Shown: positions 1 to 64,000 of the stretch, piece after piece
Position numbering within the stretch: position 1 is the first letter of the stretch
Layout of the letters: every line of letters starts with the position of its first letter
Assembly (NCBI GenBank): GCA_977020255.1
Contig: CDROCS010002180.1
Coordinates: 434,001 to 498,000 of the forward strand
Reading direction: 5' to 3'
DNA from: Obrimoposthia wandeli
Lineage: Eukaryota
Length of the DNA: 64,000 nucleotides
The notes under the pieces: generated by a model
What the model saw: only the letters and a program-made list of their open reading frames with translations
Databases searched by the model: none
Told to the model about the DNA's origin: nothing
Program-made: the position numbers and the translations under genes

Positions 1-120
1 ACTTGTCGATAGAATTAACCACTTTAATAAAAGGTCAATTTGAAATCATATGATAAAAGTGCATAATTCTATATGATTATTATAAAATAACTCTAAATAA
101 TAAAAATTATGACTAAATCT

Positions 121-299
121 TAAATTTTCTTAATCTCAGCATTCCCTTTGCCTTGCAAGTCAAATTAAGCTAAATAATTATAGAATATTAAAAGTTATCC
201 AAAATATTATTAAATTTTCTTAAACTCAGCATTCCCTTTGCCTTGCAAGTCAAATTAAGCTAAATAATTATAGAATATTAAAAGTTATCCAAAATATTA
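121..299. repeat. 90-bp tandem duplication (2 copies)
   Basis: taaattttcttaa(t/a)ctcagcattccctttgcc... starts at 121 and again at 211, near-identical. Confidence 0.9.
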
Positions 300-1699
300 A
301 CAAATTTCAGTACAAATTAATATAAAAATGTACTGATAGACAAATGATTGATCTAGTCACATCTAAAACCATATTTATTGCCAATGTATCAAATTACTAT
401 TTGACTATTACAAAATGACCTATTTGGATAGTATATCTACTGTAGTTTGTTATCTGGTTCATTCTCAGACAAATCGAATGTCAAATTTTAAAATTAATTA
501 TCATTGATAGCCATTTATTATTCTAGTATTGTGGTTTAGAAAATTGGCTTAAATAGTCTCATATATATATATATATATATATTTAAATTTGAAACATGTA
601 CAATTATATTACAATTTCATATTCAAAAAGTAAAATGTAATTATAAAATATTACAACATAAAATACCTTGAAATTTATGTTTATAACAACTCCTAAAAGC
701 ATCACTGAGGTTTATGTTTAATTTTGATAAATAAACCGTCAGAATATATAGTAAATTACATACAAACATTGTAAACTTGAGTATGTGAAAGAATTTATAT
801 ATAGAGTTTTCTGCAGATATTTTTTCCAATAAATGTACTTTAATCTACATCAATGTATCAAAAGTGAAGTGACATTCAATCGATACTTAAAATGCTATTT
901 GATCTTAATTTAATACAACAGCTGATTTCAAAATGAATGTTGTCTTGTCAAAATAAATAAGAATGGTAAAAACAATCGACAATGTATTTTGATTTAAAAT
1001 TCTATAATTCAACTACGTTTAATGGTAAAATTCCAATATATATATTTTTAATTTTAAGGGTTTTCTTGAAATTCCTTTGTATAGATAGATTTTGACTGCT
1101 GTACTTTTTATTTCAACTTTTTTTATTTGCATAATTTTTGGTAATTTAAATGTAATTTTTTGTTTAAATTTCATATAAAACTAGTTTTGAAGTCAACAAT
1201 TGCTTATAATTTTTTGTTGATTACATTTTTATAATGTTTGAAATTGTCAAAACTCTGGTGAAATATAACATCAACTATATAGTTGTCGTTTTTTATAAAG
1301 GGAGCCGCAAAATGTATTAATTGATTAAATCGAAACCAATCTTCATATTTTTAGAGGTATTTGTTGAAATATTGTTGTTTTAAACCGATTTTATTGATCG
1401 AAATTCTGCAAAATCGAGCTGGATGTTTTGAATAAATTATTATTATTAAAGTCTAAATTTAATTATAACTTTATTTATTTATTTGAAATCAGCTTTTAGC
1501 GCAATATAATATTAAATATATTTATTTAAAAAAAAAAATTATTTTGAGGCTCCATTTATAAAAATAGAACAAATATATAATACATGTATAACAAGCTTAT
1601 GTTGGAAAATAATTGGATTCATAAAAATTAAATAATTTGTAGTGCATTCGTAACTTCTATCTTATCTTATCTTTAAGATAGACTATACATTCTTTATCG

Positions 1700-3050
1700 T
1701 ATCTAAAACTGGTGACTTTGCTGACCAATAAATGGTTTAAGTCCAATCATTCGCTTATAATGGTTTAAAACAATACTTCTACGTGGAATTATATTATCAT
1801 TCATATAGAGATAATCTGAAGAAGGATCTTCTATTTTAAATGAAATGCCAGCTACATAATTCTCAAGAAATTGTATTTAGATCTTCAAATTCATGTTTTC
1901 TGAGTTAAATTAATTTATCAATAAATATTATCATCTTATCTCTGGTTATAAAGAAATCAGTTCAACCTGCAAACCAAATCATATCCCATGGGTAAGATAT
2001 TCTCTTCACCTTCCCCTTCTCTTGACAGTAACCGAATTATGATTCTTCCACCTTTACGACAGTTGAACAACTCTTGACCACTGTTCATTTCTTCAGAGAC
2101 AATGTTTCATCCCGAAATCTAAACGGTTCTTCTTTTGAAGATCTGTAAGTTGAGATTTTAGATTTTCTTTAACTATTTTTTCAAACTACCATATTTTATT
2201 TGTCATCTAACGGTTCTGGTTGATGTATAATACAAATTCAAATCTATTTTTAATGTACTAATGTGGATAATTCTATATCTTACAACGGAACGAATTACTT
2301 GTATAATTGGTTCTTTTACTCGATACTTTAGTTCAACCAGATCCTTTATAAAAATTTTAATGAAAATTAATTTATATATAAGGTCTGATGGTCGTTTGTT
2401 TAATTCTGGCTATTTTGCTTATTTCAAATTTATTGAATATAAAATCACATAAATATTTAACACTTATCAAATAGATATTATTTTTTATAGAATTAATTAC
2501 ATATAAATTTTTATCAATAATAATAATCGCTAGTATTTAAGTTAATTGATTAGTATTTGAATATCAACTAATTTAAAAGACTCTCAATTGAAATTAATGA
2601 TATTTTGTCTACCACTGTAATACGTTTGATAATGAAATTTTTGGATATGTTCATTATTATGTGAGACACGATATGTTGAATTTTGAGCGAAAAGCAGCCA
2701 AACAAACAATAAATTCAGACGAAAAAAAGAATTTTCGTCAATAATAAGTCCAGCAATGGATTTTACAGCGATGATCCCAAAGCCAATTGTTGATAAAAGA
2801 CGCCAAAACAAAAGCTGTTATTTTATCTAGATATGATGATAGTGTATATAAACTCGGAATCTCAAATGGCATTATGAAGCAGCTTCATAATCGTAACCAA
2901 TCCATTCTTTATGAATAACTCTTTATATAACTTTTCGTGAAGTGTAAAAGCAAATTCCGGATGCATTAAATGACTGTGAAACTGATTGCAAAATAAATAT
3001 TTTCCGATGACAAAAAGGAACTGAGACGTGCTAGAAGTAATTGTACTAAT
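1700..3050 (-). mobile_element. possible highly decayed Gypsy-like pol remnants
   Basis: Minus-strand fragments loosely resembling RT (FIMPFEIP) and integrase Zn-finger (VVKSCSTVVK..YCQEK); many stops. Confidence 0.25.
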
Positions 3051-4521
3051 AAATAATACATTATTATATATTAAATTATTTGATGTTTAATTTATTATTT
3101 TCATGTTAGTTTTGAAGTTTATTTTATTATATTTCAATGCAGAAACAGTCACATCAAAATGGTTATTGTTTCAGGAAATTATTATAATAAACATTATTAT
3201 ACGTATTTCCAGAATTTTTCTGATTCCTGTAAAATACATATTGAGATTAGAGTTGTACACTTCTTAGGGAAGCCTCTAACTTAAGGTGGTAGAGCTTACA
3301 GAGGAGCCTGCCCAGATTAATTTATTTAGAGGGGTGTAAAACGATCGGCTTTGAAATGGATATCAAAACTCGACAAATCAAAATCAACAATTTATTAAGA
3401 TTTTTCGTAACGAAAAATGACTTAATTGGATTAACATATCGATTATAAACTTTATCATATTTACATAAATAACAAAAGTATACTTTCACTTTTGTTTCAC
3501 ATATACTAACTGTCCGTCCTCGGGATCACACCTGATCACTTGGTCGATTAACACAGGTGAAACTTTATTTAATTGAGACTACAACCAAAGAATAAATTTT
3601 AATTTTAATAAATTTAAAGAATAAATTTGATATCGTTTAGAAATGTAACTTCTGTAACTTTTGAGATGATTAAATTACATACGATTTTCCTACTAGGCAA
3701 TATGAGTAGATGTGGGACCTAGGTAAATTCTGGCTCCGCTCTTCATTCGATAGATGACGTCGTAGATAATGTTGTCTAACAATTGCGTTTGAGTCTCTCT
3801 GAGTTTCCTTTTTATATCCAGATGGGTTAGGCTGCTAATTGGTTCTCTTTTTCTGAGACTCTGTGGCTCTAACTATCTTCTGTGATTTTCAGTGGCTATC
3901 ACCTCTAACTGGCGACTAACCTTATTATGACCTTCTATTAATTATGCCTATATTTGGTCATAATTAGTTGGTCTTTAATTATCTTCGTTGCTTATTTTAG
4001 TTTTTAATAGTTTTGTAAATCAATTTAATATATATATATATTTTTTTTTATCTCCATATGTTTTAGGCCACGACTATAAATAATCGCAAATTTATTGAAT
4101 ATTTAATTTTCTTTTCCTTTCCTGTTCCTCTATATTTTTTGCTTACTAACACTGTTCTTCTAGCTTGACGATCATTAACACACGTAGAAAGACCCTTAAG
4201 TATGTACTCTTGAGAAAGTAAACTACTAACGATACAATCATGGTCCTCATGTTTCTTGTTTTTTAATCAAGTTCCCATTTATTTAAGAATTCTCATAATT
4301 GTTGGCGCTTTGTCGATTTGATGAATTTTTATTTTATAAGTCTTTATTTTATTGGGTTTAACATTTTCTAGAGTATTTAGTCTAAACATTGTCACCAAGT
4401 TTAGTTTTAAACCTAAAAATACACCAGCCGGGAATGTTTCTAGGATCTGAACCAACACATATTAAAATGTAAATTACATCTTGAGTAGGAAAATTTATTA
4501 TTTATAATTGTCAAATATCAG

Positions 4522-7500
4522 GAATTGGACGATCATATTTTCTCTTGAGCAGCCTCATGATGACGAGGAAATAATCGTGGGTCAAGCCAATCTTCCGATG
4601 CGGTCAGCACCTCCAATACTCAGCCAGACCGATCGCAGTTTCAGTCTCAGTCTGACCCACAAGGCACCCCCGGTGAGTGACATGCTTAGTGGAAATGCAG
4701 CCTACTTGGAATTGATAATAATATATATCATATTAAAGAAACGCCATACATAGTGTCTATCAAAACTTTAAAGCCACTAATATTTTTCTTTAATTCTATA
4801 CATAAAGCTGATAACATTTCAACAAAATAATTTAATAGAAAACACGTAGAGATTGGTAAATAATACAATTAAAATACCTTATAAAACATTATTTTTGTTT
4901 TATATTAGAATAAATAGCATAATAATGAAAATAAAGCATAACAAATGTTTCAAATCACAGCTATTTCAATTTATATAAGACAAATAAAACATTACAAGAA
5001 ATATATTCATTTTAAAAAGTCAGAACCTTTTTAGACAAAACATTACATAACTTTTACATAAAAAAGGTTTCATAAAGATTTTCAAACGATTATTTTTCCA
5101 GATTGAGCCAATCTTCAGCATTACATCCCTTGGCTCATTGTTATAAATGAATTTCTATTTTCCCGCACAAACTGTTTGAACCAAAGCTCGCTAAATATTC
5201 TCGATTCAATTAATGTCAGGAAGGTTTGCTGGCCAATACAGCAATATTATTCTCAGAAAGCCCCTTTTGTTTCTCTTAAAGTTGTGTGGAGTTGCATTTT
5301 TTGCTGCAAATAATGAAAATCGGGATCATAAAAAGGTAAAAGAACCCGGTTTAATATATCGATATAAATTTCGTATTTATATTGTTTTCAAAGAATACTA
5401 AAACGCCATAAGCATTCTAAGTTATCGCTTTCCAGACCGTGTTTATAGGGTTGAATTTTGAACCATATCGTCCCAATAGAGTAGTCGGTCATCGGCCCAT
5501 CTAGCTTAACACTTTCCGTCAGTAAAATTAATTTTGTTCATTTTATCCTCGTTTAATTGCAGTATACATGTGCAGCATCTAATTCTTTCAATGTTATGTA
5601 CACGAGTCATATTTGGAACGTCTTTGTTCCTCATTTTATCCGTTTATACTCTGTAAATTACATAACTTGAAGTGCTTCTGCCTGAAACTCTCAGTGAATT
5701 TCGCCGCACTGCAATGAAAAAGAAATTTAATTTTAACCTTTTTTCGTATTTAATAATATTTCCCCTGTAATTCTAAGGTTTTATCCAAAAATCCTCATCA
5801 AATAAGTTGCAATAAAAATTTAATTTGTATTTATTATATTCAAACAATATTTCAGGCATAAATGTAACGGATTTAGATACGATAACTTCTAAACATATAT
5901 TTGAGTAATACAATATCAGTTTTTATATGGTTAAAAGTTTTAACAACACTGTATAACAATTTCTAGATAAACTGAATAAGTATATTTCTTGTGCAGAAGA
6001 AGACTTATCAGTCATTCCAGAGTGTCATCTCGCTGGACCAGTTGGTCGACACTGACGAACAAGTGCTAGCTAGCTTCCCAATTATGAGGCGCATCGTTCA
6101 CCACGTCGTTCAGAGCCAAGCCAAGCTTGAGGTGCCACCTGCAGTGAATGGAGATATCGCTAAAAACTCAGCGGATGAAGAGGTGCGTTCATTCGTAGAT
6201 GTAAATAACTTCCAATCGTTCGATATATTAATATTTGTAATTAAAATACTGTGTTTAATTTAATTATCGGGATCATATTTATTTAATTAATAATTTATAA
6301 TTCAGGTGTTTTGTTTTTAATCACTCTATATTCAAATTATGTATTTTTTGCTTAATATAAAGTTTAATTATAATGCACAATAAGGGAATTTAAATATATT
6401 CACTATAATTTCCAATTTATATTCGAATTATTTTCTATTGAAGAAATTAAGCACAAAGTCTTTCTTTTCATGTTGGTTTACACCTTGATTGATAATGTAA
6501 CTTTGAATTGTTGATTTATGATCAAATTTTCACTTTAATTTCAATTTTCTATAGGATTTACATTTTATATTTCTGATTTAGTAGAAATTTTTACAACACT
6601 TGAAGAAAAATCTAATGATATTTTATTTATAAAGAAAACTTTCAAATTCGGATAATTATCTCATCATCTACTTCTTATATTTTTTCCAGTTTTCTCTACA
6701 AATATAAATTTTTTTCTCCCAATTTTAACCTAATTTAACTAATTAAATATATATAAATAATGCTCCTCGAGAAACGATTGAAAATATTTTTGATAATTTC
6801 AAGACATTACATTGCATAGTTAAAAGGAAACTCACAGGCAGCTTTTTGGGTTTTCCCTGTATAATTAGTTTGAAAATTTATAGAGCACATACATGATGTT
6901 TAATTATTCTTTCGTCGCAGGGTAATGACGATAAGGGCCAATCTTTGGTACCAGAGTCTCCACAATCACCCGAGTTCTCTCCAGAGGTTTCTCCTTCCAG
7001 CGACAGTGTAGAGCTCGTGGAGGACTGTCTCAGCGCATTCATCGGTAGTGGCAGGCGCCAAGTCAAGGACGAGTTGGCTCACATCAACAGCAGCCTGGCA
7101 GCTTCGCTTGACCTTGACTCGGTGGGTCTGCTCACGAGTCAGACGGGGCCCATGGCAGTAAGCTGGATCACAGGCTGGCGTCAGGTCCGCCTCGTCGAGG
7201 ACGCATCCACACATGACCGCTTCATCGTTCTCGTGAGTCCTTCCTTTACATGTGGCTTATCTGCGTCACCTCTTATCTCAGATGAATGTAGTAAATGTCT
7301 TGACCAGGCATGGAACTGGTAACTGGTCTGAAAGCCTTACTGGCTGATCAAACGGTAAAACCACACCAATTATGAGATTTTTCATTTAAAAAGTAGAAAA
7401 GTATAATTATAATTTGTTTATTATTTATGATTCATAATTTGTCTCACGAATGTCACCTAATTCTTTGTATTGATTTACAAATTTCCATTTAATAAATAAT

Positions 7501-10500
7501 TATATTTTTAGAAAATTTTTAATTCTTCAAATTATTATTTTTCAATAGTTTCATTATTTTAGCAAAGATGTGTTGGGACCAGAGTTGTTTTTAGTTTTTA
7601 AGGAAGCCTCTGGTGCAAGAGTCACTAAAATACATATGATTTGTGTGAAAGGCTTATCCTGGTTAGTCTCAATTTATCTGAAAGTTATTTGGTATCTTAA
7701 TGCAATCATTCAGCTGGGTTTTAGAATTGTTTCGATTATCCTTCATATGTGGGATGTATCTCCGAAAATTATAAACCAAATGATCAAATAGTGCGAGGGT
7801 AATCCATGTAACAGCAATCAATAAAATTGTGTAGAGTTAACAAATCCTAAAGGGATACTTTCATTTATAAAAATCTAACGCCGTTACAGATCTATGATTT
7901 TATTGTTTTATATCCAAAAATGGAACTTTATGGGTCGACAGTTAAAATTATTTATTCATTTTAGTATTAATTTAAGACAAAAAAGAGTTTTCACAGACAT
8001 CTGACTTACGCGTAGAGAGTCGTCGGCAATCTAAATAATTTTTATCAATTATGCTTCTCAATGTATTTCAAGTTTTAATTTCCTTAATTTATTTTCTTGT
8101 TCACCTGGAAATTGTCGGGAAATCCGTCTTCAAGATTTATCTCGTCTGCTACTTCTCTCACTGAATTCTACGGTATTCTTATTATATGAATTCGATTGTT
8201 CAATGGGTGTTGTTAGTTTTTGGAATTTCCAAATACAATACACGGCAACACTTTTTACTCAGCTTTCTCTCTCTCTGATGTGCTTTTTTATCACCTAATG
8301 ATATGACTGATTTATAGTCATATTAGGTGACCTCACATAATTAATTTCTATTCTTCTCTTTTCAATGTTGTCTTTTGATTTAGTACAGTATTTAAATTTT
8401 TATTGTTATTTGATTTTAATTTTAAGATCCCTAAAATGTCCTTGGCCAGAACTATAAATATCAGCCATTTATTTAATTAAATTAAATTGTCCGTTTCTGA
8501 ACCTTAACAGATGTGCCATGTAAAATAAATGGAAAAAAGTTCTTTTAGAAAATAAACAAAGTCACGAAATTTAGAAATAAACTAGCTTTGTAGTTTCTGC
8601 GAGTCTCCCAAAATATGTTTTAGTAGGATTGTCTTCAATTATTGTTTCTTTGGTTTCAGAACACATTCTAAACGGGATAAAAATACATAATACAAATACT
8701 TTGGTATCGCAAGCATAAACAAAAACAATAATTCCTTTGTAGATAAGCGTTCAGAAACGAAATTTTGCTTTCAATGAGCATGTTTACCTAATTATTTCAA
8801 ATTTGTCAAACTGGAGTTTACATGTGCCGGGTCAGACAGCTTTATGTCTGTGGAGATTCCAGGTCTACCAGATATTACATTACTTATTTATTGTCAGTCC
8901 ATCAGCGCGATAACCTGGATTTATTGATACTCGTTACCAAAGAAACATATCTCAGAGCTAGCGCTAACTGAATATTCGACATTGACTCCAATCCTCAAAA
9001 ATAATATTGATGATGCTATTTTTCTCATCAGATTTTAGGTTGAACTGGTTTATGGAATGATGATTCAATGAACAGATTTTATATGATTTCTCAGTATTTT
9101 GGACAAATGTCTGGTACAAAATACTATGCTGCAACAAATCTTATTATTTGAATAAACTTTGGAATTTTGTTATATTTTATTTTAATTCATTCAGTTTTAT
9201 GTTTTTATTTTTTATGAATTTTATTTTACTTTTGGTAATTTGTCAAAATTAATCTGTTTTCATAATATTCTGTTTTTAATTTTGCTCAGTCAATTTTAAA
9301 CCTCATTCTATCTTTGTATATACAAATGATATGTTCAACAAATTTAATGACTTAAATATATTGCATATTTTATCTATAAAAAATAAATATTCCATCACAA
9401 ATGAAAAAAAGGTCAACAATCCAGTACCGGTCCGAAAATATAGAAAAAAACATAATCAATAGCCGTCATAACAAAATGTGTAGTAGTTTTTGTAAACATT
9501 CCAGATAACAAGTAGGCATTATTACTGCTCACATCTTCATCATTCTGCAGAAGAACTCCTACAGCAAGACATGGGTGTGTTTGTCTAAGCAAAAGTTAAA
9601 GTGCGATAAACGGTGGCTCTGTTTCCCGTTGGAGAGTGTGAACACCCTCGCAAACGAGCTTCAGTTGGTGGCAGGGAAGCCGACCTCCACCGAAGATGAC
9701 AAACTGGTTGTGGAAGAAGTAAATCTCGAAGAAGAGACCAACAGAAAAGTGTACCGAAAGATGCTGAGACTCATCGTGATGATGGCAGTCAACAAACTCT
9801 ACGAAAACGATAGATCCCCGGACAATATCGATCCTACCAATGTGCTACTGATTGCTTCAAGGTCAGCCTTAACTTTTGTATGTAACATTTAATTTTGATA
9901 AAAAATGCTGTGAAAATGTTCTTTCATTAAATAATGAATCTAACACAGTATTTTTTCCCTTTCAATGTTACTTTTAAAATTTAAAAAAATATTTTAAAAA
10001 AAGTTGATCAGACTAGAAAATATTTTTAATTACAGTTTATTTTCAATAGAAGCCGCAGTATTGATATTCGTAAAGTAATATAAAGACACTTTGAGGAAAA
10101 TGTAAGTGCGTCCCTAACCAGAAATTCGACCTTTTTGTCAAGGTTGTGTATTTTGTTGGTAAAATAGTGAAATATGCTGTTGTACTATTGTTAAAAGGTC
10201 CCTCTTCCGTTTCTTTATTGCAATAAAATGTAACATTGAGTCATGGTCGCAGAAGCATCAATTACCAACACATTAATAATTTATTGAAAGTGTTGAGTTT
10301 CTGGAAAATGTGTATGTTCATAAGAACAAAAATAAACCGTATTTTTATTAGATTGATCAAAATTTCCTGGGCAGCGTGAGTATGTGTTTAATTCGGCCAA
10401 GACTTTTGATTGTTTCGACCCAGATTGATTTCGATCCAGTTAAATTAGGATTTTGTAAAGCTGATTGTTTTATATGGAGGTTGAAATTCAACCTTCCCGA

Positions 10501-11898
10501 TTAATACTCGTACCATCTTTCAGAAAGGTTGTATCGCACACAGATCGAACACACAACACAAATTTGTAGAAAATATTTCTGATAAATTGTACACAACTCC
10601 ACACGTAGCATAAAACCAACTTCAACTCTTATTGACACTACGTAGGCCACAACGATCACGAAAACCTACTTTTATAGATCTCACGAAGATTCTAAAGACG
10701 GTTTATAAAAAATTCCACAAGAAAAAAAAATAAAACACATTGAAAGCCACAAAATTATGATTGATTTGAGGCATGTGATATTTTCATAACATTATTTGAA
10801 TCCCATTATGAACAAAAATTAAATTATTGAGTTAATAATTAATGAAAATATGGTTTTTTAGAATAATTATTTAATACCAATAACTTAATTCAGACTATCC
10901 ACATGTGGGAATACATTTTATATCAATGAACATAGAGTTATTTAGAAAAAGGTTGATTTTGATAATTAATACAAAACATTTGAAGTTTTAACAAGTTTAT
11001 AATTTTTAAATGGAACATCGAATCTTTATAAAATAAGTATCATTTTAAAAGATAAATTTAACTGTCAATGAACATTTTGTCAAGCCTAGCCTTAGGATCT
11101 TTAAGATACTATATTTAGATATGCAAAAAATTATCATTTTAACGAGCACATATACCTACATTTTGGAACCTTTACTGAAGCCAAACATTTGAAGCTCAAA
11201 CTTTGCTTTTATGATCTAAAATAAATAGGTCGAAAAGATTTGGATTTTAAGGTATATATATATATACTTATTTTGAGTTTATTTTGATTTGGAAATAATT
11301 ACACCCGGTTAAATACACATTATATATATATAGCTCTGTTTTACTCATATGAAAAATAAAATAATTTCTAGTTCGATTAATTTTTACGGTTAGGCTTATT
11401 TAAGTTGATTAAAAACGACGTATTTACTTAGTAAAAGGCTTTTAAATAACAAAATTAAAGAACACAAGGTAGTCACGGTAAAATTTTCTTTGTTACAGGT
11501 TCGGACTAATTGTCGTCTTCCACGAGTGTTTGACAGAGTCGCGCCTGCTCTCCATGGATTTCCTGCGATGCGAGACTGTCGCAGATGTGCCTGTTCAGCT
11601 AGAACGCGCCAAGGTCGCAGTATACCGTTTAGCAGAGCCTCTACTTATTGGTCGACACAACCCGCTCCTCAAGGCCACAGTCTCCAAGCCCCAAGACCAC
11701 AAGAGGGAGGATATAATTACCCTACTAATCGCGTCTACCTGGCCACTTGACTATCTGTTACTTCTACTTGCTGAGTTGATGGAGGACGCCAACTGTCGAG
11801 CAGATGTTGACCACAAGTCCACCAAGAGGGCACTTAATAGTAGCTCTTCCTCCGCTTCCGAGCAAGGACAAAATGATGATGACGACGACGACGATTAA
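4522..11898 (+). CDS. Host gene 1, last five coding exons: 4522-4672, 5997-6182, 6921-7232, 9551-9861, 11499-11898; product unidentified, ends in poly-Ser/poly-Asp tail
   Basis: GC-rich islands bounded by AG/GT sites; splice phases (2/0, 0/0, 0/0, 0/2, 2/stop) join into one open frame ending TAA at 11898; upstream exons not found. Confidence 0.85.
5050..5750 (-). mobile_element. degenerate Tc1/mariner transposase fragment in intron
   Basis: Minus strand reads NFTDGKC/KLDGPMTDY, resembling the Tc1 FTDEKKFNLDGPDG catalytic region; broken by stops. Confidence 0.4.
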
Positions 11899-13569
11899 TA
11901 ATGACTATGACTTTAGCTCTTTGTGACTATCTTTGAATTTTCTGATCGTTTTTTTTATCAGAATTATCCTTAATTTCACTATCTTTAGGTGAATTTTCTA
12001 ATTTACTTGTTCTTTTCTGATGATTTTGAATTGACCTTATTTGAATTTTTGACTAAACAGAACAATATCCAAACCACAGACTTTCTTAATCGACAAAAAA
12101 GTTTTTTTTATAATTTAAATACTATATTATGACAGTTAACGATTCAACCAAATTATTACATTTTTAATAAATTGTTTAATTCTTAATTAATTATTAGATA
12201 TAATTTTTTTTAGAAAATCTATGAAAACACTGTTAATGAAAATAATACTTGAATTAGTTTTGTTTGTTTAATTTATAAACAAGGTCAACATTTCCAAATG
12301 ATTTACCGCGTATGCATATTTGATCAACGTTTATCATATCAGATAGTCTGTGGTTGATATAAATTTCACGTTACAAATTCAAAGTTCTACTATTAAATAT
12401 CAATTAAAATGTACTTTTATCACAAATCATCACAGTATTTTTTACATTTATTGTTACACTTTGGATGATTTTTTGGTAATTATTAGAAAGTATTTGTGAA
12501 AATTTATAATTTATAATTTTGAGCCTAAAGAGATTAATGAATGTTTTTTTAGTTACTTTTCATATTTGTTGTAAGAACTTTCATAGAGATTATTGAGCTG
12601 AATAACTTTATTCTCAACTGTGATTATGGAATTTTCATCTTTTATAATAAGTTTTTATAACATTATTTATTTTGGTGCGTTGAATCATCTTAAATTTTTT
12701 CTAATTTACTTAAATTATTTATTAATGTAGTTTTTATACCGTACTTGAAACATCTATCACCAGGTGAATGTGAAAGATTTGATTTATATACATTATTGGT
12801 CTTTGGTTTTGTTTAAAATATTTTCATGTAGTTTTGATTGCACTTCATATTTGTAATATTAGAGATACAAGTGAGTTATTTAATATATACATATATAAAC
12901 AGAAAAGAAAACTGCGAAGTGATTTACGATAAATTATTCAATTTTAAATCATTATTTTTTGTTTCATGTAAATTAAAATATAAATTTTGTAGCAGTTAAT
13001 TTCATTTGATATTTTCTATCAGATATTAATCAAAGAAAGACTGGGTCACTTCAAAACATTTATATTAATATTTTTCAAGTATATCAGTTTTATTTTGACA
13101 CGCGGTAATGTATTATCTCTATTAAATAACACGTCTTAGTTTACTGTATATAATATCTCCATCCGTAACTAATACTAATATTTTTCAGTTTTCTGGTTTC
13201 GTTCAATGAACACATTTGCACCACGCATCATTAACGAACCTCAACCAGTTTTATACCGATGAATTCTTGATATTTAATACCCCCTACATATCACGAGTCA
13301 AAAAATAATATATTAATAAAGAGTTATTTAAAAAACGTTGAGTTTCTTAATTAAATTATTGATTAATTAACTTTCAAAGTCGAATAAATTTTGATAGGAA
13401 CATCCAATAGAAATAAGCAAAACATAAATTTGATGTTGTAAAATTTTCGAGTTGATGAATATCGCTTTTGTGAATATAACACATTTGAGTACAAATTGCT
13501 TATATTATAGAATGCTATTAAAGCGAGAAATGGTACGATGAAATTGTTGGGGCTTTTATATGAACTTTT

Positions 13570-13900
13570 TGTAACATAGATCCTCAGACGGAGGGCCCCA
13601 ACGTGAGTTCTATAGAAGCAGGACTTGTAAATGTTTGTGGCCTACTTGTGTTATGCTTGCCTATCTCAATTTGTATCTGAAGTTTATTTATGGTTAGGTG
13701 TTGTGAAATGTGTGAAGAGCTGTGTATATGAATATTGCAGAATTCCCTTAGTGTGGTGTTGTGTGTAGAGTAGTTAACAACTACTTGCTTGTAAGGGTTC
13801 GGTTTGGTACAATACGGTTTAATGTAGGATATCTTTATTTCTAAACACACGACTTTACGTTTTGACCTGTTCTAAAAACAGCAATACTAATTCTAGTTAT
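13570..13900 (+). mobile_element. 5' part of a putative LTR interrupted by the Polinton (continues 29165-29182)
   Basis: Starts TGTAAC at 13570; beyond the Polinton the sequence resumes and ends CTAACA followed by AG-TGG (PBS-like). Confidence 0.5.
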
Positions 13901-14478
13901 AAGTGTAAAGTGTCGGTTCTAAAACAATAGCACACAAAGCCCTCCCCCTCCCCGAACAAGGAACGAGGAACAAAGCACATCTGGAATTCGCTTAGTCATG
14001 CAGATGTGCTTTGTTCCTCGTTCCTTGTTCGGGGGTGAGGGCTTTGTGTGCTATTGTCTTTGAACCGACACTTTACGTTTTCAATCCTGATTGGTCTTAT
14101 GTGTCATTTACAATTATGTAGGTTAATATTCTGTAACATTAAGTATATAGTTCAAAAATTTAAAAATTTAAAAAATTTTAATTCAAAATTAAAAAATTAA
14201 ATATGGAAATTAAAAAATTAAATATGGAAATTAAAAAATTAAATATGGAAATTAAAAAATTAAAATTTTAATTCAAAAATTAAATATGAAAATTAAAACA
14301 TTAAAATTTTAAAAATAACATTTTGAAATTAAACACAATTGACCGTCCCAAATTTTTATTTGCAACTATTTAATTTACTTAGTACGGCAACCTCATTCCA
14401 GGAGTTAGACTGCCCCGCATAACCGGACAGCTATCGCAGTTTTTATCTTAAGAAACGTTATTGTTTATAGTAGGAGTT
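13901..14478 (+). repeat. left TIR of Polinton, with terminal hairpin 13905-14076 and A-rich tandem array ~14150-14320
   Basis: Reverse complement of ~28562-29154 with scattered mismatches; lacks the terminal AGAG. Confidence 0.92.
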
Positions 14479-14533
14479 TATATTTATATAATGAAGAAAG
14501 CAAAGTAACATCGATAAATATATATTAGTACAA

Positions 14534-15187
14534 TTATAAGCGAACTTGTCCATCAGTAATTTTCCAGATTGGTTTATGAAGACCTGTACAGTTGATTTTG
14601 TATCCCTGTATTGAAATGACGATCATCCATTTGAGTCCAGTTTCCATATTGTCAACATTAAAGTCGTGATCTCGCTTGAAAAGATTAGGATCAGCTCGAA
14701 TTATTATATGATTCCCAACTATAATGTTGAGATGCATCGACGCGAAAGTTGTGTTAAGATCATCAATATCTGATGGATTTAATCTATGTATCTTGAAATC
14801 GTATTTTGACTTATTCAGAGCCACCGGAAACATGAATCCATATATGATTGGAGTCTTCAAAAAATTCATTTGCCAGTTATAAAACATAACCGGCTTGGTT
14901 TACTTCAAATCGTTAGACTCAAATATTACACCTGATGGTCTATTGTTGATGAACGGTTTCTTATGTTTGAGTGTAGAAACTATATCATCAATAAAGAGAT
15001 CCTCATTTGTTGCTTGCTTCTCAATCTTGATAGTCTTGGATAGTTTGTTGTTGTTGCTTGTCATAGTTTGCTTCTTTGGTTTTGATATAAAAACTACATC
15101 ATCATCATCGGTATCCACATCTGTGTCTGTAAGCCTTGTTGTTGGTGACTTCTCGAACTTAAGAGATTTAGTTTGTTTAGAGTTCAT
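14534..15187 (-). pseudogene. Polinton leftward gene (~217 aa): acidic/Lys-rich N-terminus plus globular C-terminal domain, one in-frame TAA
   Basis: ORFs 14900-15187 and 14534-14887 share a frame and are separated only by TAA at 14900-14902 (..ESNDLK*TKPVMFY..). Confidence 0.7.
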
Positions 15188-15189
15188 AT

Positions 15190-15313
15190 CAAAATAATGA
15201 ATTCTATACCAAAAGTGGTAGCTTATATATATATCATCATACTCGATTCTGATTGGATAATCTTTAGCTTAAAAATTTTATATATAGATTGGGTTATTTC
15301 CATTAATTCAATC
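15190..15313. promoter_or_regulatory. divergent promoter between leftward gene and TBP-like gene
   Basis: TATATATA runs at ~15224-15233 and ~15279-15286, each ~35-45 nt from an ATG; ATTGGATAAT at 15252-15261 and a second ATTGG at ~15288. Confidence 0.55.
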
Positions 15314-15806
15314 ATGAATCTTGCAAATATTAATTATAAAGGTAAAGTTAAAGGAGACATCAGTCACTTACCCTACAAAGCCGGGAAACCATGTCAGTAC
15401 GTGCACAGGTGTAAGGATTATACCCTTATAATCTTCCGTTCAGGTATGTTTTTATGTTAGTTAGTTAGTTAGTTAATTATTAGGAGCATGCATGATAATG
15501 GGTTGCAAGAAACCTATTACTACAACTATGCTCAAGTGTCCATTTAGAATAAAGATTGATCGTATTCAATCAGTAACGGTTACTGTCGATTTAGGTAAGA
15601 AGGTGAACCTATACAAGTTGTCTCAAAAGTGTGGAGCTGCATGCATGTTCGAACCTGAGTTGTTTCCTGCTTTGAGGTTTACAAAACACAATCTTCTGTG
15701 CGTCAACATATTTGCAAGCGGGAAAGTGGTCATACTCGGTCTCAAGGATTTGGATTATAACTTTGATGTGACTTTGATAATAACTGATATTTTACTTTTG
15801 ATATAA
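15314..15806 (+). CDS. TATA-box-binding protein (TBP)-like protein, 150 aa, join(15314-15443,15484-15806)
   Basis: Spliced product has both TBP repeats: TLIIFRSGACMIMGCK (cf. TALIFSSGKMVCTGAK) and FEPELFPAL...VNIFASGKVVILGLK (cf. YEPELFPGL...LIFVSGKVVLTGAK); the 40-bp GTATGT...TTAG intron restores the frame. Confidence 0.92.
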
Positions 15807-15848
15807 ACAATAAATTTTAGTTGAATTTTTATTCTTACATGATTTGAA

Positions 15849-16748
15849 ATGCTAGTTGATTATATACTTCATTATACAACTGTTGATGATGTTTTAGTTA
15901 GACGAAAAGTAGGTTATTCTAGAATGAAAGTTTTACACTGGAAATATAGACGTGAAAGTGAAAGATTAAGATCATTAATTATAAATTTTAAAGGGAAACA
16001 ATCTGTAAATGATTTAGCTAAAGCCGGATTTTATAAACATGATGATGATTCAACCGATAAAGTAAAATGTATATACTGCCAAGGTGCGTTATCCGAATGG
16101 GAATGGTATCTTAAACCAATGAAGCAACATATGAAATTTTTTCCTACATGTCCATTTCTTTTAAAGTTAAATGTTTCAAATGGACCAATAATTGAAACTA
16201 TGGACAAGAAAATCGATTTTGATACATCACCATTGATTGGAAAAGTACATGTATCAGATATTGATATAAAATTACCTGATATATGCTATTCAAAATGTTT
16301 AGGACCCTATAATGAGGCTAATGTTATTGAGAAAATCGAAACAGATTGTATAATTGAATATCCTTTGACTATTGAGAAATTCGATATGTTGATGGATACA
16401 AACCAAATCAGATATTTGAAAAGGTTTTTCACAAAAGATAGAATAAAATCTGTTTTAAAATATAAAATGATACGATATGGTGAATACAATTCACTATTTG
16501 AATTGCTTTGTGATTTATCTAATTTAGAAATGAAACCTGAAAAACAATATATAAATATACTTTCATACATTTTAAAGGAACCCGAATGTGTAGTATGTTT
16601 AAATAATCATATTGAAGTAGTATTTCTCCCTTGTGGACATGTAAATACATGTATATCATGTTCTAGAATGTTACATTCATGTCCAGTATGCAGATGTCTG
16701 ATCGAACGGAGAGTAAGAAATGTAAAATTTCATGGTATAAACAATTGA
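15849..16748 (+). CDS. iap: inhibitor of apoptosis (IAP): one BIR domain plus C-terminal RING, 299 aa, intact
   Basis: BIR: LAKAGFY..DKVKCIYCQGALSEW..PMKQHMKFFPTCPF; RING: CVVCLNNHIEVVFLPCGHVNTCISCSRMLHSCPVCR. Confidence 0.95.
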   Translation: MLVDYILHYTTVDDVLVRRKVGYSRMKVLHWKYRRESERLRSLIINFKGKQSVNDLAKAGFYKHDDDSTDKVKCIYCQGALSEWEWYLKPMKQHMKFFPTCPFLLKLNVSNGPIIETMDKKIDFDTSPLIGKVHVSDIDIKLPDICYSKCLGPYNEANVIEKIETDCIIEYPLTIEKFDMLMDTNQIRYLKRFFTKDRIKSVLKYKMIRYGEYNSLFELLCDLSNLEMKPEKQYINILSYILKEPECVVCLNNHIEVVFLPCGHVNTCISCSRMLHSCPVCRCLIERRVRNVKFHGINN

Positions 16749-16766
16749 AATTTATGATTTATATAA

Positions 16767-17033
16767 ATGGATGAAAACAATAAATTAGTTGATGATGCAG
16801 TCGAGGAAATTATAAACGGAACAATAAATGGAGTTCAATACTTTTCTAGTTTTGATGGACTTTCTCGTAATAATATAAAGGAAATTGTTTGCACCCATGT
16901 CTATAGAGATATCAAACGGATAAAGGATTTTGAAATATTCGTTCAAATTAATCGTTCAAACATGATGTATATAACCTTTTCTGCGTCAATTTTTAATTCT
17001 CTGTTGTTGTATATATTAATAAAACGTATATAA
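16767..17033 (+). CDS. hypothetical Polinton protein, 88 aa
   Basis: ATG-initiated ORF filling the gap between IAP and ATPase; TATAAACAAT 31 nt upstream. Confidence 0.6.
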   Translation: MDENNKLVDDAVEEIINGTINGVQYFSSFDGLSRNNIKEIVCTHVYRDIKRIKDFEIFVQINRSNMMYITFSASIFNSLLLYILIKRI

Positions 17034-17063
17034 ACAATCGTTTCTTTTGATTTATTATTATTG

Positions 17064-17711
17064 ATGATGATAAAACTTAAAAATAACGCGGTTTACCAAA
17101 TAGTAGGACCTAGTGGGAGTGGGAAAACACATTTTGTAACTAAATTACTTCAAAATAAAAACATGTTTGATCAAAAGTTTGGTAGAATATACTGGCATTA
17201 CGGAGGTGTAGGTGAATCTGGTCTAACACGAACAGAATTAGGTAAATTGAAGGGTATTCATTTTATTAATGGTTTTGATAATAAATGGTCTGAGAGGTTA
17301 AATTCAGGAGATGTCATTGTAATTGATGACTTGTATGATGAAGCGAATAAAGAGTCGGGTTTTAATAACCTGTTTACCAAAATAGCTAGACATATAAATG
17401 TAACAGTGATTTTTATCACTCAAAATCTCTTTCATCAAGGCGGTCAACACCGTACTCGGAATTTAAATGTACATTATCTAGTATTATTTAAAAATCCGCG
17501 AGATCAAACGGTTATCGACTTTGTTGCCCGTCAAGCTTTCCCTTGCAATAAGCAATATTTGATTGACGCATTTCAAGATGCTACAACTAACCCTCATGGA
17601 TACTTGTTTTTAGATTTTACACAGGAATGTCCAGACGATTTACGCGTGAGAACCGATATTTTCAATAATGATTTTGTATATAAACAAAAGAAAAGCCTAT
17701 CTACTTGTTAA
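17064..17711 (+). CDS. FtsK/A32-like genome packaging ATPase
   Basis: Walker A GPSGSGKT, Walker B VIVIDD, ARH..VTVIFITQNLF, Polinton-typical HGYLFLDF; intact. Confidence 0.95.
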   Translation: MMIKLKNNAVYQIVGPSGSGKTHFVTKLLQNKNMFDQKFGRIYWHYGGVGESGLTRTELGKLKGIHFINGFDNKWSERLNSGDVIVIDDLYDEANKESGFNNLFTKIARHINVTVIFITQNLFHQGGQHRTRNLNVHYLVLFKNPRDQTVIDFVARQAFPCNKQYLIDAFQDATTNPHGYLFLDFTQECPDDLRVRTDIFNNDFVYKQKKSLSTC

Positions 17712-17713
17712 TC

Positions 17714-18025
17714 ATGTCATTTATGAAAGAAACAATGCCTAGTGGAGTTGGACCTAAATGGAGACCGGGTGATAAATTACACGCTAATGATAACAAATTG
17801 ATGCTAAAGAAGAATGCTCATATTAAAAATCTTATTAAATCAGTGCTTCATCAGCGTAAAGTAGTCGATGAATCATTAAAGAAATCGGTAAAGACAGTAA
17901 AGAGAAAACCTGTAAAAAAGAAACCATTAAAGAAGAAACCTGTTAAGAAAGCAGTTGGAAAGTCGGTTAAGAAGTCGGATAAAAAGCGTGTAAATAAACT
18001 AGTTGGTAAATGGATTAAACTATAA
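17714..18025 (+). CDS. Lys-rich basic protein, putative DNA-condensing core protein
   Basis: KRKPVKKKPLKKKPVKKAVGKSVKKSDKK tract; lies in the virion module; function is inference. Confidence 0.7.
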   Translation: MSFMKETMPSGVGPKWRPGDKLHANDNKLMLKKNAHIKNLIKSVLHQRKVVDESLKKSVKTVKRKPVKKKPLKKKPVKKAVGKSVKKSDKKRVNKLVGKWIKL

Positions 18026-18056
18026 ACAATATTGCAAATAGTTTAATTCATTAAAT

Positions 18057-18385
18057 ATGTTATCAAAATCTATACTTCCCTACTTTCAGGCTTTAATCAA
18101 GGCTCCAAGCATATATAGACCACGTATACTCAAGTCATTTCCACCCTTTGTTATTGATAAGTTGGTTGAAGTTTTGTTTAATATTACAAAAGGTACTGTA
18201 AAAATCGGTAATCATAAACATAACCTTAGAAAACATCAAAAAGCTTTACTTGATTTAGTGAATACTAAAAGTAAAACTGGTAAACGTAGAGTAATTCTAA
18301 AACAAAAAGGTGGTTTTATCGGTGCATTAATACCTATAATTGCTATTTAGTATCTCCTTTGATTGCAAAATTGATAAACTCATAA
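18057..18385 (+). CDS. conserved Polinton small virion protein with QKGG|F motif and hydrophobic C-terminal helix (apparent 1-nt frameshift near 18346)
   Basis: ..KRRVILKQKGGFIGALIPIIA; shifted frame continues LVSPLIAKLINS* to 18385. Confidence 0.75.
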
Positions 18386-18436
18386 ACAAAATGGGTAATA
18401 ACATACCAAACATCGATTTTAAATTCACTTGTTGCA

Positions 18437-19458
18437 ATGGAAACGATATGGTACGATCCCGAAAACCCAGCTGGGTACAGCAGCATTACAAAAGTCAATC
18501 GAGTCAAAAGAAAACTCAGAAATGGCTGAGCAATCAGCTAGCATACAGTCTAAATAAGCCAATGAAGCGGAAGTTCCCGACTCGAGCATACAGAACAAGC
18601 GGTCCTAACGATTTATGGCAGGCCGATTTGATGGAAATGATACCATATGCAAGTATCAATGACGGTAACAAGTATATTTTAACATGTATTGACGTGTTTA
18701 CAAGGTATGCGCGTGCATTACCTGTAAAATCTAAATCAGGTAAGGATATAGAGGCTGCTCTAAGTATAATGATTGATAAAACTGTCCCCATACATGTGCA
18801 AACCGATAAGGGTAAAGAGTTTTACAACAAAAATGTAGGTAGTTTATTAAAAAAATTAAATATTGAACATTACTCTGTAGTTTCACAATTCAAAGCTGCC
18901 CTAGTTGAAAGGTTTAATAGAACATTGAGAGATCGATTAAAAATACATTTTATTGCACAAGGCAATAAAAGATGGGTTGACGTTTTACCAAAAGTAATGA
19001 CTTCATACAATCACAGTAAGCATAGAGGTTTAGACGGATTGAGACCTGTCGATATTAATGATAAAAATGCAATGGAAATTTGGTTGAGTCGTAATCAAGT
19101 CGATAAAGTTAATAAACCCAAACATAAGACTGGTGATTATGTTCGGATATCAAAGTTTAGTGGTAGCCCCTTTATTAAAAACTTTGATCCGAATTGGAGT
19201 GATGAAGTGTTTAGGATAGAGAAAATAGACAAACGTGCAAATCCTGTAATGTACTCTATAGTTGATGATGACTGTAATGTAATAACAGGGAAATTTTATG
19301 AACCTGAATTACAAGTAATTGATAAACCTACACTTTTCCGTATCCAATAAGTCGTAAAATCTAAAGGCGGTGGTAAGAATAAACAATATCTCGTAAAGTG
19401 GCATGGATATTCTGAATCAACATGGATCAAAGCAAGCCAGATAGAGACTTCTATATGA
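18437..19458 (+). pseudogene. retroviral-like (c-int) DDE integrase with C-terminal chromodomain; frameshift ~18495 and premature TAA 19348-19350
   Basis: METIWYDPENPAGYSS N-terminus in another frame; DDE triad WQADL / QTDKG / VERFNRTL; after the stop VVKSKGGGKNKQYLVKWHGYSESTWI (chromodomain). Confidence 0.93.
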
Positions 19459-20585
19459 TTTTACCGAGTAATAGTTGTCCGAAAACTCAACCTAATAATA
19501 TGGCTTCATTATTCACTGTAGATTGGGAGAATCCAATTACGTTAAATGGTAAATGGGAGGCGGCATTAACTGAATTTACGTATACAAACACTCCTGTTAT
19601 TTTAAATAAGGGCAGTGAAATTAATTATTCTATTAAATTCTCCAATCAACAGACTGATCAAATATCTTTATCAGTAATTCATACTCAAGTAGAAGTAGAA
19701 AAGAAAGAACCGCAATTGCATGGTGATAAATCAGAACCAAAAGTTATTAAAAAGACAATTAATAAAATATCAAAACTCACCGTCACGTCTAAAGATAAGA
19801 TTGCAAAGCTTTCTATTTCCTTAATCACAGTTGGTGTAGGTATTGATAAAAAGGATAATGTTGTACTAATAAAATCCGTCAACAACAAAAAATTATATAT
19901 CAAGATGGATGCTGACGCTAAAAATGAATTAGGATTCATTTTCAATACATTAACTTCAGAAAGTTTCGAGTCTGATGATAAAGGAGTTTTACAAGGATCA
20001 ACATCTATCAGACCTGATTGCAGTGCACATAATTTACAATATATGCATTATAAAACCGGTTCATACAACAAGAAAACTGTATTTACAGAAGATTTAAATA
20101 ATAATAATGTAAATGCATTAGTAGCATACATTAAATCTAAATGCGACGTTATATTTAAAAGATTTTATATGGATGATAATGATAAGCTAATAAAATTTGT
20201 ATTAAAGAATGGAATTGAGCATATTGGATTTGATCAACGTTTAATGCATGTATTAGGGTTAGATAAATCACGATTTACGGGCAACGGGTCAGGTAAACCT
20301 CGATTAAATTACGAGTTTGATCACATGTATTCTAGTCTGTGTGAACCTGTAAACGTTGGAGGTCAAATGATACCCTTATTAAAATCTATATGGTTAGATA
20401 AAAATAAAGCACCAGGAGACACGGTTAATATCGCAATATACAGACCCATGTATATCCCTTTAGCATCAAATGTAATCTCAAACATTGAAATTAATATTAG
20501 AAACGATGCAGGTGTTCCAATAAGTTTTTCCAACAATGCAAAAGTATCCCTTACCATACATGTCCGTTGTATAGATCAGGTATAA
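19422..20585 (+). CDS. minor capsid protein (penton), intact, 387 aa
   Basis: Polinton-typical N-terminus DFYMILPSNS..NNMASLFTVDWENPITLNGKWEAALTEFTY and C-terminal MYIPL..IEINIRNDAG..VSLTIH. Confidence 0.88.
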   Translation: MDQSKPDRDFYMILPSNSCPKTQPNNMASLFTVDWENPITLNGKWEAALTEFTYTNTPVILNKGSEINYSIKFSNQQTDQISLSVIHTQVEVEKKEPQLHGDKSEPKVIKKTINKISKLTVTSKDKIAKLSISLITVGVGIDKKDNVVLIKSVNNKKLYIKMDADAKNELGFIFNTLTSESFESDDKGVLQGSTSIRPDCSAHNLQYMHYKTGSYNKKTVFTEDLNNNNVNALVAYIKSKCDVIFKRFYMDDNDKLIKFVLKNGIEHIGFDQRLMHVLGLDKSRFTGNGSGKPRLNYEFDHMYSSLCEPVNVGGQMIPLLKSIWLDKNKAPGDTVNIAIYRPMYIPLASNVISNIEINIRNDAGVPISFSNNAKVSLTIHVRCIDQV

Positions 20586-20621
20586 ACAATCTGTATTCAA
20601 AAATAGTTGTGCATTACAGTT

Positions 20622-21028
20622 ATGAATATAATTGAGACATTTAGTGGGCCTCAACAAGGTGGTGAATTACCATATTTTGTAGGTAAACAGTACGGTTCGG
20701 GATGGTTGAAAACATTGGGGCGGTTAGCATTCCCTATACTGAAAAGATTAGGCCGTGTTGGAGTTAAAACAGTTCAAGATGTAATAATGAACAACAAATC
20801 TGTGTTACCAATGCTTAAACAACATGCACTAGGGAAGTTGCCGGAGCCATACCGGAGGCTAAGGAAGCTTTTGGTACAGTTGTTAAAATTATTAAAAATC
20901 GACGTAAACGTAAAGCAAGTGAAGCAGCACAAATGGTTGAACCCGAAACTAAAAAGCAAGAGGGTAGTGGTAGAAAGAAAGCATCTAATATAAACAAACG
21001 AAGAAAACAAGGTACAATATTTGCTTAA
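20622..21028 (+). CDS. Polinton core/cement protein with QQGG and QYGSG motifs and amphipathic helix (pVI-like by inference); frameshift ~20832
   Basis: GPQQGGELPYFVGKQYGSGWLKTLGRLAFPILKRLG; shifted frame gives ..KQEGSGRKK..KRRKQGTIFA* ending just before the hexon ATG. Confidence 0.78.
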
Positions 21029-21030
21029 TA

Positions 21031-22253
21031 ATGGCTTGTGGTAAATCTGAATTATGTATTTTTGATCGAGCTTTGCCTCAGGTAGTTGTAAATAATGGTA
21101 GCTTTGAAGATATATATCCAACAAACAATATTACCGGAACAAGAACATCAGAGATTCTGTTTAAAATCCAAGGTTCAGATATTGAGAACTTAGATTTGAA
21201 TGATACCTTGTTGTTTGTGAAAATTAAAGTAACGAAAACTGATGGTACAGATATAGCTGTTACAGATTATGTGGTCCCATCAAATTTCTTGATGCATTCC
21301 CTATTTAAAAGCATAGATATATCAATGAATAATACTGTAGTAGAAACCCATCCTCAATATGCACAAAAAGCTATGATTGAAACCATACTAAACTATAGCA
21401 CAGACACTAAAGACACTTGTTTGTCGAGTATAGGTTATGATGATACTGAAGATAATCGTAAAGGTTGGGCTGATCGCTCAAAAGAAATTGACTTGTGTGG
21501 GACTCTTCGATCTGATATTTTTGAGCAACCAAAGTATCTCTTACCTGGTGTGTCTATCATGGTAAGACTTGTACCTAATAAATCTATGTTTAGTCTGAAC
21601 TACGGAACGACTCCATCGCGAATCATATTTATTGAAGCTAAACTTAAAGTCAGAAGAGTCAGAGTTGAGAATGATGTTTTAATGGGACATAATATTGGTC
21701 TTGAATCTAGGAATGCTGTATATCCCTATACTCGCACAAAGCTAATGTATCATACCTTAGCCATCGGTTCTACGAGTTTTTACAAGGATCAAGTGTTTGA
21801 TGATGAACAATTGCCTAAATTTGTGTTGATTACGTTGCAAGCAGGTGAAAAACTTATCGGTAATGGTGCTACAGACTCTTCAACATTCGATCATTCTAAT
21901 GTTAACACTATCAGTCTTGCTAGAAACAGTGATTTTAACGAATCTTACAGTACAAACTTTGAAACAGGTGAAACCACCTTTGCATATGTCCAATCTATCA
22001 TTAGAAATATGGGTAATTTGGATAAGAATATAAACAATGGCGTATCACTGGATGAATTCAAAACCAAATATCCATTTTCACGTTTGTTTTAGCCCCTGAC
22101 TTTGATATCACGCAAAACCAATTAGCAAAACAGGGTAATTTACGCCTTGACATCAAGTTTCACAAGTCATTAACAGTCCCAACAAACGTACTGATTTAAG
22201 GGATTTTTGATTCTGAGTTTGAAATAACTAAAGGCCGACGTGTGATTGTATGA
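21031..22253 (+). pseudogene. double jelly-roll major capsid protein (hexon); frameshift ~22078 and in-frame TAA near 22198
   Basis: MACGKSELCIF..LDLNDTLLFVKIKV, SDIFEQPKYLLPGV; shifted frame completes FTFVLAPDF..QGNLRLDIKF..VLI*GIFDSEFEITKGRRVIV*. Confidence 0.92.
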
Positions 22254-22610
22254 AGTGAGTTTTTTAATTTATGTTTTAAGATTTTATTAACAACAAGTAC
22301 TGTTCAGGTGAATGAAATAACTAGTTTGCTGCTCGGACCGCGATTTAAGGGTGTATACCCGTTGGAAATAATCCTAACATTAACGCCTGGTGGATATATT
22401 GTCAATACACATACCTCAAATCTTACTGGAGACCACTGGATTGCGTTATTCGTGAGACGGAATTCTGTACATGTGTATGACCCTCTTGGAGTATACTATC
22501 CGGGAAAACTTATCAAGCATGTAGAGTCTCAAGGAAAACATGTATATTACAACAAAATTCGTTCTCAAAACCCACTGACTACTAATTGCGGTCCACTATG
22601 TATCTTATAA
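22250..22610 (+). CDS. adenain-like cysteine protease, join(22250-22254,22298-22610)
   Basis: Catalytic H (GDHW), D (YDPLG), Q/C (SQ..TTNCG); a 43-bp GTGAGT...TTAAC..AAG intron gives MNTVQVNEI; ATG overlaps the hexon stop (ATGA); TAA at 22610 may be premature. Confidence 0.88.
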
Positions 22611-23100
22611 TTGTATGATCAAACTATATAAATGTCAAACATTTTAATTTGTGTTGATTGGTAATAAAATTTGTATTCAAAATCGTATTTGTTTTATAAA
22701 TAGCTTCAACTACCCAGTCGAAATTTTAAAAAATTTGAGTTTTGATAAATTAAAAAATAGATTTAAAATCTACTAATTAAGAGAAAATTAATGGTGTGAA
22801 TTATTTTTAAAAATTCATAGTCTAACGGTATGAATATCGGTTATGAAAAATATCATAATTGATTGACCGTAATTAACCTTTATGATAACGTGTGTAGCAA
22901 CTAGGGAATAAAGGGTCTTTATGACACATTCCTAGTTTGTAATAATGAAAGTACACACGTGTGTGTGTGCATCTAGGGCAGAAACTACACTGACTGTGAA
23001 CCATATATAAACAATCAGTGTAGATGCATTCATCAATTTTATCACAATTATCAAAAGTAAGTATTTTGATTTTATTTTAATTTTATTATTTTTTTTTTAG

Positions 23101-23472
23101 ATGTCGAAAATTATTTTCGCGTACAATGCTAAGAAAAGATGGACGATGAAGCCTGTAGTCGATATGGATGATGATGATGTCGACTTGGATGCGACACCAC
23201 AACAAAAAGGTAATTTTTTGATTAGTATTTTTAATTTAATTTTCATTTAGCAATGCCCAGTGTCACAACACCACCAATATCGATTGCGCCATGGATACCA
23301 ACAATATATGATGATGATGCTACTAGGAAAAGAAGGAAACAAAAGAAGCCGAAAACCTCTGATGATGATGATGATGCTACTAGGAAAAGAAGGAAACAAA
23401 AGAAGCCGACAATTTCTGATGATGATGATGATAATAAGAAAAATCCAAAAGTTTTTTTATCTTCTAAGAAAT
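23101..23472 (+). CDS. spliced Polinton gene, join(23101-23209,23251->23472), with acidic/basic 19-aa repeats; runs into the gap; upstream intron 23057-23100
   Basis: GTAAGT..TTAG and GTAATT..TTAG introns keep frame; DDDATRKRRKQKKP(K/T) repeated with 57-bp period. Confidence 0.7.
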
Positions 23473-24010
23473 NNNNNNNNNNNNNNNNNNNNNNNNNNNN
23501 NNNNNNNNNNNNNNNNNNNNNNNNNNNNNNNNNNNNNNNNNNNNNNNNNNNNNNNNNNNNNNNNNNNNNNNNNNNNNNNNNNNNNNNNNNNNNNNNNNNN
23601 NNNNNNNNNNNNNNNNNNNNNNNNNNNNNNNNNNNNNNNNNNNNNNNNNNNNNNNNNNNNNNNNNNNNNNNNNNNNNNNNNNNNNNNNNNNNNNNNNNNN
23701 NNNNNNNNNNNNNNNNNNNNNNNNNNNNNNNNNNNNNNNNNNNNNNNNNNNNNNNNNNNNNNNNNNNNNNNNNNNNNNNNNNNNNNNNNNNNNNNNNNNN
23801 NNNNNNNNNNNNNNNNNNNNNNNNNNNNNNNNNNNNNNNNNNNNNNNNNNNNNNNNNNNNNNNNNNNNNNNNNNNNNNNNNNNNNNNNNNNNNNNNNNNN
23901 NNNNNNNNNNNNNNNNNNNNNNNNNNNNNNNNNNNNNNNNNNNNNNNNNNNNNNNNNNNNNNNNNNNNNNNNNNNNNNNNNNNNNNNNNNNNNNNNNNNN
24001 NNNNNNNNNN
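23473..24010. other. assembly gap (538 N)
   Basis: Run of N. Confidence 1.
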
Positions 24011-24070
24011 ATTCTAATTATTTAAATAAACGTTTTGGGGATATAAATGATATAAAATCAAATTCTCCCG

Positions 24071-24132
24071 ACTGCCATAGCTGCCCGGTAACGCGGGGCA
24101 GTCTAACTCCTGGAATGGGGTCGCATAGTAAG
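24071..24132 (+). promoter_or_regulatory. internal copy of a ~62-bp GC-rich TIR cassette, 29 nt downstream of a TATA-like box
   Basis: Aligns with 28600-28662 and the reverse complement of ~14378-14440; TATAAATG at 24042. Confidence 0.75.
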
Positions 24133-24330
24133 TTAACTAAATCAAGAAGTTACCTCTTACTTTTTAAACCAGGGACACCTGTTGGGTCACCTGTTAATTC
24201 GTTAGAAAATTTCAATGTAAATGAGATATACTCGGGTTTTGAAAATATCCCGTTTAAAAAATATTTTAATCAACTAAAGAAAGTTAAAAATCAAAATATT
24301 GATTTAAGTAAACTGAAAACAGAAGGTAAG

Positions 24331-24621
24331 ATGGGTAAACGATTTCGTCAGAAGCTGCGTAGATTGAGAAAACAACCAGCAGGTATAACAATATTTGCAA
24401 ATTTATTAGGGTCTTGCAAACCCATTAATATTAGTCCAGGTCTGAAAATTACAGATCTGGCAAATAAATTATATGAAGTCTTCGGGACTGACCAAATTTA
24501 TTTTTATCGTAATGGCATGCCCTTTGAAGGGGAAGCTACTATTGGCAATGTTTTACATGAGGGGGCTATTATCCATGTATACCCTAAACTTCGTGGAGGA
24601 AGTAACTTATGTACATTGTAA
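24331..24621 (+). CDS. ubiquitin-like domain ending LRGG (24589-24600), in frame with downstream pPolB
   Basis: ITIFANLLGSCKPINISPGLKITDLANKLYEVFGTDQIYFYRNGMPFEGEATIGNVLHEGAIIHVYPKLRGG aligns by eye with ubiquitin; true start uncertain because the frame is open back to the gap. Confidence 0.8.
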   Translation: MGKRFRQKLRRLRKQPAGITIFANLLGSCKPINISPGLKITDLANKLYEVFGTDQIYFYRNGMPFEGEATIGNVLHEGAIIHVYPKLRGGSNLCTL

Positions 24622-27600
24622 AAGTATTGCATAAACGTTAATCATGGAATAGAATGTCATAGTGTAATGCTTAAATATTATAAATTTAAAAGCGGTTTTA
24701 TTTGTCCACATTGTGATGTGTTATATTGTATTGTCTATCAAACATTTTATAATGATCATAAGGATCATCTGACGTATTTTAAATCTAAAAAGTCGGCATA
24801 CAAACGTAAAGTAATGAGTGTACCAACAATAGACAACAATAAAATAACAAAAACTAATAATTTTGATGAAGAGTTTGATGTGGTAGACTCGTGGGAACCG
24901 GATAGTGTTGTAGAAATTGATACTAATCCTGAAGTTGTAGAAATTATTGAGCCTTTAACCCCTAATGACATCTTAAATAATAATAATATTGATGAACTTA
25001 TAGATCAGGACGAGTTTATAACAGAAAATGATTTTTTCGACTCGCTCCTAGCTATTACGGATGATGACTTTGATAATATTGTTACAATTAATTCAGATAA
25101 TACATTAACTTTTAACAATCAAATAGGAGGTGCAATTCAATCAAACCTTGTTTTTGATGTTAGTGGGTTAAACATGCTTAAACTATACATTAACGATACT
25201 ATGCTAACTGAACTTACTATCAGTATAGATGTGTTTGGTCCCTGTAAAATACAGTTTGGTGTTGAAACCGAATTTGTCAATAATGAGGGTCAGCATAAAA
25301 CATGGCATGTAAGCTGTAAAGCAAATATTTTTGAACAAGATTTTATCACTACAAGAACAGTTGAGCTCAACAATAAAATTGAAATTTATAAGGATATGAG
25401 TTCGGGATGGTCAGTATTTAAAATTCTGTTGGTATCCTTTAAATTTACTGCACTTTAAAACGTAGCAGGATCATCATTTATAAAAACCCCGGTTGCGCTT
25501 GCTAAAACACTATCTATAGTGAACGTAAATAATACTGATGATCAGTGTTTTAAATACGCTGTTCTCAGTATCTTACACTATAAAGATTTCAATCGAACAG
25601 ACAAAGAGTTGAAAACTATAATGAATATTTAAATGAACTAATATGCGAGCTTGGTTCTATGAGGATAGACTGCATCAAGGTGTTTGAAAAACTCAATAAT
25701 TTTGCGATAACAGTATTTTCCTATAAACCTACAAAGGTAAAGCCTCATAGTAGTCATCTAGTGTTTAAAAACCTAGATGTTAACGTTATTTATAGAACGA
25801 GTCTTAGGCAGTGCAAAAAAGTAGTAAACTTGTTGCTGTTGAAACAGAGCGGTAATTATCACTATACAGGGAATACAAAACTGAATAGACTTTTATATAC
25901 TCAAAAATATAATGTGCGTCTCTTTTCGGTTTTCGAACCACGATTTCATATGACAAACACAGGGCACATTGTAATATTAATACAGATTTAACAACCTTGT
26001 TTACAATGCCTAAAGATATCAAGTGTCAGTTTTCCGACTATTCTAAATCTATTGCGCCACCATTTGTTGTATATGCCGACTTTGAGTCAATACTCGAGCC
26101 GCATAATACTTTCAAACACATTCATAAACCAATATCTATAGGGATGATTTTGAAAAACAACACTAATAATTCAATACAATATTTTAGTTATTACGGTCTG
26201 CAGTGTGCTAAAAACTTTGTAGATAAATTAACTGAGTTGATAAATGGTGAAGTGGCAGATTTTTGGGTAAATAGTATTAATGTTCCTATGGTTTTTATTA
26301 ATAATGACATGTTGAACTTTAGAGATTGCACTAATTGCTATCTTTGTAGAAAATTAAACGATCGTATGGTTAGAGATCATGATCATATCACGGGTAAATA
26401 CTTGGGTGCGGCATGCAACAAATGCAATTTAAGTCGCAAGTTTGCAAAGAGACCAGTTTTACCTGTGGTGTTTCATAACCTTATGGGTTATGATATACAT
26501 CTTATTCTAAAATATGCTGACTTGAAAGGTAAATACTTTTCAATTATCCCTAAATCAAGTGAAACGTTCATGTCCCTCCGTATAGAGATGAAGAGGGGGA
26601 CATTGAAATTCATTGATTCATACCTTTTTACAACGTCAAGTCTTGAATCCTTAGTTTCATACTTGTCAAGTTGTCCTTATACTACACAATACCTAAACCC
26701 TAATATTGCAACAAGTAAGGCGGTATTTCCATATGAATATATTAGTGGTGTTGATAGGCTTGTGGAGAGGCAGTTACCTGCTAAATCTGAGTTTCCTTCT
26801 CGAGTCACTGATCAACAATATAATGAAGCCCTAATGATGTGGCCGTATTAGGGTGTAATACTATTAAAGACTACATGCTTGAGTATATGAAACTTGAGGT
26901 GTACCTGTTATGTGATGTTTTTGAGGCCTTCAGACAGAAAGTAAGGGATGATGATAATCTAGAGGCGCTCAATTTTTTTAGTATCCCGGTCTCAGTTGGG
27001 CTAGCGCATTAAAAACGTTAGAGTATGACGTGGATTTATTGCATGATCCCGAAATGTATAACATGTTTGAGGCAGGGATACGGGGAGAGATGACTTTCAT
27101 CAAAAAACATTACGTTAAAACAACAGATGAAACATTCCTCCTATACATTGACATAAACAACCTATATGGCTGGGCCATGAGTCAACCGTTACCACATACA
27201 GATTTTACATGGGTATATGACGGTTTTGAAGCGATAATTGAGCTTATAACTGAGAGGGATATTCACGGTAATATGCAGGACTTAAGTCTTAAAGAACATG
27301 GATACTTGATGGAAATTGATTTACACATACCCATCAGTATTCATGATAAACGTGATGACTTACCGATTGCGCCTAATAGAGAAATCCCTCCCGGCTCAAA
27401 AGCTTCAAAGCTGTTGATGACCCATGAGGATAAAAATAATTACATCATACACTCACAACTACTACAATTTTACTTGTTTCTGGGCACAGAAATTAAACAA
27501 GTGCATAGAGCAATAAAGTTTCATCAAGCTCCTATATTTAAAACATATATTTATATCAATAGCCGGAAACGGCATGTAGATAAAGATGTTCTCTTAAAAC

Positions 27601-28094
27601 AAATGATTAAAGATCAAAGGTTAGATACTAGTAATTACCCGCTCACACATGAGTTATTTAACGATACTCATCGAAATGTTATTGGAAAGTTTAAAGATGA
27701 AAGCAAAAGGACAGTGCTTTATGATGAATGGGTATTTCTGAAACCTAAATGCTACTCATTGAAAACCAGTATGAGGGCTAAGGGTATCTCCCTTAAACAA
27801 ACCGAAATCAGACATGAGCATTACATCAAGTGTTATGTTGATGATGAAATTATAACTGCCGGTCAGACACGTATTTTATCTCGTAATCATCAATTATTTA
27901 CAATGTATAATTATAAAATTGCGTTAAGGTGTTATGACGATAAAAGGGTTTGGATTGAGAAAATCAAATCCGTCGCATATGGACACTATAGTCTAAGACA
28001 GGTGTATAAAATCTGGGGTAACCTCTTGAAAGTATTGACTTATATCCTTCTTATTTTTATTGTAATAAGCAGAATATTGTATGTATCTTTTTAA
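24622..28094 (+). pseudogene. polB: protein-primed family B DNA polymerase (terminal-protein region, OTU-like segment, exonuclease, EndoVII-like insert, polymerase); fragmented, motifs B and C deleted
   Basis: SSGWS, NTDDQCFKYAV, VVYADFESIL (ExoI), RDHDHITGKYLGAACNKCN, FHNLMGYD (ExoII), YIDINNLYGWAM (motif A), IGKFKDE, DDKR..AYGHY; several stops and frameshifts. Confidence 0.95.
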
Positions 28095-28211
28095 ATGCGA
28101 TAGTATGTATATATTTTTAATGCTATAGTATGTATATATTTTTATTGATGTTTATTATTATTAATACATTGTATGTATCATAACCATGTCTTGACTTCCT
28201 ACTAGCTACTC

Positions 28212-28270
28212 ATTGGATAATTTCGTTGGATAATTTCATTGGATAATTTTAACAAATTCTCTATAAATAT
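28212..28270 (+). promoter_or_regulatory. three 13-bp repeats containing TTGGATAATTT followed by TATAAATA
   Basis: TTGGATAATTT at 28213, 28226 and 28239; TATAAATA at 28262, 42 nt before ATG 28304. Confidence 0.65.
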
Positions 28271-28303
28271 ATACACACTTCAACCAATTTCTTATTATTT
28301 CAA

Positions 28304-28543
28304 ATGACTATTTTTAAATAAAAATTACAAGCTCTCCATGATAACCTGAGCCCTACCTTGATGGCACAGTATACTGAAAAATACTTAAACTTATTTGTTG
28401 CACCAGAACATTTTGTCTCAAGGATTGAAGAACTTTATATGTATCATCTGTTTAACGGAGACTTTAAACCTAAAGTTGCAACAATCATTAAAATAGAAGA
28501 AGAAGAAAGCATGGATTGTGTTAATGAATATAATTATGTATAA
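28304..28543 (+). pseudogene. small Polinton ORF (~79 codons) with TAA at codon 6
   Basis: ATG 28304 is in frame with ORF 28358-28543; preceded by a TATA box. Confidence 0.45.
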
Positions 28544-28561
28544 ACATAGACTTTTTTACTA

Positions 28562-29158
28562 GACTCCTAATATAAACAAAAACGTTTTTAAAGATAAAAA
28601 CTGCGATAGCTTTCCGGTTATGCAGGGCAGTCTAACTCCTGGAATGAGGTCGCAGTACTAAGTAAATTAAATAGTTGCAAATAAAAAGTTGGGACAGTCA
28701 ATTGGGTTTAATTTCAAATGTTTAATTTTTTAATTTAAAATTTTTAAATTGTAATTCTTAAATTGTGAATTCTAAATTAAAATTTTTTAATTTAATTTTT
28801 AATTTCTAAATTTTTTAATCTAGTTTTTTAATTTCTAAATGTTTTATAATTTAAATTTAATTTTTAATTTCTAAATATTTTTTTTTTATTTTCTAAATTT
28901 TTAATTTTTGAACTATATACTTAATGCTTACATAATATTAACCTACATAATTGTAAATGACACATAAGACCAATCAGGATTGAAAACGTAAAGTGTCGGT
29001 TCAAAAACAATAGCACACAAAGCCCTCCCCCCGAACAAGGAACGAGGAACAAAGCACATCTGAATGACTAAGCGAATTCCAGATGTGCTTTGTTCCTTGT
29101 TCCTTGTTCGGGGGGCTTAGTATGCTATTGTTTTAGAACCGACACTTTACACTTCTCT
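28562..29158 (-). repeat. right TIR of Polinton with terminal hairpin 28988-29150
   Basis: Reverse complement of the left TIR; ends CTCT followed by TSD AGTTAT. Confidence 0.92.
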
Positions 29159-29164
29159 AGTTAT

Positions 29165-30070
29165 CTTACACAATCTCTAACAAGTGGGGATGATCCGCCT
29201 ATCGATTTTAGTTTAGGGTTGGTTGATCACTAGAGTCTTTACTCTAAAATGTGGCAAGGTTAGGGTGGTAGGTTTTTGGAGAGCTGGTTGCTCTAAATTA
29301 TGGGCAAAATATTGTTTAAGTTTAGAGAGCTGGTGGCTCTAAAATCTGGGCTGATTTTAACCTTAACTTTTCGGTTTCAATAAATGACAAAATTACGACT
29401 TTACTTTTGTCTTTACGTTCAATTAAAATAGATATAGACTTTCGATTTTATGTTCAATTAAAATAGATATAGACTTTCGACTTTTCGTTCGATTAAAATA
29501 GATATAGACTTTCGACTCCGACTCTCACCGTCGATTTTACTGGCACAGCAAATGGTCCTCTGTCCTCTGAGTCAGTTCGCGGATCGGTTCTCGTTCCGTT
29601 CGGTATTACGGACTGTCTGGATGCGTAGCGGTCCTCTGGGTGCAGTGCAGATCCGGTTTTCCGCTCGATTCTGGTCCGCTTGTGGATGATTCTTCGATTG
29701 TCCGACTTTCTATTCTAATTTCGAGATTTTTGAGAGATCCACTTTTTGAGCCAGACAAATTTTTTGTGACTGTGATTTCAGTTTCCGTGTGTTATATGGA
29801 ATGACAACTTAGAATTTCCATGGACAGTTATTAATTAAATAGCACTTAACTAATGATTCTTACTTTGAGACTGGACGGCTGGCGTAGTTCCCAGCGGCTC
29901 TTCCGAATTCGTGTCTCCTGTATCTGCAAAATTGAGTAAACTTGCACTTAGCTTAAGTGCCTTACCTCGCTATCTGGATTCCGGCTGGCGAGTTCGCAGT
30001 GTCTTCTGACTGTACTAATGGACTGGCTGGTCTGGCTGTTTCTCAGCGTTCGTTTTCTTAAGTTTCTTTG
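29165..30070 (+). mobile_element. LTR 3' end (to 29182), PBS-like AG-TGGGGATGATCC, and GC-richer leader-like region of an LTR retrotransposon
   Basis: CTAACA|AG|TGG architecture; no matching tRNA identified; no gag ORF seen. Confidence 0.45.
29417..29516. repeat. three tandem 35-bp repeats
   Basis: gttc(a/g)attaaaatagatatagactttcga.. at 29417, 29452 and 29487. Confidence 0.9.
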
Positions 30071-30089
30071 TAATTATTATTAAGACTTC

Positions 30090-30958
30090 AAAAATATAGA
30101 TCAAAATTGTGAAAATTATCAGAAACGAAAATAAAGTAGTCACACAAGAACAAAAAAATCAAATAAAGAAAATTCGGATTAAAGTCTTTTTAGTAGCATA
30201 TTTATATATTTTTGTGGGCCATTGAAAACAACATATAATGGAAAAAATACATAATTGCTATAATTGATCAATTTAGTAAGTACATAGTTCTGAACGCTGT
30301 AGCTGATCAAAGCGAAAAAATATATAATCCATATCATCATTCAAGTAACGGACAAGTTGAAAGACAATTTCAGACAATCAAAGATTCATTAAATTTAATA
30401 ATGAAAGAGAAATGCTCTAAAAATTGGCTAACGTTCTTCCAGAAGTAGAGTTCTCTATGAATACTACTGTATAAGCAACAGAAAAAATGAGTCCAGCTGA
30501 AATAATATATGAAAATAAATTGCTCTTGAATGGTTTGAAGAAAAAGAAAGATACAAAGACACATTTAAAACCTAAAAACAGAATTAATCAAAAGAATGAA
30601 AATAACTTCAAGAAAAATAATTAGATGTTCGAAATAAGGATGATAATCGCTATGAGAGTCCTGGAGTCATAGTAGAGAAAATACATGATAAAGCTTTCAA
30701 AATAAAATTTCCAAACAAAACATGTAAAGTAAGAAATATAGAATGGATAAAACAATTTCAAAAACCGAGGGAGATGTAATAGATTGTGTAAACTGTGGTT
30801 TACGAACCTACGGATCTTTAGGTAATATGTATGCTGGTGAATGTGGGATTGTGTGTTATGTTTGTATTGCTCAACAATGACCTATATATATCCTCAGCAC
30901 AACAATGAATGCTGTTTATTTATTAATATAATTATATCTGAACTTCGGTCTTCTAACA
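30090..30958 (+). mobile_element. Gypsy-like remnant: degenerate integrase, PPT and 184-bp 3' LTR (30775-30958)
   Basis: FCGPLKTTYNGK..IIAIIDQFSKYI and PYHHSSNGQVERQFQTIK; purine tract GAGGGAGA then TGTAAT...CTAACA. Confidence 0.8.
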
Positions 30959-32989
30959 ATAATTATTTCACTAAAATCTAAATTCTCAGGCCCAGTATTT
31001 TGTTAAGAATTCACCTATTTTGTACTTGACACAGAAATCAGGCTCAACAAATGCTTAGATATACTAAACGACTACAGAAGTAATTGATAACTTTCGGTTG
31101 GATATTTATATAACATTTCATTGTATATTATTATTTGATAGTGGACTATCTATATTCAATATTTTATGATACTAATAAACCTTAATTTAGAAAAATTTGA
31201 AGTGAAAATTTACGTTTGATTTTAGTAACCCGATTCAGAACAGATAATTACCCCTTCAGATTTGAGATAAAAATCAGTGTAGGCCATCCACAAAAGTCTT
31301 ATACATTTGAGAACACAAGTACTAAAAATGAGAAATGAAATAACTCTAGTCCCAAACCTATTAACATTTTATATATATGTCCTATAAAAAATAATGAATA
31401 TTATTTTGAAATTAAAATGATCAGAAAAGATCAGTTTTAGGGTTAAAATTGCAGAACAATATTTCTTTAATTTAATGATAGTCAATTTTAAATTTTGCTT
31501 ATAATCTGAACTTCGAATTTTGGTAATAAATAAATATGTGTTATTGCTCCCATAAAAATTTATTTTCTAATTAATCTGTTTTATTTATATTTTTTCATTT
31601 TGTATATGTATTTAATAAAACATTATTATATTCACAGATAAAGTTTCAAATTTGAGAAACTCGAAAATTACTGGTTTAGAAGAAAGCATTCTTTTTTACT
31701 TTAACATGAAACATTTTTACATGGAAATTTTAGTAAAACACCTATTTTAATTTAAAAGTTCTCCTTTTATTTTTAACACCATAGACAATTAATTATTCAT
31801 ATATCACTGCTTTCTGATTATAGTTAAAGTGAGAACAGACTAGAATTGGTTAAAGTTTTCTAAATTATGATATTTTGGACAATTCTTCCCAGTAGGCAAT
31901 ATATTTATAATGAGATGGATCGTCTTCTTTTGGACAACTAATTATTGATACAAGCAATATTATGGTTAAATATATTGTCATCGTGAAATTAAAGTCGGCA
32001 TTGAACTGCGGTAACAAAGCAAATGTAATTTCTAGCAGCCAACGAGAGTAAGGAGCGATCGTGTCGAGTGACACTGAATATTCCTTTGATAACAATGTCA
32101 TATATATCTTGAATGAAATAAATCCTTATATAATATATCGAAAATTTATTTTTATTCATGAAATTGTCAATTACTTTTTCAAGTTTCAAATCAATTTTTA
32201 AAATCTTTTAGAGATGATGGCAACACAGACTTGTTTTATGATGGGTTTTACAGCAGTTTTAGAAGAGTAAGATGAATCAAATTAAAAATCTTAATTCATA
32301 AAATTAGTAACAATAGTAAATCAGTTTGAAACACTGATTTAATAAGGAGTAAGCAATACGTTTGTGAGTTCTATTAAATTTCATATATTTAAAAACTTCA
32401 GTTTGTTAAGTATTCAAATTAACTATATGGTTCTACAAAGTTTATGTGATTTAGCAAAGAAATTAATTGTTCATTTTACTTTTAGGATTACATTTTAATT
32501 TCCAAATAGATTTTACAAATATCAGAGGCTTGAAATCTAAGGCATGTTTGCTTAAAAATGAAGATTTTTATAGTCTTGTTGATTTGTGGATACAACACTA
32601 TATACTTATGTAGTAGGATCAAAATACTGATCAGTAAACGTATCAAAAGAATAAATAATTCAAGATACCTGGTAAAAAGAAAATATCAAGCTTACCAAAT
32701 AACTCAATTTAGCATTTCTTCTAAATAGAATTCAAATGAAGGCATTCAATTTTTTTCTTGACACAAATTATACATTTAAAACTTCATTTAATTATTAAAA
32801 CTTATTTAAATGTAATTTTTTTAAATACTACATTTAAATATAAATATATTAAATTTGTGATTGTTTTAAAATTTCAATATTATATTAAAAATAAATAATT
32901 ATTTTAGTGTAATATTCAAAATTGATCTTTGATGTAAAAAATATTTTATTTAAATAAAAATTTAAAGACTCATATTTATTATAAATATA

Positions 32990-33426
32990 ATGGACGGCTA
33001 TTTACGAGTTTTTGAAGAAGGAAATATTTTAAAATCAAAAATATTTTGGGGTGTTCTTCAGGATTATTATTTCACATTTTTTCCGGGTATGTAAAATAGA
33101 TTTCCACATGTATAATGTTGTATAATGCCAGATAAAAAATACAGAGATCCTGAATTCGTCATAAATCTAATGGGCTGCACAGTTATACCACGTTTTGACG
33201 AGAATTATAATCTTAATATGATTGAGGTACGAAGTAGATTGTTAAGCGTATATAGCATGGACTTGTACATACATTTCGAGGAGCAGATTACATATTTTCA
33301 TCATAATTGCTAGGTAATCAATGCTCGTGGAGCGCACACTCTATTGACGCCGAATGAAGCGAAAGATTTCGACAGATGGGCCAATGTTTTGAAAAACACT
33401 GTGGAGAAATACAACGGCGAATACGG
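32990..33426 (+). CDS. PH-domain-encoding exons 32990-33086, 33132-33226, 33314-33426 (start of host gene 2)
   Basis: Spliced: MDGYLRVFEEGNILKSKIFWGVLQDYYFTFFPDKKYRDPEFVINLMGCTVIPRFDENYNLNMIEVINARGAHTLLTPNEAKDFDRWANVLKNTV, the PH pattern with terminal-helix Trp; phases consistent. Confidence 0.85.
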
Positions 33427-33799
33427 GTTTGTACTGATTTTAGATTCAGAAGTTTTAATACCTAATACAGCACAAATACAAGTCAGTCTGCGATAATGAG
33501 TGAGTGATGTTTATCGTGTTACAGAAAACCCTAAAGTTTCTTGTTGATCTAAACCGGTACTCGTGTATCAACACAAATACACTGAAAACTGCCTGACACG
33601 TAAATATAGGCAGTAGCCCGAGAACATAGAAACTCAAGGGGGAATTACCAGTTGGAATATGCTGAAAACAAATGCCCTATTTTTTTTGTGCAAGGTCATC
33701 TTTGTTCATTAAGTACAGTTAACAATTTAAAGTACGATATGTACGTCATCTTTTCCAGCTGGGATTCAACAAAAACAATATTTTACTAAGTAATAAAAT

Positions 33800-34300
33800 T
33801 ATGATGGAACTGAAATTTGGCAAGCAAGTTTTGATCGATGTCTGGCCACCATTTCCAAAGTTTCGTTCACAAATATTATAAACTTCCGGATATATTCTCC
33901 CGCAAAGCCTGTTTGACCAGCCTTGGACTAGTCCTTTCTCACTGTGTTTGCTTTGCTCAAAAATATGGATTTTTCATGAACTTGGTTGTTGATACCCCAG
34001 TAAACTTAGGAGGTTGTAAAGACTATTCTAAGCATACATGAGGATTTTCTGAGGCCCATATGAAAATAGGCTCCATCTAACGAAAGGAAAGCCTCAATGT
34101 TGTTGAGTAAGTGTTGGTTAAACAGTTCACAAACTCGAGTTCATCTTCATGACTATTGGTTTACCCGGTTTTGTAGCATCAGCAAGGCTGTATGTGGTAT
34201 CAAACCCCTGAATTACTTTGCGTATTGTTGTAACTGAAATGGATCGCTGTGGACATTGCACTTCTTTTTATATGGTCTCAGAATTAACAGGGTCGATTCA
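33800..34300 (-). mobile_element. degenerate Tc1/mariner (DD37D/maT-like) transposase fragment
   Basis: ISVTTIRKVIQ, FLSLDGAYFH, ASENPHVCLE*SLQPPKFT resemble FSDEAHFHL and SENPH..PLHPPKVT. Confidence 0.6.
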
Positions 34301-35275
34301 TTGTTTGTATAATGAAGCTTTACAATTTTGAGTCGTTTTGGCATATCCATAATCAATTCACCAGAAATAACAAAAATCTCCATCTTTTTGTTGTTGTTGT
34401 AATTTCTATATTTTATCAAAACAAATACTAAAGCCCCAAAGGTTTGTTATTTAGAAAAAGATCCATACTTAAATTTCTACCTGTACATTTCCGAACTTCG
34501 ATTCCACGATACAAATAACGATGTATGGGGTAATTTTAGAATATAATATTTTTATTCAAGTACATTGGTTGCTTTTGAAGGCGAGAATGGAATATAACAT
34601 TTAAAACTAACTTTGGAATACTTGATTTTTGGTAAAATCTTCATTTTGAAACGAAATGCTTCAAGTTGAACAACAGAATATCATAACATATCTTAGGAGA
34701 AATTATGATCAGCACAGACTTATGACGTTTTGGATCGACCAACCGTCAGGAATACAGCCAGTCCAAGCTGTGTAGTCAACTATCAGAACATGACGAGTTT
34801 TGCAACAAAGAAATTGAAGTCACAGAACACTCGATCAGCAACTGTGGTAGGGACAAGATCATTTGATCAGAAACTCATGTTATAGGCTGCTCTCCATACA
34901 ATTTATCAACATGACGACCGTACACCGTCAACAAATCCGTTGGTTGTTGAAGAATATATTCCAGTTGAAGTTGTACGTTAAAGACTTTGGTTTAGTGAAC
35001 TTTGGTTATTGAAACAAAATATATGCAGATCCCAAACCAAAAATATTTTGGAAGTTTATTATAATTATTAAATCAAAACTAATGTTTTTTAATGTCTAAA
35101 TATTTCGTGAATAGTTTCGCTTTTTCTTCTTTTTTTCTTGTAATAAGAACACCCGATAAAACATTATTTAATTAATCCAATTTTGAGAAAATCTTACAAA
35201 TATATTTGATTTATTTAGTAGACGCTGATATCCTTTAGCTTTGTAAATTCAATTTTTGAACTTCTGCTTGTTCAG

Positions 35276-37057
35276 AAGGTCGCCGATCGTCAGGAATGAG
35301 CTCAAATCACCAAAATTCAGAAACCATGCCGGTTCCTAAACCCCGACATACTATAAACAGGGTAACTCACAACTTTATTGTTCATCTTTAAATCCGAATC
35401 TTCTCTTAGGATCAGCCCGATGGATACTATAAACAAGGTGAGACTTTAGTTTTCCTCGCATTTATAATGTTGCTTTCCCATATTAGTCATCTTTCTTTTT
35501 TTCTCGATGCACAACTTTGGATTAATAAGTAATTATGGATGTTCTTCAGACATTCTCTAAACTTCAACAAAATACGTTCAGAACTGTCGAATATATTTAA
35601 ACTAACACGAACAGGAACATAGACAGCTCTGGAACCAAATACAATTATTTGAAATTTGAAATAATCTACAAAAACCATTCTGAACTTATCATTACAATTA
35701 ATTTCCAGGTTGAATAAAACCGAATAAAGTACGCAATATTAAAAAAACTACATTACCTATAATATTTGAAGTTATTATGCTAATCCAAAAATGATTATTA
35801 TTTAAAGAGCAGTATGTACTTCTAATCTCTGAAGCATGATGACAAAACAAAGTTCTTTTAGTTAGAAAATCGCCTATTTAAAATATATTGTGCAAAATTA
35901 TATAATCTGTTGCCACTTCATCTGCGAAATTGTAAAAATATTGATACCTTTGAAAATATTTATGTTCAAGAAGTTTTATAGTGAAGTAAACAGAGTTAAG
36001 CGCTTGTGAAGAGATTTTATTTGCTAAATTCTAGTGCCATATTAAATAATTTTTTAATGTTTTATGTTCAAACACAAAGTTTCTACTACATTCAATAGTA
36101 GCCTTCTAAACGCGACTGGACATTGGAATTTTAGTTTTTGTTGCATGGTAGTGCCGACTTTCAGTTAAAATATCTCCTACGGTTCGTAGTGGATTTTGTT
36201 GATATTTGGAAAATTTATTTGCAAAGTTTTACTTAAATCCCAAAGTTGTGTTTCAAGGAAGTTTAATTTATTGAAACTCGGCTGCGAAATATGCTGTTCC
36301 TATCTATTTCGAATCCCCCTTAGGTTCAGCTAAATTTATTTAATTGTAATTTTATTTGAATATATATATATATATATTCTCTTTTTACATGGTAGATACG
36401 TTCCACAGAACACCATGTAAAAAACATAGACTCCATAGTAAAATAGGGATACGTTCCATAACTTCCAAAAAACGTGCAGAAAAGCAGTTTTTAATTCTAA
36501 ATAGAAAACAAAAATTTTTAAACAAAAATAAAGTTAGAAACAGTACAGTAATTATTCACCTGTAAGGGTATTCATTAAAACATGTTTTTGAGAGAGACCG
36601 ACACCGAATCACTTATAGATGCATTATTTAAAAGCTTGGAAAGGTACTATTATAGGTGAAGCGTGAAATTTTCGGTGACCGGACACCCTTATAGGTCGGA
36701 CCCCTTATAGATGAATAATTACTGTACTTCTATACTTCTATTTTTAATGAAAATAAAATTAATATTAAATTCAAATTTTACTTTTAAACAAAAAAATAGG
36801 AACACATTGTAAAAGAAATAAACTTATATGAAATGCAAAGGTTTATAGCGATTCGTCGCAACTTGATAATAAGCGCATCTGTTTGCGAAGAGCTGGTGTA
36901 AAATCACTATCATTGCTAGAAATAACTAGAATATCAGACAAACTGGGATCTTTGATAATGACTGAACGAAAGTAAAAAACGTATAAAATAGATAGCAAAA
37001 AAAGATAAAAAGGAATTTTGTTGACCGTGTTATTTCAAAACCGTGTAAAAAGAGAAT

Positions 37058-37132
<75 letters not shown>

Positions 37133-40100
37133 AAGGAGCATCAAAAGCCACAAGTCTCAAGATATGATGTCACAGAATTTGCTCTCGAGATTTCTGAAAG
37201 ATTTGCATATTTGTCAGTTAGAATAGCCATCGTATTCACCAGGCATAATTTATTAAAAATAAATGGATTTGTAAGGTTGACAGACAGATTTTGGAAAGAG
37301 CCATTTCAGCTAAATTTATAAACCAACTGTGCAACAAATGTCACGAAAAAGATTTTACAAAAATGAATAAAAAATAGTTTTTCTAATAAATGTTTGTTTT
37401 CATAGTATTTTTGAAAATTTTGGAAACAAGAATATGCATGTATTAAACATATCCTCGGGTTGTAAGAAAACTTTATTTCAAAGGTCAAAATGGTGTTTCA
37501 AATCAGTTGTTTGTTTAATGCAACTTTCTATTTGTTTCATCCAGTTCTCTAATAGTCTAGGTCAACATAAGAATAAATAGGAGACGAAAGATTCCCAGAC
37601 TGGTCCAGATGTCCTGTCGTAATTTTCTGAAAGGGAAAAGTTTCTTTGTTTTGTAATTATCATTTCCTGGTGATCGATTCTTTTCAATTTTTCCAATGAA
37701 CTGGGGACCATATTTGAAGCAACTTTGTTATATTTTCTCTAGGATATCCATGTACACTTCCAGTTAATTGTATCATTCAAATGGGAACTTTTACAAAGGC
37801 TACCTGCATTATTAATGACTTTCGAAAGGCTAATCAACCATTACCATGATTATGGGAATGATGACGACGATAGAAGCGATATTGGTAAAAGACTAACCAC
37901 ATTCTTATAAGTATTGGAGCTGTTTAAAAAATGTTATATAATGGATAATTTTTCAATTTTTAAACATACATTCTGTAAAACCAGTATTCATTATATTTAA
38001 TTTCGTAAAATGTAACTTTAAATCATATTACATTTTATTATTACTTATAATTGTCAATAGTCAGGATGTTGTAATAAATAGTTCCTGCGTGCGCCTACAG
38101 AGATGCAGCCGAACTATAATCGGTCAACGCCGCGAGGTTCAGTGCAGTCATCGACGCAGTATCCGATCACACCTGATCATGCGAAATCGCAGTACGCAGT
38201 ACAGCAGCGCCCAAAAGACTCACATCGGCCGTCAGTAAACTCAGTCCAGTATCGAGGATCAAGACCCAGCATAGACTCCACAAACGACAGACGTCCGTCA
38301 CGTGAGTTCCACAGCCAGATTTCCTCTAATTTAATGCTTTTTAAACTCCACGCATTTCTGTTTGGAATAAAGTAAAGTACTCTCGTCTTCATGCAGGCTA
38401 TTTGCAACTTTCTCGGGGATTTTAATAGAAATTAGTTTTAATAAATAATTATTAGGAATTTGTTGTATTTTTAACAATTGAAATCGAGTTTGGAAAACCG
38501 TAGTCTAAACAATGAAGAAAATGCAGTAACATTTGAATGTGAAAAGCAAGGCGAATATTTAGTGTTAGGTTGAACAAAAAACCATCACCTGCGCGTTGTT
38601 GGATTGGAAAATCGTTTGTTTTTACTTATTCTGTAAGTGTTTCCGCATAAACCAGACGGAGATGATAGTGGAAGGAGGATTTCAAATGAGCGGCTAATGC
38701 ATCCATTTCGCAGCATATGTATTTTCCTGTTATTGAATAATCTCAACTATAACTATCAGACGGAATGATGCATGAGAAAAACCAATATGTCATAAAAATA
38801 TGACCCAATTGAATACCACATTTCTGAGTCTGCATATTGGCGGAGGATATGTATTTTTAATGAACCAATACTAGTCCATGATTTTTCACCCTGCCAAAAT
38901 GGTAAATTTGATTACATTCAAGTCAAAAACAGTTTTTAGCTGTTTCCGTAGATGAAGATAGCATATGTATTTAGTTTTCAGCTGTGTATCTTTTGGATTG
39001 ATTTTGGAACATTTGTCATATGATGTATAAGCCAAAAGAAAAGATTATTCGTAGATCGAAAGAGGATCATCATAAACCCTTACGTTCAGAATATTATGGG
39101 TACAAATTATTATGTGACTTCAAAAAAGATTTAGTGATCAAATTATGACTTATTTGCATTTTTGTTAAATAAATTGTAACATATATTCAAAATATTGGCT
39201 AGGATTTAATAAATTATTTCTTTTTATTTTTAAATCAATTTGAGTATGGGAATCTATGATGGTACTTAGAACACCGTATTCGTACACTAAGTATCCCAAA
39301 AGAGGCTTCTGATGTACCAAAATGACTACTAACATTTGCCAGATACTCCTTTTTTAAACTGACAAATATACCGACTTCCAATCACTAAAAAACAGTTTAA
39401 TGGTGGTGGATGGTATAGTGGTCAAAATCATTGACTAGTGGAGGAAGAAAAGCGAATGGGATACTTGAATTCTCTTATAGGTCAGGACGAGTTTATATAT
39501 ATATCCTCCACTTCTATGCAGACGGATAGGAAGATGGTATAGACTTGAGTGTGGCCCTTGTACTACAAGATTTGACCACTCCTGCTCTACAGGCAAGTAG
39601 CTCTGCAGCTTGTCTAGGGGTGTGTAAATTGTTTCTCATGTCATTCAACGAGGCTTAATCAAACATAATGTTATAATCAATATCGTTTTTTTAACGACAG
39701 AGTCACCTGGTTCTGAATCTGTGTCAGATGAATCAATTTCTGATATGGTAGTATTATAGTAGGGCATTTTTGGATTGCAGAAGCAAATTTGTTAGGTTAG
39801 ACAATGTTAAAATAGTTATTCTTGTTGGAATCCTTGATGTTTTTCACATTTAAAATAATTAGCAATCGTTAGTGTTCTTTCTGTTCTCTACATACCATTG
39901 GATAGAAAATGCCATACCATCTCGCTTATCAGTTGTGGTACAATTGTTTTGCCTTGTTCACATAGAGCCATTCCAAGATAGGAAAGGTAGAGTTGTTTGA
40001 TATGATTCATAATAAAAAGTGCATAATCTTTTGTTGAAAACTCCCCACAGATGTAACAAAACTTGTCAGGGGAATTTGAGGAGCCTCTAGATCAATGTAT

Positions 40101-43100
40101 TACTAACTTTATGTTACTACGCCTCTCATTAAGAAAGATCTGATCTTGGGGACTGCCCCTTTATTTCATAAAGTAATAGACACATTTTTAAATGAGAAAA
40201 AACGTGTTTGACGAGATAATAACAAGGTTTTGCCATATATATTTCATATTCAATTATATTTTATATACGTCGTTATGATAATTATATTTCGGTTAAAATT
40301 TCCGCGCCTCCCTCTGCACTAGTCCGTGCCTCCCCAGGGAAGCATTCTTCACAGTTTGGATATCGCTGCTCTAGACAAAGGTGTCTCAACAATGTAGTAT
40401 TGAAACTGTCGTTTGTTTAGTTATAATTATTTCATCAAAAATTTAAGTAAATTTTTACATAAAATGATTTATGTGATAGAATATTTTTTTAATTATAGTG
40501 ATGGGAATTGTTGTTGCTAGACAAGAATATGGTCTGCTAAATGGTATTAAATGTTAAGGGCAATGTGGGAAAAGTAAGAGAGATTATGTTTTGGTTATTT
40601 TAGTCGCTTTTCAGTATTTATGCCATACGAAACTGAAATTTTGACTTATCACAATATAAATCCATTGTCAAATTTTAATTTTAAATGTGACTAAGTTCTT
40701 GTTGTGTATCTTAGTCATAAATCCAGTAATTAATGCTCATTTTGCAACGATGAGCATCGTTGTTGTTTTATCAAACTCGTAGTTTTCGATATACTGAGCG
40801 GTTGAGATTAAACATTCGGAGAGACAGGGTGAGTGTTGTGAGTACAAAGACAGTGCAAACACCACTTTGTAAGCACAAATAAAACTACTTATCGATGCTC
40901 AGTTTTGTATCACCTGGTCAATCAAAATAACGTGTATGAGTGTTGTAAAATGGTGTTGATATACAAAATATCCATAGGAGACAATCAATTTAACTCACGG
41001 AAATTTAAAATTCCTAATTTTTCAATAGACAAAAATATATTTATTATAAGACATTTTTAGAATTTTGTTTGTCTAAAAAATTGACATATTTCCAAGCATT
41101 TGTCTGCAGTGTATATGGTGAAAAAAATTAGAAAAAAATGAGTACCTCATGAATTAACAGAAATTCAAAACATTAAATGATTTACGATTTGTACGTCACT
41201 TGTATTTAGACCAGTGATTCCCAATCTATGCGTCGCGACACACTAGTGTGTCGCCAAGCATATATAAGTGTGTCGCGAAAATTACGAAAATTACGAGTAA
41301 TACGTCCCAGAATTGAACGTTTGTGTGCAGAAAAACAAGCACATATTTCGCATTAATTGATTTTTAAACGTACGTATTACATTTTGTTATTCAGAATGAT
41401 TTTGTTATTTAATTTTAGGTTATTCGGACAGTGGTTGCATTTTTTTTTGGTGAGGAGGGAGAAAAAGAAACTCTTTTATGGAAACTGTAAAACTTTATCG
41501 ATTTTGTTACAAATATTATTAAAGCGAATAATAAAGTGACGAATTATTTAATAATCCATTTTTTATTTATTTAGCATTTATATCCATTTGTAAATGGTTT
41601 AGTTTCTTAAAATTTTAAATTTGATGTGTCGCGACATTAAGCGAAAAAAAAAAGTGTGTCGTTATTAAAAAAAGATTGGGAAACACTGATTTAGACAAAA
41701 TGAATGTAGTTTTTTGGAACGTTTGATAGCTTGTTGTGAAAGGTGGATAAACTACAACAATAAGATACTTTCGTATCAGTAATGAAAAGCGGGTGAAGCA
41801 CCATAAACAATTCCCAGGCAAGCATTTCACCAAAAATCTGTTTGGTGGTCTATGGCGGGCATTATACATATATTTGAATGCAGGGAAAACTAATTATTCA
41901 GATTATTTTTAAACAACCCAGCTTAGCTAATCGGAAAGCACCAATTTTTCTCAAAAACTTGTTTGACGAGATAATAACAAGGTTTTTCCATATATATTTC
42001 ATATTCATATATATTTTATATACGTCGTTATGAAAATTTGTGTCAGACCAAATTTTGCGAAGGAACTTTAAGCTTGAAGTCTTTTTAGATCCTCCATACT
42101 TACTGAACCTAACTCCAACCGAGTTTCATTTTTCTATCATTTCTGTATGGAAATATATTTGATAATATAGAAAGTATAAGCATCTTCTTCAAGTGTCGAG
42201 ATAAAGAATATTTTTCAAACAGGTTTCGAATCTCTCACAAAACGTTGGGGAAATGTCTAGAATCAGAAAGATCTTATTTTGATTAATTAGTGTTTTAGTA
42301 TGTGTGTATTTATCTTGTATTTTAATTTTTTAAAACCGACATTAATTATGCCACAGCTTAATAATAGATAAGAAGTACGAGAAAATGCTATCTGCGTATC
42401 TCATACCGTTACTCAAAATAATCAAATGTTTTGGAGGCACTGAACAATTTCTGAACGAAAACTTACCAAATCATTGGGTCGGACAAAAGGGTCCATTTCT
42501 ATGGTTACCGAGGTCACCATACTTAACATCACTAAGCTATGTCATACAGCTACTTCAAAGAGAAAGTGTACGCCTGAATTCCAAGATATTTTAACGAGCT
42601 GAAGGGTTTCCTCGATCAAACATTTGCAGAATTATTACGCACCCATTATAAAATTTCTAAAACGGCTAAATGTACAATTTATTATAATATCTATAGTAAA
42701 TTTTATTTTGTTTGCTTACAACTGTTTTTAGCTTTATGTAAATAACACCTTTAACCTTGAACTACGTTGAGGACTTTTTGATAATCATATATTTTGGTAT
42801 TTTAGCACACACTATTTCTTGTCAGAATTTATTTCAAAATATAATTATTGTTCAGAAGTATTTTGTTTGTCTAACTATCACATTGGAATGTGTGCTGTAT
42901 CTAGAATATCCAAATATCTTGAAACACCTTCGGGGCAATATAATCACTCCAAAATGAATGTTTTCGAATCAATGTCCAAGTGCGAAATTATGCAATGAAT
43001 TGTTATCGAGCATAAGAAACTTTAGAACAACCGGTACTATCTAATATAATTTGAAGAAATCACCATTCAACAAGTAGCGAGTAGCCGCTATGACTAGATA

Positions 43101-46100
43101 TTGACGCTTTAGTTAATTAATATGATGAAAATCAAAACCAGTTTGAGTGAAAGGTACGTTACAAATTGCCTTTCGGTATAAGAAATGTCGAGACAATAAA
43201 TGTAGTAGTTGTTCAAATGAAAAGTGTTTTAATTAAATTGACTTTAGTACAAAATTGCTGAATTTCTTAATTACGTGGGTTAGCCAATTGCGTGATTCAA
43301 GGGGCGATGGCTGCTGCACAAGTGCTGATGTGCCTGGGTTGGTGTTGTGTGATTGATCATTGCTGATGCTAAGTTTTGTGTGTGTGCTATCTGGATTTGT
43401 TTGTCGGATGGTGGGCTTTATAAGGGCCGCAGTTTGGTGAAGACAGCTCATAAAATGTATTTTTATGTTGTAATGATAATAAAGAATATTTTGTTACTTG
43501 TGTATGTCTTTACGTCCGAGATCTGCATCATGATATTACTGAAGAGATTATATGTGATAGATTCCAAAAGCATGCAAATGTTTTGTCTATAATAGTATGC
43601 AAAGATATGGTTACTAGAAATTCTCTTTGTAATGATTTTGTGAATTATAATTCCACAAATGAAGCTAAGGAAGCAATGCATAAAATTAATTTCAAGACCA
43701 GTATAACCTGTATAATGTAAACACTGAGTTCAAGAGTTTTGGGCGTATTCACAAAATTGGAATTGTGATCAAAACTCAAAATATCGCGTAATTTTAAAAT
43801 TACATGAACACAATACAACATTAATTTAAAATATATTTTAACAAAAAATAACTTAGACAAAAGGATTATCAATATATTTTTTAGATAAAATCCTTTGTAA
43901 TTAATATCGAGATTGTATAACTGACATAGTATTTGGTGGATAAAACATTATTCTGTATTTGATCAATTTAAATCAGCTGCACTATAAGGATCATTAACAA
44001 GAAGCAGTAGAATATTTCTTTAAGACTTGGGTAGAATTTTATTCATTTTAAGTAATCATTTTATAAATTAGTATGATGTCATCCATGTATTTATCAGAAT
44101 GTATATAGAGTAAAACCCCAAACAGTGTGGATTTTGTAAAATATTAATAAATATAATTTAGAATAAAACTATATTTAATCCTTTAAAAATATCAATATTG
44201 ATTTCTAGATCTATATGTAATATTCTTAAAACTCACATTTTAGAAATTATTCTTTCGTCTGATATTTTTCCGAGTCAATATTGCAGAATACTATTATTAA
44301 AACAGATTGTATTGAAATGTCTAGTCAAACAAAAAGAAGAATAGACAATGTTGGTCCAAACAAACGACATTGGCCAACATTGAAAATAAAGTAGATGTTA
44401 TAAAGTGTCATGAAGATGGTGCATCATTGGCTAAAATTGCACGTGATTATAAAATACATGAGTCATCTGTGCGTGTCATTGTAAAGAAGAAACAACAATA
44501 TAAAGATCATGGAATAGCTACTGCATCTCACATGTCAAAAAGAATTGCAAAAAATAGAGACAAAACATGTTGAATATGGAGCAACTTTTAAAATATGTGG
44601 ATTGAAGATTGTAAGGGAAAAAAAATTCCACTCAGTCAACTTATTATTCAAGAAAAAACAAAAAGTCTTTTTAGCGCATTTACCACTCAAAATGAAAATG
44701 AAGGGGATTCTTCTACGACTACAAATGAAGAAACAAATTAATAAGAATCTTTTAATGCGAGTCGCGGTTGGTTCAATCGCTTTAAAGAACATACAAAAAT
44801 TCATAGTGTTATATTTTTGTTGGCGAAAGTGCTAGTACTGATGTAGAAGCAGCCGCAAAATATTATTGAAGATGGTAATTACAGTGATCATCAAATATTT
44901 AATGTGGATGAAACAGGATTGTTTTGGAAGTAAATGCATACTCGAACATATTTAGCTGAAAAGGAAGAAGCACAACCAGGGTATAAAATTGCAAAAGATC
45001 GTCTGACTCTTTTGTTAGGTGGCAATGCGTCTGGTGAATTTAAATTGAAGTCTATACAGCCTATGAAGTCTATGAAAAACTATAATATCAGAATTACAAT
45101 TGAAAATATTGATTCAGCGTGGCGTGAAGTTACTGTTAGCAACATTAGAGCTGTATAAGCTTTTGCCTCATTGCGCAAATGATTTTGGTGGTTTTGAACC
45201 TCAGGTTCAAACAGTTGTAGAAAATATTGTTCAAATCGGGAAAGAGCTTGGATTTAATAATGTAGACAATGCTAATGTACGTGAATGCATCGACTCTCAT
45301 TCTGGTGAGCTCGATAACGAAACTCTTGTAGAAATTGATCAGTAACAAGCATATGAAGAAGAGGAAGAAAAAGAATCAAATGATGATCCAGTTGAAATTA
45401 AAGAATTTAGCATTGCTGACATGGACAAATTATTTTCACTTTATGATGAAACTTCCAAAATTATTATGAATGGAGACCCAAAAGTCAAACGCAGCATCCA
45501 AGTGCGAAACACTGTTGAAGAAAGTATTCGATGCTACAGAGAACTTTATGCCACAAAAACGAAGAAGAAATCAGTGCAAACTTCTTTGCTTAAATATTTT
45601 TCTAAACAATAAAAATCTTTCAGTATTCTTTTTGTTTCAATAAATATTTAATTATAATCTTGTTTCATTATCTCTGTTAATGCTCGTTTTTAATGCATTT
45701 AATAACTTTTCATTATTTTATCGTATGTACGTATAGATATTTATTCAGTCCAGAACGAATTACTATTAAACCCATTATATAATGCTTCAAACAGTGCGGT
45801 TCCGAACAGTGCGGGCCAATTCTGGCACGAATTACCCGCACTGTTCGGGGTATTACTGTACTTGACTTTCATCTTATCCATTTTGTTTTTTTACCTTTGA
45901 AACATTTCGGGGACTTTCTTAAATCAACATACTATTTTTTCCCAGTCAGACTTACACATGAAAATATTTGTTAACCGTTCTTTAGACGGTTTAGAACTTG
46001 GTCTATTTTTTACCAACTATTTAGGATCGTTTTTTTTTTTAAGTATCACCCAGACTCAACAAAATTAAATGTCTTTATATTCATACTTTTTAGGTTTTTC

Positions 46101-49100
46101 ACTGTCACCGGATAATATTTTCAAATAAATGTTGTGTCTGGTTAAAAAGAACCAATTCGCCCATTTGACATTAGCTTCGACTGACATTTCTTTTATCTAA
46201 TATCATAGAGGAAATGTTTGACTTCTTTTGTTTACAATTTACTCATACGATGTTCTATCTATTTCGTTAGTCTTATCGACTGTTTTTCATCTAAATTCAT
46301 AATTGTATTTTGATTTTTAATGATGTTGTTCATTTGACCAACTGGTATGTTAAATTGTTTTGCAATTTCATTTTCCGTACTATATTTCACAATTTGTTTG
46401 CATTTTACATGTTCTAATTTTAAAATATTGCTGAAGACTTTCCTGTTTCAAAAGCATTGTGAAGAGTTTTGGTGTCGTAAAGTTTAAGTCTAAGTAAAAC
46501 AGTTCGAATGTGTCTAGTAACAGAACTCTAGAGAAAATATCAAATTGATCTAATTAATATTGTGTGGATTCCTAAGAGGTTAGTAGAGTAAAATACGTAT
46601 TAAACATACCTATACGTTCCAAAGAAGGATGCTTATTTGTTAAAAATAGTAAGCCAAACTTAATATCACTAGGATAAGTCATATGAAAGATTATACAAAT
46701 GTATATTTATTTATTTTGCTTCCATATGTACTTATCTATTACCTATTTAATAAGGTGTAGTTATTGTAGATTTACCTACTGATTCTCGGTTGATTCTCTT
46801 CTCCCCCATGTCCAGGTACACGGGGGCGCGATAGCCGCAGAAGCCACAACCCCGAGGATAGGAGGCAATCTCGCCAGTCACATATATCGTACGACCAGAG
46901 ACCGATCAACACTGTGAAAGAGGACCCTGATATGGCTGATGAAGACGTTCTGGTGAGTAGTACATAATCTCCTGTTAGTGCCATATATCCAGCATGTCTA
47001 AGAGAACAGATTTCCATGCATTTGAGAAATGACCGAACAAAAATAAACTCAAAATTAAATCGAGAAAAAGTGTCTTCAGAGTTTGCACCAATATATACAA
47101 TTTCATGGGGCAAGTTAAATCACACTATATAAACTTTAATACAACAATGATGATTTGCAGATATATATTTGAATTTTAATGATAATCCAAACTCTTATAA
47201 TAACTTGACAGAATAATAATTTACAATAGAAAATAAATAATATAATAAAAATAGAACAATAATTATGAAAAATAATATAATGTAACAGTTATACTTATAA
47301 AAAATTAATAAATGTACTACATATTCTCTAGAGCATAACATAGTTTATTTTTATGTGTCAATTTTTACATTTTGAATATAACATAACCTTTTTGGGGTCC
47401 TCTGAAATTCATTTTATCCAAAATCTACTGTATAAAGAAAGTATGTATGAGATTAAATATGTTCCTGCAGGAAACACGTTCGATTGATCATTTACGAAAA
47501 AGGTATCCCATTCCGGAAGCCATCAAACGGTACAGTATTGCAGCTACTGACCTGGTGGGAAAATCGGTAAGTTCAGTCCTCAAGTTCTAAAATGTTTTGT
47601 TCATGTTTAACTTTTGTGACAAACTTAAAATCCAAAACTATAATATATACTTCTATTCAAATTTATGAACTTTATTTTTTTCTTAACCATGTAAAGTTAT
47701 TTGCATTTAATCCAATAAACGTTTGATATCATGCTACAAATATATCATTCAAATTTATTTTTGGTTTTAAGACCTAATGACACCAGACATGGAGTAATTA
47801 TACTTTATTTCATTTAAATCAATATATTTTAAATAGTTTATAAATGTATTACCTATAAATATAAATAGCTGACTAAAACATGAAATCCAACTGTGTGCAG
47901 AACGAGGAGCTGTATATCATGCTAATTCAAATGAATCGAGGCAAGGCTAGTATGGATGTCTGGAAGGAGCATTTGGAAGAATCCATCGCCAGAATAGATG
48001 AAGAACTGGAAGGAAATTTAACGTAATTTAAATTTTTCATGAAATAATAACTGAAAGTTAAGAAATAAATTTTTATAAGACAGGTAAATAAATCAAGTAA
48101 AATAAAAATCGATTTTTAAGGAAAATTATTAAATTCATTCTGTTGATAATTACAGATTCTCAAAAATGTTTTATTTGGTCAATTGATGTGCAAACCGTCA
48201 CATATCTTTAGTTCTGTTATCACATTTGCACATTGTTGCAGACCCCGAGACCGTGCCCAACAGGATCAGGAACGGGCGGGGTTGGCCCAGGACCTAGATG
48301 AAATGGAAAACATGCTGGTGGTGCACTTGCCGCTCATCAACTTTCTGGAGTCAGTAGTCCAGATGAGCGACATCTACGCCGGCGATAACCAGACCTTTCA
48401 CGTCGTTTACCACGATGTGAGTTGTTGTGAAATAGAGATGATAAATAGTGGTTGTTAAAAGATAATATATACAGAACTAAATTAAAGATTATGTTTTGGA
48501 AGTACGTGATCAAAAAAATGGCTTGTGATTGTGATAGAAAAGTTATGAGTTATGATTTTAAGAAAAACAGTGAGTTTCAAGTGATCGATTCAACAAACTG
48601 ATATTAAGTGGATTTTCAAAGCTGGATTCACGAATAGGTTAAATATACGAGAGTGGAAAATTTAGTAGAAAAAATATTTTAAAAGTTTAGAAAAGGAATA
48701 ATTATATTATCAAATTTTTTTCCGCTAAGAATTGGGTCTTCATTTGATCAATATAACTTTTTCCCAAATCATAACAGCTGTGGAAATTGTTCTTTGACTC
48801 AAAAGCACGAGTTTTTCTTGGACTACATTTTGAGCTTTCCAGAGAGCGAGTGGCTATACAGGTTTCAGACAAAGGTCAGTCAAGGACCACATATTGCACG
48901 CAAACCTCTTAATTCCTGTTACTATACACCGGAGGATGAAGTGCTTTGATTCAAAATATTCTCTTTCCAGAAACTAACGGCCATGCTATTAGACCAGCTT
49001 ATCTTAAGCTCCTCAGTAACCCCACCCTTTCCATAAATTTTCCTAGTTTTGTCTTGTTCGATGTTCCTCTTTCTTTGGGCGACGTTGGTCTACTCAGGCT

Positions 49101-52100
49101 CGGAACTATGTCAGCATAATTTCTCTGTCTTCATTGGTAAGTCTTTCTGCGCTCTACCAGCCACTTCAGTGCCAAACACAGAGCTGCCGTATCCACTTGA
49201 TAGGATGAACAGTATCTTCCAATCACAAAATCCCTGTTGTTGATATGATCGAACCTGTCATAGAGAACTTATAAAGTTTCCCGACTCAACAGGATCACCT
49301 TACCCGATTCGAAAGACATAAGGTTCAGGGGAGTTTCCGTAATGCTAAGAAGCGAAAAGCAAGATTATATGATCATATAGTTAGCCAATGCACTAGGAGA
49401 GTTTATGGAAACCGTCATCAGAAGGGTCGAGAAGATTATCGTACGCCCGAAAGAGCTTTTAGTGGCCACTTCGTAATTAGACTAGGGTCCGGTTTCGATG
49501 AGTAATACTTGTATGTTTGGGCGTGTGAGATATGGAGCTAGTTGATGATTCGGTCAACTAGAGAAAGAGAGCAAGGAAGAGTGGTAGATTGATGGTCGCA
49601 AGTCAGGGAAAGTGCTTATTGGGGCTGCTGCTGCAGGAGCCGGCAACCGGGGAGGAGAATCTCGGGGGCCTGGACTCTATGCGACACAACCAGGAGCGTC
49701 AGGTGGCTCGAATGCTCGATGACACTCGCAGTGACGGCAGGGATCGGCCCCTGCGTACTGGGACCATGGCGAGCACCGGCAGCGGTCTGAACAATATGCC
49801 TCATTCGGAGTCATACGTGCAGCAGAGCCGCCGACTTCATGGCGTACTTGACGACATGGAGACCGAGATGCTTCAGCTCGACCAGCTCAAACTTGGCCTA
49901 ACTAACTATTCGGGTCAGCTTGGACTCGGTCGAGCTGGGCCACTGGACCCCTCAACAACCCATCAGTCGGCCTCTCTTCCGTCCGTCCAGGTCAGGAATA
50001 CACAACACTTGATTGACAATTGGCAAATAAGAGCAAAGTACAAACATCAACTGAAATATTACATTTTATATTTTAGGGATAACGTCGTACGTACCAACCA
50101 TAAGGACAGAACAATTCAAGCCTACACATCACTTAATATTTGATTACTGTGAAATTATTTAATATACTATTTGTACTTTTGAATATTACATAGGTAACCT
50201 ATTTCAACACATATGCTGTTGAATCCACTTAAAACGAGCAACTATTTACAATTTATCTAAAATTAAAAATAGAAAATAAAAACACTGTGAAAATAAAATT
50301 AAAAATAAAAAACTGGATGATCAATGACTTTCAATCATTTATTAATAGAAAGATATGAAAAACAAAGTTTTCAACAGATTGTGAATAGATTGTTGGTGCG
50401 TGGAAAGATGCATTATTAATGGTTTTCGAAAGGCTAATTTCAACCATGGCGACGAAAACAACGATGAAAGCCACATTAGTGAAATACCAACTTCATTTTT
50501 AGAAGTATTGAAACAGTTCAAATTATGCGATATAGTGAATACTTTTTGATTCTTATGTGTTTAATGCTCATTGAATATTTTTAATAAAATTGTTTTTTTG
50601 TATTTTTTTTATATAGTCAACTATAAAAAAGTGAAACGAATTGGTAAGGATATTGGCAGTCATAATACATAACTCCAAACTTATACTTATACAAAAATTA
50701 CAGAATATTTAGTGTTTTTATTTAAACATAATATTAATTTTAAAATTATTTCGCGAGTAATTTAAATTTTTAAAAGATTTGGTAACACATTTTATTTTTT
50801 AATTTTTTTTATTTGCATGTGTATTTTTTAGACTTCTAGTTATATGACAATAAACAAAAACTACAAAAGAAATTATTCAGATCATCTTTTCAAATGAATT
50901 AAAAGAGATTTGGAACAAATGATAAGTATTACTGAAATTGGTAAAAGATACGAAGTTAGTCGAAAATTTGTATATACCATAAAAGATATTACAGAAATAA
51001 AACCAAGGGGAATGCCATGTTAATATGATGAAAATAAATTAAGAAAACAATGTACAAAATCTATATTAAACATTAAAAAACAGAAATCAAAAGCTATGGC
51101 AGCGAAAATCAAGATGGATGTATCAGAACCAATAAGTTCTCGAACCTTGCAAATGTTCTTAAATAAAGATAAAGGATTCAAGTTAAGAAATTTCAAAAAG
51201 TATCGTACTTAAAGATTCTGAAAAAAAGTAAGAGTTTCAAAAATAACTAGTTTGTTCCTGGATAAAATATATTTTAATACAATAATATTTAGTGATGAGT
51301 GCCGATTTTCTTTAATTGGCCCTGATAATTTCTTGTCATTGGACTTGTATGAAGGTGATGGTAAAATACCTAAGAGAATGATGAATGGAGGTGGAATAAT
51401 GATACATGGTTTTATAAATTCATATGGATATTTGTATATTCAAAGAATTAACGGCACGATAAATTCTCAAATGTATCTAAATTTGATGAAAGATAAAGTT
51501 ATTCCGCTTATTAGAGAACAATATGGTACTATTTTCATCTACCAACCAGATAACGCTAGCCCACGTACGGCAAAGATCGTCTTTGCATATTTAAAGAATG
51601 ATGACATACAAGTTTTAAAATGGCCTGTGAGAAGCCCAGCCTTACCTACAATAGAAAATGATGAAACATCATGTATATAATATATTGACTATAAAAAATC
51701 TCGAAAAATTATGGGACATAATTGAGATGGCACACCAAGCAATTAATCAATGAAATGCTGAAACAATATGAAATATGGATAATGATGTAATTAAAAGATA
51801 CTTAAAAGTTCTAAAAAATGAGGGTTTCAATAGATTATAAACAGTTATGTTGTATTTAATATCTAAATAAATTATGTTACCCAATCTCTTCTTTTTTTTT
51901 GCTATTTATTAGCCACATTATTATATAATTAGTTATTATGTAATAAATAGTTGATAATATCATTACTACTTTAATTAATATTAAAGAGCAAAACTTATAC
52001 TTACGGTGTTCTTATATTTATTGAAATCTACATTCACAAAAATTATATCTATCATAATTTGTTAAAGTGTTACCCAATCTCTTCATTGACTATATAATAT

Positions 52101-55100
52101 GCACACTATTGTCCGAATGTTAGGGTATTATTATATTTTCTAATTCAATTAACTTTTGTGTTACACCTTTTTTTAAATATGAATGTGAATATGTGCTGAC
52201 AAAAACAACTGAAAAATTAACTTAAATTGTTAATGTTCCAATCTCCTAGGCTCCAATAGCGGTGCGTGGATCTAAAGTCAGCGACTTGAAGAGCATTGGA
52301 GGAGACGAGACAAGTGCATTCAAGCCACGAAGAAGTACAAGAAAGAATCCTAAATCAGACATGTCGGCCTCTCTCAGCAGGTATTGTATTCTGAAGTAGC
52401 TATAGATGTTGAAATTGTTATAATCACCTATTAATTTTATAAGTAAATTATTCGCTCTGTGTCACAGGAAAGCCTATTACAAGCACACAAATGTTCCTTT
52501 GACGAGCTTCAACGGAACTCTGCCGCCGAACTTCAACGCCGGAGTGTCGGCCAGTGCACACAACAGCCTTCGTCGTCCGCCGTCAATGCGAGCCAGCCTT
52601 TACAGTGCTTCACCGGTCATGCCTACTTACGCCATTCCCAGTCACCAGCAGCCGCAATCGCAGCAATCCGTACGATCGTTGCGCAGCGAGGACAGCGGCA
52701 ACAAATTCAAGGAATCATTTGGTACGAACCTGACGAAAATGTAGCATTTATACATTATAACAATAACGATAACGATAAATCAATAAATTTAATATAGCGG
52801 TAATATTTAATACATCTATGATTTATTACTCAAAGGGCTCAATGATTTCTTTGGTTTAAAACAGGGTTTCTCAACCTTTTTTCACCACGGCCCCCTTTAG
52901 TTTGCAGCAAATTGCTGTGGCCCCCCTCTACTATGGACAAAAAGATTACATCGTATACGTATTGTTTTCAATTATACTATTCTGTCATGGAAACATTCAA
53001 AAAGATAATCAATGAGAAAACTATATTTAAAAAATGTTAGTGTGACCCTTGCGCTTGGCGTTTGCCAACAAGTGTAGTGAAATCTGGAGCAATTTCAGAA
53101 AGTCGTAAACGGATTTCTGCATTGTCACACAACTTGAGATTCATCCGCTGTTTTGCGAACGAATGAAGGACAACTGAGAACCCCTTCTCAGCTAACACCG
53201 ACGTCGGTAAATTAACAATAAAGGGATAAACCTTCTTGAAAATTTCCGGATAAATTTCTGAATTTTTCCAGCCATGCTGCCACCCAATTCTGCTTTGACA
53301 TGCTGATCATTTTGTCATCTCCGAGAACTTGACATAACTCCATTTGAATGTTCTCAGGAAAATCGATGATTTGATCGACTGTCATAACGTGAAGACAATC
53401 AATATATGCTGGAACATTCAACACAATTAAATCCTCAAATCTTAGCTGAAAGTTTGTATACAGGACTTCCAAGTGCACTAAAATGATGTCTCGCAAATCT
53501 GGATTGCAAACATCGTTGGCCAATTTTTGGAAATGACTGAAGTTACCAGCACGAATACTTGCTGCCCAAACGATCAATTTGTTCATAAATGATTTGATAA
53601 TTCGCTTGGCATCAACAATATTGAAATTTTGTGACTGCATAACCATGTTAAGCTCGTTTAGTTTTCCAAATATTGCCTCCAGATATAAAATGGTGCTTTT
53701 GCTTTCAATCAGTTTGTTTGTGAGATTAGCATCTCTTTCGCTCAAGAATTCAACAACTCTGTCAAAAAGAGCGACAAATCGCGACAGACAGTTTCCCATC
53801 GAGAGCCACCGTACCTCGGTATAGTAAAGCAAGCATTTAAAGTGCTCATCTTGACAAGCTTCACGAAAAAGGCGGTCTTGTAAAGCTCTTGCCTTTATTT
53901 TGTTAATTGCTGAGACAACAATTTTAAGACAATCCATCAAAGTTGTTCCGCCCAAGTCTTTTGCGACCAAATTCTCACGGTGAAGTACACAGTGCATTGT
54001 AAAGATGGTCCTGTCTTGCAGAAAGCGACCGACAACACCTTGCTTTTTACCCACCATAGATGGGGCACCATCAGTGCAAATGGATATCATGTTTCTCTTG
54101 TCTATACCATGATCCTCGAAGTACTTACAGACTGTTATACACAGATTCGCCTGTCGTGTTTACCACAGTTTTGATAAACAACAACTCTTCCTTGAGTTGT
54201 CTATCCTTGACGAAACGGACAAATGCCAAAACAACCGCTTGGTTCGAAAATGTGCTTTCATCAAGCGTCAATGAGAATTGTGAATTGTGAAGATCATTTG
54301 TGATGATGAATTCCACATTTGCAGCCATATCAGAAATACGTCGCGATATGGTGTCATTTGAGAGAGGAATCGATGCGAGCACTGACTGTGGATTTGATAC
54401 ATTGGCAACATTAAGATAGCAGGTTTAATCAACTGCTCTGCCAGTGTATGCACTCTACCCTGTTTCGCCATTAAATATGCAATTTTATATGATGCTGTTA
54501 AGCCAGAAGTAGAGTTCTGAGGAACCACAAATTTTCGCAATTGGGTTGAGGCTGTTGTCCTCTGATCACGAAGCTGGGTAAAATATGCGCGCGGTTTTGT
54601 TGCAATGTCAGGATGCTTCTTTTGGAGATGAGCCTCAAGTTTTGATGGTCGCATTGAGTCATTGGAGAGCACAGTGTTACAGACAATACACTCAGGAAGT
54701 TGAGAATTACTTTGGCTTGCAATGAATCCGAAACGTAAACAATCACAATTATACTGTCTGCACTTTTTCTTGCTGCTCATTGTCAACTAAAAATCAGAAA
54801 TGAAAATTGTTTACAAGGGTAACATGAGCAAAAAGACAATTAGAAAAACAAGGTCCTAAGTGTGTACATTCAGATATGGTGAATGACAAACAAGAAGAAA
54901 GAAATCAACCACTGACTCATTCAAAACAAACACAAGTGCACGTTTGTGAGTTAGGTAGGTAGCATTTTACAATGGCAGCGTATTTTGGCCATGTACACAT
55001 GAAGTGTGACACTCTTCTATTCACACGCTGAGACACAACACGATTACTGATTTTAGTCCATAGATTACTCAGGATGATGATTTTGCACATGCCACATCCG

Positions 55101-58100
55101 CCACACAAACTTTTGTAGCGCGATGATATTTTTGCAAAGGCATATTATGATGTTTTACCGTCGGCCCTCATTGGGCTGGTACGCCCACGCAATAAGTTGA
55201 CGCGTCGCGTCCATATGTATCTAAAAGTCTATACTCTGTTTTTATTCCATGTCAAACATTTATTTGTGGCACACGTGTGCAGCCATCGAAGTGTTTAACC
55301 CAGTGAAAACAGGGGTGTTAATTTTTTTTTGTTTGGCTCGTGTGGCCCCCCTGGCAAATTCTGTGGCCCCCAGGGGGCCCCCGTTGAGAAACCCTTGTTT
55401 AAAACATCAATCATCGAAGAAATTTCTAAATATAATTGTTATTAGACATTTGAAAGTTGCTGCCAAAATTTCAAAACTCCCATTATTGTTGCTGGAAATT
55501 CTTTTGGTCAATTATAATCGTCTGCAATACTTCACAGTTTCAAATACATTTTTGTTGTAATACGTCAAAACATATCATATAGATTTCTGTTATATTCTTT
55601 ATGGATTATGATCAGACGCGGTTTCAAAAATATATTAAAAAGAGGCATTCGAAAATTAAAAAAAGGCACATGTTATGAAATTAAAATATTTTATTGTAAA
55701 AACATAGTTCATAATAAATAGTTTAGTGCTGGTTTAATGAACAGAGAAGTAATAGTAAAATCAACACAGCATAACATCTTAACTAGATACAGCAGGCGCA
55801 TATTTTATAATACAAATAAGGTTAATACATACGGTAAAAAAACGTCAGAGGATAATCCCCAAATGTTCTACAATGCAAATAAAGTCACTGTAAAAGACAT
55901 ACGTTGACAAGTGGTCCAATTTCAATGTATCAGTACTTGATTTGTAATATGTAGAAGAAGGTATAGCCTAATCATATAATGGTGTAAATAAGATACAATG
56001 ACAAGTTGTCAGCAAAAATCATATATCTGGCTAAAGAATAAGTTTAAAGTTCGAACTACCTACTTGTTCAAAAGTAAAAATTCTAGACTGTTCTTCCCTG
56101 ATAATAATCTCCGAGTTGAATTTCAAAAATGCGTATAAACAAATGGAAGTGTAATATATATTAGCGTTTCAAACATTTTTTTATTATATAGCGACACTAG
56201 CGCAACTAGGGTGTAAGGGTGCATTTGCACCCCCAAAATTTTGAAATCAAGTTAAAATTTATAATAAAAATAAATTTAATTTGAATATTCATAGCTTTCG
56301 TAGGTACGGTAATTTGTTTTTCTTAATATTTTTCATTGGTTTACTTTCTTTAGAGACAATGTGTTTAGTGTTTATTTCAGTCTTTAAATACATATAATTT
56401 TATAATTTTTTTTTGAAAATTATTATAATTTAAAAAAAAAAATTAATTAATTATAGAAATATAATTGTTGTAAGTATATTGGTTTCTAAGAACTTTATTT
56501 TATGTTAATGTTAAGGAATTTTTATAATTTATATTTAGGCAGACAGAAATTAAACATGTACGAACCCTCAACAATGAGTAAAAGAAAACAGCCATATCTT
56601 TTTATTTATTCAGTAGAAGAAATATCAAACTGCGCAATAGAAAGTTTGCAACTTTGTAATCCTGAAATACTTCCCAATATGTACAAACTTTTAAAGATAT
56701 TAGCAACATTACCAGTGACAACCTGCAATGCAGAGAAATCTTTTTCAACGATTAAACACTTTAAAACGTATTTAAGAAATTCAACTGCACAAGAAAGATT
56801 AAATGGACTAGCTTTATTATATATTTATGAAGGTGTTACAGTGGATGAAAGTGAAATTTTAAATTTGTTTTCTAAAACCAAAAGGAGACTAGACTTTGTT
56901 ATATAATAAAATAAAGAAATCCATTTTTACAAATCTTTTTGCACCCCCCAATAAGAATTTATGGTTGCGCCCCTGTATAGTGATGCCTTATATAATAACA
57001 ATTAAAAATATATTTTATCAATTCGTGGATTTATATTTAGAATTGACGTGAAATATAAGTTTAAAAGTCTAAAATAATGAAAAGGAAACTTTGTCTTTAA
57101 TGGAGAGTGTCCAGAACCCAATGCGTTAGTATAGTACAAGAAAATCATTTAATATAATATGAAGTCTAAATTATTGTCTGATAAAAATAAGATTTACATA
57201 AGAACATCAAAACTCAACGGTTGAACTATCAGTTGAAATATGCCAAATGTTAAGTCAACTTTTTTTAAAAATAGAGAGGGTTCAAAAACGGGTTTGGGCA
57301 TCCTAACTCCCCCTTAAAGGAATTGGGTATTTCCTTAAATATATTAGATTGAAGTTATATTCAAAATTTCGCTCGACAAAGTACAATAAATACGCTATTT
57401 TTTGCCAATCACGCTTGACCTCTACGTAAGGTTAACTGTTTTAAGTAAAAATATGTTAATAACCATATGTGAATATTTTTAAGTAAAATTTATTTATATT
57501 TGATGATTCTATATTTAAATGATTGTGTCAAACAATTTTCGTCTTTATCTATCATTATTCTTTTATTAATATTTTTTGGAAATTTTTCAATTTTCCAGTA
57601 GACATGTACAGAATTTTTATAGTTAAATAATTCATAAAATTATTTAATAAATATGAATTTTAACAATTTTGGTCGTTTTTGTTATTTGAATATTATTCAT
57701 TCTGCAGTATTTTGTCCAGTATTTCACTTTTTGATATGAAAATGCATAACGTACTTTATATTTTTTGCGTGAAGATTTTTTTCATTCAGTTCGGAAATTA
57801 TTTACATGTAAAACTTTTTTTTTTTTTGAAGTCTTCCATATTTGATCACTTGGTTTTCTGTAGGCCTTTTTCTGCTGATGAGTCTGTGGTCATTCATAAA
57901 AATGTTAGAAATTATTTTGAAAGAACAGTGTCAGAGGCTTTAAAAAGAAAACAGTGAATCATTAATCACACTAAAGGATTGCTTAAAACTTTTAAAATAT
58001 TGTATCGTAAAAGCGTAATCTCACTATTTTCAAATATTTTTAAATGGTGTATTTCTTATTTTTGTCTAATTGGAATATTTGTTAATACTTACATTTCTTT

Positions 58101-58951
58101 AGTACAATAAAATGTAGTCGGCTTTTCGGAGAATTTTATTTGAAAGTGCTGTTTCCAAAAAATACGATTTTGAGAAGTAGAGAGTGTCAAAAAGCTACAT
58201 AAATGGTTGGAGAAGTGCAATGATGCAAATTGTGACTACTTTAAATACTCGAAACATAATTACTCTTATTTTTGTTATTAACGGTTACACCTTCATCTGC
58301 ATGCTACAGGTCACTCATCCAGTTCCAAGGTGCAGAATCAATTGCGGAACTTGATGCGGACGGAGCCGTACGCGGATGACAATCAAGCGAGGACGTCTGT
58401 GGTGTCTGATGTCTCTCGAGCCGGTGGTCCCCCTTCATTGGATGTGCTAAACAGACAGGAACCTTTGTTGAAGATCGACGTCGGTAAATACAACAGCGGA
58501 CGACGCAGTAGAGAGCCCCCGCCCACACCCCCTATACGACAGGTGAGAGTGAGAGACTGAACCTAGCTAGAAGGAGTGAGAGAGAGTGGGAATGAGGGTG
58601 AGTGAGTGAGTTAGATTGAGATAGTATGAGAATTGGAGTAAGAAAGAGAGAATAAAAGTGTTGAGGTATTTCAATAGATACATTTTCATCATCCAGGTGT
58701 TTTCTGATCATAACACTAACGGTGACCTCAGCCACAATCACCACGAACCAAGCAACACCAATTACAACGTCCTGGATGACGATGATGTGTCTGTCACCGA
58801 GTCCGACGTGTCCTTGGCGAATGCTCGACACATGCAGCGGCAGCGGCTCAACCTCAACGAGTGTGTCGAGGATGGCAAGAGCTGGAGGAACCCGTCTCCT
58901 GCCCGCACACCCAGGAGTACTCACCAAAGAGTAAAATATAATATTTCATAA
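35276..58951 (+). CDS. host gene 2 (continued, or a separate gene): exons 35276-35361, 35410-35437, 38101-38301, 46816-46952, 47471-47566, 47901-48022, 48242-48416, ~49637-49990, 52250-52380, 52468-52721, 58310-58542, 58697-~58930/58951; Ser/Arg/Pro-rich with a helical, coiled-coil-like middle
   Basis: Successive AG/GT-bounded exons join in consistent phases into one frame; link to the PH exons unresolved; acceptor at 49637 uncertain. Confidence 0.8.
36546..36724. mobile_element. pogo/Tigger-type MITE, 179 bp
   Basis: TIR CAGTAATTATTCA(C/T)CT at both ends, TA on both sides. Confidence 0.85.
37060..37130. repeat. (TA)n(TG)n microsatellite
   Basis: Direct reading. Confidence 0.95.
40093..40368. 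mobile_element. hAT-type MITE, degenerate
   Basis: Near-identical 8-bp flanks CTCTAGAT/CTCTAGAC; right end CAGTTTGGATATCGCTG resembles a hAT TIR; an internal ~75 bp recurs at ~41960-42032. Confidence 0.55.
41212..41688 (+). mobile_element. non-autonomous hAT (Buster/Charlie) element, 477 bp
   Basis: TIR CAGTG(A/T)TTCCCAATCT; perfect 8-bp TSD ATTTAGAC; internal transposase tail IRPRIERLCAEKQAHISH*. Confidence 0.92.
42330..42700 (+). mobile_element. degenerate Tc1/mariner (DD37D-like) transposase C-terminal fragment
   Basis: FLNENLPNHWVGQKGPFLWLPRSPYLTSL matches the WIGR.GP..WPPRSPDLTPL motif. Confidence 0.7.
44108..45858 (+). mobile_element. pogo/Tigger element with decayed CENP-B-type transposase (~44320-45612)
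   Basis: TIR CAGTAATACCCCGAACAGTGCGG (left copy degenerate), TA TSD; FNASRGWFNRFK, IFNVDETGLFWK, KDRLTLLLGGNASG. Confidence 0.88.
50614..52092 (+). mobile_element. Tc1-like (DD34E) element, decayed
   Basis: IIFSDECRF, YQPDNAS, LKWPVRSPALPTIEN; ends TAGTCAA..TTGACTA with TA; repeated TGTTACCCAATCTCTT suggests IR/DR ends. Confidence 0.75.
52862..55396 (-). mobile_element. hAT Buster/Charlie transposon, near full length; frameshifted transposase ~54779-53037
   Basis: TIR CAGGGTTTCTCAAC; perfect TSD GTTTAAAA; BED finger CIVC..SMRPSKLEAHL, TLDEST, ICTDGAPSMVG, HCVLHRE, EVRWLS, ..AQGSH*. Confidence 0.95.
56195..56975 (+). mobile_element. non-autonomous hAT element keeping only the C-terminal dimerization domain (56502-56906)
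   Basis: TIR-like CAGGGGCGCAACCA / CACTAGCGCAACTA; TSD TATAG(C/T)GA; LPNMYKLLKILATLPVTTCNAEKSFS..KTYLRNST.QERLNGLALL. Confidence 0.85.
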
Positions 58952-59879
58952 TTAATCGATTTTAAATATGCATTACAAATATATGAATATCTGTAATATG
59001 ATTCACCACAAAGGTACCTACCTACGCCTATATAATGTAAAGATGCTGAACAATATATTTATCATACCTAATTGCAATATGATTTGTTAAACATTACAGA
59101 AGCAGACACAGGATATTGTGGTTCAAGTAGGCACATGGGTTATGTAGCTGCGCAATTACTAACAATTTGGGAGTTAATATCACATATACCTGATGTTCCT
59201 GTACCATTTTAAGGTGATACTATTTACACATCCTACATATGGATGAGTTACAGCGACGAAAATGCTCGAAATTGTATTTTATCATTAACTTTTTGCCACC
59301 CTTGTAAATTTTAAGCGAAAAAATTGTGGGAAACCCATACACATTTGAACAGTACATATTCTTTTAATTTGAATGATGCCCAAAGTATTCTAAATACGTA
59401 CATTACATAGCTTAAATTATGTTAATCAATATCATAGAAATACGTTTTAAATCCCGGTTGAGTGAAATGAATGCAACATAATTTCATTCATTACTCGTAT
59501 ATAAAACTATCTTAGACCTAGTAATTGGATAATTGCTGCAAATTTTAAACAATGTCATACAACAACAATAAAAATGTGCGGTACTCTGTAAATCTTTATG
59601 TTTTATCAATAACCTTAACTAATACATTCGCTCTGATACATTATTGAGTAATTTAACTTTCCTTATCGCAAAAGAATATTTCTAAAATTATACTTTAAAA
59701 AAATACTAGTTAAAATGTTATTTTGAGCCTCTAATCCTTAGATAAAAACAGTTTTCATGGGTAGGTGGATGCTGTTGAAGAAATATTCGTGAAAAAAATC
59801 AAATTAAATTAGGCTTGTTAATATCATTCAGAACGATGAGAAACAAAAGTTTTAGAGTTTTTAACTGATTTTACGAACC

Positions 59880-60450
59880 ATATGAATGAATTAAACATTT
59901 AACTTCATGGTAAAGATAAAGTTATTTGTGGTTGAGTAAAGTATATTTGCGAGGTTTTAACCAAATCTATATTATTTAAAAAGCAAACGACGCATTTTCC
60001 GAACTGAGATAAAATTAAGAAACAAGATTTTAGCAACGGACAATATACAGAGTGGGTAAAGAGTTTACTGCAAAGATTCTCTGAACGATCCATGGATTTA
60101 GAAAATTACAAAATAGAGTTTTGACGTTTACATAGTATCTGTATAACTTTGATATTTATAATTTTAACATTGTTCAGAAATGTCCACTTTGCTATAATGT
60201 CATTGCCAAGGCGCGCAAATGATGTAAAAATGAAACTGTAATACAGATGCGGAATTAAGTAATTTCCAAGTTTTAGTTCAACATGGCTGTGTGAAAGTAC
60301 ATTTTTGAAGCTGACAATTTTAAAATCGAAACATCGAAGTAATATACTTCGTGATAAAATGGAAACTGAATGCGATCTGCACTAAGCACAGTAACGCCAG
60401 ATTTTTTATCCTTAATATCTAAAAACAGTGTCAGATATCTCATTAGAGAA
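59880..60450 (+). mobile_element. degenerate hAT transposase C-terminal fragment
   Basis: NELNI*LHGKDK.., LLQRFSER.. and a terminal ..SH-like segment typical of Buster/SPIN tails. Confidence 0.45.
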
Positions 60451-60693
60451 CTGTTGTAACAGAAAAATAATAAAAAATCGTTCTTTTGAAATTTTATGTT
60501 GTATCTAATTTTATTTTACACCACGCTATAATGCAAACGGTTGACGTACTAAAATGTTTGTCGCAAATCTTTTAAATTACTTTTTTAGTGATATTTTAGT
60601 GAATACATGATATTTTCGACAATTTCAAGCATGGGAATCCCTATGAATTTAGCGGTACTTTGGCTGTGGCCTTAATAAACCCGACCTTTAAAG

Positions 60694-60765
60694 GTGTCGG
60701 ACCATCTGATGTGTGATGATGGCTGCGACCCGGACGTGAAGGTTGACCAACTGTTCAGTATGGCC
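60694..60765 (+). CDS. possible further exon of host gene 2 (VSDHLMCDDGCDPDVKVDQLFSMA)
   Basis: AG acceptor, GTAAGT donor, phase 0 matches the donor at ~58930; could instead be hAT subterminal sequence. Confidence 0.4.
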
Positions 60766-61529
60766 GTAAGTAGGACGCATGTGACCTAGATTACCGCCAC
60801 TTTGCCTGAGCCAGTCGCATATAACGAAAATCATGAGGAACTTTACTTCCATAATGTGTGTGTATAATTTATGGGCCGTATATACAATAGAAACACTTGT
60901 TGTGTCTTCAAACAACTTTGTGTAATTTTCCCTGTTAGGAGCTAGTGTTTTTCATCCAATAACCCATTAGAACCGACTGTTGTGTAAATGTATGTACGAT
61001 ATGTACGATATAGAATTCGTACAATAACACGCGAGTTCATTTGTTAGAAAACTCAGCTTGTAATCTTAAGTGAAAATGATCATTGGTGTGTATTATAAAT
61101 AATATGGCATGCTGGGCGATAATGGGTTAAACTATTATTGTCTTGCAGTGGTGGTGGAGCTTTAGAATTATTGGGTGGGGATTTAAAACGATCACAATAA
61201 GCATATAATTAATTAATACATATATTCACAAAGATAAAATTAGCTTCCAGATTGGTAATTTAAACTCAGCAAATGTATTAAAATAATACTTGCTATTAGT
61301 TTTGTCCATTGGAAAATTTTGAAGAACAAAATTTTATCAAAAATATAGCTAATATTTACAACTAGGTTTTGCTAGACTTAAAATATATATTTTAGTTTTA
61401 GGTGAATTTGAGCGTAGGATTATACAGAAAATGCCAAATGATGGTGTCATAACAATCATTTTTATAACAAAATTATTTAGTGCACAAATGTATTGCAGAA
61501 ACCATTCAAATCATATATCCATCACTCCC

Positions 61530-61890
61530 ATTTACTCCCTCTCACTTACTCATGCTCATTCATTCACTGACTCTCACTTACTCATTCTCTCAATCACTTA
61601 TTTACTCACGCACACTCACTCACTCATGCTCATTCATTCACTTACTCACTCTCGGACTCATGCTCATTCATTCACTCACTCACGCACACTCACTCACTCA
61701 TGCTCATTCATTCACTTACTCACTCTCGGACTCATGCTCATTCATTATCTCACTCACGCACACTCACTCACTCATGCTCATTCATTCACTTACTCACTCT
61801 CGGACTCATTCTCATTCATTCACTCTCAAACTCACTCTCTCAATATCTCACTCACTCACTCGCTCACGCTTACTTTCTCTCACTTTCACT
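61530..61890. repeat. (CACT/CATT)n-derived compound minisatellite
   Basis: Recurrent actcatgctcattcattcact units; overlapping ORFs are low-complexity artefacts. Confidence 0.92.
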
Positions 61891-62496
61891 AAGCAGTACT
61901 CCATTTCAAATAAATGGGTGTCATCCAAGCTCTTGGTTCTATAAGCTTTGCTACCACTGTGTCTATCAATATCATTTATATTTTAAAATATTTTGGATGC
62001 TAATCTCTATAGATTAAGCTCTGTTCCAAAATGTACACACTGCAGAAGTAACGTTCTTCACGATTTGCTCCTTCGAGTGCGTATTTGTGCGCTAGTTAGT
62101 CTTCCCTCTGTATGTATTCTATGTATCAAAGTGTGCTTTTCCACATGCCAATATCAGCCTATCATACAGCACAAAACTGATCGGACTAATCCAATTGGTC
62201 CTATCCAGTGTTTCCTAATTCAGGTTTTAAATTTATAAAATTTTGATTAATTCACAGTTATATTTTACAGAAAATAAACTGAAGTTAGAACAAATTTTAC
62301 ATTGCAATTATGCGATATTATTAGAAAGAAACATTTAACTAAGTTATATGTAAACCAAATGTCTTTCTTCTATATCCACAAATATAAAAATGGACAAATG
62401 TGGAGAGCAATTTAGAAACTTATTTTACTTCACAAACTTTTTGTGAAAATATCGTTTCGAAATGTATTAAAGAATATTTTCTAACTACAAAATATT

Positions 62497-63618
62497 TTAG
62501 GGTGTCTTATAAGAATTTTCGTTTTATTCATGACCATTAACTTTCATAACTCTATTATACTGAGAGACGTTTGTTAAAATTTTTTCAAACTATATAAATA
62601 ATATATTATGAGCTTTATTATAATGATTGATACAAACATTGAAATTTTGTCAGTTTTAAGATGTTACTTCAAACTTAGTGTGACCGCTTCTGAAGCTACA
62701 AGATTTATATACAAATACGAAAGAGAAAATGTACTTCCACTACGTACAGCTCAAAAGTGTTGGAAAATATTTAAGCCTCAAAGATAGATCTAGATTTGGA
62801 AGGCCATTGTCGTACGATTCTAAAGATCTTTGTACAAAAGTTTAATCTGATCCAAGATGTTCATAAGACATTTAAGTGTAGATTTAGGTTTTTTGCTAAA
62901 GTTATTTCACGCATTTAGGAAGAGTAAATCGAGGGTGTAAAGTTGAACCATACACAATGTCAGGAAAATAAAAAGAAAAGAAATTTGTGAAATGTTGGTG
63001 AAAAATTCATTGGATGATAGATTTTTTTAAATGAATTATTACTAGTGATGAAAAATGGATTTATTTACATAACTCAAAAATGAAATCAGGGGTTAGATAT
63101 TGGTCAGTTCGCAGATCCGGTTGCTAAGGTGTGTTGGAATTTCGAATTTAAGAATTTAAAACATTAAACTCTGATATCTATTGTGGACATTTAGATATAA
63201 TGCAATCATCTTTGAAAGATAAATATCCATGTTTAGTTAACCGAAAGAAAGTAGCACTGCATCATGATAACGCGAGACAATACACCTCTAAAATCGTTTG
63301 AAGAAACGATAAGGTTTTGACGACATCCAATGTTTAACACATCCAGCCTATAGACCAAACTTGGCTTCTTCAGATTATCACATGGTTAGACGATGGCATG
63401 TTTTCTGAAGGCAGGTACTTCGTTGATCTTGATAATGTGGAAAAAGAGTGTCTGGAGTTTTCGAGTCTAAATCTAAGGACTGGTATTTTGTGGAATCATA
63501 CATTTAACAGAAAAATGGCAGTAAACCTTAGATCATGGTGGTTTTTTTTTTAAATAATAATATTTTTTTGTAATTTTCATTTAAATATTTTCTGAAAATA
63601 TTTTTTGAGACAACTTAA
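62497..63618 (+). mobile_element. mariner (DD34D) element, decayed
   Basis: TIR-like TTAGGGTGTCTTATAA / TTAAGTTGTCTCAAAA, TA at the right end; ITSDEKWIY, LHHDNARQYT, HPAYRPNLASSDY. Confidence 0.85.
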
Positions 63619-64000
63619 TAGATTGATTCAAATGTATTTACAATTAAATTGTGTTTCAAAGGCTATTTTAATTTATAAAGGGGTTGTCAGAATTGTTGTA
63701 AGGGGTGTAGAAAAATACCAATATTTTATTATAAAATACAATACAATATTTTAAGTACATTTAGGTCATTTTAGAAACTAAAATTAATTCTGGCGACAGA
63801 TAAAAGAGGTAACAATGTCTATCTTCAAAAATAATCGTTTCTTTAATCCATATCTGGCCGAAGCTGAATTTTCACATTTAACAATAGAAATTCATTAGAA
63901 ATTGATGAAGGTGATAAACAAGGGCTGAAATTTCTTAAGTCAACCTAACCAAATATTCAATATTTGGCTGAAGGATCATATTTAAAAAATGGTATTAATA

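Follow-up and report, generated by a model that had tools for sequence, protein, structure and literature searches.

The closest described parallel to the system considered here is the TBP mimic of the beta- and gammaherpesviruses (KSHV ORF24, EBV BcRF1 and HCMV UL87), a virus-encoded protein with the TBP fold that works with host Pol II; early genes have host-type promoters and the genes of the particle carry a variant TATA box (PMC12529657). As described there, ORF24 is large, binds Pol II directly, acts within a six-member complex and lacks the glutamates that contact TFIIB. The giant viruses (Nucleocytoviricota) also encode proteins of the TBP fold whose N lobe has diverged, such as B263R of ASFV, mostly together with a viral TFIIB and with diverged stirrup glutamates (PMC7221094). 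A TBP gene in an element related to ours is already in print, labelled in a figure on MELD viruses and related elements and not discussed (Starrett et al. 2021, PMC8502044, on adintoviruses/MELD viruses). The word 'promoter' is absent from the main text of that paper, which carries no promoter analysis.

Here we describe a Polinton of Obrimoposthia wandeli, located in a 64,000-nt stretch of DNA (the window), that encodes a mini-TBP and carries an 8-bp box, (T/C)ATAAAC(A/G), before its packaging and capsid genes. The protein shares the saddle fold, three of four intercalating phenylalanines and the C-lobe stirrup with cellular TBP/TRF (PF00352) and the engineered TBPm3, but both N-lobe helices are absent, one phenylalanine is lost, the DNA face bears polar residues and the family forms a separate branch. 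In contrast to ORF24 it has only ~150 aa, keeps the TFIIB glutamates and has no partners identified; unlike in the giant viruses these glutamates are nearly invariant, and no TFIIB was found among the element ORFs scanned. Its best BFVD matches are of the giant-virus TBP kind, at 8–19% identity. The initial annotation had drawn the comparison with the herpesviruses, and this holds as a functional analogy only, in which the box genes would be expressed late, as the herpesvirus ones are after DNA replication. It does not extend to homology of the system: the box is YATAAACR rather than TATTWAA, structural matches to BcRF1 and U58 are weak (E 2e-3 to 5e-3), and there is neither a protein of ORF24 size with a Pol II-binding N-terminal domain nor its five partners (none of the element ORFs scanned matched a Pfam family of this kind). 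We think it probable that this ~150-aa TBP derivative binds the box in place of host TBP, turning on the packaging and capsid genes late.

The Polinton copy and its mini-TBP gene

The window contains a whole Polinton/Maverick copy of 15.3 kb (13899–29156, no strand assigned), delimited by its target-site duplication, the arms of its terminal inverted repeats (TIRs) and Pfam matches. The 6-bp duplication CTAGTT flanks it on both sides, and the TIRs (13899–14480 and 28560–29156, likewise unstranded) each have a terminal hairpin, giving the combination by which Polintons/Mavericks are recognized. The gene set also conforms, with protein-primed PolB, retroviral-type integrase, A32-like ATPase, capsid and protease. 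Pfam matches are to PF03175, PF00665, PF04665 and, weakly, Capsid_N, and the protease was assigned by homology to a Peptidase_C5 ORF of sister copies. The copy is decayed, with interruptions in the genes for integrase, major capsid, protease and PolB. PolB, which has an endonuclease-VII domain, is present as several broken pieces identified by Pfam (24667–28094, + strand) with no conserved box upstream. The element belongs to a very large family in the O. wandeli genome, where all 40 matches scored (from 1509 candidates) stand at 98–100%.

The mini-TBP gene lies on the + strand. Exon 1 (15314–15443) encodes the N-terminal lobe without its helices and in alignment matches the N-terminal part of homologues that have no intron, while exon 2 (15484–15806) encodes the end of the N lobe and the complete C lobe (Pfam PF00352, E 1e-12). 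Between them a 40-nt GT-AG intron (15444–15483) is predicted from its pattern and from the intronless homologues, which align continuously over the exon junction. The pattern is matched in 10 of 12 family copies, that of the window included, with introns of 39–45 nt and a constant exon 1. Contigs from four runs, all from a single sample whose library type is unrecorded, gave no intron joint among the 15 of 88 matches listed, which is not evidence on expression. The gene had been annotated as encoding a spliced, intact TBP-like protein; the + strand gene, its Pfam match and its open frame agree with this, the splicing is predicted, and 'intact' must be qualified in that the frame departs from the family at two nearly invariant positions.

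The promoter of this gene is of host type by sequence match (15252–15286, + strand). As originally reported, it has a canonical TATA and a CCAAT/GATA-like motif; the former is TATATATA at −35, the latter comprises ATTGG (inverted CCAAT) at 15252 and GATAA at 15256. For the divergent partner gene (− strand) the corresponding sequence, at −42, is TATATAAG. CCAAT is found upstream of 13 of 43 TBP genes, and canonical TATA upstream of 23.

On the − strand, an ORF at 14534–14887 encodes a predicted single-stranded DNA binding protein (SSB) of the T7 gp2.5/Enc34 type, judged by the fold of its model (pLDDT 90). The model matches gp2.5-type SSBs (VIA) with Z of 7.0–7.1 and rmsd of 2.8–3.0 over 102–105 residues, the next unrelated row scoring Z 5.3. 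Such a gene often adjoins the TBP gene, with 22 homologous ORFs across metagenome loci. The idea that it might be a partner of the TBP was dropped, given the match of its fold to gp2.5-type SSBs.

Fold and conserved residues of the mini-TBP

The databases hold 75 homologues of the protein, mostly of ~150 aa, the full-length ones being unsplit. Evidence for the fold comes from a model of one of these, P0009. The P0009 model (pLDDT 96.6) and Foldseek comparison reveal the two-lobed saddle of the TBP family; all the PDB matches listed at E ≤ 0.001 are TBPs, and superposition on the cellular TBP saddle gives TM values of 0.71–0.77. Before residue 82 there is no helix of four or more residues. The N-lobe helix is therefore absent from the model, and with it the basic H2 surface whose residues are described as binding TFIIA, TAF1, Mot1 and Brf1/2 (PMC7221094).

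Three of the four intercalating phenylalanines are kept (in 56, 58 and 58 of 58 homologues) and the other is replaced in 56 of 58, the N-lobe positions having been mapped by eye. Both glutamates of the C-lobe stirrup are retained (55 and 58 of 58), so that by sequence the acidic stirrup for TFIIB/TFB is present, with binding itself predicted. Polar residues lie on the DNA face, and the positions that correspond to I194, V203 and L205 of yeast TBP are fixed as other residues in 56, 58 and 58 of the 58. This anatomy agrees with a changed DNA specificity. The same three residues are the specificity positions of TBPm3 (PMC1636458). A point against is that in TBPm3 they touch base pair 2, and that it is base pair 7 at which the box deviates.

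In a quick tree of 96 columns, which cannot name the donor, the family separates from the cellular TBPs (SH-aLRT 95). No TFIIB was found among the element ORFs scanned, a search that a very diverged copy could escape; 538 nt of the element are N. A genome search for TFIIB gave only 12 matches. Five of these were read and proved to be exons of host type, the TFIIB repeat of the host being divided between exons.

Distribution of the YATAAACR box

Between the TIRs, TATAAACAA occurs nine times on the + strand of the element against 0.4–1.1 expected (Markov orders 1–4). The whole window has 14 matches, compared with a shuffle mean of 3.85, and 14 was reached in 0 of 100 shuffles. Seven copies lie 47, 31, 35, 35, 36, 41 and 42 nt upstream of the ATGs at 15849, 16767, 17064, 17714, 18057, 20622 and 21031, respectively, and when nine sites were placed at random, a site preceded at least six of nine ATGs in 0 of 200,000 trials. 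Copies, distances and random placement thus agree in sustaining the first observation made on this DNA, a repeated box 31–47 nt upstream of seven ATGs. The trailing A(T) originally included is not conserved across the family and has been removed, leaving the 8-bp YATAAACR, typically 33–44 nt upstream of the ATG with a peak at 33–37 nt.

The seven sites are all on the + strand. The first (15802–15809) overlaps the TBP stop codon and precedes a BIR-RING IAP gene (15849–16748); it is followed by those before an 88-aa ORF (16767–17033; box 16736–16743) and the packaging ATPase (17064–17711; box 17029–17036). The fourth (17679–17686) falls within the 3′ end of the ATPase, in the codons YKQ, and stands before a lysine-rich ORF (17714–18025). 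The remainder stand before a 97-aa ORF with a weak match to adenovirus protein X (18057–18350; box 18021–18028), the ORF at 20622 that is presumably PX-like (box 20581–20588), and the major capsid gene (starting at 21031, its frame broken near 22092; box 20989–20996). The box had been described as lying on the virion genes; two of the seven, the BIR-RING IAP and the 88-aa ORF, are not virion genes. Two variants are also on the + strand: CATAAACA (18381–18388), just 10 nt upstream of where the integrase gene, itself broken, has its first ATG, and AATAAACA (19378–19385), within the integrase tail at −44 of a gene (19422–20585) that we take from its position to encode the minor capsid protein. 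A further + strand box (22029–22036) lies within the major capsid gene ~220 nt upstream of the protease region, and is found at the same place in locus L111. Another (23006–23013, + strand) is intergenic; downstream of it an exon predicted to be non-coding leads into a GT-AG intron of 44 nt (23057–23100), after which comes an ATG at 23101. In some cases a box falls on conserved codons (YKQ, NKQY), and protein constraint may help to retain it.

In addition to its place before the IAP gene, the box occurs inside the TIRs. Each TIR has an outward-pointing copy, that on the left (14462–14469, − strand) 29–30 nt before a 57-nt structured element and that on the right (28571–28578, + strand) 29 nt before the same element (28600–28656). 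Rfam gave no match over the 57-nt element, only sub-threshold hairpin matches, and in a by-eye comparison with ribozyme cores it did not fit a ribozyme.

How general is the box among Polintons? De-duplicated upstream regions were searched for NATAAACR 25–65 nt upstream and for TATAWAWR as the canonical TATA. The box is found upstream of 20 of 21 ATPase genes, 10 of 11 homologues of the 97-aa gene, 12 of 15 major capsid genes and 13 of 15 exonuclease-like genes, against 111 of 2313 background windows. Elsewhere it is patchy, at 3/9 for minor capsid/penton, 2/4 for integrase (within 25–65 nt) and 0/4 for protease; it is near 4 of 12 PX genes and ~100 nt upstream in others. The TBP promoter of the window element lacks it, and it precedes 1 of 43 TBP genes against the 23 with canonical TATA, at similar distances. 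Where the virion module is inverted relative to the TBP gene (L063, L066) the strand of the box follows the module. At least five TBP-bearing families in the O. wandeli genome have the box in common, and it is still present in TBP-bearing loci of GC ≥0.36 (10/22).

In elements with the mini-TBP, 51 of 76 packaging and virion genes have the box, compared with 0 of 30 in other Polintons (12 loci). The Fisher P of 1e-11 overstates this contrast, since it represents one evolutionary event: in the ATPase tree all the ATPases with mini-TBP and box lie on one side of a single branch (SH-aLRT 91), on which TBP and box both arise. With that reading of the number, the expected co-occurrence of box enrichment with the TBP gene was borne out. 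The controls are mostly partial contigs of higher GC with hand-picked gene starts, and only one of them is demonstrably complete. A TIR-bounded control (L123) has neither TBP nor box, and the control L119 has an unrelated cellular-like TBP without the box. Scanning viral_contigs with ATPase and TBP probes for TBP-less controls found no relatives, and a search of the phage collection gave no match. In the O. wandeli genome itself the hits examined with other probes all came from TBP-bearing families, so there is no within-host control.

Could host TBP, or one of its paralogues, use the box as a core promoter (a weak or tissue-restricted TATA), with the element TBP acting otherwise, for example as a DNA-binding protein in replication or by titrating out TFIIB? 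The host genome encodes two TBPs as well as TRF-like paralogues, and co-occurrence through a single event is compatible with such a division of roles. Yet C7 is strict in the box while the same elements give the TBP gene and its neighbours canonical TATA, and control Polintons use canonical TATA (5 of 30 genes) and never the box. The initial annotation was correct that C at position 7 is non-consensus; it is not unreadable by the host, as wild-type cellular TBP has been crystallised on the C7 = C(−25) variant (title of PDB 1QN3; Hoogsteen geometry, PMC4402545), although the TBPm3 selections disfavour C at positions 5–7 (PMC1636458). A role in replication would suit the frequent adjacency of TBP and SSB genes and the loss of one phenylalanine, a Phe-deficient TBP of Giardia being reported to prefer single-stranded DNA (PMC12209930). 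However, the same box is present in loci from many metagenomes and in several families and so does not track one host, and overall we regard reading by host TBP as unlikely.

Two further explanations fit poorly. The Forkhead consensus is RYAAAYA, and the motif could be a host Forkhead or Sox (AACAAT) site conferring tissue-specific activation. ATAAACA matches this consensus, FoxM1 sites being given as TAAACA (PMC2910063), and AACAAT is present in seven of nine internal exact copies of the window; over 62 sites, however, ATAAACA is found in 50, GTAAACA and the reverse orientation in none and AACAAT in just 15, and the fixed strand and TATA-like distance make this highly improbable. We give equally little credence to the motif being the 3′-end/poly(A) signal for the gene before it, or arising from conserved codons as a side effect of a compact AT-rich genome, despite at least four window copies overlapping a stop codon, TIR copies lying behind terminal genes and YKQ ending most ATPases of the clade, because for 16 of 64 sites no ORF ends in the 150 nt upstream, another 16 are located >12 nt within the upstream ORF and 14 >10 nt past its stop (the SDs, 5 and 50 nt, are only indicative as the search windows differ), the ATPase box is kept behind differing upstream genes, and there is no stop codon close to the 23006 copy.

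A candidate late-promoter switch

We return to the reading that the mini-TBP itself recognizes the box. What the element encodes is likely a late-promoter switch of minimal form, convergent with herpesvirus ORF24 and expected to work through the TFIIB of the host. A switch of this kind had been suggested from the sequence of the window; the suggestion gains from the box, which in many mini-TBP elements stands before the packaging and capsid genes rather than the TBP gene, and from the anatomy of the protein, and is tempered by the single origin of the co-occurrence.

In a first phase, host TFIID and NF-Y would act at canonical TATA/CCAAT promoters to express the genes for TBP, SSB and polymerase. 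Without the N-lobe helices contacted by TFIIA, TAF1, Mot1/BTAF1 and Brf, the mini-TBP would be a free factor outside TFIID. Its rebuilt concave face would prefer the C7 box, which cellular TBP is described as binding only through strained geometry. The mini-TBP is predicted to prefer TATAAACA over TATAAAAG, and C7 should be its preference among TATAAACA, TATAAAAG, CATAAACG and the inverted box. The intact C-lobe glutamates would then recruit host TFIIB and Pol II, host TFIIB being proposed because no element TFIIB was found. The outcome would be an early-to-late cascade.

A bolder proposition, against which we lean slightly, is that in a clade of animal Polintons a single 150-aa TBP, stripped of the surface that host regulators of TBP all need but still able to dock TFIIB and to read a box of its own, alone retargets host Pol II to the virion genes. 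It would then be the smallest known promoter-reprogramming system, and in a genome with thousands of copies it could also activate decayed copies, small RNAs encoded in the TIRs and box-bearing host genes.

These findings bear on the timing of gene expression in Polintons and on a possible virus-like late phase, and the shared box provides a candidate late promoter that can be tested, as well as a means to mark the expression of particle genes. The natural mini-TBP family shows which surfaces of TBP are dispensable and how TATA specificity can be rewired. If the proposal is true, this would be a further independent solution, after the herpesviruses and giant viruses, to redirecting transcription through a viral TBP, and the sole one predicted to work with host TFIIB plus a single small protein.

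The mini-TBP gene and its Polinton

The Polinton at 13899-29156 has TIRs of ~580 nt with terminal hairpins, a TSD of CTAGTT on both flanks, and a gene set comprising PolB with an endonuclease-VII domain, integrase, A32-like ATPase, capsid and protease. It is a decayed copy, interrupted in the integrase, major capsid, protease and PolB genes, and its family is very large within the 1.35-Gb host genome (40/40 scored matches at 98-100%, from 1509 candidates), that of an AT-rich animal with short introns. Near-perfect hairpins of ~170 nt lie just inside both termini (13901-14076 and 28988-29154). Positions 23473-24010 of the window are N.

The gene for the mini-TBP, a small relative of the TATA-binding protein, comprises exon 1 (15314-15443, +) and exon 2 (15484-15806, +), separated by a predicted 40-nt GT-AG intron. 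A search with exon 2 yielded 75 homologues out of 79 candidates, mostly of 144-165 aa with 46-65% identity and a single one at 38%. The predicted splicing is well supported by sequence comparison, because homologues span the exon junction without a break and ten out of twelve copies of the family, that in the window included, show the intron pattern (39-45 nt); nine of those ten retain the 106-codon exon 2. The initial annotation called the protein spliced and intact. The predicted intron and the open frame agree with this, but the window product deviates from its relatives at two sites that hardly vary among them. Next to the TBP gene lies a conserved gene for a predicted SSB of the T7 gp2.5/Enc34 type (14534-14887, -), without a Pfam match.

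Searching 1.84 billion representatives with a profile returned 58 matches at E<=1e-30. A quick C-lobe tree (149 rows, 96 columns) separates the mini-TBP family from cellular TBPs (SH-aLRT 95), which argues that it is an old viral lineage and no recent capture from the Obrimoposthia wandeli host. Longer relatives of 160-180 aa with the same C-lobe signature (proteins P0139-P0214, loci L062 and L066) resemble an intermediate stage from the full to the mini TBP. A metagenome scan gave 63 loci, the weak L071-L073 being excluded, and Polinton genes surround the TBP in those of sufficient length. The host genome holds at least five TBP-bearing Polinton families, one with an intronless TBP. It also has several TBP-family genes of its own (L086-L094), among them two that lie head to head on a single contig and TRF-like paralogues with one exon each.

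The box before packaging and virion genes

TATAAACAA occurs nine times on the + strand within the element, against ~1 expected. As the initial annotation had reported, seven copies lie 31-47 nt upstream of ATGs, an arrangement not approached in 200,000 random placements. They precede the genes for the IAP, the ATPase and the major capsid and four further ORFs (88-aa, lysine-rich, 97-aa and PX-like); the initial annotation's description of these as virion genes does not hold for the IAP and the 88-aa ORF. Box variants are found upstream of the presumed penton and the integrase, and CATAAACG lies 37 nt upstream of the first PolB-region ORF, though it is missing in two sister copies. The mini-TBP gene has TATATATA at -35 plus an inverted CCAAT, in agreement with the canonical TATA and CCAAT originally proposed. 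The BIR-RING IAP gene (15849-16748) has the box in the window copy, and canonical TATATAAG instead in the family of locus L104. The stretches 23057-23250 and 24013-24621 hold a predicted multi-exon gene with 41-44-nt introns and acidic/basic repeats, placed behind the box at 23006, and downstream of it an ORF ending, by eye, in a ubiquitin-like LRGG motif.

The pattern extends to relatives. In de-duplicated upstream regions, where some near-copies remained and a few starts were mis-called, NATAAACR was scored 25-65 nt before the ATPase in 20/21, the 97-aa gene in 10/11, the exonuclease-like gene in 13/15, the major capsid in 12/15, PX in 4/12, penton in 3/9, integrase in 2/4, IAP in 1/2 and protease in 0/4. 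Just 1/43 TBP genes has it, and 23/43 have canonical TATAWAWR. Families without a PX-adjacent box often have one ~100 nt upstream, within the penton gene. Among 65 ATAAAC-centred sites, 54 have T and 9 have C at position 1, 60 have A and 5 have G at position 8, and subsequent positions are variable; the distance to the ATG peaks at 33-37 nt. The box at 17679-17687 falls in the last ATPase codons. Because of this embedding a C-terminal YKQ marks the ATPases of the clade, being present in most of them and missing from canonical Polinton ATPases, and it is usable as a protein-level marker of the mini-TBP clade.

How specific is the box to elements with a mini-TBP? The protein is absent from all 16 control Polinton-type contigs, taken from bacterial genome bins. 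The box precedes 51/76 packaging/virion genes of mini-TBP elements (10/22 in TBP-bearing loci of GC >=0.36), compared with 0/30 hand-picked starts in 12 of the 16 control loci, of which only L123 is TIR-bounded; L122 (a near-copy of L121), L125, L127 and L132 were excluded. Canonical TATA precedes five of the 30. One control, L119, encodes a 177-aa cellular-like two-lobed TBP (2443-2976, -). Its gene is oriented divergently from the capsid gene, lacks the box and may stem from another, independent capture of a TBP. In an ATPase tree (18 rows sought, L110 without a match) a single branch (SH-aLRT 91) sets off all 17 rows with mini-TBP and box. The anticipated co-occurrence of box and TBP is real, but it counts as one evolutionary event.

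A 57-nt GC-rich self-complementary element at 28600-28656 (+), 14384-14440 (-) and 24071-24125 (+) lies 29-30 nt 3' of a box in both TIRs, the third copy being within an ORF. It was found only in copies of the window's Polinton family, a fragment in L108 among them, had no match in Rfam, and has a fold z-score of -2.5 in the right copy only. It may be a small RNA transcribed from the box.

Protein anatomy and proposed reading of the box

An AlphaFold2 model (58 sequences, pLDDT 96.6) was made of P0009, a homologue standing in for the window's own product. The N lobe consists of strands only, and both long helices are in the C lobe. Its 44 PDB matches at E<=0.001 (TM 0.71-0.77) are TBPs throughout, among the matches listed, and the top BFVD matches are giant-virus TBPs of 8-19% identity. 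With a supported C-lobe register and an N-lobe register set by eye, three intercalating Phe are retained and the fourth is replaced in 56/58 sequences, while both stirrup glutamates are kept (55/58 and 58/58). The equivalents of I194, V203 and L205, in yeast TBP numbering, are fixed as different residues in 56, 58 and 58 of the 58. These three are the altered-specificity positions of the engineered TBPm3 (PMC1636458).

The missing N-lobe surface is that contacted by TFIIA, TAF1, Mot1/BTAF1 and Brf1/2 (PMC7221094); the same paper reports that the glutamates are gone from most viral TBPs, which supply their own TFIIB. In contrast, the mini-TBP retains the glutamates, and TFIIB was not found among the scanned element ORFs; the host genome has 12 TFIIB-family matches only.

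Could the box be read instead by host TBP or a TBP paralogue? Several paralogues exist in the host, PDB 1QN3 is by its title a crystal structure of wild-type TBP with a C(-25) variant, and Hoogsteen pairs relieve a clash on the TBP-bound variant (PMC4402545). Yet C7 of the box is strict, canonical TATA is used at the TBP genes of the same elements and in control Polintons, and the mini-TBP has fixed changes on its DNA face. We regard reading by host TBP or a paralogue as the less probable explanation. A Sox site (AACAAT in only 15/62), a poly(A) signal of the upstream gene (position not tied to upstream stop codons) and a Forkhead site (GTAAACA and the reversed site each 0/62) all fit poorly.

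The reading that we consider probable is a cascade served by the mini-TBP. Transcription of the genes for the TBP, the SSB and the polymerase would fall first to host factors; free mini-TBP would bind YATAAACR and, once bound, would recruit host TFIIB and Pol II to drive the packaging module. The data show the protein's anatomy and the promoter pattern, from which we infer binding, use of TFIIB and timing of expression. The system would be functionally like that of ORF24, the herpesvirus TBP mimic of TATT late promoters (PMC12529657), though it falls outside that system by the membership tests.

In the accessible text of Starrett et al. (PMC8502044, bioRxiv 10.1101/697771) a TBP gene is labelled in a figure legend without discussion, and TBP, TATA and promoter are absent from the main text of Krupovic et al. 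(10.1101/2024.03.18.585575). We found no description of the box or cascade in the accessible Polinton, adintovirus and TATA-box literature, that is, outside subscription journals, Repbase and some supplements. The mini-TBP and its box are real and conserved. Viral TBPs that have a promoter box to themselves are already known in kind; what is unusual is that a single small protein is involved, predicted to use the TFIIB of its host.

Follow-up and report, generated by a model that had tools for sequence, protein, structure and literature searches.

The Polinton and its TBP-like gene

The window, that is, the whole 64,000-nucleotide stretch of Obrimoposthia wandeli DNA that was analysed, contains a Polinton/Maverick (adintovirus-like) element of 15,258 bp. 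The element has terminal inverted repeats (arms 13901-14480 and 28560-29154), is flanked by a 6-bp target duplication (13893-13898 and 29157-29162), and yields Pfam matches to integrase, A32 ATPase, PolB (pPolB) and endonuclease VII; its capsid labels are weak (Capsid_N E 0.004). At least 150 copies, at 96-100% identity, are present in the 1.35-Gb genome. The TBP-like gene lies near the left end, between a divergent neighbour and a putative late cassette:

13899..29156, + strand: Polinton/Maverick element
14534..14887, - strand: divergent neighbour gene, product predicted to be an OB-fold single-stranded DNA-binding protein of the T7 gp2.5 type
15279..15286, + strand: canonical TATA box TATATATA, 35 nt 5' of the TBP-like start
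15314..15443, + strand: TBP-like exon 1, N-lobe strands S1-S4; carries GKPCQ and IIFRS, with H1 reduced to a short loop
15326-15328, 15389-15391 and 15434-15436, + strand: codons at the Asn69 position, of the Pro at the Phe99 position, and at the Phe116 position (exon 1)
15444..15483, + strand: putative intron, GT-AG, phase 1, 40 nt, splitting a Gly codon
15484..15806, + strand: TBP-like exon 2, strand S5, a short linker replacing H2, and the complete C-lobe
15567-15572, + strand: QS (exon 2)
15651-15668, + strand: acidic stirrup with the Phe190-Pro191 positions (exon 2)
15675-15677 and 15699-15707, + strand: Arg at the I194 position; Cys and Asn at the V203 and L205 positions (exon 2)
15711-15713, + strand: Phe207 position (exon 2)
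15849..22610, + strand: putative late cassette, delineated by gene order, Pfam matches and boxes

The cassette encodes, in this order, an IAP (BIR+RING), an 88-codon ORF, the A32 ATPase, a Lys-rich ORF, a protein X-like ORF, integrase, a putative minor capsid protein, core, major capsid and protease. Weak Pfam matches, gene order and known motifs underlie the naming of the capsid, core and protease genes; the putative core protein 3' of the box at 20581..20589 is presumably pVII-like. The major capsid and protease genes are broken in the window copy.

Each end of the Polinton folds on itself over about 170 nt (13901-14076; 28988-29154), and at 24071-24125, directly after a masked stretch, 55 nt of a terminal-repeat segment recur internally with 87% identity. 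In a related element (L051:5616-7684) there are two tandem minor-capsid-like genes and an ORF that we take to be ubiquitin-conjugating-like. Four Polinton contigs (L148, L149, L150, L151) had been binned inside bacterial metagenome-assembled genomes; most likely they are mis-binned eukaryotic or viral DNA.

The divergent neighbour has no Pfam match and produces weak rows of viral single-stranded DNA-binding proteins. The model of its product (pLDDT 90.5) can be superimposed on gp2.5 with a middling score (Z 7.2, rmsd 3.0, 104 residues aligned), and the predicted fold suggests that it probably serves replication and is not a partner of the TBP-like protein. Since the fold resembles a single-stranded DNA-binding protein, the label 'ISXO2-like' was dropped, and so was the idea that this product substitutes for the missing TBP helices described below. 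The gene is present in 34 fetched loci, several of which have an apparent short intron at its 5' end.

After joining the two exons the TBP-like gene has 150 codons. In 29 of 30 sister loci the intron could be mapped; it varies from 35 to 51 nt through all three length phases and is always bounded by GT and AG. The exons, by contrast, have constant lengths, 130 nt for exon 1 (29/29 mapped loci) and 323 nt for exon 2 (30/30). Since the length varies with GT and AG kept and the exon lengths fixed, the intron behaves as a genuine one, from which we infer splicing. Two further families of elements in the genome carry an intron at an identical position; in a third, the 150 codons form one uninterrupted frame. 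The upstream TATA box TATATATA is identical in 28/29 sister loci and is likely the host-driven early promoter of the gene, judging by its sequence.

The TATAAAC box

The late cassette features a different box. Whereas the TBP-like gene has a canonical TATA, TATAAACAA is found in the window 31-47 nt 5' of seven starts, and related copies occur in the terminal repeats:

15802..15810, + strand: TATAAACAA, overlapping the TBP stop, 47 nt 5' of the IAP start; unchanged in 29/29 sister loci
16736..16744, + strand: TATAAACAA, 31 nt 5' of the 88-codon ORF
17029..17037, + strand: TATAAACAA, 35 nt 5' of the packaging ATPase
17679..17687, + strand: TATAAACAA, inside the ATPase coding end, 35 nt 5' of the Lys-rich ORF and 30 nt before the ATPase stop
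18021..18029, + strand: TATAAACAA, 36 nt 5' of the protein X-like ORF
20581..20589, + strand: TATAAACAA, 41 nt 5' of the putative core protein
20989..20997, + strand: TATAAACAA, 42 nt 5' of the putative major capsid gene
28539..28579, + strand: two outward TATAAAC boxes in the right terminal repeat, mirrored at 14463-14482, - strand

In dereplicated relatives, ATAAAC precedes every ATPase start (15/15, where 0.6 would be expected), and likewise 9/11 starts of protein X-like and 9/13 of major capsid genes, as against only 2/39 TBP starts; that is, a non-canonical box stands before late genes and is nearly absent before the gene of the factor itself, as in viral TBP late-promoter systems. It is found before 2/9 core starts, thus missing at 7/9 core and 4/13 capsid starts, and also at all protease starts viewed. 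The first position of the box is T in 35/39 cases, the distance to the start is 31-57 nt with a median of 36, and there are no antisense copies (0/93) and only two cases of GTAAAC (2/93). Over nine cassettes TATAAAC occurs 64 times in the sense and 3 times in the antisense orientation, the corresponding numbers for TATAAAA being 23 and 24.

The TBP genes themselves have TATAWAWR 5' of 18/39 starts (dereplicated relatives), and 16 of 30 TATA boxes of TBP genes are followed by TCA at 29-30 nt; unlike these canonical boxes, the late boxes show no sharp initiator peak. Upstream of the TATA-less TBP-like genes (L031-L085 and genomic G000 loci) we observed TGTTTWA at 25-80 nt in 15 of 27 cases, with 2.0 expected in this set, which was not dereplicated. 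This sequence is reminiscent of a forkhead site or of a degenerate late box in reversed orientation, and it may serve for autoregulation.

It might be argued that TATAAAC signals 3' ends, or arises as a by-product where stop codons and conserved coding words happen to lie, and that the TBP-like protein acts elsewhere, e.g. at the termini. Indeed, the TAA of the box is the upstream stop in five of the seven window sites, some boxes fall in conserved codons 5' of the minor and major capsid genes, and each terminal repeat holds outward copies beyond the last genes, some 570-620 nt from the ends and with no gene downstream. However, the box at 17679, which is 30 nt before the upstream stop and 35 nt before the next start, is placed according to the start rather than the stop, which speaks against a poly(A) signal. 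Moreover, the ATPase genes differ in their upstream neighbours, yet every one of the fifteen carries the box. Hence we regard this explanation as most improbable, and treat TATAAAC below as a candidate promoter box.

The control provided by a distant Polinton group, which has no TBP of its own in the stretches read, is a weak one: ATAAAC precedes 1/33 starts there, the elements being partial, several starts being misplaced or cross-matches, and three stretches containing nested TBP-bearing elements. Scans of viral contigs with TBP, ATPase and capsid queries confirmed no relative, and with it no close TBP-less one, so the box and the protein may be merely co-inherited.

The initial annotation had proposed that the box is unusual at its seventh position and that the N-terminal half of the protein would read this base. 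Both premises agree with published work: the N-lobe faces the 3' half of a TATA box (PMC1636458), and C at position 7 is unfavourable for cellular TBP. With this base a yeast TATA element loses its activity (PMC4457894), and binding by TBP involves a forced Hoogsteen pair, in which way cellular TBP can nevertheless bind a C7 box (PMC4457894, PMC4402545). An ordinary TBP is likely to use the TATAAAC box poorly.

A second kind of Polinton TBP was found in L149 (10818-12713), flanked by two mutually related genes. In this one element a TATAAGAA box, with ordinary bases at positions 7 and 8, precedes 3/11 starts. As far as a single element can tell, the contrast favours the C7 idea. A scan of viral contigs with the L149 TBP produced one weak locus.

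Fold, DNA face and origin of the TBP-like protein

Exon 2 matches the Pfam TBP family (PF00352) with E 1.1e-12 and 48.1 bits (cut-off 22.9); against solved TBPs it yields E 9e-11 for the plant TBP, aligning best with its second repeat. Exon 1 alone matches no Pfam family. The motifs quoted in the initial annotation (GKPCQ, IIFRS, QS, FEPELFP, IFASGKVV) and its gene and intron coordinates are all correctly placed. It had further named a predicted TBP saddle as a check, and this is what AlphaFold2 produced when run with 56 sequences on P0002, an intronless relative, the model being that of the relative and not of the window's own product. The model is a saddle with the whole ten-stranded sheet (pLDDT 94.6); it aligns with residues 66-240 of yeast TBP over 148 residues (Z 13.3, rmsd 2.6; Foldseek E 3.6e-10). 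The atlas search returned TBP clusters only.

The shortening of the first repeat, claimed earlier, can now be located. The segment N69-Y94 (H1) has 15-19 residues compared to 26 in host TBP, being about 9 shorter against two host TBPs, and the segment G125-Q158 (H2) has 19-24 residues in 118/122 relatives compared to 34, being about 13 shorter. The P0002 model contains no helix of four or more residues before residue 82, that is, no N-lobe helix. The N-lobe helices H1 and H2 are thus predicted to be absent, and the canonical combination of H1 and H2 in both lobes with a basic patch on the N-lobe H2 was not found. According to the model, the bigger change of the N-lobe would be the loss of these two helices, which face away from DNA and bind host regulators.

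To describe the DNA-facing residues we use yeast numbering, which we take to be the plant TBP numbers plus 42 and which was checked against alignments of host TBPs. Residues were counted in the 122 of 145 proteins retained as full length and in a wider set of 142 domain rows from 133 more distant proteins, obtained by an index-free search with five canonical TBPs removed; all counts are upper bounds, since the searches used these motifs or their profile.

In the N-lobe, the initial annotation had reported the loss of one of the four intercalating Phe at GKPCQ. The loss is real, and the missing Phe99 aligns with Pro and not with Cys of this motif; the register is fixed by a sister family with a full-length hairpin, in which Pro stands exactly 17 residues before Phe116. 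Pro occupies this position in 120/121 full-length relatives and 95/99 wider rows, and three intercalating Phe are kept in place of the canonical four. The V71 position is Asn (118/121; 67/73 in the wider rows), A101 is Gln or Met in full-length relatives, V122 is Arg (120/121; 109/113), and T124 is Met (122/122; 123/125). N69 is kept in 121/121 (as NINY in the window copy), as is F116. The earlier description of the central Asn pair was correct for the second repeat, where QS replaces QN, and overlooked the retained Asn69; with Ser at N159 in 119/122 full-length relatives, one of the two canonical Asn is gone.

The C-lobe DNA face has as many fixed replacements as the N-lobe one. Apart from Ser at N159, V161 is Thr or Ser in 121/122 full-length relatives, I194 is Arg (120/122, loosening to 87/134 in the wider rows), V203 is Cys (122/122, loosening to 89/131), and L205 is Asn (122/122; 121/129). 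At the same time E186, E188, F190, P191 and F207 are kept. I194, V203 and L205 are the three altered-specificity positions of TBPm3, contacting base pair 2 (PMC1636458). Two conserved positions carry private substitutions in the window copy, and L148, found via its ATPase, has a box count of 11:0, yet differs at the N69, V122 and T124 positions. We also considered a 'mirror of TBPm3' argument at the position that we number L114, presumably the residue expected to make room for G at position 7. It is I or V in 102/121 close relatives, and the argument is weakened by Leu in 47/111 wider ones.

The pattern indicates that the DNA face is rebuilt in both lobes. As the C-lobe face is rebuilt and N69 is kept, the asymmetry noticed initially would concern the helices and the Phe residues and not base readout, and the claim that the changes are confined to the half reading C7 is not supported. 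For the same reason we find it quite improbable, even slightly more so than the decoy discussed below, that only the N-terminal repeat is fitted to C7 while the C-terminal repeat reads TATA as in the host protein. Such a division would agree with positions 1-4 of the box still being TATA (T at the first position in 35/39), with F190, P191 and F207 being kept, and with F99, V122 and T124 being retained in the TATAAGAA-type TBP of L149; against it, five base-facing positions of the C-lobe are fixed to new residues, three of them being those of TBPm3. Specificity is likely built by both lobes, since residues of the N-lobe would act on the 3' side of the box and those of the C-lobe on the 5' side.

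The claim that the TFIIB-side repeat keeps both of its intercalating Phe and the acidic stirrup is borne out; the stirrup is E-x-E in 117/122 and D-x-E in 5/122 relatives, that is, acidic at both positions in 122/122. According to Ravarani et al. (PMC7221094), E186 and E188 bind TFIIB, the basic patch of N-lobe H2 binds TFIIA, Mot1/BTAF1, Brf1/2 and TAF1, and among viral TBPs, which are nearly always paired with a viral TFIIB, about 40% retain the first of the acidic residues. Among the 18 window ORFs Pfam identified no TFIIB gene, a result that covers neither the 538-nt masked stretch nor the unnamed ORFs. Genome-wide there are 12 Pfam TFIIB matches, the inspected ones resembling host exons, compared to at least 150 element TBPs. 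Since both acidic positions are kept and no element TFIIB was found, which is the opposite of the viral pattern, the simplest reading of these sequences is that the adapter surface has been kept for host TFIIB and the regulatory surface removed.

An intact stirrup, together with the loss of one of four intercalating Phe and of Asn159, would also suit a decoy that ties up TFIIB (or Brf) and so lowers transcription in the host, as had been suggested with host shut-off in mind. The TBP-TFIIB contact, however, is small and depends on bent DNA. Further, the DNA-facing positions are as conserved as the stirrup, and the matching box stands 5' of the late genes and not of the TBP gene, while a decoy would need neither a dozen fixed new DNA-facing residues nor a matching box. 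The decoy idea is therefore weak, and we consider it quite unlikely.

A somewhat less unlikely alternative to a dedicated late-gene factor is a general TBP that has become regulator-proof and has little sequence preference, the box being read by a host forkhead/Sox-type factor or by host TBP. The box resembles sites of both families, ATAAACA fitting a forkhead core and AACAAT a Sox core, and the forkhead-like TGTTTWA occurs 5' of the TATA-less TBP genes in the not dereplicated set described above. The loss of H2 alone would account for the N-lobe (PMC7221094), and binding of a C7 box by cellular TBP has been described (PMC4402545). On the other hand, a dozen DNA-facing positions are fixed to new residues, the boxes have no antisense copies, hardly ever read GTAAAC and keep their spacing to the start, and the yeast element is inactivated by C7 (PMC4457894). 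We therefore retain the late-gene factor as the preferred reading.

The exon 2 database search produced 75 relatives and a profile many more, mostly of 145-165 residues. At 55 metagenome loci, with three weak ones (L086-L088) left out, a core Polinton gene lies beside the TBP gene in 23, only the conserved neighbour gene in 13, and neither in 19, these being short contigs. The reduced N-lobe is maintained, given dN/dS of 0.25 in the N-lobe and 0.15 in the C-lobe (seven disjoint pairs from 42 intronless genes).

Sequence identity, selection and phylogeny together refute the reading of the gene as a recent, decaying copy of host TBP, the possibility left by the initial annotation to phylogeny and selection. 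That reading could appeal to the two altered positions of the window copy and to the neutral-looking private changes in young copies (in exon 1, 18 non-synonymous to 2 synonymous); once a copy has inserted, however, private changes of a neutral kind are to be expected. Exon 2 shares about 35% identity with host TBPs compared to up to 62% with relatives from other samples, and purifying selection acts between lineages. In a 30-row tree, with only four host rows, no archaeal or giant-virus rows and a long-branch warning, the host rows are separated from the element proteins at 100/99; no nesting among host TBP/TRF genes was seen.

Relatives with long H2 segments, a few of which are insertions and not helices, already carry the new DNA-facing residues: Pro at F99 in 17/17 aligned, Arg at V122 in 21/23 and Asn at L205 in 21/23. 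Hence, taking the cellular TBP as ancestral, these sequences suggest that the DNA face likely changed before the helices were lost. Six proteins (P0216, P0226, P0234, P0243, P0254, P0255) have segments of H1 and H2 length, an acidic instead of basic H2, and the new DNA-facing residues. Neither the helix-bearing sister P0075 nor an L149-type TBP was found in this genome with the queries used. Within 4 kb of the host genome two TBP genes stand back to back, and the genome further has two TRF-like genes without introns (L092, L094, L095, that is, G000 contigs C238, C60, C1092).

A candidate late-gene switch and known systems

Taken together, the observation of the initial annotation is confirmed and its interpretation is partly supported. 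We consider it probable that the protein is a promoter factor for late genes, one that relies on host TFIIB and evades the regulators of host TBP. What was observed is the structure of the gene, its pattern of residues and of purifying selection, and the position and strand of the box; the fold and the missing helices come from a predicted model; and DNA binding, TFIIB binding, timing and escape from regulators would follow from comparison of sequences. The element's own minimal TBP, made early from a host-type TATA, would be a one-protein switch for the late genes. It would bind the TATAAACA box through its rebuilt, more polar DNA face, preferring TATAAACA over TATAAAAG. On the 3' side, Pro at Phe99 and Asn, Arg and Met at V71, V122 and T124 may relax the second kink and tolerate C:G at position 7, and positions 2-4 on the 5' side may be re-read by Ser, Thr, Arg, Cys and Asn at N159, V161, I194, V203 and L205. 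The intact acidic stirrup would recruit host TFIIB and RNA polymerase II, with transcription starting 25-32 nt after the box, and Mot1/BTAF1, TAF1, Brf1 and TFIIA would be escaped, since the helix bound by the regulators is predicted to be absent.

A bolder version, which we put forward tentatively and hold to be somewhat less likely true than false, is that no smaller self-sufficient promoter switch is known from a eukaryotic virus-like element. It would be an orthogonal TBP of 150 residues that reads TATAAACA with three Phe and a polar face, uses host TFIIB and is invisible to Mot1/BTAF1, TAF1, Brf1 and TFIIA. It would have arisen stepwise, by change of the DNA face, then loss of the basic patch, then deletion of both helices, the steps being visible in living lineages; with the TATAAGAA-type TBP it would constitute a natural code relating residues to TATA variants. 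The system offers a concrete and cheap test of how Polintons time their particle genes, involving one small protein and one eight-base box. It also amounts to a natural test of two questions, namely whether three intercalating Phe and no regulatory helix suffice for a working TBP, and how minor-groove residues set TATA specificity. An orthogonal TBP-box pair using host TFIIB would be a compact tool for synthetic gene control.

In the literature searched, with subscription papers and bioRxiv supplements outside its scope, we found no study of a Polinton TBP or its box, and the accessible text of PMC12220804, PMC13193136, PMC1935006 and 10.64898/2026.06.19.733378 has nothing on this protein. For adintoviruses and MELD viruses, a 'TBP' label appears on maps of related elements, in the figure legends (Starrett et al., PMC8502044, 10.1101/697771); the available text gives no analysis of fold, residues, promoter box or mechanism. 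What is new here is the residue map and the proposed stepwise origin of the Polinton TBP.

Compared to cellular TBP/TRF (PF00352; yeast Spt15, 1YTB), the protein shares the saddle over 148 residues and the residues at positions N69, F116, Q158, E186, E188, F190, P191, F207 and V213. It differs in being about 27 residues shorter, in the predicted absence of N-lobe H1 and H2, in Pro at F99, and in polar residues at V71, V122, N159, V161, I194 and L205. The three positions altered in TBPm3 (PMC1636458) differ here naturally, but to Arg, Cys and Asn. The TBP of L149, a single element, is also encoded within a Polinton and associated with a variant box 5' of capsid genes; however, it has 185 residues, keeps the H1 and H2 segments, four Phe, V122 and T124, and carries other substitutions.

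The TBPs of large dsDNA viruses have likewise lost the eukaryotic N-lobe regulatory signature, which PMC7221094 reads as escape from Mot1/BTAF1, and nearly all of these viruses encode and co-evolve with their own TFIIB. In the Polinton family both positions are instead acidic in 122/122, no element TFIIB was found among the window ORFs, and the helix is predicted to be deleted and not altered. This would reverse the pattern described for other viral TBPs, most of which have given up host TFIIB for one encoded by the virus.

By analogy, the closest working counterpart appears to be KSHV ORF24. According to 10.1101/2025.08.25.672222, recognition of TATT late promoters by ORF24 depends on an N-x-N pair and further polar residues, and the beta- and gammaherpesvirus proteins ORF24/BcRF1/UL87 resemble the Polinton protein in the viral TBP fold, the polar DNA face, the first-strand N-x-N and the non-canonical late box. 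The same source describes ORF24 as a large multidomain protein with four Phe and without the acidic TFIIB residues, which needs five partners. The Polinton protein, by contrast, has 150 residues, has lost one Phe, keeps the stirrup and has no known partner; homologues of the herpesvirus partners were not seen among the scanned window ORFs. BcRF1 is matched in Foldseek with E 8.5e-3 only, and with its 150 residues and its stirrup the protein does not fall in the ORF24/UL87/BcRF1 family. We describe it as a member of the TBP superfamily that is not a canonical TBP and probably belongs with the late-promoter kind of viral TBPs. If the proposed switch is real, Polintons would have arrived independently, by a second route, at what takes herpesviruses six proteins.

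What the first reader, a model, noticed from the sequence alone, without database searches (positions are those of the whole stretch)
15802..23015. Positionally fixed TATAAACAA(T) motif embedded in the 3' end of each preceding gene
Exact TATAAACAA on + at 15802 (ATG +47), 16736 (+31), 17029 (+35), 17679 (+35), 18021 (+36), 20581 (+41), 20989 (+42) and 23006. One-mismatch variants occur at 18381 (before integrase) and 19378 (penton ATG +44). Exceptions: 22029, inside hexon ~220 nt before the adenain ATG, and the TIR copies at 28571/14461. Assuming 70% AT and independent bases, about 0.25 copies are expected in these 7.3 kb on one strand, against 9 seen. Several copies overlap the upstream stop codon. 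Caveat: ATAAACA is also the Forkhead consensus, so a host FOX factor is an alternative reader.
Basis: seen in the sequence. Interest (0 to 1): 0.85.

Follow-up and report, generated by a model that had tools for sequence, protein, structure and literature searches.

The report
Polinton late promoter for own TBP
A virus-like Polinton/Maverick transposon carries a non-standard TATA-like box, (T/C)ATAAACA, just upstream of most of its capsid, packaging and integrase genes, and it encodes a small TATA-binding protein of its own that likely reads this box to switch those genes on late.

Summary
The motif is real: 9 exact copies on the coding strand against 0.28 expected. It lies in a 15-kb Polinton/Maverick. 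It recurs in all 7 related families I sampled from this genome (59 sense, 5 antisense, 4.3 expected), in all three reading phases, and is invariant among sibling copies. Its distance to the next gene's ATG has a floor near 30 nt (mostly 29-53), while its distance to the previous stop varies widely. It is therefore most likely a core promoter in the TATA position rather than a poly(A) signal. That gene and a probable SSB gene sit behind ordinary TATA boxes, without the motif. A second Polinton group in the same host has neither a TBP hit nor the motif upstream of its genes. Forkhead-type variants are not enriched. Best model (about 0.68): an early/late switch in which element TBP reads YATAAACA and recruits host TFIIB and Pol II, like herpesvirus TATT/ORF24. 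I found no RNA or binding data. The scan noted a TBP plus shared motif before in other genomes; I did not find the promoter in print.

The parts
13901..29154 (.). Polinton/Maverick element with terminal inverted repeats (about 13901-14480 and 28560-29154) and a hairpin near each end; this copy has broken integrase, PZ, major capsid and polymerase genes
   Evidence: at least 150 near-identical ATPase copies in G000
15314..15806 (+). Element-encoded compact TBP; predicted exon 1 15314-15443, GT-AG intron of 40-43 nt, exon 2 to 15806, about 150 aa
   Evidence: Pfam TBP E=1.1e-12 for exon 2; both exons align with intron-less homologs; splice test
15279..15286 (+). Canonical TATA box (TATATATA) 35 nt before the TBP ATG, with ATTGG (reverse CCAAT) nearby: predicted early promoter
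14534..15187 (-). Two ORFs (m1, m2) of a probable T7 gp2.5-like single-stranded DNA-binding protein gene
   Evidence: homolog model pLDDT 86; best PDB hits Enc34 and T7 SSB at E 0.13-0.34, weak; 17 viral-protein hits at E<=0.001, unnamed or uncharacterized
15222..15233 (-). Canonical TATA run 42-46 nt before the m1 ATG, with CCAAT upstream: predicted early promoter
15802..15810 (+). TATAAACAA overlapping the TBP stop, +47 to the ATG of the BIR-RING (IAP-like) gene 15849-16748
16736..16744 (+). TATAAACAA, +31 to the ATG of an 88-aa ORF (16767-17033)
17029..17037 (+). TATAAACAA, +35 to the ATG of the A32-like packaging ATPase (17064-17711)
17679..17687 (+). TATAAACAA encoding the ATPase's terminal YKQ, +35 to the ATG of a basic ORF (17714-18025)
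18021..18029 (+). TATAAACAA, +36 to the ATG of the PX/adenovirus X-like core protein gene (18057)
18381..18389 (+). CATAAACAA (enriched position-1 variant), +56 to the integrase start at 18437
   Evidence: 38 of 39 siblings
19378..19386 (+). AATAAACAA in the integrase chromodomain, before the minor capsid gene; homologous to CATAAACAA at -68 in families E1, E2 and F; doubtful in this family
20581..20589 (+). TATAAACAA overlapping the minor capsid stop, +41 to the PZ ATG (20622)
20989..20997 (+). TATAAACAA, +42 to the major capsid ATG (21031)
22029..22037 (+). TATAAACAA inside the major capsid gene, 221 nt before the protease ATG, with no ATG between +24 and +220
22250..22632 (+). Maturation protease gene: predicted 5-nt first exon, 43-nt GT-AG intron, second exon from 22298
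   Evidence: same first-exon layout in families A, D and E1; acceptor test
23006..23014 (+). TATAAACAA, +95 to the ATG at 23101 (about +51 if the GTAAGT..TAG stretch 23057-23100 is a 5'-UTR intron)
14461..14469 (-). TIR copy pointing outward, no long ORF downstream; unexplained
28571..28579 (+). TIR copy pointing outward, preceded by TATAAACAT at 28539; unexplained

Best explanation
YATAAACA recurs upstream of the capsid, packaging, protease and integrase genes of this Polinton clade and is likely its late core promoter, a TATA-box variant likely read by the element's own compact TBP. Shown: enrichment, strand lock, conservation in seven families and three reading phases, spacing to the ATG, the TBP gene, and canonical TATA boxes instead of the motif before the TBP and SSB-like genes. 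Inferred: host TFIID first transcribes the TBP and SSB-like genes; the element TBP then binds YATAAACA, recruits host TFIIB and Pol II through its conserved E-P-E stirrup, and starts transcription about 30-32 nt downstream. C at position 7, the one base that cellular TATA boxes avoid, would keep host TBP weak there, and the reshaped N-terminal lobe would accommodate it.
For: (1) 59 sense against 5 antisense and 4.3 expected in 48.6 kb, one representative of each of 7 families. (2) Offsets to the ATG: ATPase 33-53 in 7 of 7 families, major capsid 35-42 in 7 of 7, gene after the ATPase 29-38 in 6 of 6 scored, PZ 41-52 or 96-101 in 7 of 7. (3) Canonical TATA boxes of the TBP genes sit at a matching 33-47 nt. 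None of 23 TBP gene copies from 5 families has YATAAACA on its coding strand within 260 nt, and 19 of 23 have strict TATAWAWR; E1 and E2 show TATAAATA or TATAAAAG by eye. (4) ATGs at +7 to +29 occur and would be skipped, while long leaders are ATG-free from +30 to the gene start (protease in A and B, minor capsid in B, PZ in C-F). (5) 0 of 81 motif positions are polymorphic among siblings against 970 of 7519 elsewhere; the chance that nine AT-rich 9-mers are all invariant is about 0.0015. (6) Among single-base variants, C at position 1 stands out (10 against 1.9), matching the EPD consensus YWTAWADN except at position 7 (PMC1935006, passages). (7) The TBP family folds as a TBP (pLDDT 94.7) and keeps three Phe and both acidic TFIIB-contact residues (PMC7221094, passages); no TFIIB-like hit in the loci. 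(8) A second Polinton group in the same genome has no TBP hit and no motif in the 62 nt before its listed ORFs. Metagenomic L031, with no TBP hit, uses TATAAATA at like positions. 0 of 39 histone/HSP70-family upstream regions have the motif within 110 nt. (9) Predicted GT-AG introns point to nuclear Pol II.
Against: No RNA start-site or binding data. TBP-motif co-occurrence rests on one clade against three outgroups; L031 may be incomplete, and L032 has a TBP (another lineage, beside a TFIIB-like gene) without the motif. Cellular TBP can bind a C7 box (PDB 1QN3), and TATAAACG kept 27% activity in a plant assay (PMC10005294), so host TBP is not excluded. The protease leaders in families C and F contain intervening ATGs. 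The minor capsid gene has only AATAAACA in families A, C and D, and that variant is not enriched (5 against 5.8). Other single-base variants are mildly above expectation (A8G 6 against 1.4; A6T 8 against 3.8). Some copies have no evident gene downstream (16032, the TIR copies, C 1885 and 3398). HMMER and hhalign aligned only the C-lobe, so the N-lobe residue mapping is by eye, and the lobe-to-base assignment is recalled.
Confidence: 0.68

Rival explanations
1. The motif is a core promoter read by host TBP/TFIID as a deliberately weak TATA box, or by another host or viral factor; the element TBP does something else.
For: Spacing equals that of canonical TATA boxes. Cellular TBP binds the C(-25) variant with a Hoogsteen pair, and TATAAACG retains 27% activity. 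The element TBP lacks one Phe and N-lobe helix 1.
Against: A weak host box would not need an invariant C7: TATAAATA, TATAAAAA and TATAAAGA are not clearly enriched (9 vs 7.7, 10 vs 13.9, 7 vs 4.7). Elements without a TBP hit and host genes do not use it. The TBP gene itself avoids it.
Confidence: 0.17
2. The motif is a polyadenylation or termination signal (TATAAA hexamer) for the upstream gene.
For: It overlaps a stop codon at 4 intact junctions in the window and follows the last gene at both ends of the element. TATAAA as a poly(A) variant is recalled, not looked up.
Against: At many sites the upstream stop lies 37-225 nt downstream (PZ +37 to +43; minor capsid +100; major capsid +145 or +223; integrase +168), so cleavage would cut inside the coding sequence. 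Offsets to the ATG are narrow and offsets to the stop are not. The required CA after TATAAA is unexplained. A second role at some junctions is not excluded.
Confidence: 0.05
3. A host Forkhead factor binds ATAAACA and activates the element's genes.
For: ATAAACA fits the FOX consensus (G/A)(T/C)(A/C)AA(C/T)A (PMC2910063, passages).
Against: FOX-permitted variants are at background: GTAAACA 8 vs 6.6, TGTAAACA 2 vs 2.4, TACAAACA 3 vs 2.9, TATCAACA 0, TATAAATA 9 vs 7.7. The motif is strand-locked (59:5), needs a 5' pyrimidine and occupies the TATA slot, mostly with no second TATA box.
Confidence: 0.05
4. The motif is a by-product of protein constraint (YKQ, INK), codon bias and AT richness.
For: YK[QH] ends 111 of 117 homologous ATPases; TAT and AAA are common codons (0.75, 0.74).
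Against: It occurs in all three phases and between genes, uses rarer codons in one phase (ATA 0.32, AAC 0.16), sits at non-homologous places inside the capsid gene in different families, and is invariant in siblings.
Confidence: 0.02

Closest known systems
Beta/gamma-herpesvirus late promoters: TATTWAA read by the viral TBP mimic KSHV ORF24 (bioRxiv 10.1101/2025.08.25.672222, passages)
   Same: Predicted two-class layout: early genes on host-like promoters, structural genes on a short non-canonical TATA variant, a virus-encoded TBP fold with a more polar DNA face, host Pol II.
   Different: ORF24 is large, works in a six-protein complex and lacks the acidic TFIIB contacts. The Polinton TBP is a stand-alone protein of about 150 aa that keeps them. 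The motif deviates at position 7, not position 4. No common origin is implied.
Viral TBP/TFIIB pairs of large dsDNA viruses (PMC7221094, passages)
   Same: Virus-encoded TBP with a diverged N-lobe.
   Different: Those mostly come with their own TFIIB and have variable TFIIB-contact residues. Here no TFIIB-like hit was found, both acidic residues are conserved, and introns point to nuclear transcription.
Polintons/Mavericks/adintoviruses (PMC8502044 and bioRxiv 10.1101/697771, passages)
   Same: TIRs, pPolB, integrase, A32-like ATPase, capsid proteins, protease; a TBP-like gene is named in figure legends for some MELD viruses.
   Different: The word 'promoter' does not occur in either main text; no early/late promoter classes and no TBP-motif link are described there.
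Virophage and PLV promoter motifs matched to helper giant viruses (mavirus/CroV; search listings and abstract starts only; details recalled)
   Same: One shared motif upstream of most genes of a polinton-related element.
   Different: Those are read in trans by a giant virus in the cytoplasm; here a candidate reader is encoded in cis and genes carry spliceosomal-type introns.
Cellular TATA box, T1A2T3A4W5A6W7R8 or YWTAWADN (PMC1935006, passages)
   Same: Positions 1-6 and 8, orientation, and spacing to the ATG.
   Different: Invariant C at position 7, the one base the EPD consensus excludes.

Membership tests
Polinton/Maverick (adintovirus) | Terminal inverted repeats | tested here: met
Polinton/Maverick (adintovirus) | pPolB, retroviral-type integrase, A32-like ATPase | tested here: met
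   Pfam DNA_pol_B_2 (below cut-off, fragment), rve and Pox_A32
Polinton/Maverick (adintovirus) | Major and minor capsid proteins and cysteine protease | tested here: inconclusive
   Only weak Pfam Capsid_N (E=0.004); 27-30% tblastn matches to L031 capsid and protease; assignment by gene order and recalled motifs
Polinton/Maverick (adintovirus) | 6-bp target-site duplication | not tested
   exact termini not resolved
Canonical TATA box | Matches TATAWAWR or YWTAWADN | tested here: not met
   C at position 7 in all sites
Canonical TATA box | One orientation, about 30 nt upstream of the start site | tested here: inconclusive
   Orientation met (59:5); ATG floor at 29-33 nt and skipped ATGs up to +29 fit; no start site measured
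Viral late promoter read by a viral TBP (herpesvirus TATT type) | Element encodes a TBP-fold protein | tested here: met
Viral late promoter read by a viral TBP (herpesvirus TATT type) | Motif before structural genes, canonical TATA before the TBP and early genes | tested here: met
   integrase and accessory genes also carry the motif
Viral late promoter read by a viral TBP (herpesvirus TATT type) | Viral TBP binds the motif and is required; expression follows DNA replication | not testable with these tools
   no RNA run or binding assay
Viral late promoter read by a viral TBP (herpesvirus TATT type) | TATTWAA sequence and ORF24-type multi-protein complex | tested here: not met
   different motif; no such Pfam match among the 18 window ORFs scanned
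Cellular TBP | Four intercalating Phe and two central Asn | tested here: not met
   Three Phe kept in 32 of 32; first N-lobe Phe absent; C-lobe Asn is Ser in 30 of 32 (N-lobe mapping by eye)
Cellular TBP | Acidic TFIIB-contact stirrup in the C-lobe | tested here: met
   E/D and E in 32 of 32
Forkhead binding site | Degenerate RYMAAYA in either orientation | tested here: not met
Polyadenylation signal | Lies downstream of the stop codon of its gene | tested here: not met
   many sites lie 37-225 nt upstream of the stop

The most novel reading that the evidence does not exclude
A widespread Polinton clade runs a true early/late cascade with a minimal orthogonal switch: a 150-residue TBP that has lost a helix and one intercalating Phe, reads C at TATA position 7 and plugs into host TFIIB. 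It would be a one-protein viral late-transcription system that arose independently of herpesviruses, and its promoter is written into the element's own proteins (the terminal YKQ of the packaging ATPase).
Probability: 0.55. Interest if true: 0.85.

Novelty: new variant of a known kind. Interest (0 to 1): 0.68.

Why it matters
How animal Mavericks/Polintons control their genes, and whether they behave as autonomous viruses with a timed programme, is open. This gives a concrete promoter, a candidate reader, a predicted start site and a gene classification that can each be tested with oligonucleotides and one small protein. It separates this clade from helper-dependent virophages. A natural TBP with changed specificity at position 7 would also inform TBP-DNA recognition and could supply an orthogonal TBP-promoter pair. 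The motif is a practical guide to true gene starts and hidden micro-exons in these elements.

Tried and rejected
Expression: no RNA holder was listed. The four listed runs, one sample, gave flat depth and no joint at the predicted introns among the 15 joints shown (67 not shown), so they say nothing on transcription. Related loci: five scans of viral contigs found none; the one metagenome scan gave 3 loci, 2 of them useful, so DNA-level conservation outside this genome is untested, and the ATPase YKQ tail is the only outside signal. m2 as a second transcription factor: no homologs at E<=0.001, and its fold points weakly to an SSB. TIR copies as a shared feature: in 10 flank pairs, 7 showed inverted repeats of 60 nt or more; the motif was inward-facing in one E2 pair, just inside one arm in two C pairs, and absent from the arms in the rest. 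The atlas look-up, the representative-protein search and the wide VIA fold search did not complete. Patikoglou 1999 is not held; the Hoogsteen point rests on a PDB title and a secondary passage, and equating C(-25) with position 7 is recalled. A TBP-TFIIB complex prediction was not run, because a pass would reflect likeness to solved structures. The host control is small: 20 histone regions (4 with a misassigned start), 6 eukaryote-type HSP70 and 13 DnaK-type regions that may be bacterial. Literature: eight searches and term look-ups in five Polinton/PLV or Bamfordvirae papers showed no description of this promoter; supplements were not read and may annotate TBPs in animal adintoviruses.
Full report
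Observation. The nine exact copies, the two variants and the TIR copies are at the stated places. In 15301-23100 nine copies stand against 0.28 expected (2000 dinucleotide shuffles, maximum 3), and TATAAACAA is the most over-represented 9-mer. The 48.7 kb of flank hold 3.

Context. The region is a Polinton/Maverick of about 15.2 kb with TIRs, an A32-like ATPase, integrase, pPolB fragments, a BIR-RING gene and an adenovirus X-like protein. At least 150 near-identical ATPase copies lie in the genome. The window copy is broken in several genes.

Conservation. I fetched 40 loci found with a divergent TBP or capsid query. With the window's family they form seven families, A-F with E split in two. 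They were clustered on nucleotide identity, with C and D separated by hand from the identity table; one locus, L040, was left out as interrupted. Capsid proteins are 40-52% identical to the window's, and gene order differs. In one representative per family (48.6 kb) TATAAACA occurs 59 times on the coding strand, 5 times on the other, with 4.3 expected. Of 24 single-base variants, C at position 1 stands out (10 against 1.9); a few others are mildly raised. Among 39 sibling loci of the window's family, 0 of 81 motif positions vary against 970 of 7519 others. The motif occurs as YKQ/HKQ, as a stop codon, as xINK/xINN/DINT and between genes, so it is constrained as DNA. Outside this genome, 111 of 117 homologous ATPases end in YK[QH], a median of one residue before the stop; this fits the motif but is protein-level evidence only.

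Promoter rather than terminator. Offsets to the ATG are 33-53 for the ATPase (7 of 7 families), 35-42 for the major capsid (7 of 7), 29-38 for the gene after the ATPase (6 of 6 scored) and 33-48 for the small ORF before the integrase (4 of 4 scored). PZ is at 41-52 in A and B and at 96-101 in C-F. Offsets to the upstream stop run from about -410 to +225. ATGs at +7 to +29 are common, but the long leaders have none between +30 and the gene start: protease in A (about 190 nt) and B, minor capsid in B, PZ in C-F. At 0.024 ATG per nt each 190-nt case has a chance near 0.01. The protease leaders of C and F break this rule. Taken together these bracket a start site at about +30 to +32, the usual metazoan TATA spacing (recalled).

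Two promoter classes. None of 23 scored TBP gene copies (families A-D and F) has YATAAACA on its coding strand within 260 nt; 19 have strict TATAWAWR and family D has TATACATA. E1 and E2 show TATAAATA or TATAAAAG by eye. The neighbouring m2 gene also has canonical TATA, often with CCAAT, and folds weakly like T7 gp2.5 SSB. Polymerase starts were not resolved well enough to classify.

Controls. A second Polinton group in the same genome (DJR capsid, integrase, ATPase, pPolB) gave no TBP hit in 20 stretches except where elements of the first group are nested. It has 3-5 motif copies per 8-14 kb on both strands; those inspected lie inside coding sequence, and none is in the 62 nt before the listed ORFs. 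Its copies are degraded, and only two showed bounding inverted repeats. Metagenomic L031 has a similar gene order, no TBP hit in 10.9 kb, and TATAAATA at -42, -50 and -44, overlapping stops as the motif does. L032 has a TBP of another lineage beside a TFIIB-like gene, and no motif. 0 of 39 histone and HSP70-family upstream regions have the motif within 110 nt (13 may be bacterial).

The candidate reader. 39 homologs of 87-175 aa were found, a set bounded by the search's length limits. A model from 34 sequences has pLDDT 94.7 and matches only TBPs at E<=0.001. The C-lobe keeps E-P-E-L-F-P and its second Phe. The N-lobe lacks helix 1 and the first Phe and has an invariant Arg and Met in CRIMG. 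The C-lobe Asn is Ser, and an invariant Asn replaces a Leu. The acidic residues are the TFIIB contacts that most viral TBPs vary (PMC7221094, passages), and no TFIIB-like sequence was found in the loci. From recalled TBP structures, the N-lobe contacts the 3' half of the box, where the motif departs from the cellular consensus YWTAWADN (PMC1935006, passages). Cellular TBP binds a C there through a Hoogsteen pair, and a TATAAACG box gave 27% activity (PMC10005294, passages). That the element TBP binds the motif is inferred, not shown.

Rivals. Host TBP reading a weak box remains possible (0.17). Forkhead is unlikely because its permitted variants are at background and the motif is strand-locked. 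A poly(A) role fails at sites well inside coding sequence.

Known systems. It would work like the herpesvirus TATT/ORF24 system (bioRxiv 10.1101/2025.08.25.672222, passages) but is not a member of it. TBP-like genes are named in figure legends for some MELD viruses, with no mention of promoters in those main texts. Eight literature searches and five term look-ups found no description of this promoter; supplements were not read. Two earlier AI notes of this scan report a compact TBP with a shared TATA-like motif in other genomes. I had reached this reading before that call, and the notes are not independent support.

Verdict. Real feature; promoter role about 0.85; reading by the element TBP about 0.68; new variant of a known kind; interest 0.68.

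Noticed in passing
L032:1088-3132: A GC-richer Polinton-like metagenomic element encodes adjacent TBP-like (Pfam E=2.8e-9) and TFIIB-like (E=6e-6) genes, unlike the window's clade.
   Followed up: partly
window 24071-24124 against 14387-14440 and 28600-28654: A 54-nt piece of the TIR, just downstream of the TIR motif copy, recurs inside the ORF before the polymerase (87-89% identity). Unexplained.
   Followed up: no
window 18391-18450 and families B, E1, E2, F: A conserved short out-of-frame ORF starting Met-Gly and containing Cys-Cys overlaps the integrase start; it takes the first ATG after the motif in B, E1, E2 and F. It could be a small protein or a brake on integrase translation.
   Followed up: partly
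L079 about 984 (-) and L034 about 1594 (-): A reverse-oriented TATAAACA lies about 15 nt downstream of the TBP gene's TATA box in family E2 and inside the TBP gene in family B; possible autoregulation, or a late promoter for the divergent replication gene.
   Followed up: no
window 22250-22297; families A, D, E1: The protease gene starts with a 5-nt exon and a short intron.
   Followed up: partly
window 15444-15483: The TBP gene has an intron in families A, E1, E2 and apparently F, but none in B, C and D.
   Followed up: partly
window 24400-24621: The ORF before the polymerase ends in LRGG, ubiquitin-like by recalled motif; no Pfam match.
   Followed up: no
L079:1693-2322: Family E2 carries a dual-specificity phosphatase-like accessory gene (Pfam DSPc E=1e-6, below cut-off).
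   Followed up: no
L171-L189: 13 HSP70-family hits in G000 have DnaK-type N-termini, suggesting bacterial contigs in the assembly.
   Followed up: no
L050:4808-9475: Six tandem partial copies of the major capsid gene in one family B locus.
   Followed up: no

Follow-up and report, generated by a model that had tools for sequence, protein, structure and literature searches.

In the portions of the literature drawn on here, no introns were found in 134 intact vertebrate Polinton elements (PMC8097293), and the core genes of nematode Mavericks, the protease included, are described as intronless, introns having arrived with captured host genes (10.1101/2022.07.12.499685). The same portions report spliceosomal introns inside the Polinton-like DNA of dinoflagellate Maverick-polinton-like proviruses, as introners that are young, repeated and mostly secondary (PMC11957031). 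Host-type introns that ORF callers miss are likewise described in Punuivirus, an integrated giant virus of an alga whose latency-gene introns are validated by RNA (10.64898/2026.10.09.758095).

We analysed a window of 64,000 nucleotides from Obrimoposthia wandeli (contig CDROCS010002180.1, positions 434,001 to 498,000), in which a sequence-only reading had proposed four short introns within Polinton genes. All four GT..AG segments were confirmed at the proposed positions and lengths (Table 1), and all of them lie in a 15.3-kb element, of which this genome holds at least 150 close copies. The element is a Polinton/Maverick by its polymerase, integrase, ATPase, protease, capsid and terminal repeats. 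As in animal Polintons of the adintovirus type, to the extent that PMC8097293 and PMC8502044 are used here, these are a pPolB, an rve integrase, an ATPase, an adenain-type protease and capsids, enclosed by terminal inverted repeats and by a 6-bp target-site duplication. The retrovirus-like integrase (PF00665, E 2.3e-13) and the packaging ATPase (PF04665, E 1.9e-7) were readily recognized; the double jelly-roll major capsid protein had an Atlas feature score of 0.97 to major capsid clusters (PF16903, E 0.004). An ORF at 19416-20585 occupies the usual position of the minor capsid protein and its ends are conserved in relatives, with no family hit above the cut-off. The polymerase matched PF03175 on one fragment (E 1.6e-5), short of the curated threshold, since the window copy of the gene is broken. 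Indeed, the integrase, major capsid, protease and polymerase genes of this copy all carry frameshifts or stops. The arms of the terminal inverted repeat are 85% identical over 611 compared columns, the left end being shorter by 4 nt. Scans of viral contigs returned no relatives in one set and six distant loci, none close, in another.

Unlike the vertebrate elements of PMC8097293, as described there, this element has a split protease and a split polymerase gene, at odds with intronless core genes as a descriptive trait, and a TBP-like gene and an IAP are present in it as well. It shares spliceosomal introns with the mobile Mavericks of nematodes and with the dinoflagellate proviruses; unlike those of the latter, as far as that account is used here, its introns are old, cannot be aligned with one another and keep their positions throughout a clade. 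As compared with what is reported of Punuivirus, it is a 15-kb element in which a virion-maturation gene is predicted to be split.

Table 1. Features of the element and its surroundings (positions in the window).
Feature	Position	Strand	Remark
Left target-site duplication, 6-bp	13895..13900	+	Hexamer identical to 29159-29164
Polinton/Maverick element	13901..29158	.	Window copy decayed
Left terminal inverted repeat and outer palindrome	13901..14480	+	
TBP-like gene exon 1, 43 codons + 1 nt	15314..15443	+	38-59% identical to counterpart in other families
Predicted intron 1, 40 nt, GTATGT..TTAG, phase 1	15444..15483	+	Inside Gly codon
TBP-like gene exon 2	15484..15806	+	Pfam TBP, E 8e-13
Major capsid gene	21031..22253	+	Stop overlaps protease start codon (read in sequence)
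Coding micro-exon of the protease: start codon and 2 further nt	22250..22254	+	ATG(A/G)A in 16/18 intron-bearing loci
Predicted intron 2, 43 nt, GTGAGT..CAAG, phase 2	22255..22297	+	Codon 2 of adenain-type protease, after ATG-AA
Protease exon 2	22298..22610	+	Contains His, Asp, Gln and Cys motifs; lacks Met; early stop in window copy
Rival out-of-frame CAG acceptor	22305..22307	+	10 nt downstream of the intron 2 acceptor
TATAAACA promoter-like motif	23006..23013	+	Upstream of polymerase gene
Predicted intron 3, 44 nt, GTAAGT..TTAG	23057..23100	+	Polymerase 5' UTR; acceptor abuts ATG
Polymerase first coding exon, 36 codons + 1 nt, acidic	23101..23209	+	
Predicted intron 4, 41 nt, GTAATT..TTAG, phase 1	23210..23250	+	Polymerase codon 37
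Polymerase main exon	23251..28094	+	Broken in window copy, partly masked
Right terminal inverted repeat and outer palindrome	28560..29158	-	
Right target-site duplication, 6-bp	29159..29164	+	Pairs with left hexamer
Host intron candidate, 45 nt	33087..33131	+	GT..AG, site scores host-like
Host intron candidate, 48 nt	35362..35409	+	GT..AG, site scores host-like

We consider it highly probable, at close to nine chances in ten, that the four segments are true spliceosomal introns carried by a mobile lineage of Polintons, which the host spliceosome is predicted to excise. This reading is preferred because position and phase are conserved, intronless homologues are collinear and intron lengths drift freely. 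Homologues with continuous ORFs across the segments, which the sequence-only reading would have counted against introns, do exist but lack the segment itself and therefore support the introns.

A set of 72 host introns served to train splice-site matrices, which together with host AT content were used to score all 1713 GT..AG pairs of 33-56 nt that the element contains on either strand. Three of the four segments ranked 1, 4 and 5 (2, 4 and 11 on sites alone), better than expected by chance. The host introns were obtained with a spliced aligner (95 predictions, of which 23 were duplicates or failed filters on flank score, AT, donor and frame); running BLASTP on candidate joins gave mainly false positives and was abandoned. 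In an earlier scoring the top four reached 16.1-20.5 against shuffle means of 12.4-14.4 (30 shuffles), but its AT term had been chosen with the viral introns in view and the host-trained rerun is preferred. The proposed match to the host's short-intron class held: the element introns fall within the 35-55 nt of short host introns (median 44, n = 16), and GT..AG ends with GTRAGT-like, U2-type donors were seen across them. The two host intron candidates cited for comparison (Table 1) have GT..AG ends and host-like site scores but were not confirmed by homology, none of three exon pieces matching Pfam.

The protease gives PF00770 at E 0.037 when searched alone; it has 933 homologues, many of them PF00770 members, and the His, Asp, Gln and Cys columns are invariant. 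Its intron lies at the identical base and phase in families A-E of the genome and in six metagenome loci, at 42-68% protein identity, so that the position is conserved in related Polintons. Among 11 metagenome loci (39-52% identity) it is present in L211-213, L215, L219 and L220 and absent in L214, L216 and L221, two loci being cut off. The interiors are unalignable among nine lineages (mean z 0.19, 0/36 pairs above 3), and the sequence similarity typical of introners is thus not seen in these protease introns. The distance from the spliced Met to the FxGV motif is 17 in all nine relatives tested, and its mode in database homologues is 16-17. Among copies of the element, the intron is present at all 56 intact-flanked family-A loci, with GT and AG each kept in 54/56. 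Non-triplet indels shared among copies occur in it (20/56 and 3/56), and none occurs in 150 nt of the capsid exon. The donor ranks 2 (3 on sites alone) only if joined to the CAG 10 nt on; with the acceptor of Table 1 it ranks 183 (415 on sites alone) among the 1713 pairs, so that this acceptor is supported by homology and not by its motif score. In family A the acceptor is AAG, a form shared by four of the 72 host acceptors, and its score is much lower than that of the rival CAG. The TTAAC branch-like site of the sequence-only reading is not supported: it is TTAAT in a subfamily, is not kept in other families and is indistinct from the AT-rich background. A candidate internal protease promoter at 22029 was rejected, its position not being conserved.

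It is conceivable, if rather unlikely, that the introns, besides being real, serve as a control point: the virion-maturation protease would be rationed by regulated or leaky splicing of its micro-exon, and replication would be gated by the leader introns of the polymerase. Unspliced RNA would read Met-Lys/Glu-stop in 16/18 loci, the protease intron is retained throughout the clade, an unproductive acceptor is the stronger one in family A, each of the four introns lies within 130 nt of a start codon, and a precedent is offered by the latency-programme introns described for the endogenous giant virus (10.64898/2026.10.09.758095, in part). However, any retained phase-2 GTRA donor makes a stop and the feature is therefore automatic; moreover, L214 and L216 lack the protease intron, family D lacks the TBP intron, and the acceptors of other families are ordinary TAG or CAG. 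Doubtful to a further degree is the proposal that the clade keeps its protease behind a five-base micro-exon, with splicing as the switch between quiet copies and particle maturation and with the element's TBP reading its own TATAAACA promoters.

In the TBP-like gene, 15444-15483 was the best of 122 GT..AG pairs in spliced alignments to intronless homologues, and including the intron raised the alignment from 135 to 167 bits, and from 163 to 216 bits in a second comparison. The site is common to families A, B, C and E; the intron is absent from family D and from the 27 best database homologues. Five of 14 non-D relatives did not yield the expected junction in spliced alignment, their sites being decayed. 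Capture of the intron along with a host gene was rejected, since the host TBP genes bear introns elsewhere and none at the viral site. In this, and in its split core genes, the element differs from the nematode Mavericks, as far as that description is used here (10.1101/2022.07.12.499685).

Introns 3 and 4, which the sequence-only reading had assigned to no particular gene, both belong to the polymerase gene, intron 3 lying in its 5' UTR and not in coding sequence; two core genes, protease and polymerase, are therefore affected. The main exon encodes a charged leader, in which Pfam gave no named match, a ubiquitin-like segment ending in LRGG (by eye), a Cys/His domain and pPolB, and a single frame of 1538-1549 codons was found in 3/20 chosen copies. 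In a copy comparison that required donor-like ends, the spliced frame was kept in 50/55 copies while the introns varied over 28-51 and 37-48 nt, in all length classes; in a phase-0 variant (L079, L081), compensating loss on both sides preserves the frame. The spliced frame is open for at least 200 codons in 30/55 copies, compared with one copy and none when the other frames are read. Most changes in the length of the first exon reflect slippage of triplet repeats, by which the frame is preserved even without selection. Introns 3 and 4 are argued from frame and copies, collinearity with intronless homologues covering introns 1 and 2. A drop in depth at 22900-23470 was considered as a minority cassette and rejected: the region is hypervariable and present in nearly all copies.

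Could the segments be AT-rich intron lookalikes, with downstream or non-ATG starts and a TBP-like gene that is really two ORFs? GT..AG pairs abound in the element, whose AT content is 68%; moreover, an ATG directly follows intron 3, and one just past intron 4 in 42/55 copies could start the polymerase without exon 1. We nevertheless hold this to be very improbable. Donor, acceptor, base position and phase are kept over about 50% protein divergence, as would not be expected of spacers, whereas the interiors diverge and the lengths vary. Read unspliced, the window protease has no usable start (Met-Lys-stop): its frame lacks a Met, and in 8/9 relatives the first Met is missing or past FxGV. TBP exon 1 is needed for collinear alignment with the 27 whole homologues, and it corresponds to the part of an intronless sister protein that holds the first three strands of the TBP fold.

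Flatworm spliced leaders end in AUG, and no TATA motif was found within 130 nt of the protease in family A, as might suit acceptors used for spliced-leader trans-splicing of polycistronic RNA instead of cis-splicing. This is scarcely credible: an AUG supplied by a leader would not be in frame with either the phase-2 acceptor of the protease or the phase-1 acceptor of the TBP-like gene, and the donors and upstream coding exons are conserved. Insertion into dead copies after integration, by introners or repair, would fit the decay of the window copy, the AG/G(T) proto-splice site at the TBP position of the intronless family and the mainly secondary introners that PMC11957031 describes, but it is already contradicted by introns in all intact-flanked family-A copies (30/30 TBP, 56/56 protease), so that they spread with the element, by the lack of any sequence common to the introns and, in four runs of one sample, by the lack of any intron-free joint (the runs are contigs, read as DNA because depth is flat across genes and spacers alike). 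An ancient origin from introners is conceivable.

Under the preferred reading of true introns, the host spliceosome would remove them from the 5' ends of the protease, polymerase and TBP-like transcripts. Host RNA polymerase II would transcribe the genes in the nucleus, starting from short promoters of the TATA type, and introns of 37-48 nt would be spliced through intron definition, like the host's minimal class. Adenovirus late transcripts are spliced from long leaders to many acceptors. Related protease and polymerase genes are thus expressed through host splicing there, as predicted here, whereas each gene of the element has its own 40-nt intron. The protease intron was probably gained once, near the base of the clade. 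For L214 and L216, a close lineage that is collinear without the intron, gain followed by loss and never having gained it are both compatible with the data (AU p 0.37); in the TBP tree gain and loss are not separated, and a tree forced to group the rows that bear the intron is not rejected (AU p 0.69). The introns may persist mainly since DNA-to-DNA copying rarely loses introns precisely, and their 5' position may also aid expression. Of the long nuclear co-evolution claimed from the sequence, long nuclear residence is consistent with one protease intron shared over a clade about 50% diverged; co-evolution with this particular host does not follow from it, the relatives outside this genome being metagenome loci.

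The core-gene introns depart from the intronless descriptions in the cited parts of PMC8097293 and 10.1101/2022.07.12.499685; Repbase or the supplements may already annotate exons. On our reading, the rule that Polinton core genes are intron-free is overturned for at least one abundant clade. Plain ORF calling damages these proteins, as had been claimed, and most of the closest public proteases seem wrongly started (29 of the best 41, by a heuristic); a split gene can also pass for a decayed one in counts of "intact" elements. Splice junctions offer copy-independent RT-PCR markers of true expression amid near-identical DNA copies, and the presence/absence pairs form a compact system in which intron gain and loss can be studied where no reverse-transcription step intervenes. 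Finally, a spliceosome-dependent protease implies nuclear transcription via host machinery, not a cytoplasmic giant-virus factory, which bears on how Polintons make particles.

Sequence comparison leads us to regard the four Polinton segments as real introns, with a probability of about 0.88. They lie in a Polinton/Maverick of family A, whose inverted repeats share 85% identity across 611 columns and which has a 6-bp target-site duplication and genes for a TBP-like protein, IAP, ATPase, integrase, capsid proteins, an adenain-type protease and pPolB. The window copy is decayed, several core genes having stops or frameshifts; at least 150 copies with ≥96% protease identity are present in the 1.35-Gb genome. 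All six GT..AG segments of the sequence-only reading, four in the Polinton and two in host sequence, were found where it had placed them. The polymerase gene varies in side and strand from family to family, and different Polinton families are frequently nested or adjacent (both at loci L121-L140). The exons beside the first host segment, which we take from their pattern to be PH-domain-like, gave no match when searched singly against Pfam.

Features of the window and of compared loci
Feature	Locus	Position	Remark
Polinton/Maverick	window	13901-29158	family A
Palindromes	window	13905-14076; 28988-29150	~170 nt, closing each terminal repeat
TBP-like gene	window	15314-15806	
Intron 1	window	15444-15483	TBP-like gene
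IAP cargo gene	window	15843-16748	BIR plus RING, no introns
Intron 2	window	22255-22297	protease
Intron 3	window	23057-23100	pPolB
Intron 4	window	23210-23250	pPolB
Third copy of inner terminal-repeat segment	window	24071-24125	within polymerase leader
Ubiquitin-like segment	window	24430-24618	read by eye
PH-domain-like host exons	window	32990-33430	presumed
Host intron candidates	window	33087-33131; 35362-35409	
Decayed DNA-transposon ORFs	window	53212-54786; 44325-45612; 51222-51680; 56490-56906	presumably hAT, Tigger/pogo, Tc1 type by appearance
TBP-like gene of distant Polinton	L222	6587-7090	full-length, two-repeat, intronless
Cys/His N-domain introns	L211	1570-1900	37-45 nt
Cys/His N-domain introns	L213	1480-1800	37-45 nt
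Cys/His N-domain introns	L214	2950-3300	37-45 nt

For an independent set of host introns, kinesin, chaperonin, proteasome and TBP loci were aligned with splicing allowed (72 of 95 predictions retained). Those of at most 60 nt (16 of the 72) span 35-55 nt with a median of 44, and the element introns match this class, as had been claimed. Matrices built from the retained introns and applied to the 1713 possible GT..AG pairs of the element ranked introns 3, 1 and 4 first, fourth and fifth. The protease donor is strong; its AAG acceptor ranks only 183 of 1713, and a rival CAG acceptor 10 nt downstream, rank 2 of 1713, is out of frame. The assembly also contains bacterial-looking contigs with hslV-type and many single-exon chaperonin genes (L158-L166). 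Short introns of Schmidtea are given as 45-85 nt, slightly above the O. wandeli class, in the available part of PMC13594981.

The protease ATG shares bases with the capsid stop, and two bases separate it from the donor; in the window copy, the frame downstream of intron 2 contains no Met. Intron-position conservation in related Polintons, a check proposed earlier, came out in favour of the intron: the identical layout recurs in four further Polinton families of the genome, at ~50-68% identity, and, among 11 close metagenome loci, in six; two others of the 11 are cut off (L217, L218). The intron is absent from the close loci L214, L216 and L221, and the more distant L222 and L223 have intronless proteases; the remaining three metagenome loci, like six from viral contigs, are too remote to be informative about it. 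Across 18 intron-bearing loci it measures 37-48 nt and is 81-95% AT, the ATG(A/G)A start being retained in 16; between intron interiors of the nine lineages compared, no similarity was found. Once spliced, the protease has 17 residues from Met to the conserved N-terminal FxGV motif in 9/9 relatives, the modal spacing among database homologues. Both flanks were present in 56 of 58 distinct family A loci, and intron 2 in all 56 (40-45 nt). Shared non-triplet indels among family A copies fall inside intron 2, with none in the unselected capsid exon; the protease exon after intron 2 had been picked for its open frame. In a capsid-plus-protease tree of 21 rows, the intron-bearing rows and L214/L216 form one clade (100/100) with the other intronless rows outside; for L214/L216, intron loss against never having gained it gave an AU p of 0.37.

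Other families with a TBP-like gene were retrieved by Pfam search of the genome. In families B, C and E the gene is interrupted in the same Gly codon and phase as by intron 1; that of family D is collinear and lacks the intron. The family D profile, unaided, selects intron 1 as the best of 122 pairs and the same site in 9 of 14 other non-D loci, the remaining five being decayed and not giving it. A profile of 26 whole database homologues also selects this site (216 vs 163 bits), its nine intron-bearing targets being taken from those successful earlier. Homologues continuous across the segments had been named as evidence against introns; such TBP-like homologues do exist (the 27 best of 43 are uninterrupted across at least 90% of the query), but in the collinear family D gene the segment itself is absent. 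The 43 homologues apparently form a Polinton-borne family. All 30 family A loci fetched carry intron 1 (39-45 nt). The intronless sister protein has a predicted fold (pLDDT 94) that matches TBP structures (E 3e-9) and would place the intron site at a turn between two strands. The TBP-like protein (window and L104), of ~150 aa, lacks the long first-repeat helix of host TBP. Inheritance of intron 1 from a host TBP gene is ruled out, because host TBP genes are continuous at that site.

Introns 3 and 4 flank a 109-nt exon whose ATG directly abuts intron 3. In 55 copies, intron 3 measures 28-51 nt, intron 4 37-48 nt and the exon 82-277 nt; the spliced frame is retained in 50 of them, triplet slippage making up much of the exon variation and the search pattern having required donor-like ends. 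A phase-0 variant offset by a compensating loss is seen in two copies. Downstream of intron 4, the spliced frame stays open for at least 200 codons in 30/55 copies, against 1 and 0 in the other two frames. Of 20 copies chosen because their frames are long, all 20 read through to the ubiquitin-like segment, 15 to the polymerase N-domain and 3 across the whole polymerase. Because this frame runs into the polymerase, introns 3 and 4 are assigned to the 5' end of pPolB. The earlier view of spliceosomal introns within Polinton genes is both supported and extended. Polymerase homologues in family C and metagenome relatives carry other short introns at their front, including that of L214, although the L214 protease is intronless. 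Further introns in the Cys/His N-domain (table; also L135, L137 and L139) vary in position by lineage. The ubiquitin-like segment precedes this domain and had no Pfam match; its LRGG end is a possible cleavage site.

Plain ORF calling does appear to damage Polinton proteins, as the sequence-only reading had argued. The best 120 of 933 protease homologues (proteins only), sorted by a heuristic on N-termini, comprised 68 cleanly started, 20 intron-like, 12 truncated and 20 other or motif-less; intron-like or truncated starts occurred in 29 of the 41 best homologues vs 3 of the 79 remaining.

In the available parts of the sources, intact vertebrate Mavericks have no reported introns, in line with Kapitonov and Jurka 2006 (PMC8097293), and nematode Maverick core genes are termed intronless, with introns in cargo only (10.1101/2022.07.12.499685). 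Partial texts likewise describe introners in dinoflagellate proviruses (PMC11957031), group I introns in PLVs (PMC12220804), a giant virus as precedent for introns (10.64898/2026.10.09.758095) and Maverick expansion in Dugesia without mention of Maverick introns (10.64898/2025.12.11.693146); PMC12721341 reports that splice sites were not found. Spliceosomal introns in Polinton genes are mentioned in none of the available portions of PMC10748475, PMC8502044, PMC11296320, PMC6431247, 10.1101/2024.03.25.586562, 10.64898/2026.10.13.758929 and 10.64898/2026.07.28.741278. The literature searched, outside subscription journals, supplements and Repbase, yielded no description of a conserved Polinton-protease intron.

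The motif TATAAACA has 11 occurrences in the element core, at 15802-23013, all of them on the + strand and none on the other. It sits 31-47 nt upstream of the start in seven genes other than pPolB, where it lies at -97, becoming -53 after removal of intron 3; it frequently overlaps the stop of the preceding gene and is found in other Polinton families too. The element's own shortened TBP is a possible reader of this motif.

These comparisons show conserved split genes whose predicted products match homologues only once spliced. Host polymerase II would transcribe the element genes in the nucleus, and the host spliceosome would excise the segments as minimal introns. That the introns serve as a regulatory switch is a bolder, rival proposal. 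A benefit of the introns to expression is plausible, judged from their 5' position, but for each intron there are lineages without it; HUSH silences intronless mobile elements in human cells according to the available part of PMC8770142. The introns may have been acquired within the mobile lineage, and would persist in the element because DNA-to-DNA replication gives little chance of precise loss.

Follow-up and report, generated by a model that had tools for sequence, protein, structure and literature searches.

A 56-nt cassette with a predicted RNA fold in the terminal repeats and polymerase gene of a Polinton family

Introduction

Folds that act as operators or decoys within polymerase-coding RNA are known from hepatitis B epsilon and the phage T4 gp43 operator. 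Viral genomes also encode small RNAs such as the adenovirus VA RNAs, which are polymerase III products of ~160 nt (from part of PMC4378190). Polintons (Mavericks) have been described nearly wholly by their proteins rather than by the timing of their gene expression; excerpts of the main texts of two accounts of these elements (PMC8097293, PMC8502044) make no mention of non-coding RNA. Here, we describe a cassette from the genome of the animal Obrimoposthia wandeli that is real, fixed, uncatalogued, and confined to one Polinton family.

The host element

The window analyzed here is a 64-kb stretch of one contig. It contains a Polinton/Maverick element of a family that we call F1, recognized by its terminal inverted repeats (TIRs), target-site duplication and gene content:

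13901..29158, + strand: Polinton/Maverick element, family F1
13895-13900 and 29159-29164: 6-bp target-site duplication flanking the element
13901..14480, - strand: left TIR, its inner edge ~40 nt upstream of the cassette
28560..29158, + strand: right TIR
28322..28543, + strand: small terminal ORF with its own TATA, its stop 56 nt before the right cassette

The F1 TIRs are ~590 nt long and are bounded by the 6-bp duplication. Pfam identifies genes for an rve integrase, an A32-type ATPase, a protein-primed PolB, capsid, a TBP-like protein and an IAP, with the limit that in the mutated copy in the window the PolB, ATPase and capsid matches are weak or below the curated cut-off, rve and Pox_A32 excepted. 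There are about a thousand copies of F1 in the genome.

Several further observations concern the elements and the assembly. The genome holds at least four Polinton families, with ~1000-4000 first-look candidates per family, and the orientation and position of PolB vary between them. For family F2, the 40 matches listed are all 100% identical across 520 nt. The IAP gene (15849-16748) encodes BIR and RING domains and, among the regions fetched, occurs in F1 only. Each terminus of the element contains a near-perfect hairpin of ~170 nt (13905-14076 and 28988-29150), for which the Rfam miRNA matches are all below cut-off. At two loci there are tandem repeats with an 850-1200-nt unit that includes both the TIR cassette and the small terminal ORF, and at five loci F1 ends adjoin genes of other Polinton families, a frequent arrangement that reflects nested insertions. 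Many tRNAs on the contigs encode CCA and look bacterial, which indicates that the assembly includes contaminant contigs.

Three cassettes per element

The cassette has a GC-rich shared core of 56 nt, and it occurs three times in the window:

24071..24126, + strand: internal cassette, in frame within the PolB leader, with an in-frame ATG at 24115
28600..28656, + strand: right TIR cassette, pointing outward
14384..14440, - strand: left TIR cassette, pointing outward, with private changes in the outer stem

A covariance model built from 15 natural copies scores these three at 82-89 bits, within the 82-97 bits of true copies overall; the model has 12 matches in the 64-kb window, and the best after the three cassettes reaches 10.5 bits. 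The initial annotation had described three copies of a 62-bp block, one of them upstream of Ubl-PolB. The number of copies is borne out by this gap in score, while the block is better drawn as the 56-nt core followed by ~14 similar nt, and the copy placed upstream actually lies inside a frame that runs from 23251 into the ubiquitin-like domain and PolB. The possibility that the internal copy is a misassembled TIR fragment beside a stretch of Ns is refuted. A 24-place cassette pattern has 3285 matches genome-wide (reversed-pattern control, 0), which among the 100 matches listed fall mostly into triplets spaced ~9.15 and 4.9 kb. The cassette is also present at 30/30 internal and 30/30 right-TIR sister loci that were selected via neighboring genes; each set counts the copy in the window itself, and one of the internal copies is interrupted. 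These sister copies have the same layout, with a much shorter stretch where the window has its Ns.

The direct-repeat spacing from the internal to the right TIR cassette is 4802-4931 nt in 26/26 copies. The TIR and internal types stay apart, with no hybrids of upstream and downstream flanks in 151 distinct contexts; the cassette is therefore not a working recombination site. A search for a SINE-like free unit, with a pattern that sampled about a quarter of possible flanks, gave one match with foreign upstream bases, and this was an ordinary internal copy.

The internal copy and the PolB leader

The internal cassette lies in the following setting, in which the introns (by GT..AG ends and phase) and the exon are predicted from sequence:

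23006..23014, + strand: TATAAACAA, predicted PolB promoter, 486-596 nt upstream of the cassette in 23/26 copies
23058-23100, + strand: predicted intron of the PolB leader (43 nt)
23101-23209, + strand: predicted coding exon of the PolB leader
23210-23250, + strand: predicted intron of the PolB leader (41 nt)
23251..24378, + strand: hypervariable low-complexity PolB leader, reading in frame through the cassette and containing the N stretch (23473-24010)
24042..24049, + strand: TATA-like box, a subfamily allele within coding sequence
24379..24600, + strand: ubiquitin-like domain with a Gly-Gly end, fused ahead of PolB

From 23251, the PolB frame passes through the N stretch, the cassette and the ubiquitin-like domain into PolB itself. 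Over one measured stretch, leader length ranges between 219 and 315 nt, and the frame is kept in 21/25 copies (25 of the 26 could be counted, one having no anchor). Both cassette types have an ATG at positions 45-47, which is in frame. A TATAAA at -29 of the internal cassette is found in 1/26 pattern-picked copies and in 13/30 of those closest to the window, and the full TATAAACAA precedes the internal cassette in none of the copies examined. A splice donor 3' of the internal cassette was considered and rejected, a strong GTAAGT being restricted to one subfamily.

The ubiquitin-like domain has no Pfam match. Its model has a pLDDT of 77, the 49 PDB rows listed are all of the ubiquitin family, and the best E is 0.009 and the TM is ~0.7; the label holds on the predicted fold, not on Pfam. 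Because the leader precedes a ubiquitin-like domain that ends in Gly-Gly, it is probably dispensable as a protein.

Promoter motif and predicted transcripts of the TIR copies

Both TIR cassettes are flanked by the same pair of signals:

14461..14469, - strand: TATAAACAA promoter motif, 29 nt upstream of the left TIR cassette
28571..28579, + strand: TATAAACAA promoter motif, 29 nt upstream of the right TIR cassette
14355..14360, - strand: AATAAA, predicted poly(A) signal, at +81 of the left cassette
28680..28685, + strand: AATAAA, predicted poly(A) signal, at +81 of the right cassette

On the sense strand of F1, there are 10 copies of TATAAACAA against 0.46 expected, mostly 35-47 nt ahead of start codons; on the opposite strand the motif occurs once, at the left TIR cassette. 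Families F2-F4 use the motif as well. They also have relatives of the TBP-like gene (15149-15806 in F1; Pfam TBP, E 8e-13; one predicted intron), and the element-encoded TBP-like protein may serve the Polinton’s own promoters. Of 44 TIR copies, 36 have TATAAAC at -29 and the other 8 have it at -28, and the inner edge of the TIR is only ~11 nt upstream of TATAAACAA. AATAAA is at +81 in 25/26 right ends (one is at +85) and 16/16 left ends.

From the motif at -29 and AATAAA at +81, we predict an outward RNA of ~100 nt whose 5' end would be the first base of the fold. A 3' end at AATAAA is a weak inference because the hexamer also occurs several times within the PolB frame. Transcripts of the terminal genes would also include the TIR cassette, in their 3' UTRs. 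In four runs of contigs from a single sample, depth is even and none of the joints listed is informative about expression. The initial annotation had proposed a small non-coding RNA or structured leader, or else replication-coupled transcription into the termini, citing TATA-like boxes exactly 29 nt upstream at 24042 and 28571. The distance is exact, and the left TIR has it too, with a box at 14469. A small structured RNA driven by a TATA box fits the two TIR copies, which have the promoter motif of most of the element’s genes, its spacing kept in 44/44, and a stable fold in intact copies. This reading finds no support in the internal copy, which has no TATAAACAA and codes for protein within the PolB leader. 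It is correct that no ORF lies downstream of the TIR copies, but the TIR cassette itself holds a 13-codon ATG frame whose ATG is 49 nt after the TATA.

Predicted fold

Both cassette types are predicted to form a three-way junction:

Cassette positions 2-7/51-56: outer stem (predicted)
Cassette positions 10-16/26-32: 7-bp hairpin with a 9-nt loop (predicted)
Cassette positions near 37-49: short hairpin (predicted)

Pair probabilities are ~1 for the outer stem and the 7-bp hairpin; the TIR type leaves the third stem unsettled. On the sense strand, intact copies give z-scores of -3.4 (0/200 shuffles) and -2.4 (3/200) in windows that had been trimmed to the fold, with weaker values on the opposite strand. 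As background, a z of -2.4 is reached by 7% of 249 element windows, and the window’s own copies with flanks score -0.9, -1.9 and 0.0. Single-stranded DNA folds too (z -2.5 to -3.3, both strands). All four differences between the types (4/4) are compatible with the fold, as four random changes would be 18% of the time, and those in stems are of the G-U type on the sense strand only. The covariation score is reached by 357/500 shuffles, there being too little variation among copies. An RNA structure for the cassette is plausible, not proven.

Sequence constraint

The TIR and internal types are identical at 52/56 bases of the core. Their likeness starts precisely where the fold does, at its first base; just upstream, 13/29 bases match (shuffle p 0.06). 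GC at third codon positions is 63% in the internal cassette versus 26% downstream, and in one intact copy the cassette is the only 55-nt window with at least 60% GC. Two of the four type differences alter amino acids, and the synonymous sites in positions 21-56 are all shared. Given the high third-codon GC and the shared synonymous sites, selection looks nucleotide-level. Among copies chosen through neighboring genes (26 and 27 rows of 30, with duplicates and one interrupted copy dropped), no core column has a variant above 15%, versus 12/220 and 6/96 flank columns (p = 0.06 each). Copies chosen by the core pattern show zero core polymorphism too, which that choice partly builds in. PolB far downstream is just as invariant as the cassette core (p = 0.41). 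In inserted copies, CpG sites have a 2.5-4-fold higher decay rate but remain the majority state. Overall, the cassette is probably under constraint; the 7% divergence between types could merely reflect a young duplication.

Searches for relatives

Rfam 15 covariance models place the cassette in no family at the gathering level (best E 0.19, 23 of 40 bits), with neither a tRNA nor a Vault match on the cassette strand, and the Rfam ribozyme models, in the circular permutations listed, have no match to 151-nt stretches even at E 10, the twister-sister class included. The cores of hammerhead, HDV-like, twister, pistol, hatchet and hairpin ribozymes are absent by inspection, and the helices common to both types do not form a double pseudoknot with a 7-bp P1. 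SECIS, box C/D, SL RNA, SRP Alu and phi29 pRNA were rejected because their key motifs are missing. ARAGORN finds no tRNA gene or cloverleaf in the cassette, a tRNA-Tyr-like pattern has no match in the genome, and inspection of the cassette shows no B box.

In the sister families, the covariance model reaches at best 14.6 bits across three F2, four F3 and four F4 regions, some of them incomplete. Exact patterns in viral and metagenome collections gave 0, 0, 5 and 24 loci, the best of these 29 scoring 18.9 bits versus 82-97 for true copies; blastn against a phage collection gave nothing better than E 6, and both an ATPase scan of viral contigs and protein searches for relatives of the cassette peptide came back empty, absences that weigh little as the homolog collections hold little animal DNA. 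Searches of the openly accessible literature listed no account of such a cassette or of its sequence strings.

What might the cassette do?

Our tentative proposal, which we regard as possible, is that a short TIR RNA and the cis copy in the polymerase mRNA bind one factor and thereby tune polymerase output. The cassette would be a family-specific module of 56 bases, three per element, that is predicted to form a three-way-junction RNA. Each TIR likely yields a short outward cassette transcript, and the internal cassette likely acts in cis within the polymerase mRNA. The weakest step, which we infer, is that one protein binds both the free RNA from the TIRs and the cassette within the PolB mRNA; the free RNA would then titrate a factor that holds or releases the polymerase mRNA, in the manner of an operator and its decoy. 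The observations behind this model are the three fixed copies, TATAAACAA at -29 and AATAAA at +81 of the TIR copies, and an internal copy that lies in frame. Against it, three sister Polinton families replicate without the cassette, covariation lies within that of shuffles, conservation tests reach just p = 0.06 each, and single-stranded DNA folds equally well on both strands. As a predicted stand-alone RNA that doubles as an in-frame segment of the polymerase message, the fold would give a first handle on RNA-level control in Polintons.

The same observations can be read in other ways. It is somewhat unlikely that a single copying event simply brought ~75 nt of TIR into the rapidly changing PolB leader of the family’s ancestor, where they were tolerated because the frame was kept, with a function in the TIR copy only or in neither. 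The variable leader length (219 to 315 nt in the measured stretch), the young 7% divergence between types set against 25-35% between families, the borderline conservation tests and the internal copy’s lack of the promoter motif are all consistent with such neutral capture. However, the shared block begins at the first base of both the fold and the predicted transcript, the core has no common variant while the codons on either side do, and the types have not been homogenized, as the absence of flank hybrids shows. If the copy is neutral, it is a clean example of a TIR piece captured by a polymerase leader. A site that acts as DNA, bound at both ends and inside the element by an element protein such as the polymerase, integrase, packaging ATPase or TBP-like protein, is unlikely. 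Its place at the inner edge of each TIR, its near-invariant sequence, which is compatible with protein recognition, and the folding of both single DNA strands would suit such a site, but the cassette starts 29 nt after a promoter motif and is always oriented with transcription, and the stem differences are of the G-U type on the sense strand only.

Could the Polinton encode a small RNA of its own whose fold is new, perhaps a self-cleaving ribozyme that would make up a new class? This is distinctly unlikely. On that reading, one pair of copies would flank the polymerase message and one pair would guard the termini, placing a self-synthesizing DNA transposon under RNA-level control. The internal and right TIR copies are direct repeats 4.9 kb apart around PolB; were both cut, the polymerase RNA released would have the AUG within the cassette as its start, and the TIR copies would terminate outward transcripts. 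The size, GC content and compact junction of the cassette suit small ribozymes, the direct-repeat spacing is steady in 26/26 copies, and the ATG at positions 45-47 is in frame in both types; moreover, self-cleavage in RNA viruses can by itself start cap-independent translation (part of PMC13725137). Opposing this are the failure of any Rfam ribozyme model to match and the waste, by an in-frame cut, of a leader whose frame is kept in 21/25 copies. It is very unlikely that the cassette derives from a tRNA, whether as a polymerase III gene comparable to that of adenovirus VA RNA or as an RNase P/Z signal comparable to that of mascRNA. The start of its stem, UA at 8-9, GC at 10-11 and GG at 17-18 do resemble the 5' half of a tRNA, and in one post hoc register a tRNA profile beats shuffles, with 6 and 38 of 1000 reaching the score. 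In the remaining 10/12 profile tests, though, 41-687 of 1000 reach it, and every score is negative; 72 and 71 of 300 shuffles attain the best pairwise scores to 78 tRNAs (mostly bacterial, from contaminant contigs); and the cassette lacks a B box and has the promoter motif of protein genes. Finally, a conserved peptide, encoded by the 13-codon TIR micro-ORF and with the same residues in the PolB leader, is highly improbable: the TIR ATG follows the TATA by 49 nt, near the 35-47 nt of other genes, and its frame is that of the internal copy, but the type differences in shared codons are non-synonymous while synonymous sites are identical, and no protein relatives were found.

Comparison with known systems

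F1 resembles the Polinton/Maverick (adintovirus) elements described in parts of PMC8097293 and PMC8502044 in having TIRs, a 6-bp duplication and an AG-type end, as well as an integrase, an ATPase, capsids and a protein-primed PolB. It differs from those descriptions in its predicted introns, in the ubiquitin-like start of its PolB, and in carrying a cassette in both the TIRs and PolB. For the cassette RNA, the nearest kind would be the VA RNAs, from which it differs in size and polymerase. Like adenovirus VA RNAs and EBV EBERs, it would be a small, GC-rich, structured RNA (here by prediction) whose source is a linear dsDNA virus of the same broad lineage (part of PMC4378190). Unlike VA RNAs, the cassette is 56 nt long, has no B box, is preceded by a promoter motif of protein genes, and recurs inside an ORF. 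The tandem ribozymes of retrozymes, Penelope/Terminon elements and RNA viruses, as described in parts of PMC7229834, PMC6431247 and PMC13725137, likewise place a compact fold at element ends and direct repeats around a transcript. In contrast to these, the cassette matches no catalogued ribozyme, and its host is a DNA-replicating element. In layout, it resembles hepatitis B epsilon and the T4 gp43 operator: a predicted fold lies in the polymerase-coding RNA, and it occurs two times along the longest predicted F1 transcript.

Follow-up and report, generated by a model that had tools for sequence, protein, structure and literature searches.

Introduction

The pPolB polymerases of Polinton/Maverick elements were described in 2024 as a TP-vOTU-Exo-Palm chain for which self-cleavage by the vOTU domain was hypothesised, and in the accessible text the cut is proposed to fall between the terminal protein (TP) and the vOTU (Krupovic, Kuhn, Fischer, Koonin; PMC11161782). 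Classes of OTU-PolB were defined in the accessible part of PMC8502044. Viral OTU and papain-like proteases that double as deubiquitinases (DUBs), among them TYMV PRO/DUB and the enzymes of EAV and coronaviruses (PLpro), cut their own chains at sites such as KLNGA, RLLGS and RLIGG, as given in the accessible text of PMC5695851. These sites share a K/R-hydrophobic-x-G-G type of pattern and a protease on the same chain with the locus studied here; however, they are described as short linear motifs, whereas the site considered below ends a whole (predicted) beta-grasp domain.

The closest working analogue is found in cytopathic pestiviruses. According to the available portions of PMC8310069 and PMC13517609, ubiquitin inserted into the BVDV polyprotein is cut by host hydrolases, which gives NS3 its authentic N-terminus. 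Divergent N-terminal ubiquitin-like (Ubl) domains are also carried by nematode Mavericks, in the WASP and KRMA proteins, but there the domain belongs to cargo proteases and kinases rather than to the polymerase, and the accessible text describes no di-glycine cleavage (bioRxiv 10.1101/2022.07.12.499685).

Here, a Polinton from Obrimoposthia wandeli is examined which resembles described Polinton/Maverick (Alpha adintovirus) elements in its terminal inverted repeats (TIRs), in its genes for integrase, ATPase, capsid and adenain-like proteins, and in a pPolB of the pfam03175 type whose OTU region keeps the conserved Cys and His, but in which the polymerase is preceded by a leader and a stretch of one or two Ubl units that ends in GG. 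A Ubl on pPolB is not mentioned in the accessible text of PMC11161782 or PMC8502044, supplement text included, and the available parts of PMC5803895, bioRxiv 10.64898/2026.10.13.758929, PMC6431247 and PMC2836005 hold nothing on such a protein. No Ubl-pPolB fusion was found described in the literature searched; Repbase reports, figures and subscription papers could hold one. The fusion is real and appears to be undescribed.

The element and its polymerase gene

The window is the whole stretch of DNA analysed, 64,000 nucleotides of assembly GCA_977020255.1 (contig CDROCS010002180.1, positions 434,001 to 498,000, forward strand), and all coordinates refer to it. It contains a decayed element of ~15.3 kb (13901-29158) bounded by inverted repeats. 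Comparison of both ends showed the left (13901..14480) and right (28560..29158) TIR arms to be 74-98% complementary, and each contains an internal palindrome; that of the left arm spans ~170 nt at the outer end (hairpin z-score -24). The hexamer AGTTAT stands at 13895-13900 and again at 29159-29164, and this 6-bp pair is likely a target-site duplication. A gene block on the plus strand (15149..22610) encodes TBP-like (Pfam TBP, E 8e-13), BIR-RING (IAP; BIR, 1.9e-13) and A32-like ATPase proteins (Pox_A32, 1.9e-7, a firm match), core-protein-like ORFs, an rve integrase (2.3e-13), the major capsid protein, a likely minor capsid protein assigned by position and, at 22254-22610, an adenain-like protease. 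Weaker Pfam matches were to Adeno_PX (0.0018), Capsid_N (0.0043) and Peptidase_C5 (0.037), the last two being weak values under the curated cut-offs. A polymerase fragment matches PF03175 (E 1.6e-5). Altogether 639 pPolB-like relatives were found, and the closest outside pPolBs are 38-48% identical. With its TIRs, 6-bp duplication, pPolB, rve integrase, ATPase, and capsid-like and adenain-like ORFs, the element is a Polinton/Maverick.

The pPolB gene also lies on the plus strand. Its visible leader (24013..24384) is in the same frame as the Ubl, contains at 24071-24125 a 55-nt copy of an inner TIR segment, this copy running up to a candidate Met, and carries the basic stretch GKRFRQKLRRLRK directly before the Ubl. 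The Ubl itself, a predicted beta-grasp domain of 72 aa, occupies 24385..24600 and ends in KLRGG. It is followed by a Cys/His-rich, zinc-finger-like unit (24601..24780), which is the N-terminus of Ubl-less relatives and is interrupted here by a TAA at 24619..24621. The linker that follows (24781..25131) is first basic and then acidic, and QIGG, a second di-glycine motif, closes it (25120-25131). The likely TP domain (25132..25455) was assigned by its position before the vOTU, following the architecture in the accessible text of PMC11161782, and has a candidate linking Ser in MSSGW (25399-25404), where SSGW falls at the expected place. The vOTU-like domain (25459..25890) has its Cys at 25546 and His at 25860, and the exonuclease and polymerase part follows at 25913..28000 (PF03175; tblastn). 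The first-pass annotation of this locus, made from the letters alone, had read the KLRGG end at 24600, the SNLCTL tail, the TAA, the Cys/His-rich and acidic continuation in the same frame, and the DDQCFKYAV Cys and NYHY His exactly as they stand. The extent of the damage had escaped it: a second in-frame stop, at 25456, lies ahead of the Cys, and a frameshift places the Cys and His in different frames. Mapping by tblastn of one natural copy (85-98% identity) placed a further stop at 26849, frameshifts near 25925, 26860 and 26980, and a loss of ~125 codons at 27572. The polymerase gene of the window copy is dead.

The junction in other copies

Copies were sought in the 1.35-Gb genome assembly. 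A Ubl query that ends before the stop gave 150 scored matches among 2,722 candidates, and in none of the 29 other loci returned was a stop found after LRGG-SNLCTL; this is the unbiased count, as a wider set of 74 loci was partly chosen for long frames or likeness to the zinc-finger-like unit. The wider set gave the same picture, with a stop in 0 of the 64 junctions read and KLRGG in 57; the ten remaining loci comprised seven of another family and three with changed flanks, these three having been scored as open in the 29-locus count. Of 20 longer stretches, the 15 that were picked for long frames stay open from the GG until past both the Cys and the His of the vOTU, and five of the 20 had a single ORF of 1,540-1,555 codons. 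Four contig sets from one sample cover the stretch, and at the stop codon more than 99% of their combined depth disagrees with the window; since the sample may be the assembly's own, this depth is not independent. The TAA at 24619-24621 is damage particular to the window copy. The in-frame Ubl-PolB fusion proposed by the first-pass annotation was thus borne out by the very comparison of genomic copies that it had suggested, the TAA position being open elsewhere.

These copies also refute the reading that the Ubl is a small stand-alone gene, extended by a tail of six residues, and that PolB has a start of its own, a reading left with next to no probability. Ubl precursors commonly have short C-terminal tails, and the TAA of the window copy fits such a gene, but that copy has further breaks and the stop is absent from every other copy read.

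A start at ATG 24331, where the first-pass annotation had begun the fusion, was ruled out, because all 149 other Ubl matches begin at query residue 2 rather than at the query Met and three copies read have no Met at this position. In 21 of 29 copies no stop interrupts the frame over at least the 228 codons that precede the GG. The Ubl is therefore internal to the pPolB ORF, behind a leader of 90-210 aa. Candidate starts place the GG at residue ~275-295, or at residue 162. The last ~70 residues of the leader are 30% identical to the leader of a sister family (family 3, below; pairwise E 3e-7), and because of this conservation they are likely translated.

A predicted ubiquitin-like fold

By sequence alone, the likeness of the domain to ubiquitin is not above chance. 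No ubiquitin or Ubl family was found by a Pfam scan and no ubiquitin among PDB sequence matches, and HHalign against host ubiquitins gave a probability of 5% (E 0.008). The score against the host-ubiquitin profile was reached by 49 of 2,000 shuffles, and by 391 of 2,000 when the tail was left out. A global alignment with host ubiquitin contains 17 identities (~22%), four of them within LRGG. Weak matches to botulinum NTNH chains, with fewer than 30 residues covered, were set aside as chance.

The predicted structure is what identifies the fold. AlphaFold2, given an alignment of 46 natural sequences from element copies and no ubiquitin, returned a model with pLDDT 85.9 and the order strand-strand-helix-strand-helix-strand. 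SUMO2, ISG15 and ubiquitin rank first in Foldseek (E 3.5e-6 to 1e-5, TM 0.78-0.81). VIA-align gave Z 12.1 and rmsd 1.5-2.0 with its top rows tied, so no Ubl subfamily was assigned; in several of its rows model residue 80 falls on ubiquitin G76 or ISG15 G157. Viral fold matches include baculovirus ubiquitin and, near the top, BVDV polyproteins. The domain is predicted to be a ubiquitin-type beta-grasp with its GG in register with G75-G76. The Ubl identity claimed in the first-pass annotation, for which it had proposed an AlphaFold check, holds at the level of predicted fold, whereas by sequence the likeness does not rise above chance. Neither of the two outcomes that it had named as refuting, a stop kept in intact copies or the lack of a predicted beta-grasp, was found.

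The surfaces of the domain differ from those of ubiquitin. The Ile44 hydrophobic patch, Arg42 and Arg74 are the surfaces used by E1 and DUBs, and the Arg of LRGG is generally read by host enzymes. In the register given by HHalign and the C-terminus, the Ile44 column contains N, K, S or Y, the Arg42 column is Tyr in 46 of 46 sequences, and in family 3 the Arg74 column is Phe, Ile or Leu. Lys is retained at P5 (in 45 of 46), and P4 remains hydrophobic. Retention of P5 and P4 together with loss of Ile44, Arg42 and, in family 3, Arg74 argues against recognition by host DUBs and E1. Judged on these residues, the Ubl fails the surface test for a conjugatable ubiquitin-type modifier, and a free modifier is an unlikely product.

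Sister families and relatives

Three families of the element were found in this genome: family 1, to which the window belongs; family 2, which is Ubl-less; and family 3, a sister family with two Ubl units. Family 2 encodes a ~1,240-codon polymerase that is 45% identical and lacks a Ubl, the Ubl profile having found no match among its 58 loci (best E 0.16). It starts with M-x-I-C (M-S-I-C), and in 24 of the 26 copies read (28 loci) no earlier Met occurs in the frame. Among outside relatives P0016 starts M-S-N-C and P0006 M-N-T-C; these sequences come from gene calling, and the proteins may in truth begin upstream of the called starts. The zinc-finger-like unit of family 1 is homologous to the family 2 start (E 1.3e-8) and to the starts of P0016 and P0006, and is repeated in P0123 and P0128-P0131. 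At this unit family 1 reads GG|S-N-L-C, so that its GG coincides with the start Met of the Ubl-less relatives.

Family 3 (150 scored matches) is more decayed than family 1. Its tandem units are 34-40% identical to the window's Ubl, and they differ from one another at the end: the unit adjoining the polymerase has GG|S in 28 of 29 junctions read from 30 loci (25 VFGG, two VIGG and one IFGG), whereas the upstream unit has GG in 0 of 29 and ends in G-V in 26. Residues L15, L16, K20, K36, Y38 and Y47 are invariant and are common also to the GG-less upstream unit. Between families the Ubl has a dN of ~0.55 against a dS of 1.35 to saturation, a comparison of codons that shows purifying selection on the domain. 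ISG15 and FAT10 are likewise built of two units in tandem, of which only the second has GG, and the tied top fold matches include ISG15 chains; the likeness is architectural only, with no sequence link and no conjugation machinery found in the element.

In a FastTree phylogeny of 38 TP-vOTU regions, families 1 and 3 were joined (support 0.99) apart from the Ubl-less polymerases; one family 3 row was 142 aa long, and a third was dropped as it gave no match. The branch setting these families, together with the outgroup, apart from most relatives is supported at 0.88. The simplest reading is that the Ubl was gained once, in an ancestor that families 1 and 3 share. Beyond this genome, no Ubl relative was found with the Ubl profile among 129 outside proteins (best E 0.86), by word-based search among 291 full-length candidates, by profile search among 7,995 longer proteins, or, as confirmed relatives, in metagenome and viral contig scans; a phmmer search of 1.84 billion representatives gave nine matches, five to the zinc-finger-like unit and four to apparently spurious repeat proteins. 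These searches have limited sensitivity, which makes the absence weak evidence, and the architecture is so far known from one genome only. Unrelated retrotransposons of the same genome carry a near-canonical ubiquitin-GG in frame before Gag.

Likely terminal protein, vOTU and di-glycine motifs

The vOTU C601 and H706 are invariant in 60 aligned pPolBs, and both are present in family 3. The domain was assigned by position and from the accessible parts of PMC11161782 and PMC8502044; PDB matches of the 60-sequence pPolB profile included no OTU chain, and AlphaFold2 on a 601-residue single sequence (pLDDT 29.5) gave no reliable model of TP or vOTU. PRD1-like TPs consist of a four-stranded sheet and two helices, with the linking Ser or Tyr beside Gly or Pro. 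A predicted complex of vOTU and Ubl, run with alignments not used, scored 0.01, which is evidence in neither direction.

No GG was found between TP and vOTU in the natural copy examined, so that a vOTU cutting both there and after the Ubl would need two kinds of site. The pattern of a P5 Lys and a hydrophobic P4 resembles the self-cleavage sites of viral OTUs named above. The adenain motifs listed in the accessible text of bioRxiv 10.1101/341131 include L(LR)GG, which the family 1 junction fits. The other GG or GS motifs of the element have Gln at P4 (QKGG, QQGG and QYGSG in core-like ORFs, QIGG before the TP), which suggests a second class of site, for adenain. QIGG precedes the TP in 24 of 26 family 1 copies read, and QIGG or GIGG does so in 11 of 19 family 3 copies read; a GG or GS motif at this place in 14 of 26 outside relatives is a count without background control and carries little weight.

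Discussion

The Ubl is probably a processing tag on pPolB that is cut after its GG, most likely by the element's own vOTU. Integral Ubl domains can retain an uncut GG. Cleavage is proposed here because only the polymerase-proximal unit keeps the GG and because the GG marks the native N-terminus of the polymerase, and that it occurs is held with good confidence. Should it occur, the vOTU would be the leading candidate at somewhat under an even chance, with adenain less likely and a host DUB slightly less likely still. In the proposed mechanism the chain would be made in one frame, as leader, Ubl, GG, zinc finger, acidic linker, QIGG, TP, vOTU, exonuclease and polymerase. A cut after the Ubl GG would recreate the N-terminus at which Ubl-less relatives begin with their start Met, releasing a leader-Ubl piece of 162-295 aa and a second product that begins with the zinc finger. 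The Q-x-G-G motif would then be a separate adenain-type site at which the terminal protein is trimmed later. The products expected by the first-pass annotation need revision on both sides: the released piece would be leader-Ubl, with Ile44, Arg42 and (family 3) Arg74 lost, and not a free modifier, and TP-Pol would not begin directly after LRGG, as the zinc finger, acidic linker and QIGG come before the terminal protein.

The same cut could be made by the adenain-like maturation protease or by host DUBs, leaving the vOTU with another job, and this has a sizeable minority share of the probability. An adenain-like ORF lies within the element (Peptidase_C5 E 0.037) and L(LR)GG is among the adenain motifs; on the host side, hydrolases free NS3 from the BVDV inserts (PMC8310069, in its accessible text), and retrotransposons of this very genome have ubiquitin-GG in frame before Gag. 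Family 3 tells against both enzymes, since V-F-G-G, found in 25 of 29 junctions, is outside both listed adenain motifs and has no Arg. Gln occupies P4 in the remaining putative adenain sites of the element, if these sites are correctly assigned, and the N, K, S or Y of the Ile44 column and the Tyr of the Arg42 column fit host enzymes poorly.

The families also bear on whether the Ubl is cut at all. It could be an integral binding or stability module, serving as degron, as decoy for the proteasome or DUBs, or as regulator of the vOTU; the GG-less upstream unit of family 3 keeps the invariant residues, so that a surface matters apart from cutting, and Maverick cargo Ubl domains have been suggested to regulate protein abundance (accessible text of bioRxiv 10.1101/2022.07.12.499685). 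An uncut module is nevertheless unlikely, given that the GG is kept only by the polymerase-adjoining unit (28 of 29 against 0 of 29) and stands at the native start of Ubl-less relatives. Lower still is the probability that the released leader-Ubl (di-Ubl in family 3) is activated and conjugated as a virus-encoded modifier. On cleavage, a GG aligned with G76 would become the C-terminus, the element's BIR-RING protein could serve as ligase, and the tandem units of family 3 are laid out like ISG15 or FAT10. Yet the Ile44, Arg42 and (family 3) Arg74 positions are not kept, none of the 21 ORFs scanned is E1- or E2-like, and the product would carry a leader of 90-210 aa.

With a processing tag as the preferred reading, the Ubl cassette likely works, by analogy, as the pestivirus ubiquitin signal does. 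The BVDV inserts are recent, near-identical to host ubiquitin, carried by an RNA virus and cut by host hydrolases; in contrast, the Polinton Ubl is fixed in two families, has ~22% identity to ubiquitin, no longer has the Ile44 patch, and stands on the same chain as a protease to which position and literature assign a DUB fold. It is possible, though doubtful, that a captured Ubl evolved into a private substrate of the vOTU, forming a host-independent Ubl-DUB switch that times the release of the primer-polymerase and leaves a leader-Ubl decoy, with an ISG15-like tandem in family 3. If true, this would put a first natural substrate in hand for the polinton vOTU, whose activity has so far only been proposed.

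In 2024 the polinton vOTU was put forward as a possible active self-processing protease, and the accessible text of that proposal names no tested substrate or site. Family 1 supplies a candidate on the same chain, GG-ended and with a predicted fold, and the non-GG duplicate, the VFGG variant and the Ubl-less sister families are built-in controls which make it testable with small isolated domains. The ubiquitin-GG-Gag layout of the retrotransposons hints at a recurrent solution among the mobile elements of this host, and the strategy of using ubiquitin as a cleavage signal, known from pestiviruses, would be extended to a DNA virus-like element.

Terminal Repeats, Leader and Cargo of the Polinton

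Each terminal inverted repeat (TIR) of the Polinton starts with a near-perfect palindrome of ~170 nt (window positions 13905-14076 and 28988-29150). Folded as single-stranded DNA, the TIR palindrome gave -86 kcal/mol with a z-score of -24. Because of this palindromic start, each end of the element could form a long hairpin. Further inside the TIRs lies a 55-nt segment (14387-14440 and 28600-28654), and an additional copy of it is located in the leader of the pPolB frame, upstream of the ubiquitin-like domain (24071-24125). The 3' limit of this leader copy is a candidate start Met, and the copy was found in most loci of the window-type Polinton family. The segment may be a promoter or a protein-binding site. 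The upstream leader of copies of this family (L179, L180, and others) also contains a trinucleotide tract encoding Ser/His, whose length ranges from a few to >200 codons.

The Cys/His-rich unit which follows the ubiquitin-like domain (24601-24780) has no Pfam family. Among P0123, P0128-P0131, P0020, P0023, and P0026, it is found as 1-3 tandem repeats at the N-terminal end of related pPolBs, as well as in shorter proteins. A TBP-like gene (15149-15806), adjoining the BIR-RING gene, is an unusual cargo. It is spread over two frames in the window copy, and is a single ORF in the Ubl-less Polinton family of the same genome.

Ubiquitin Units Elsewhere in the Genome

Ubiquitin-like units of 82-89 codons, with about 45-50% identity to ubiquitin, are arrayed in tandem with one short frame per unit (L122, L125, and other contigs). 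At a further locus, L119, two adjacent ubiquitin-ribosomal-protein genes of the S27a type were found; one encodes canonical ubiquitin and the other a 71%-identical unit with an LLGG end.

In at least two multi-copy retrotransposon-like families, a near-canonical ubiquitin shares one reading frame with the leader that precedes it and the Gag that follows (L077-L080, L120, L124, L127-L133, and L136-L138). The aligned copies are roughly 53-77% identical to host ubiquitin, and in most the unit ends in LRGG or LKGG. The Gag-type domain is DUF1759, and these families are likely BEL/Pao elements. A literature search found no description of this leader-ubiquitin-Gag arrangement. These retrotransposons and the Polinton are unrelated elements; the retrotransposon families and pPolB have a common layout of leader, ubiquitin or ubiquitin-like unit, GG, and core.
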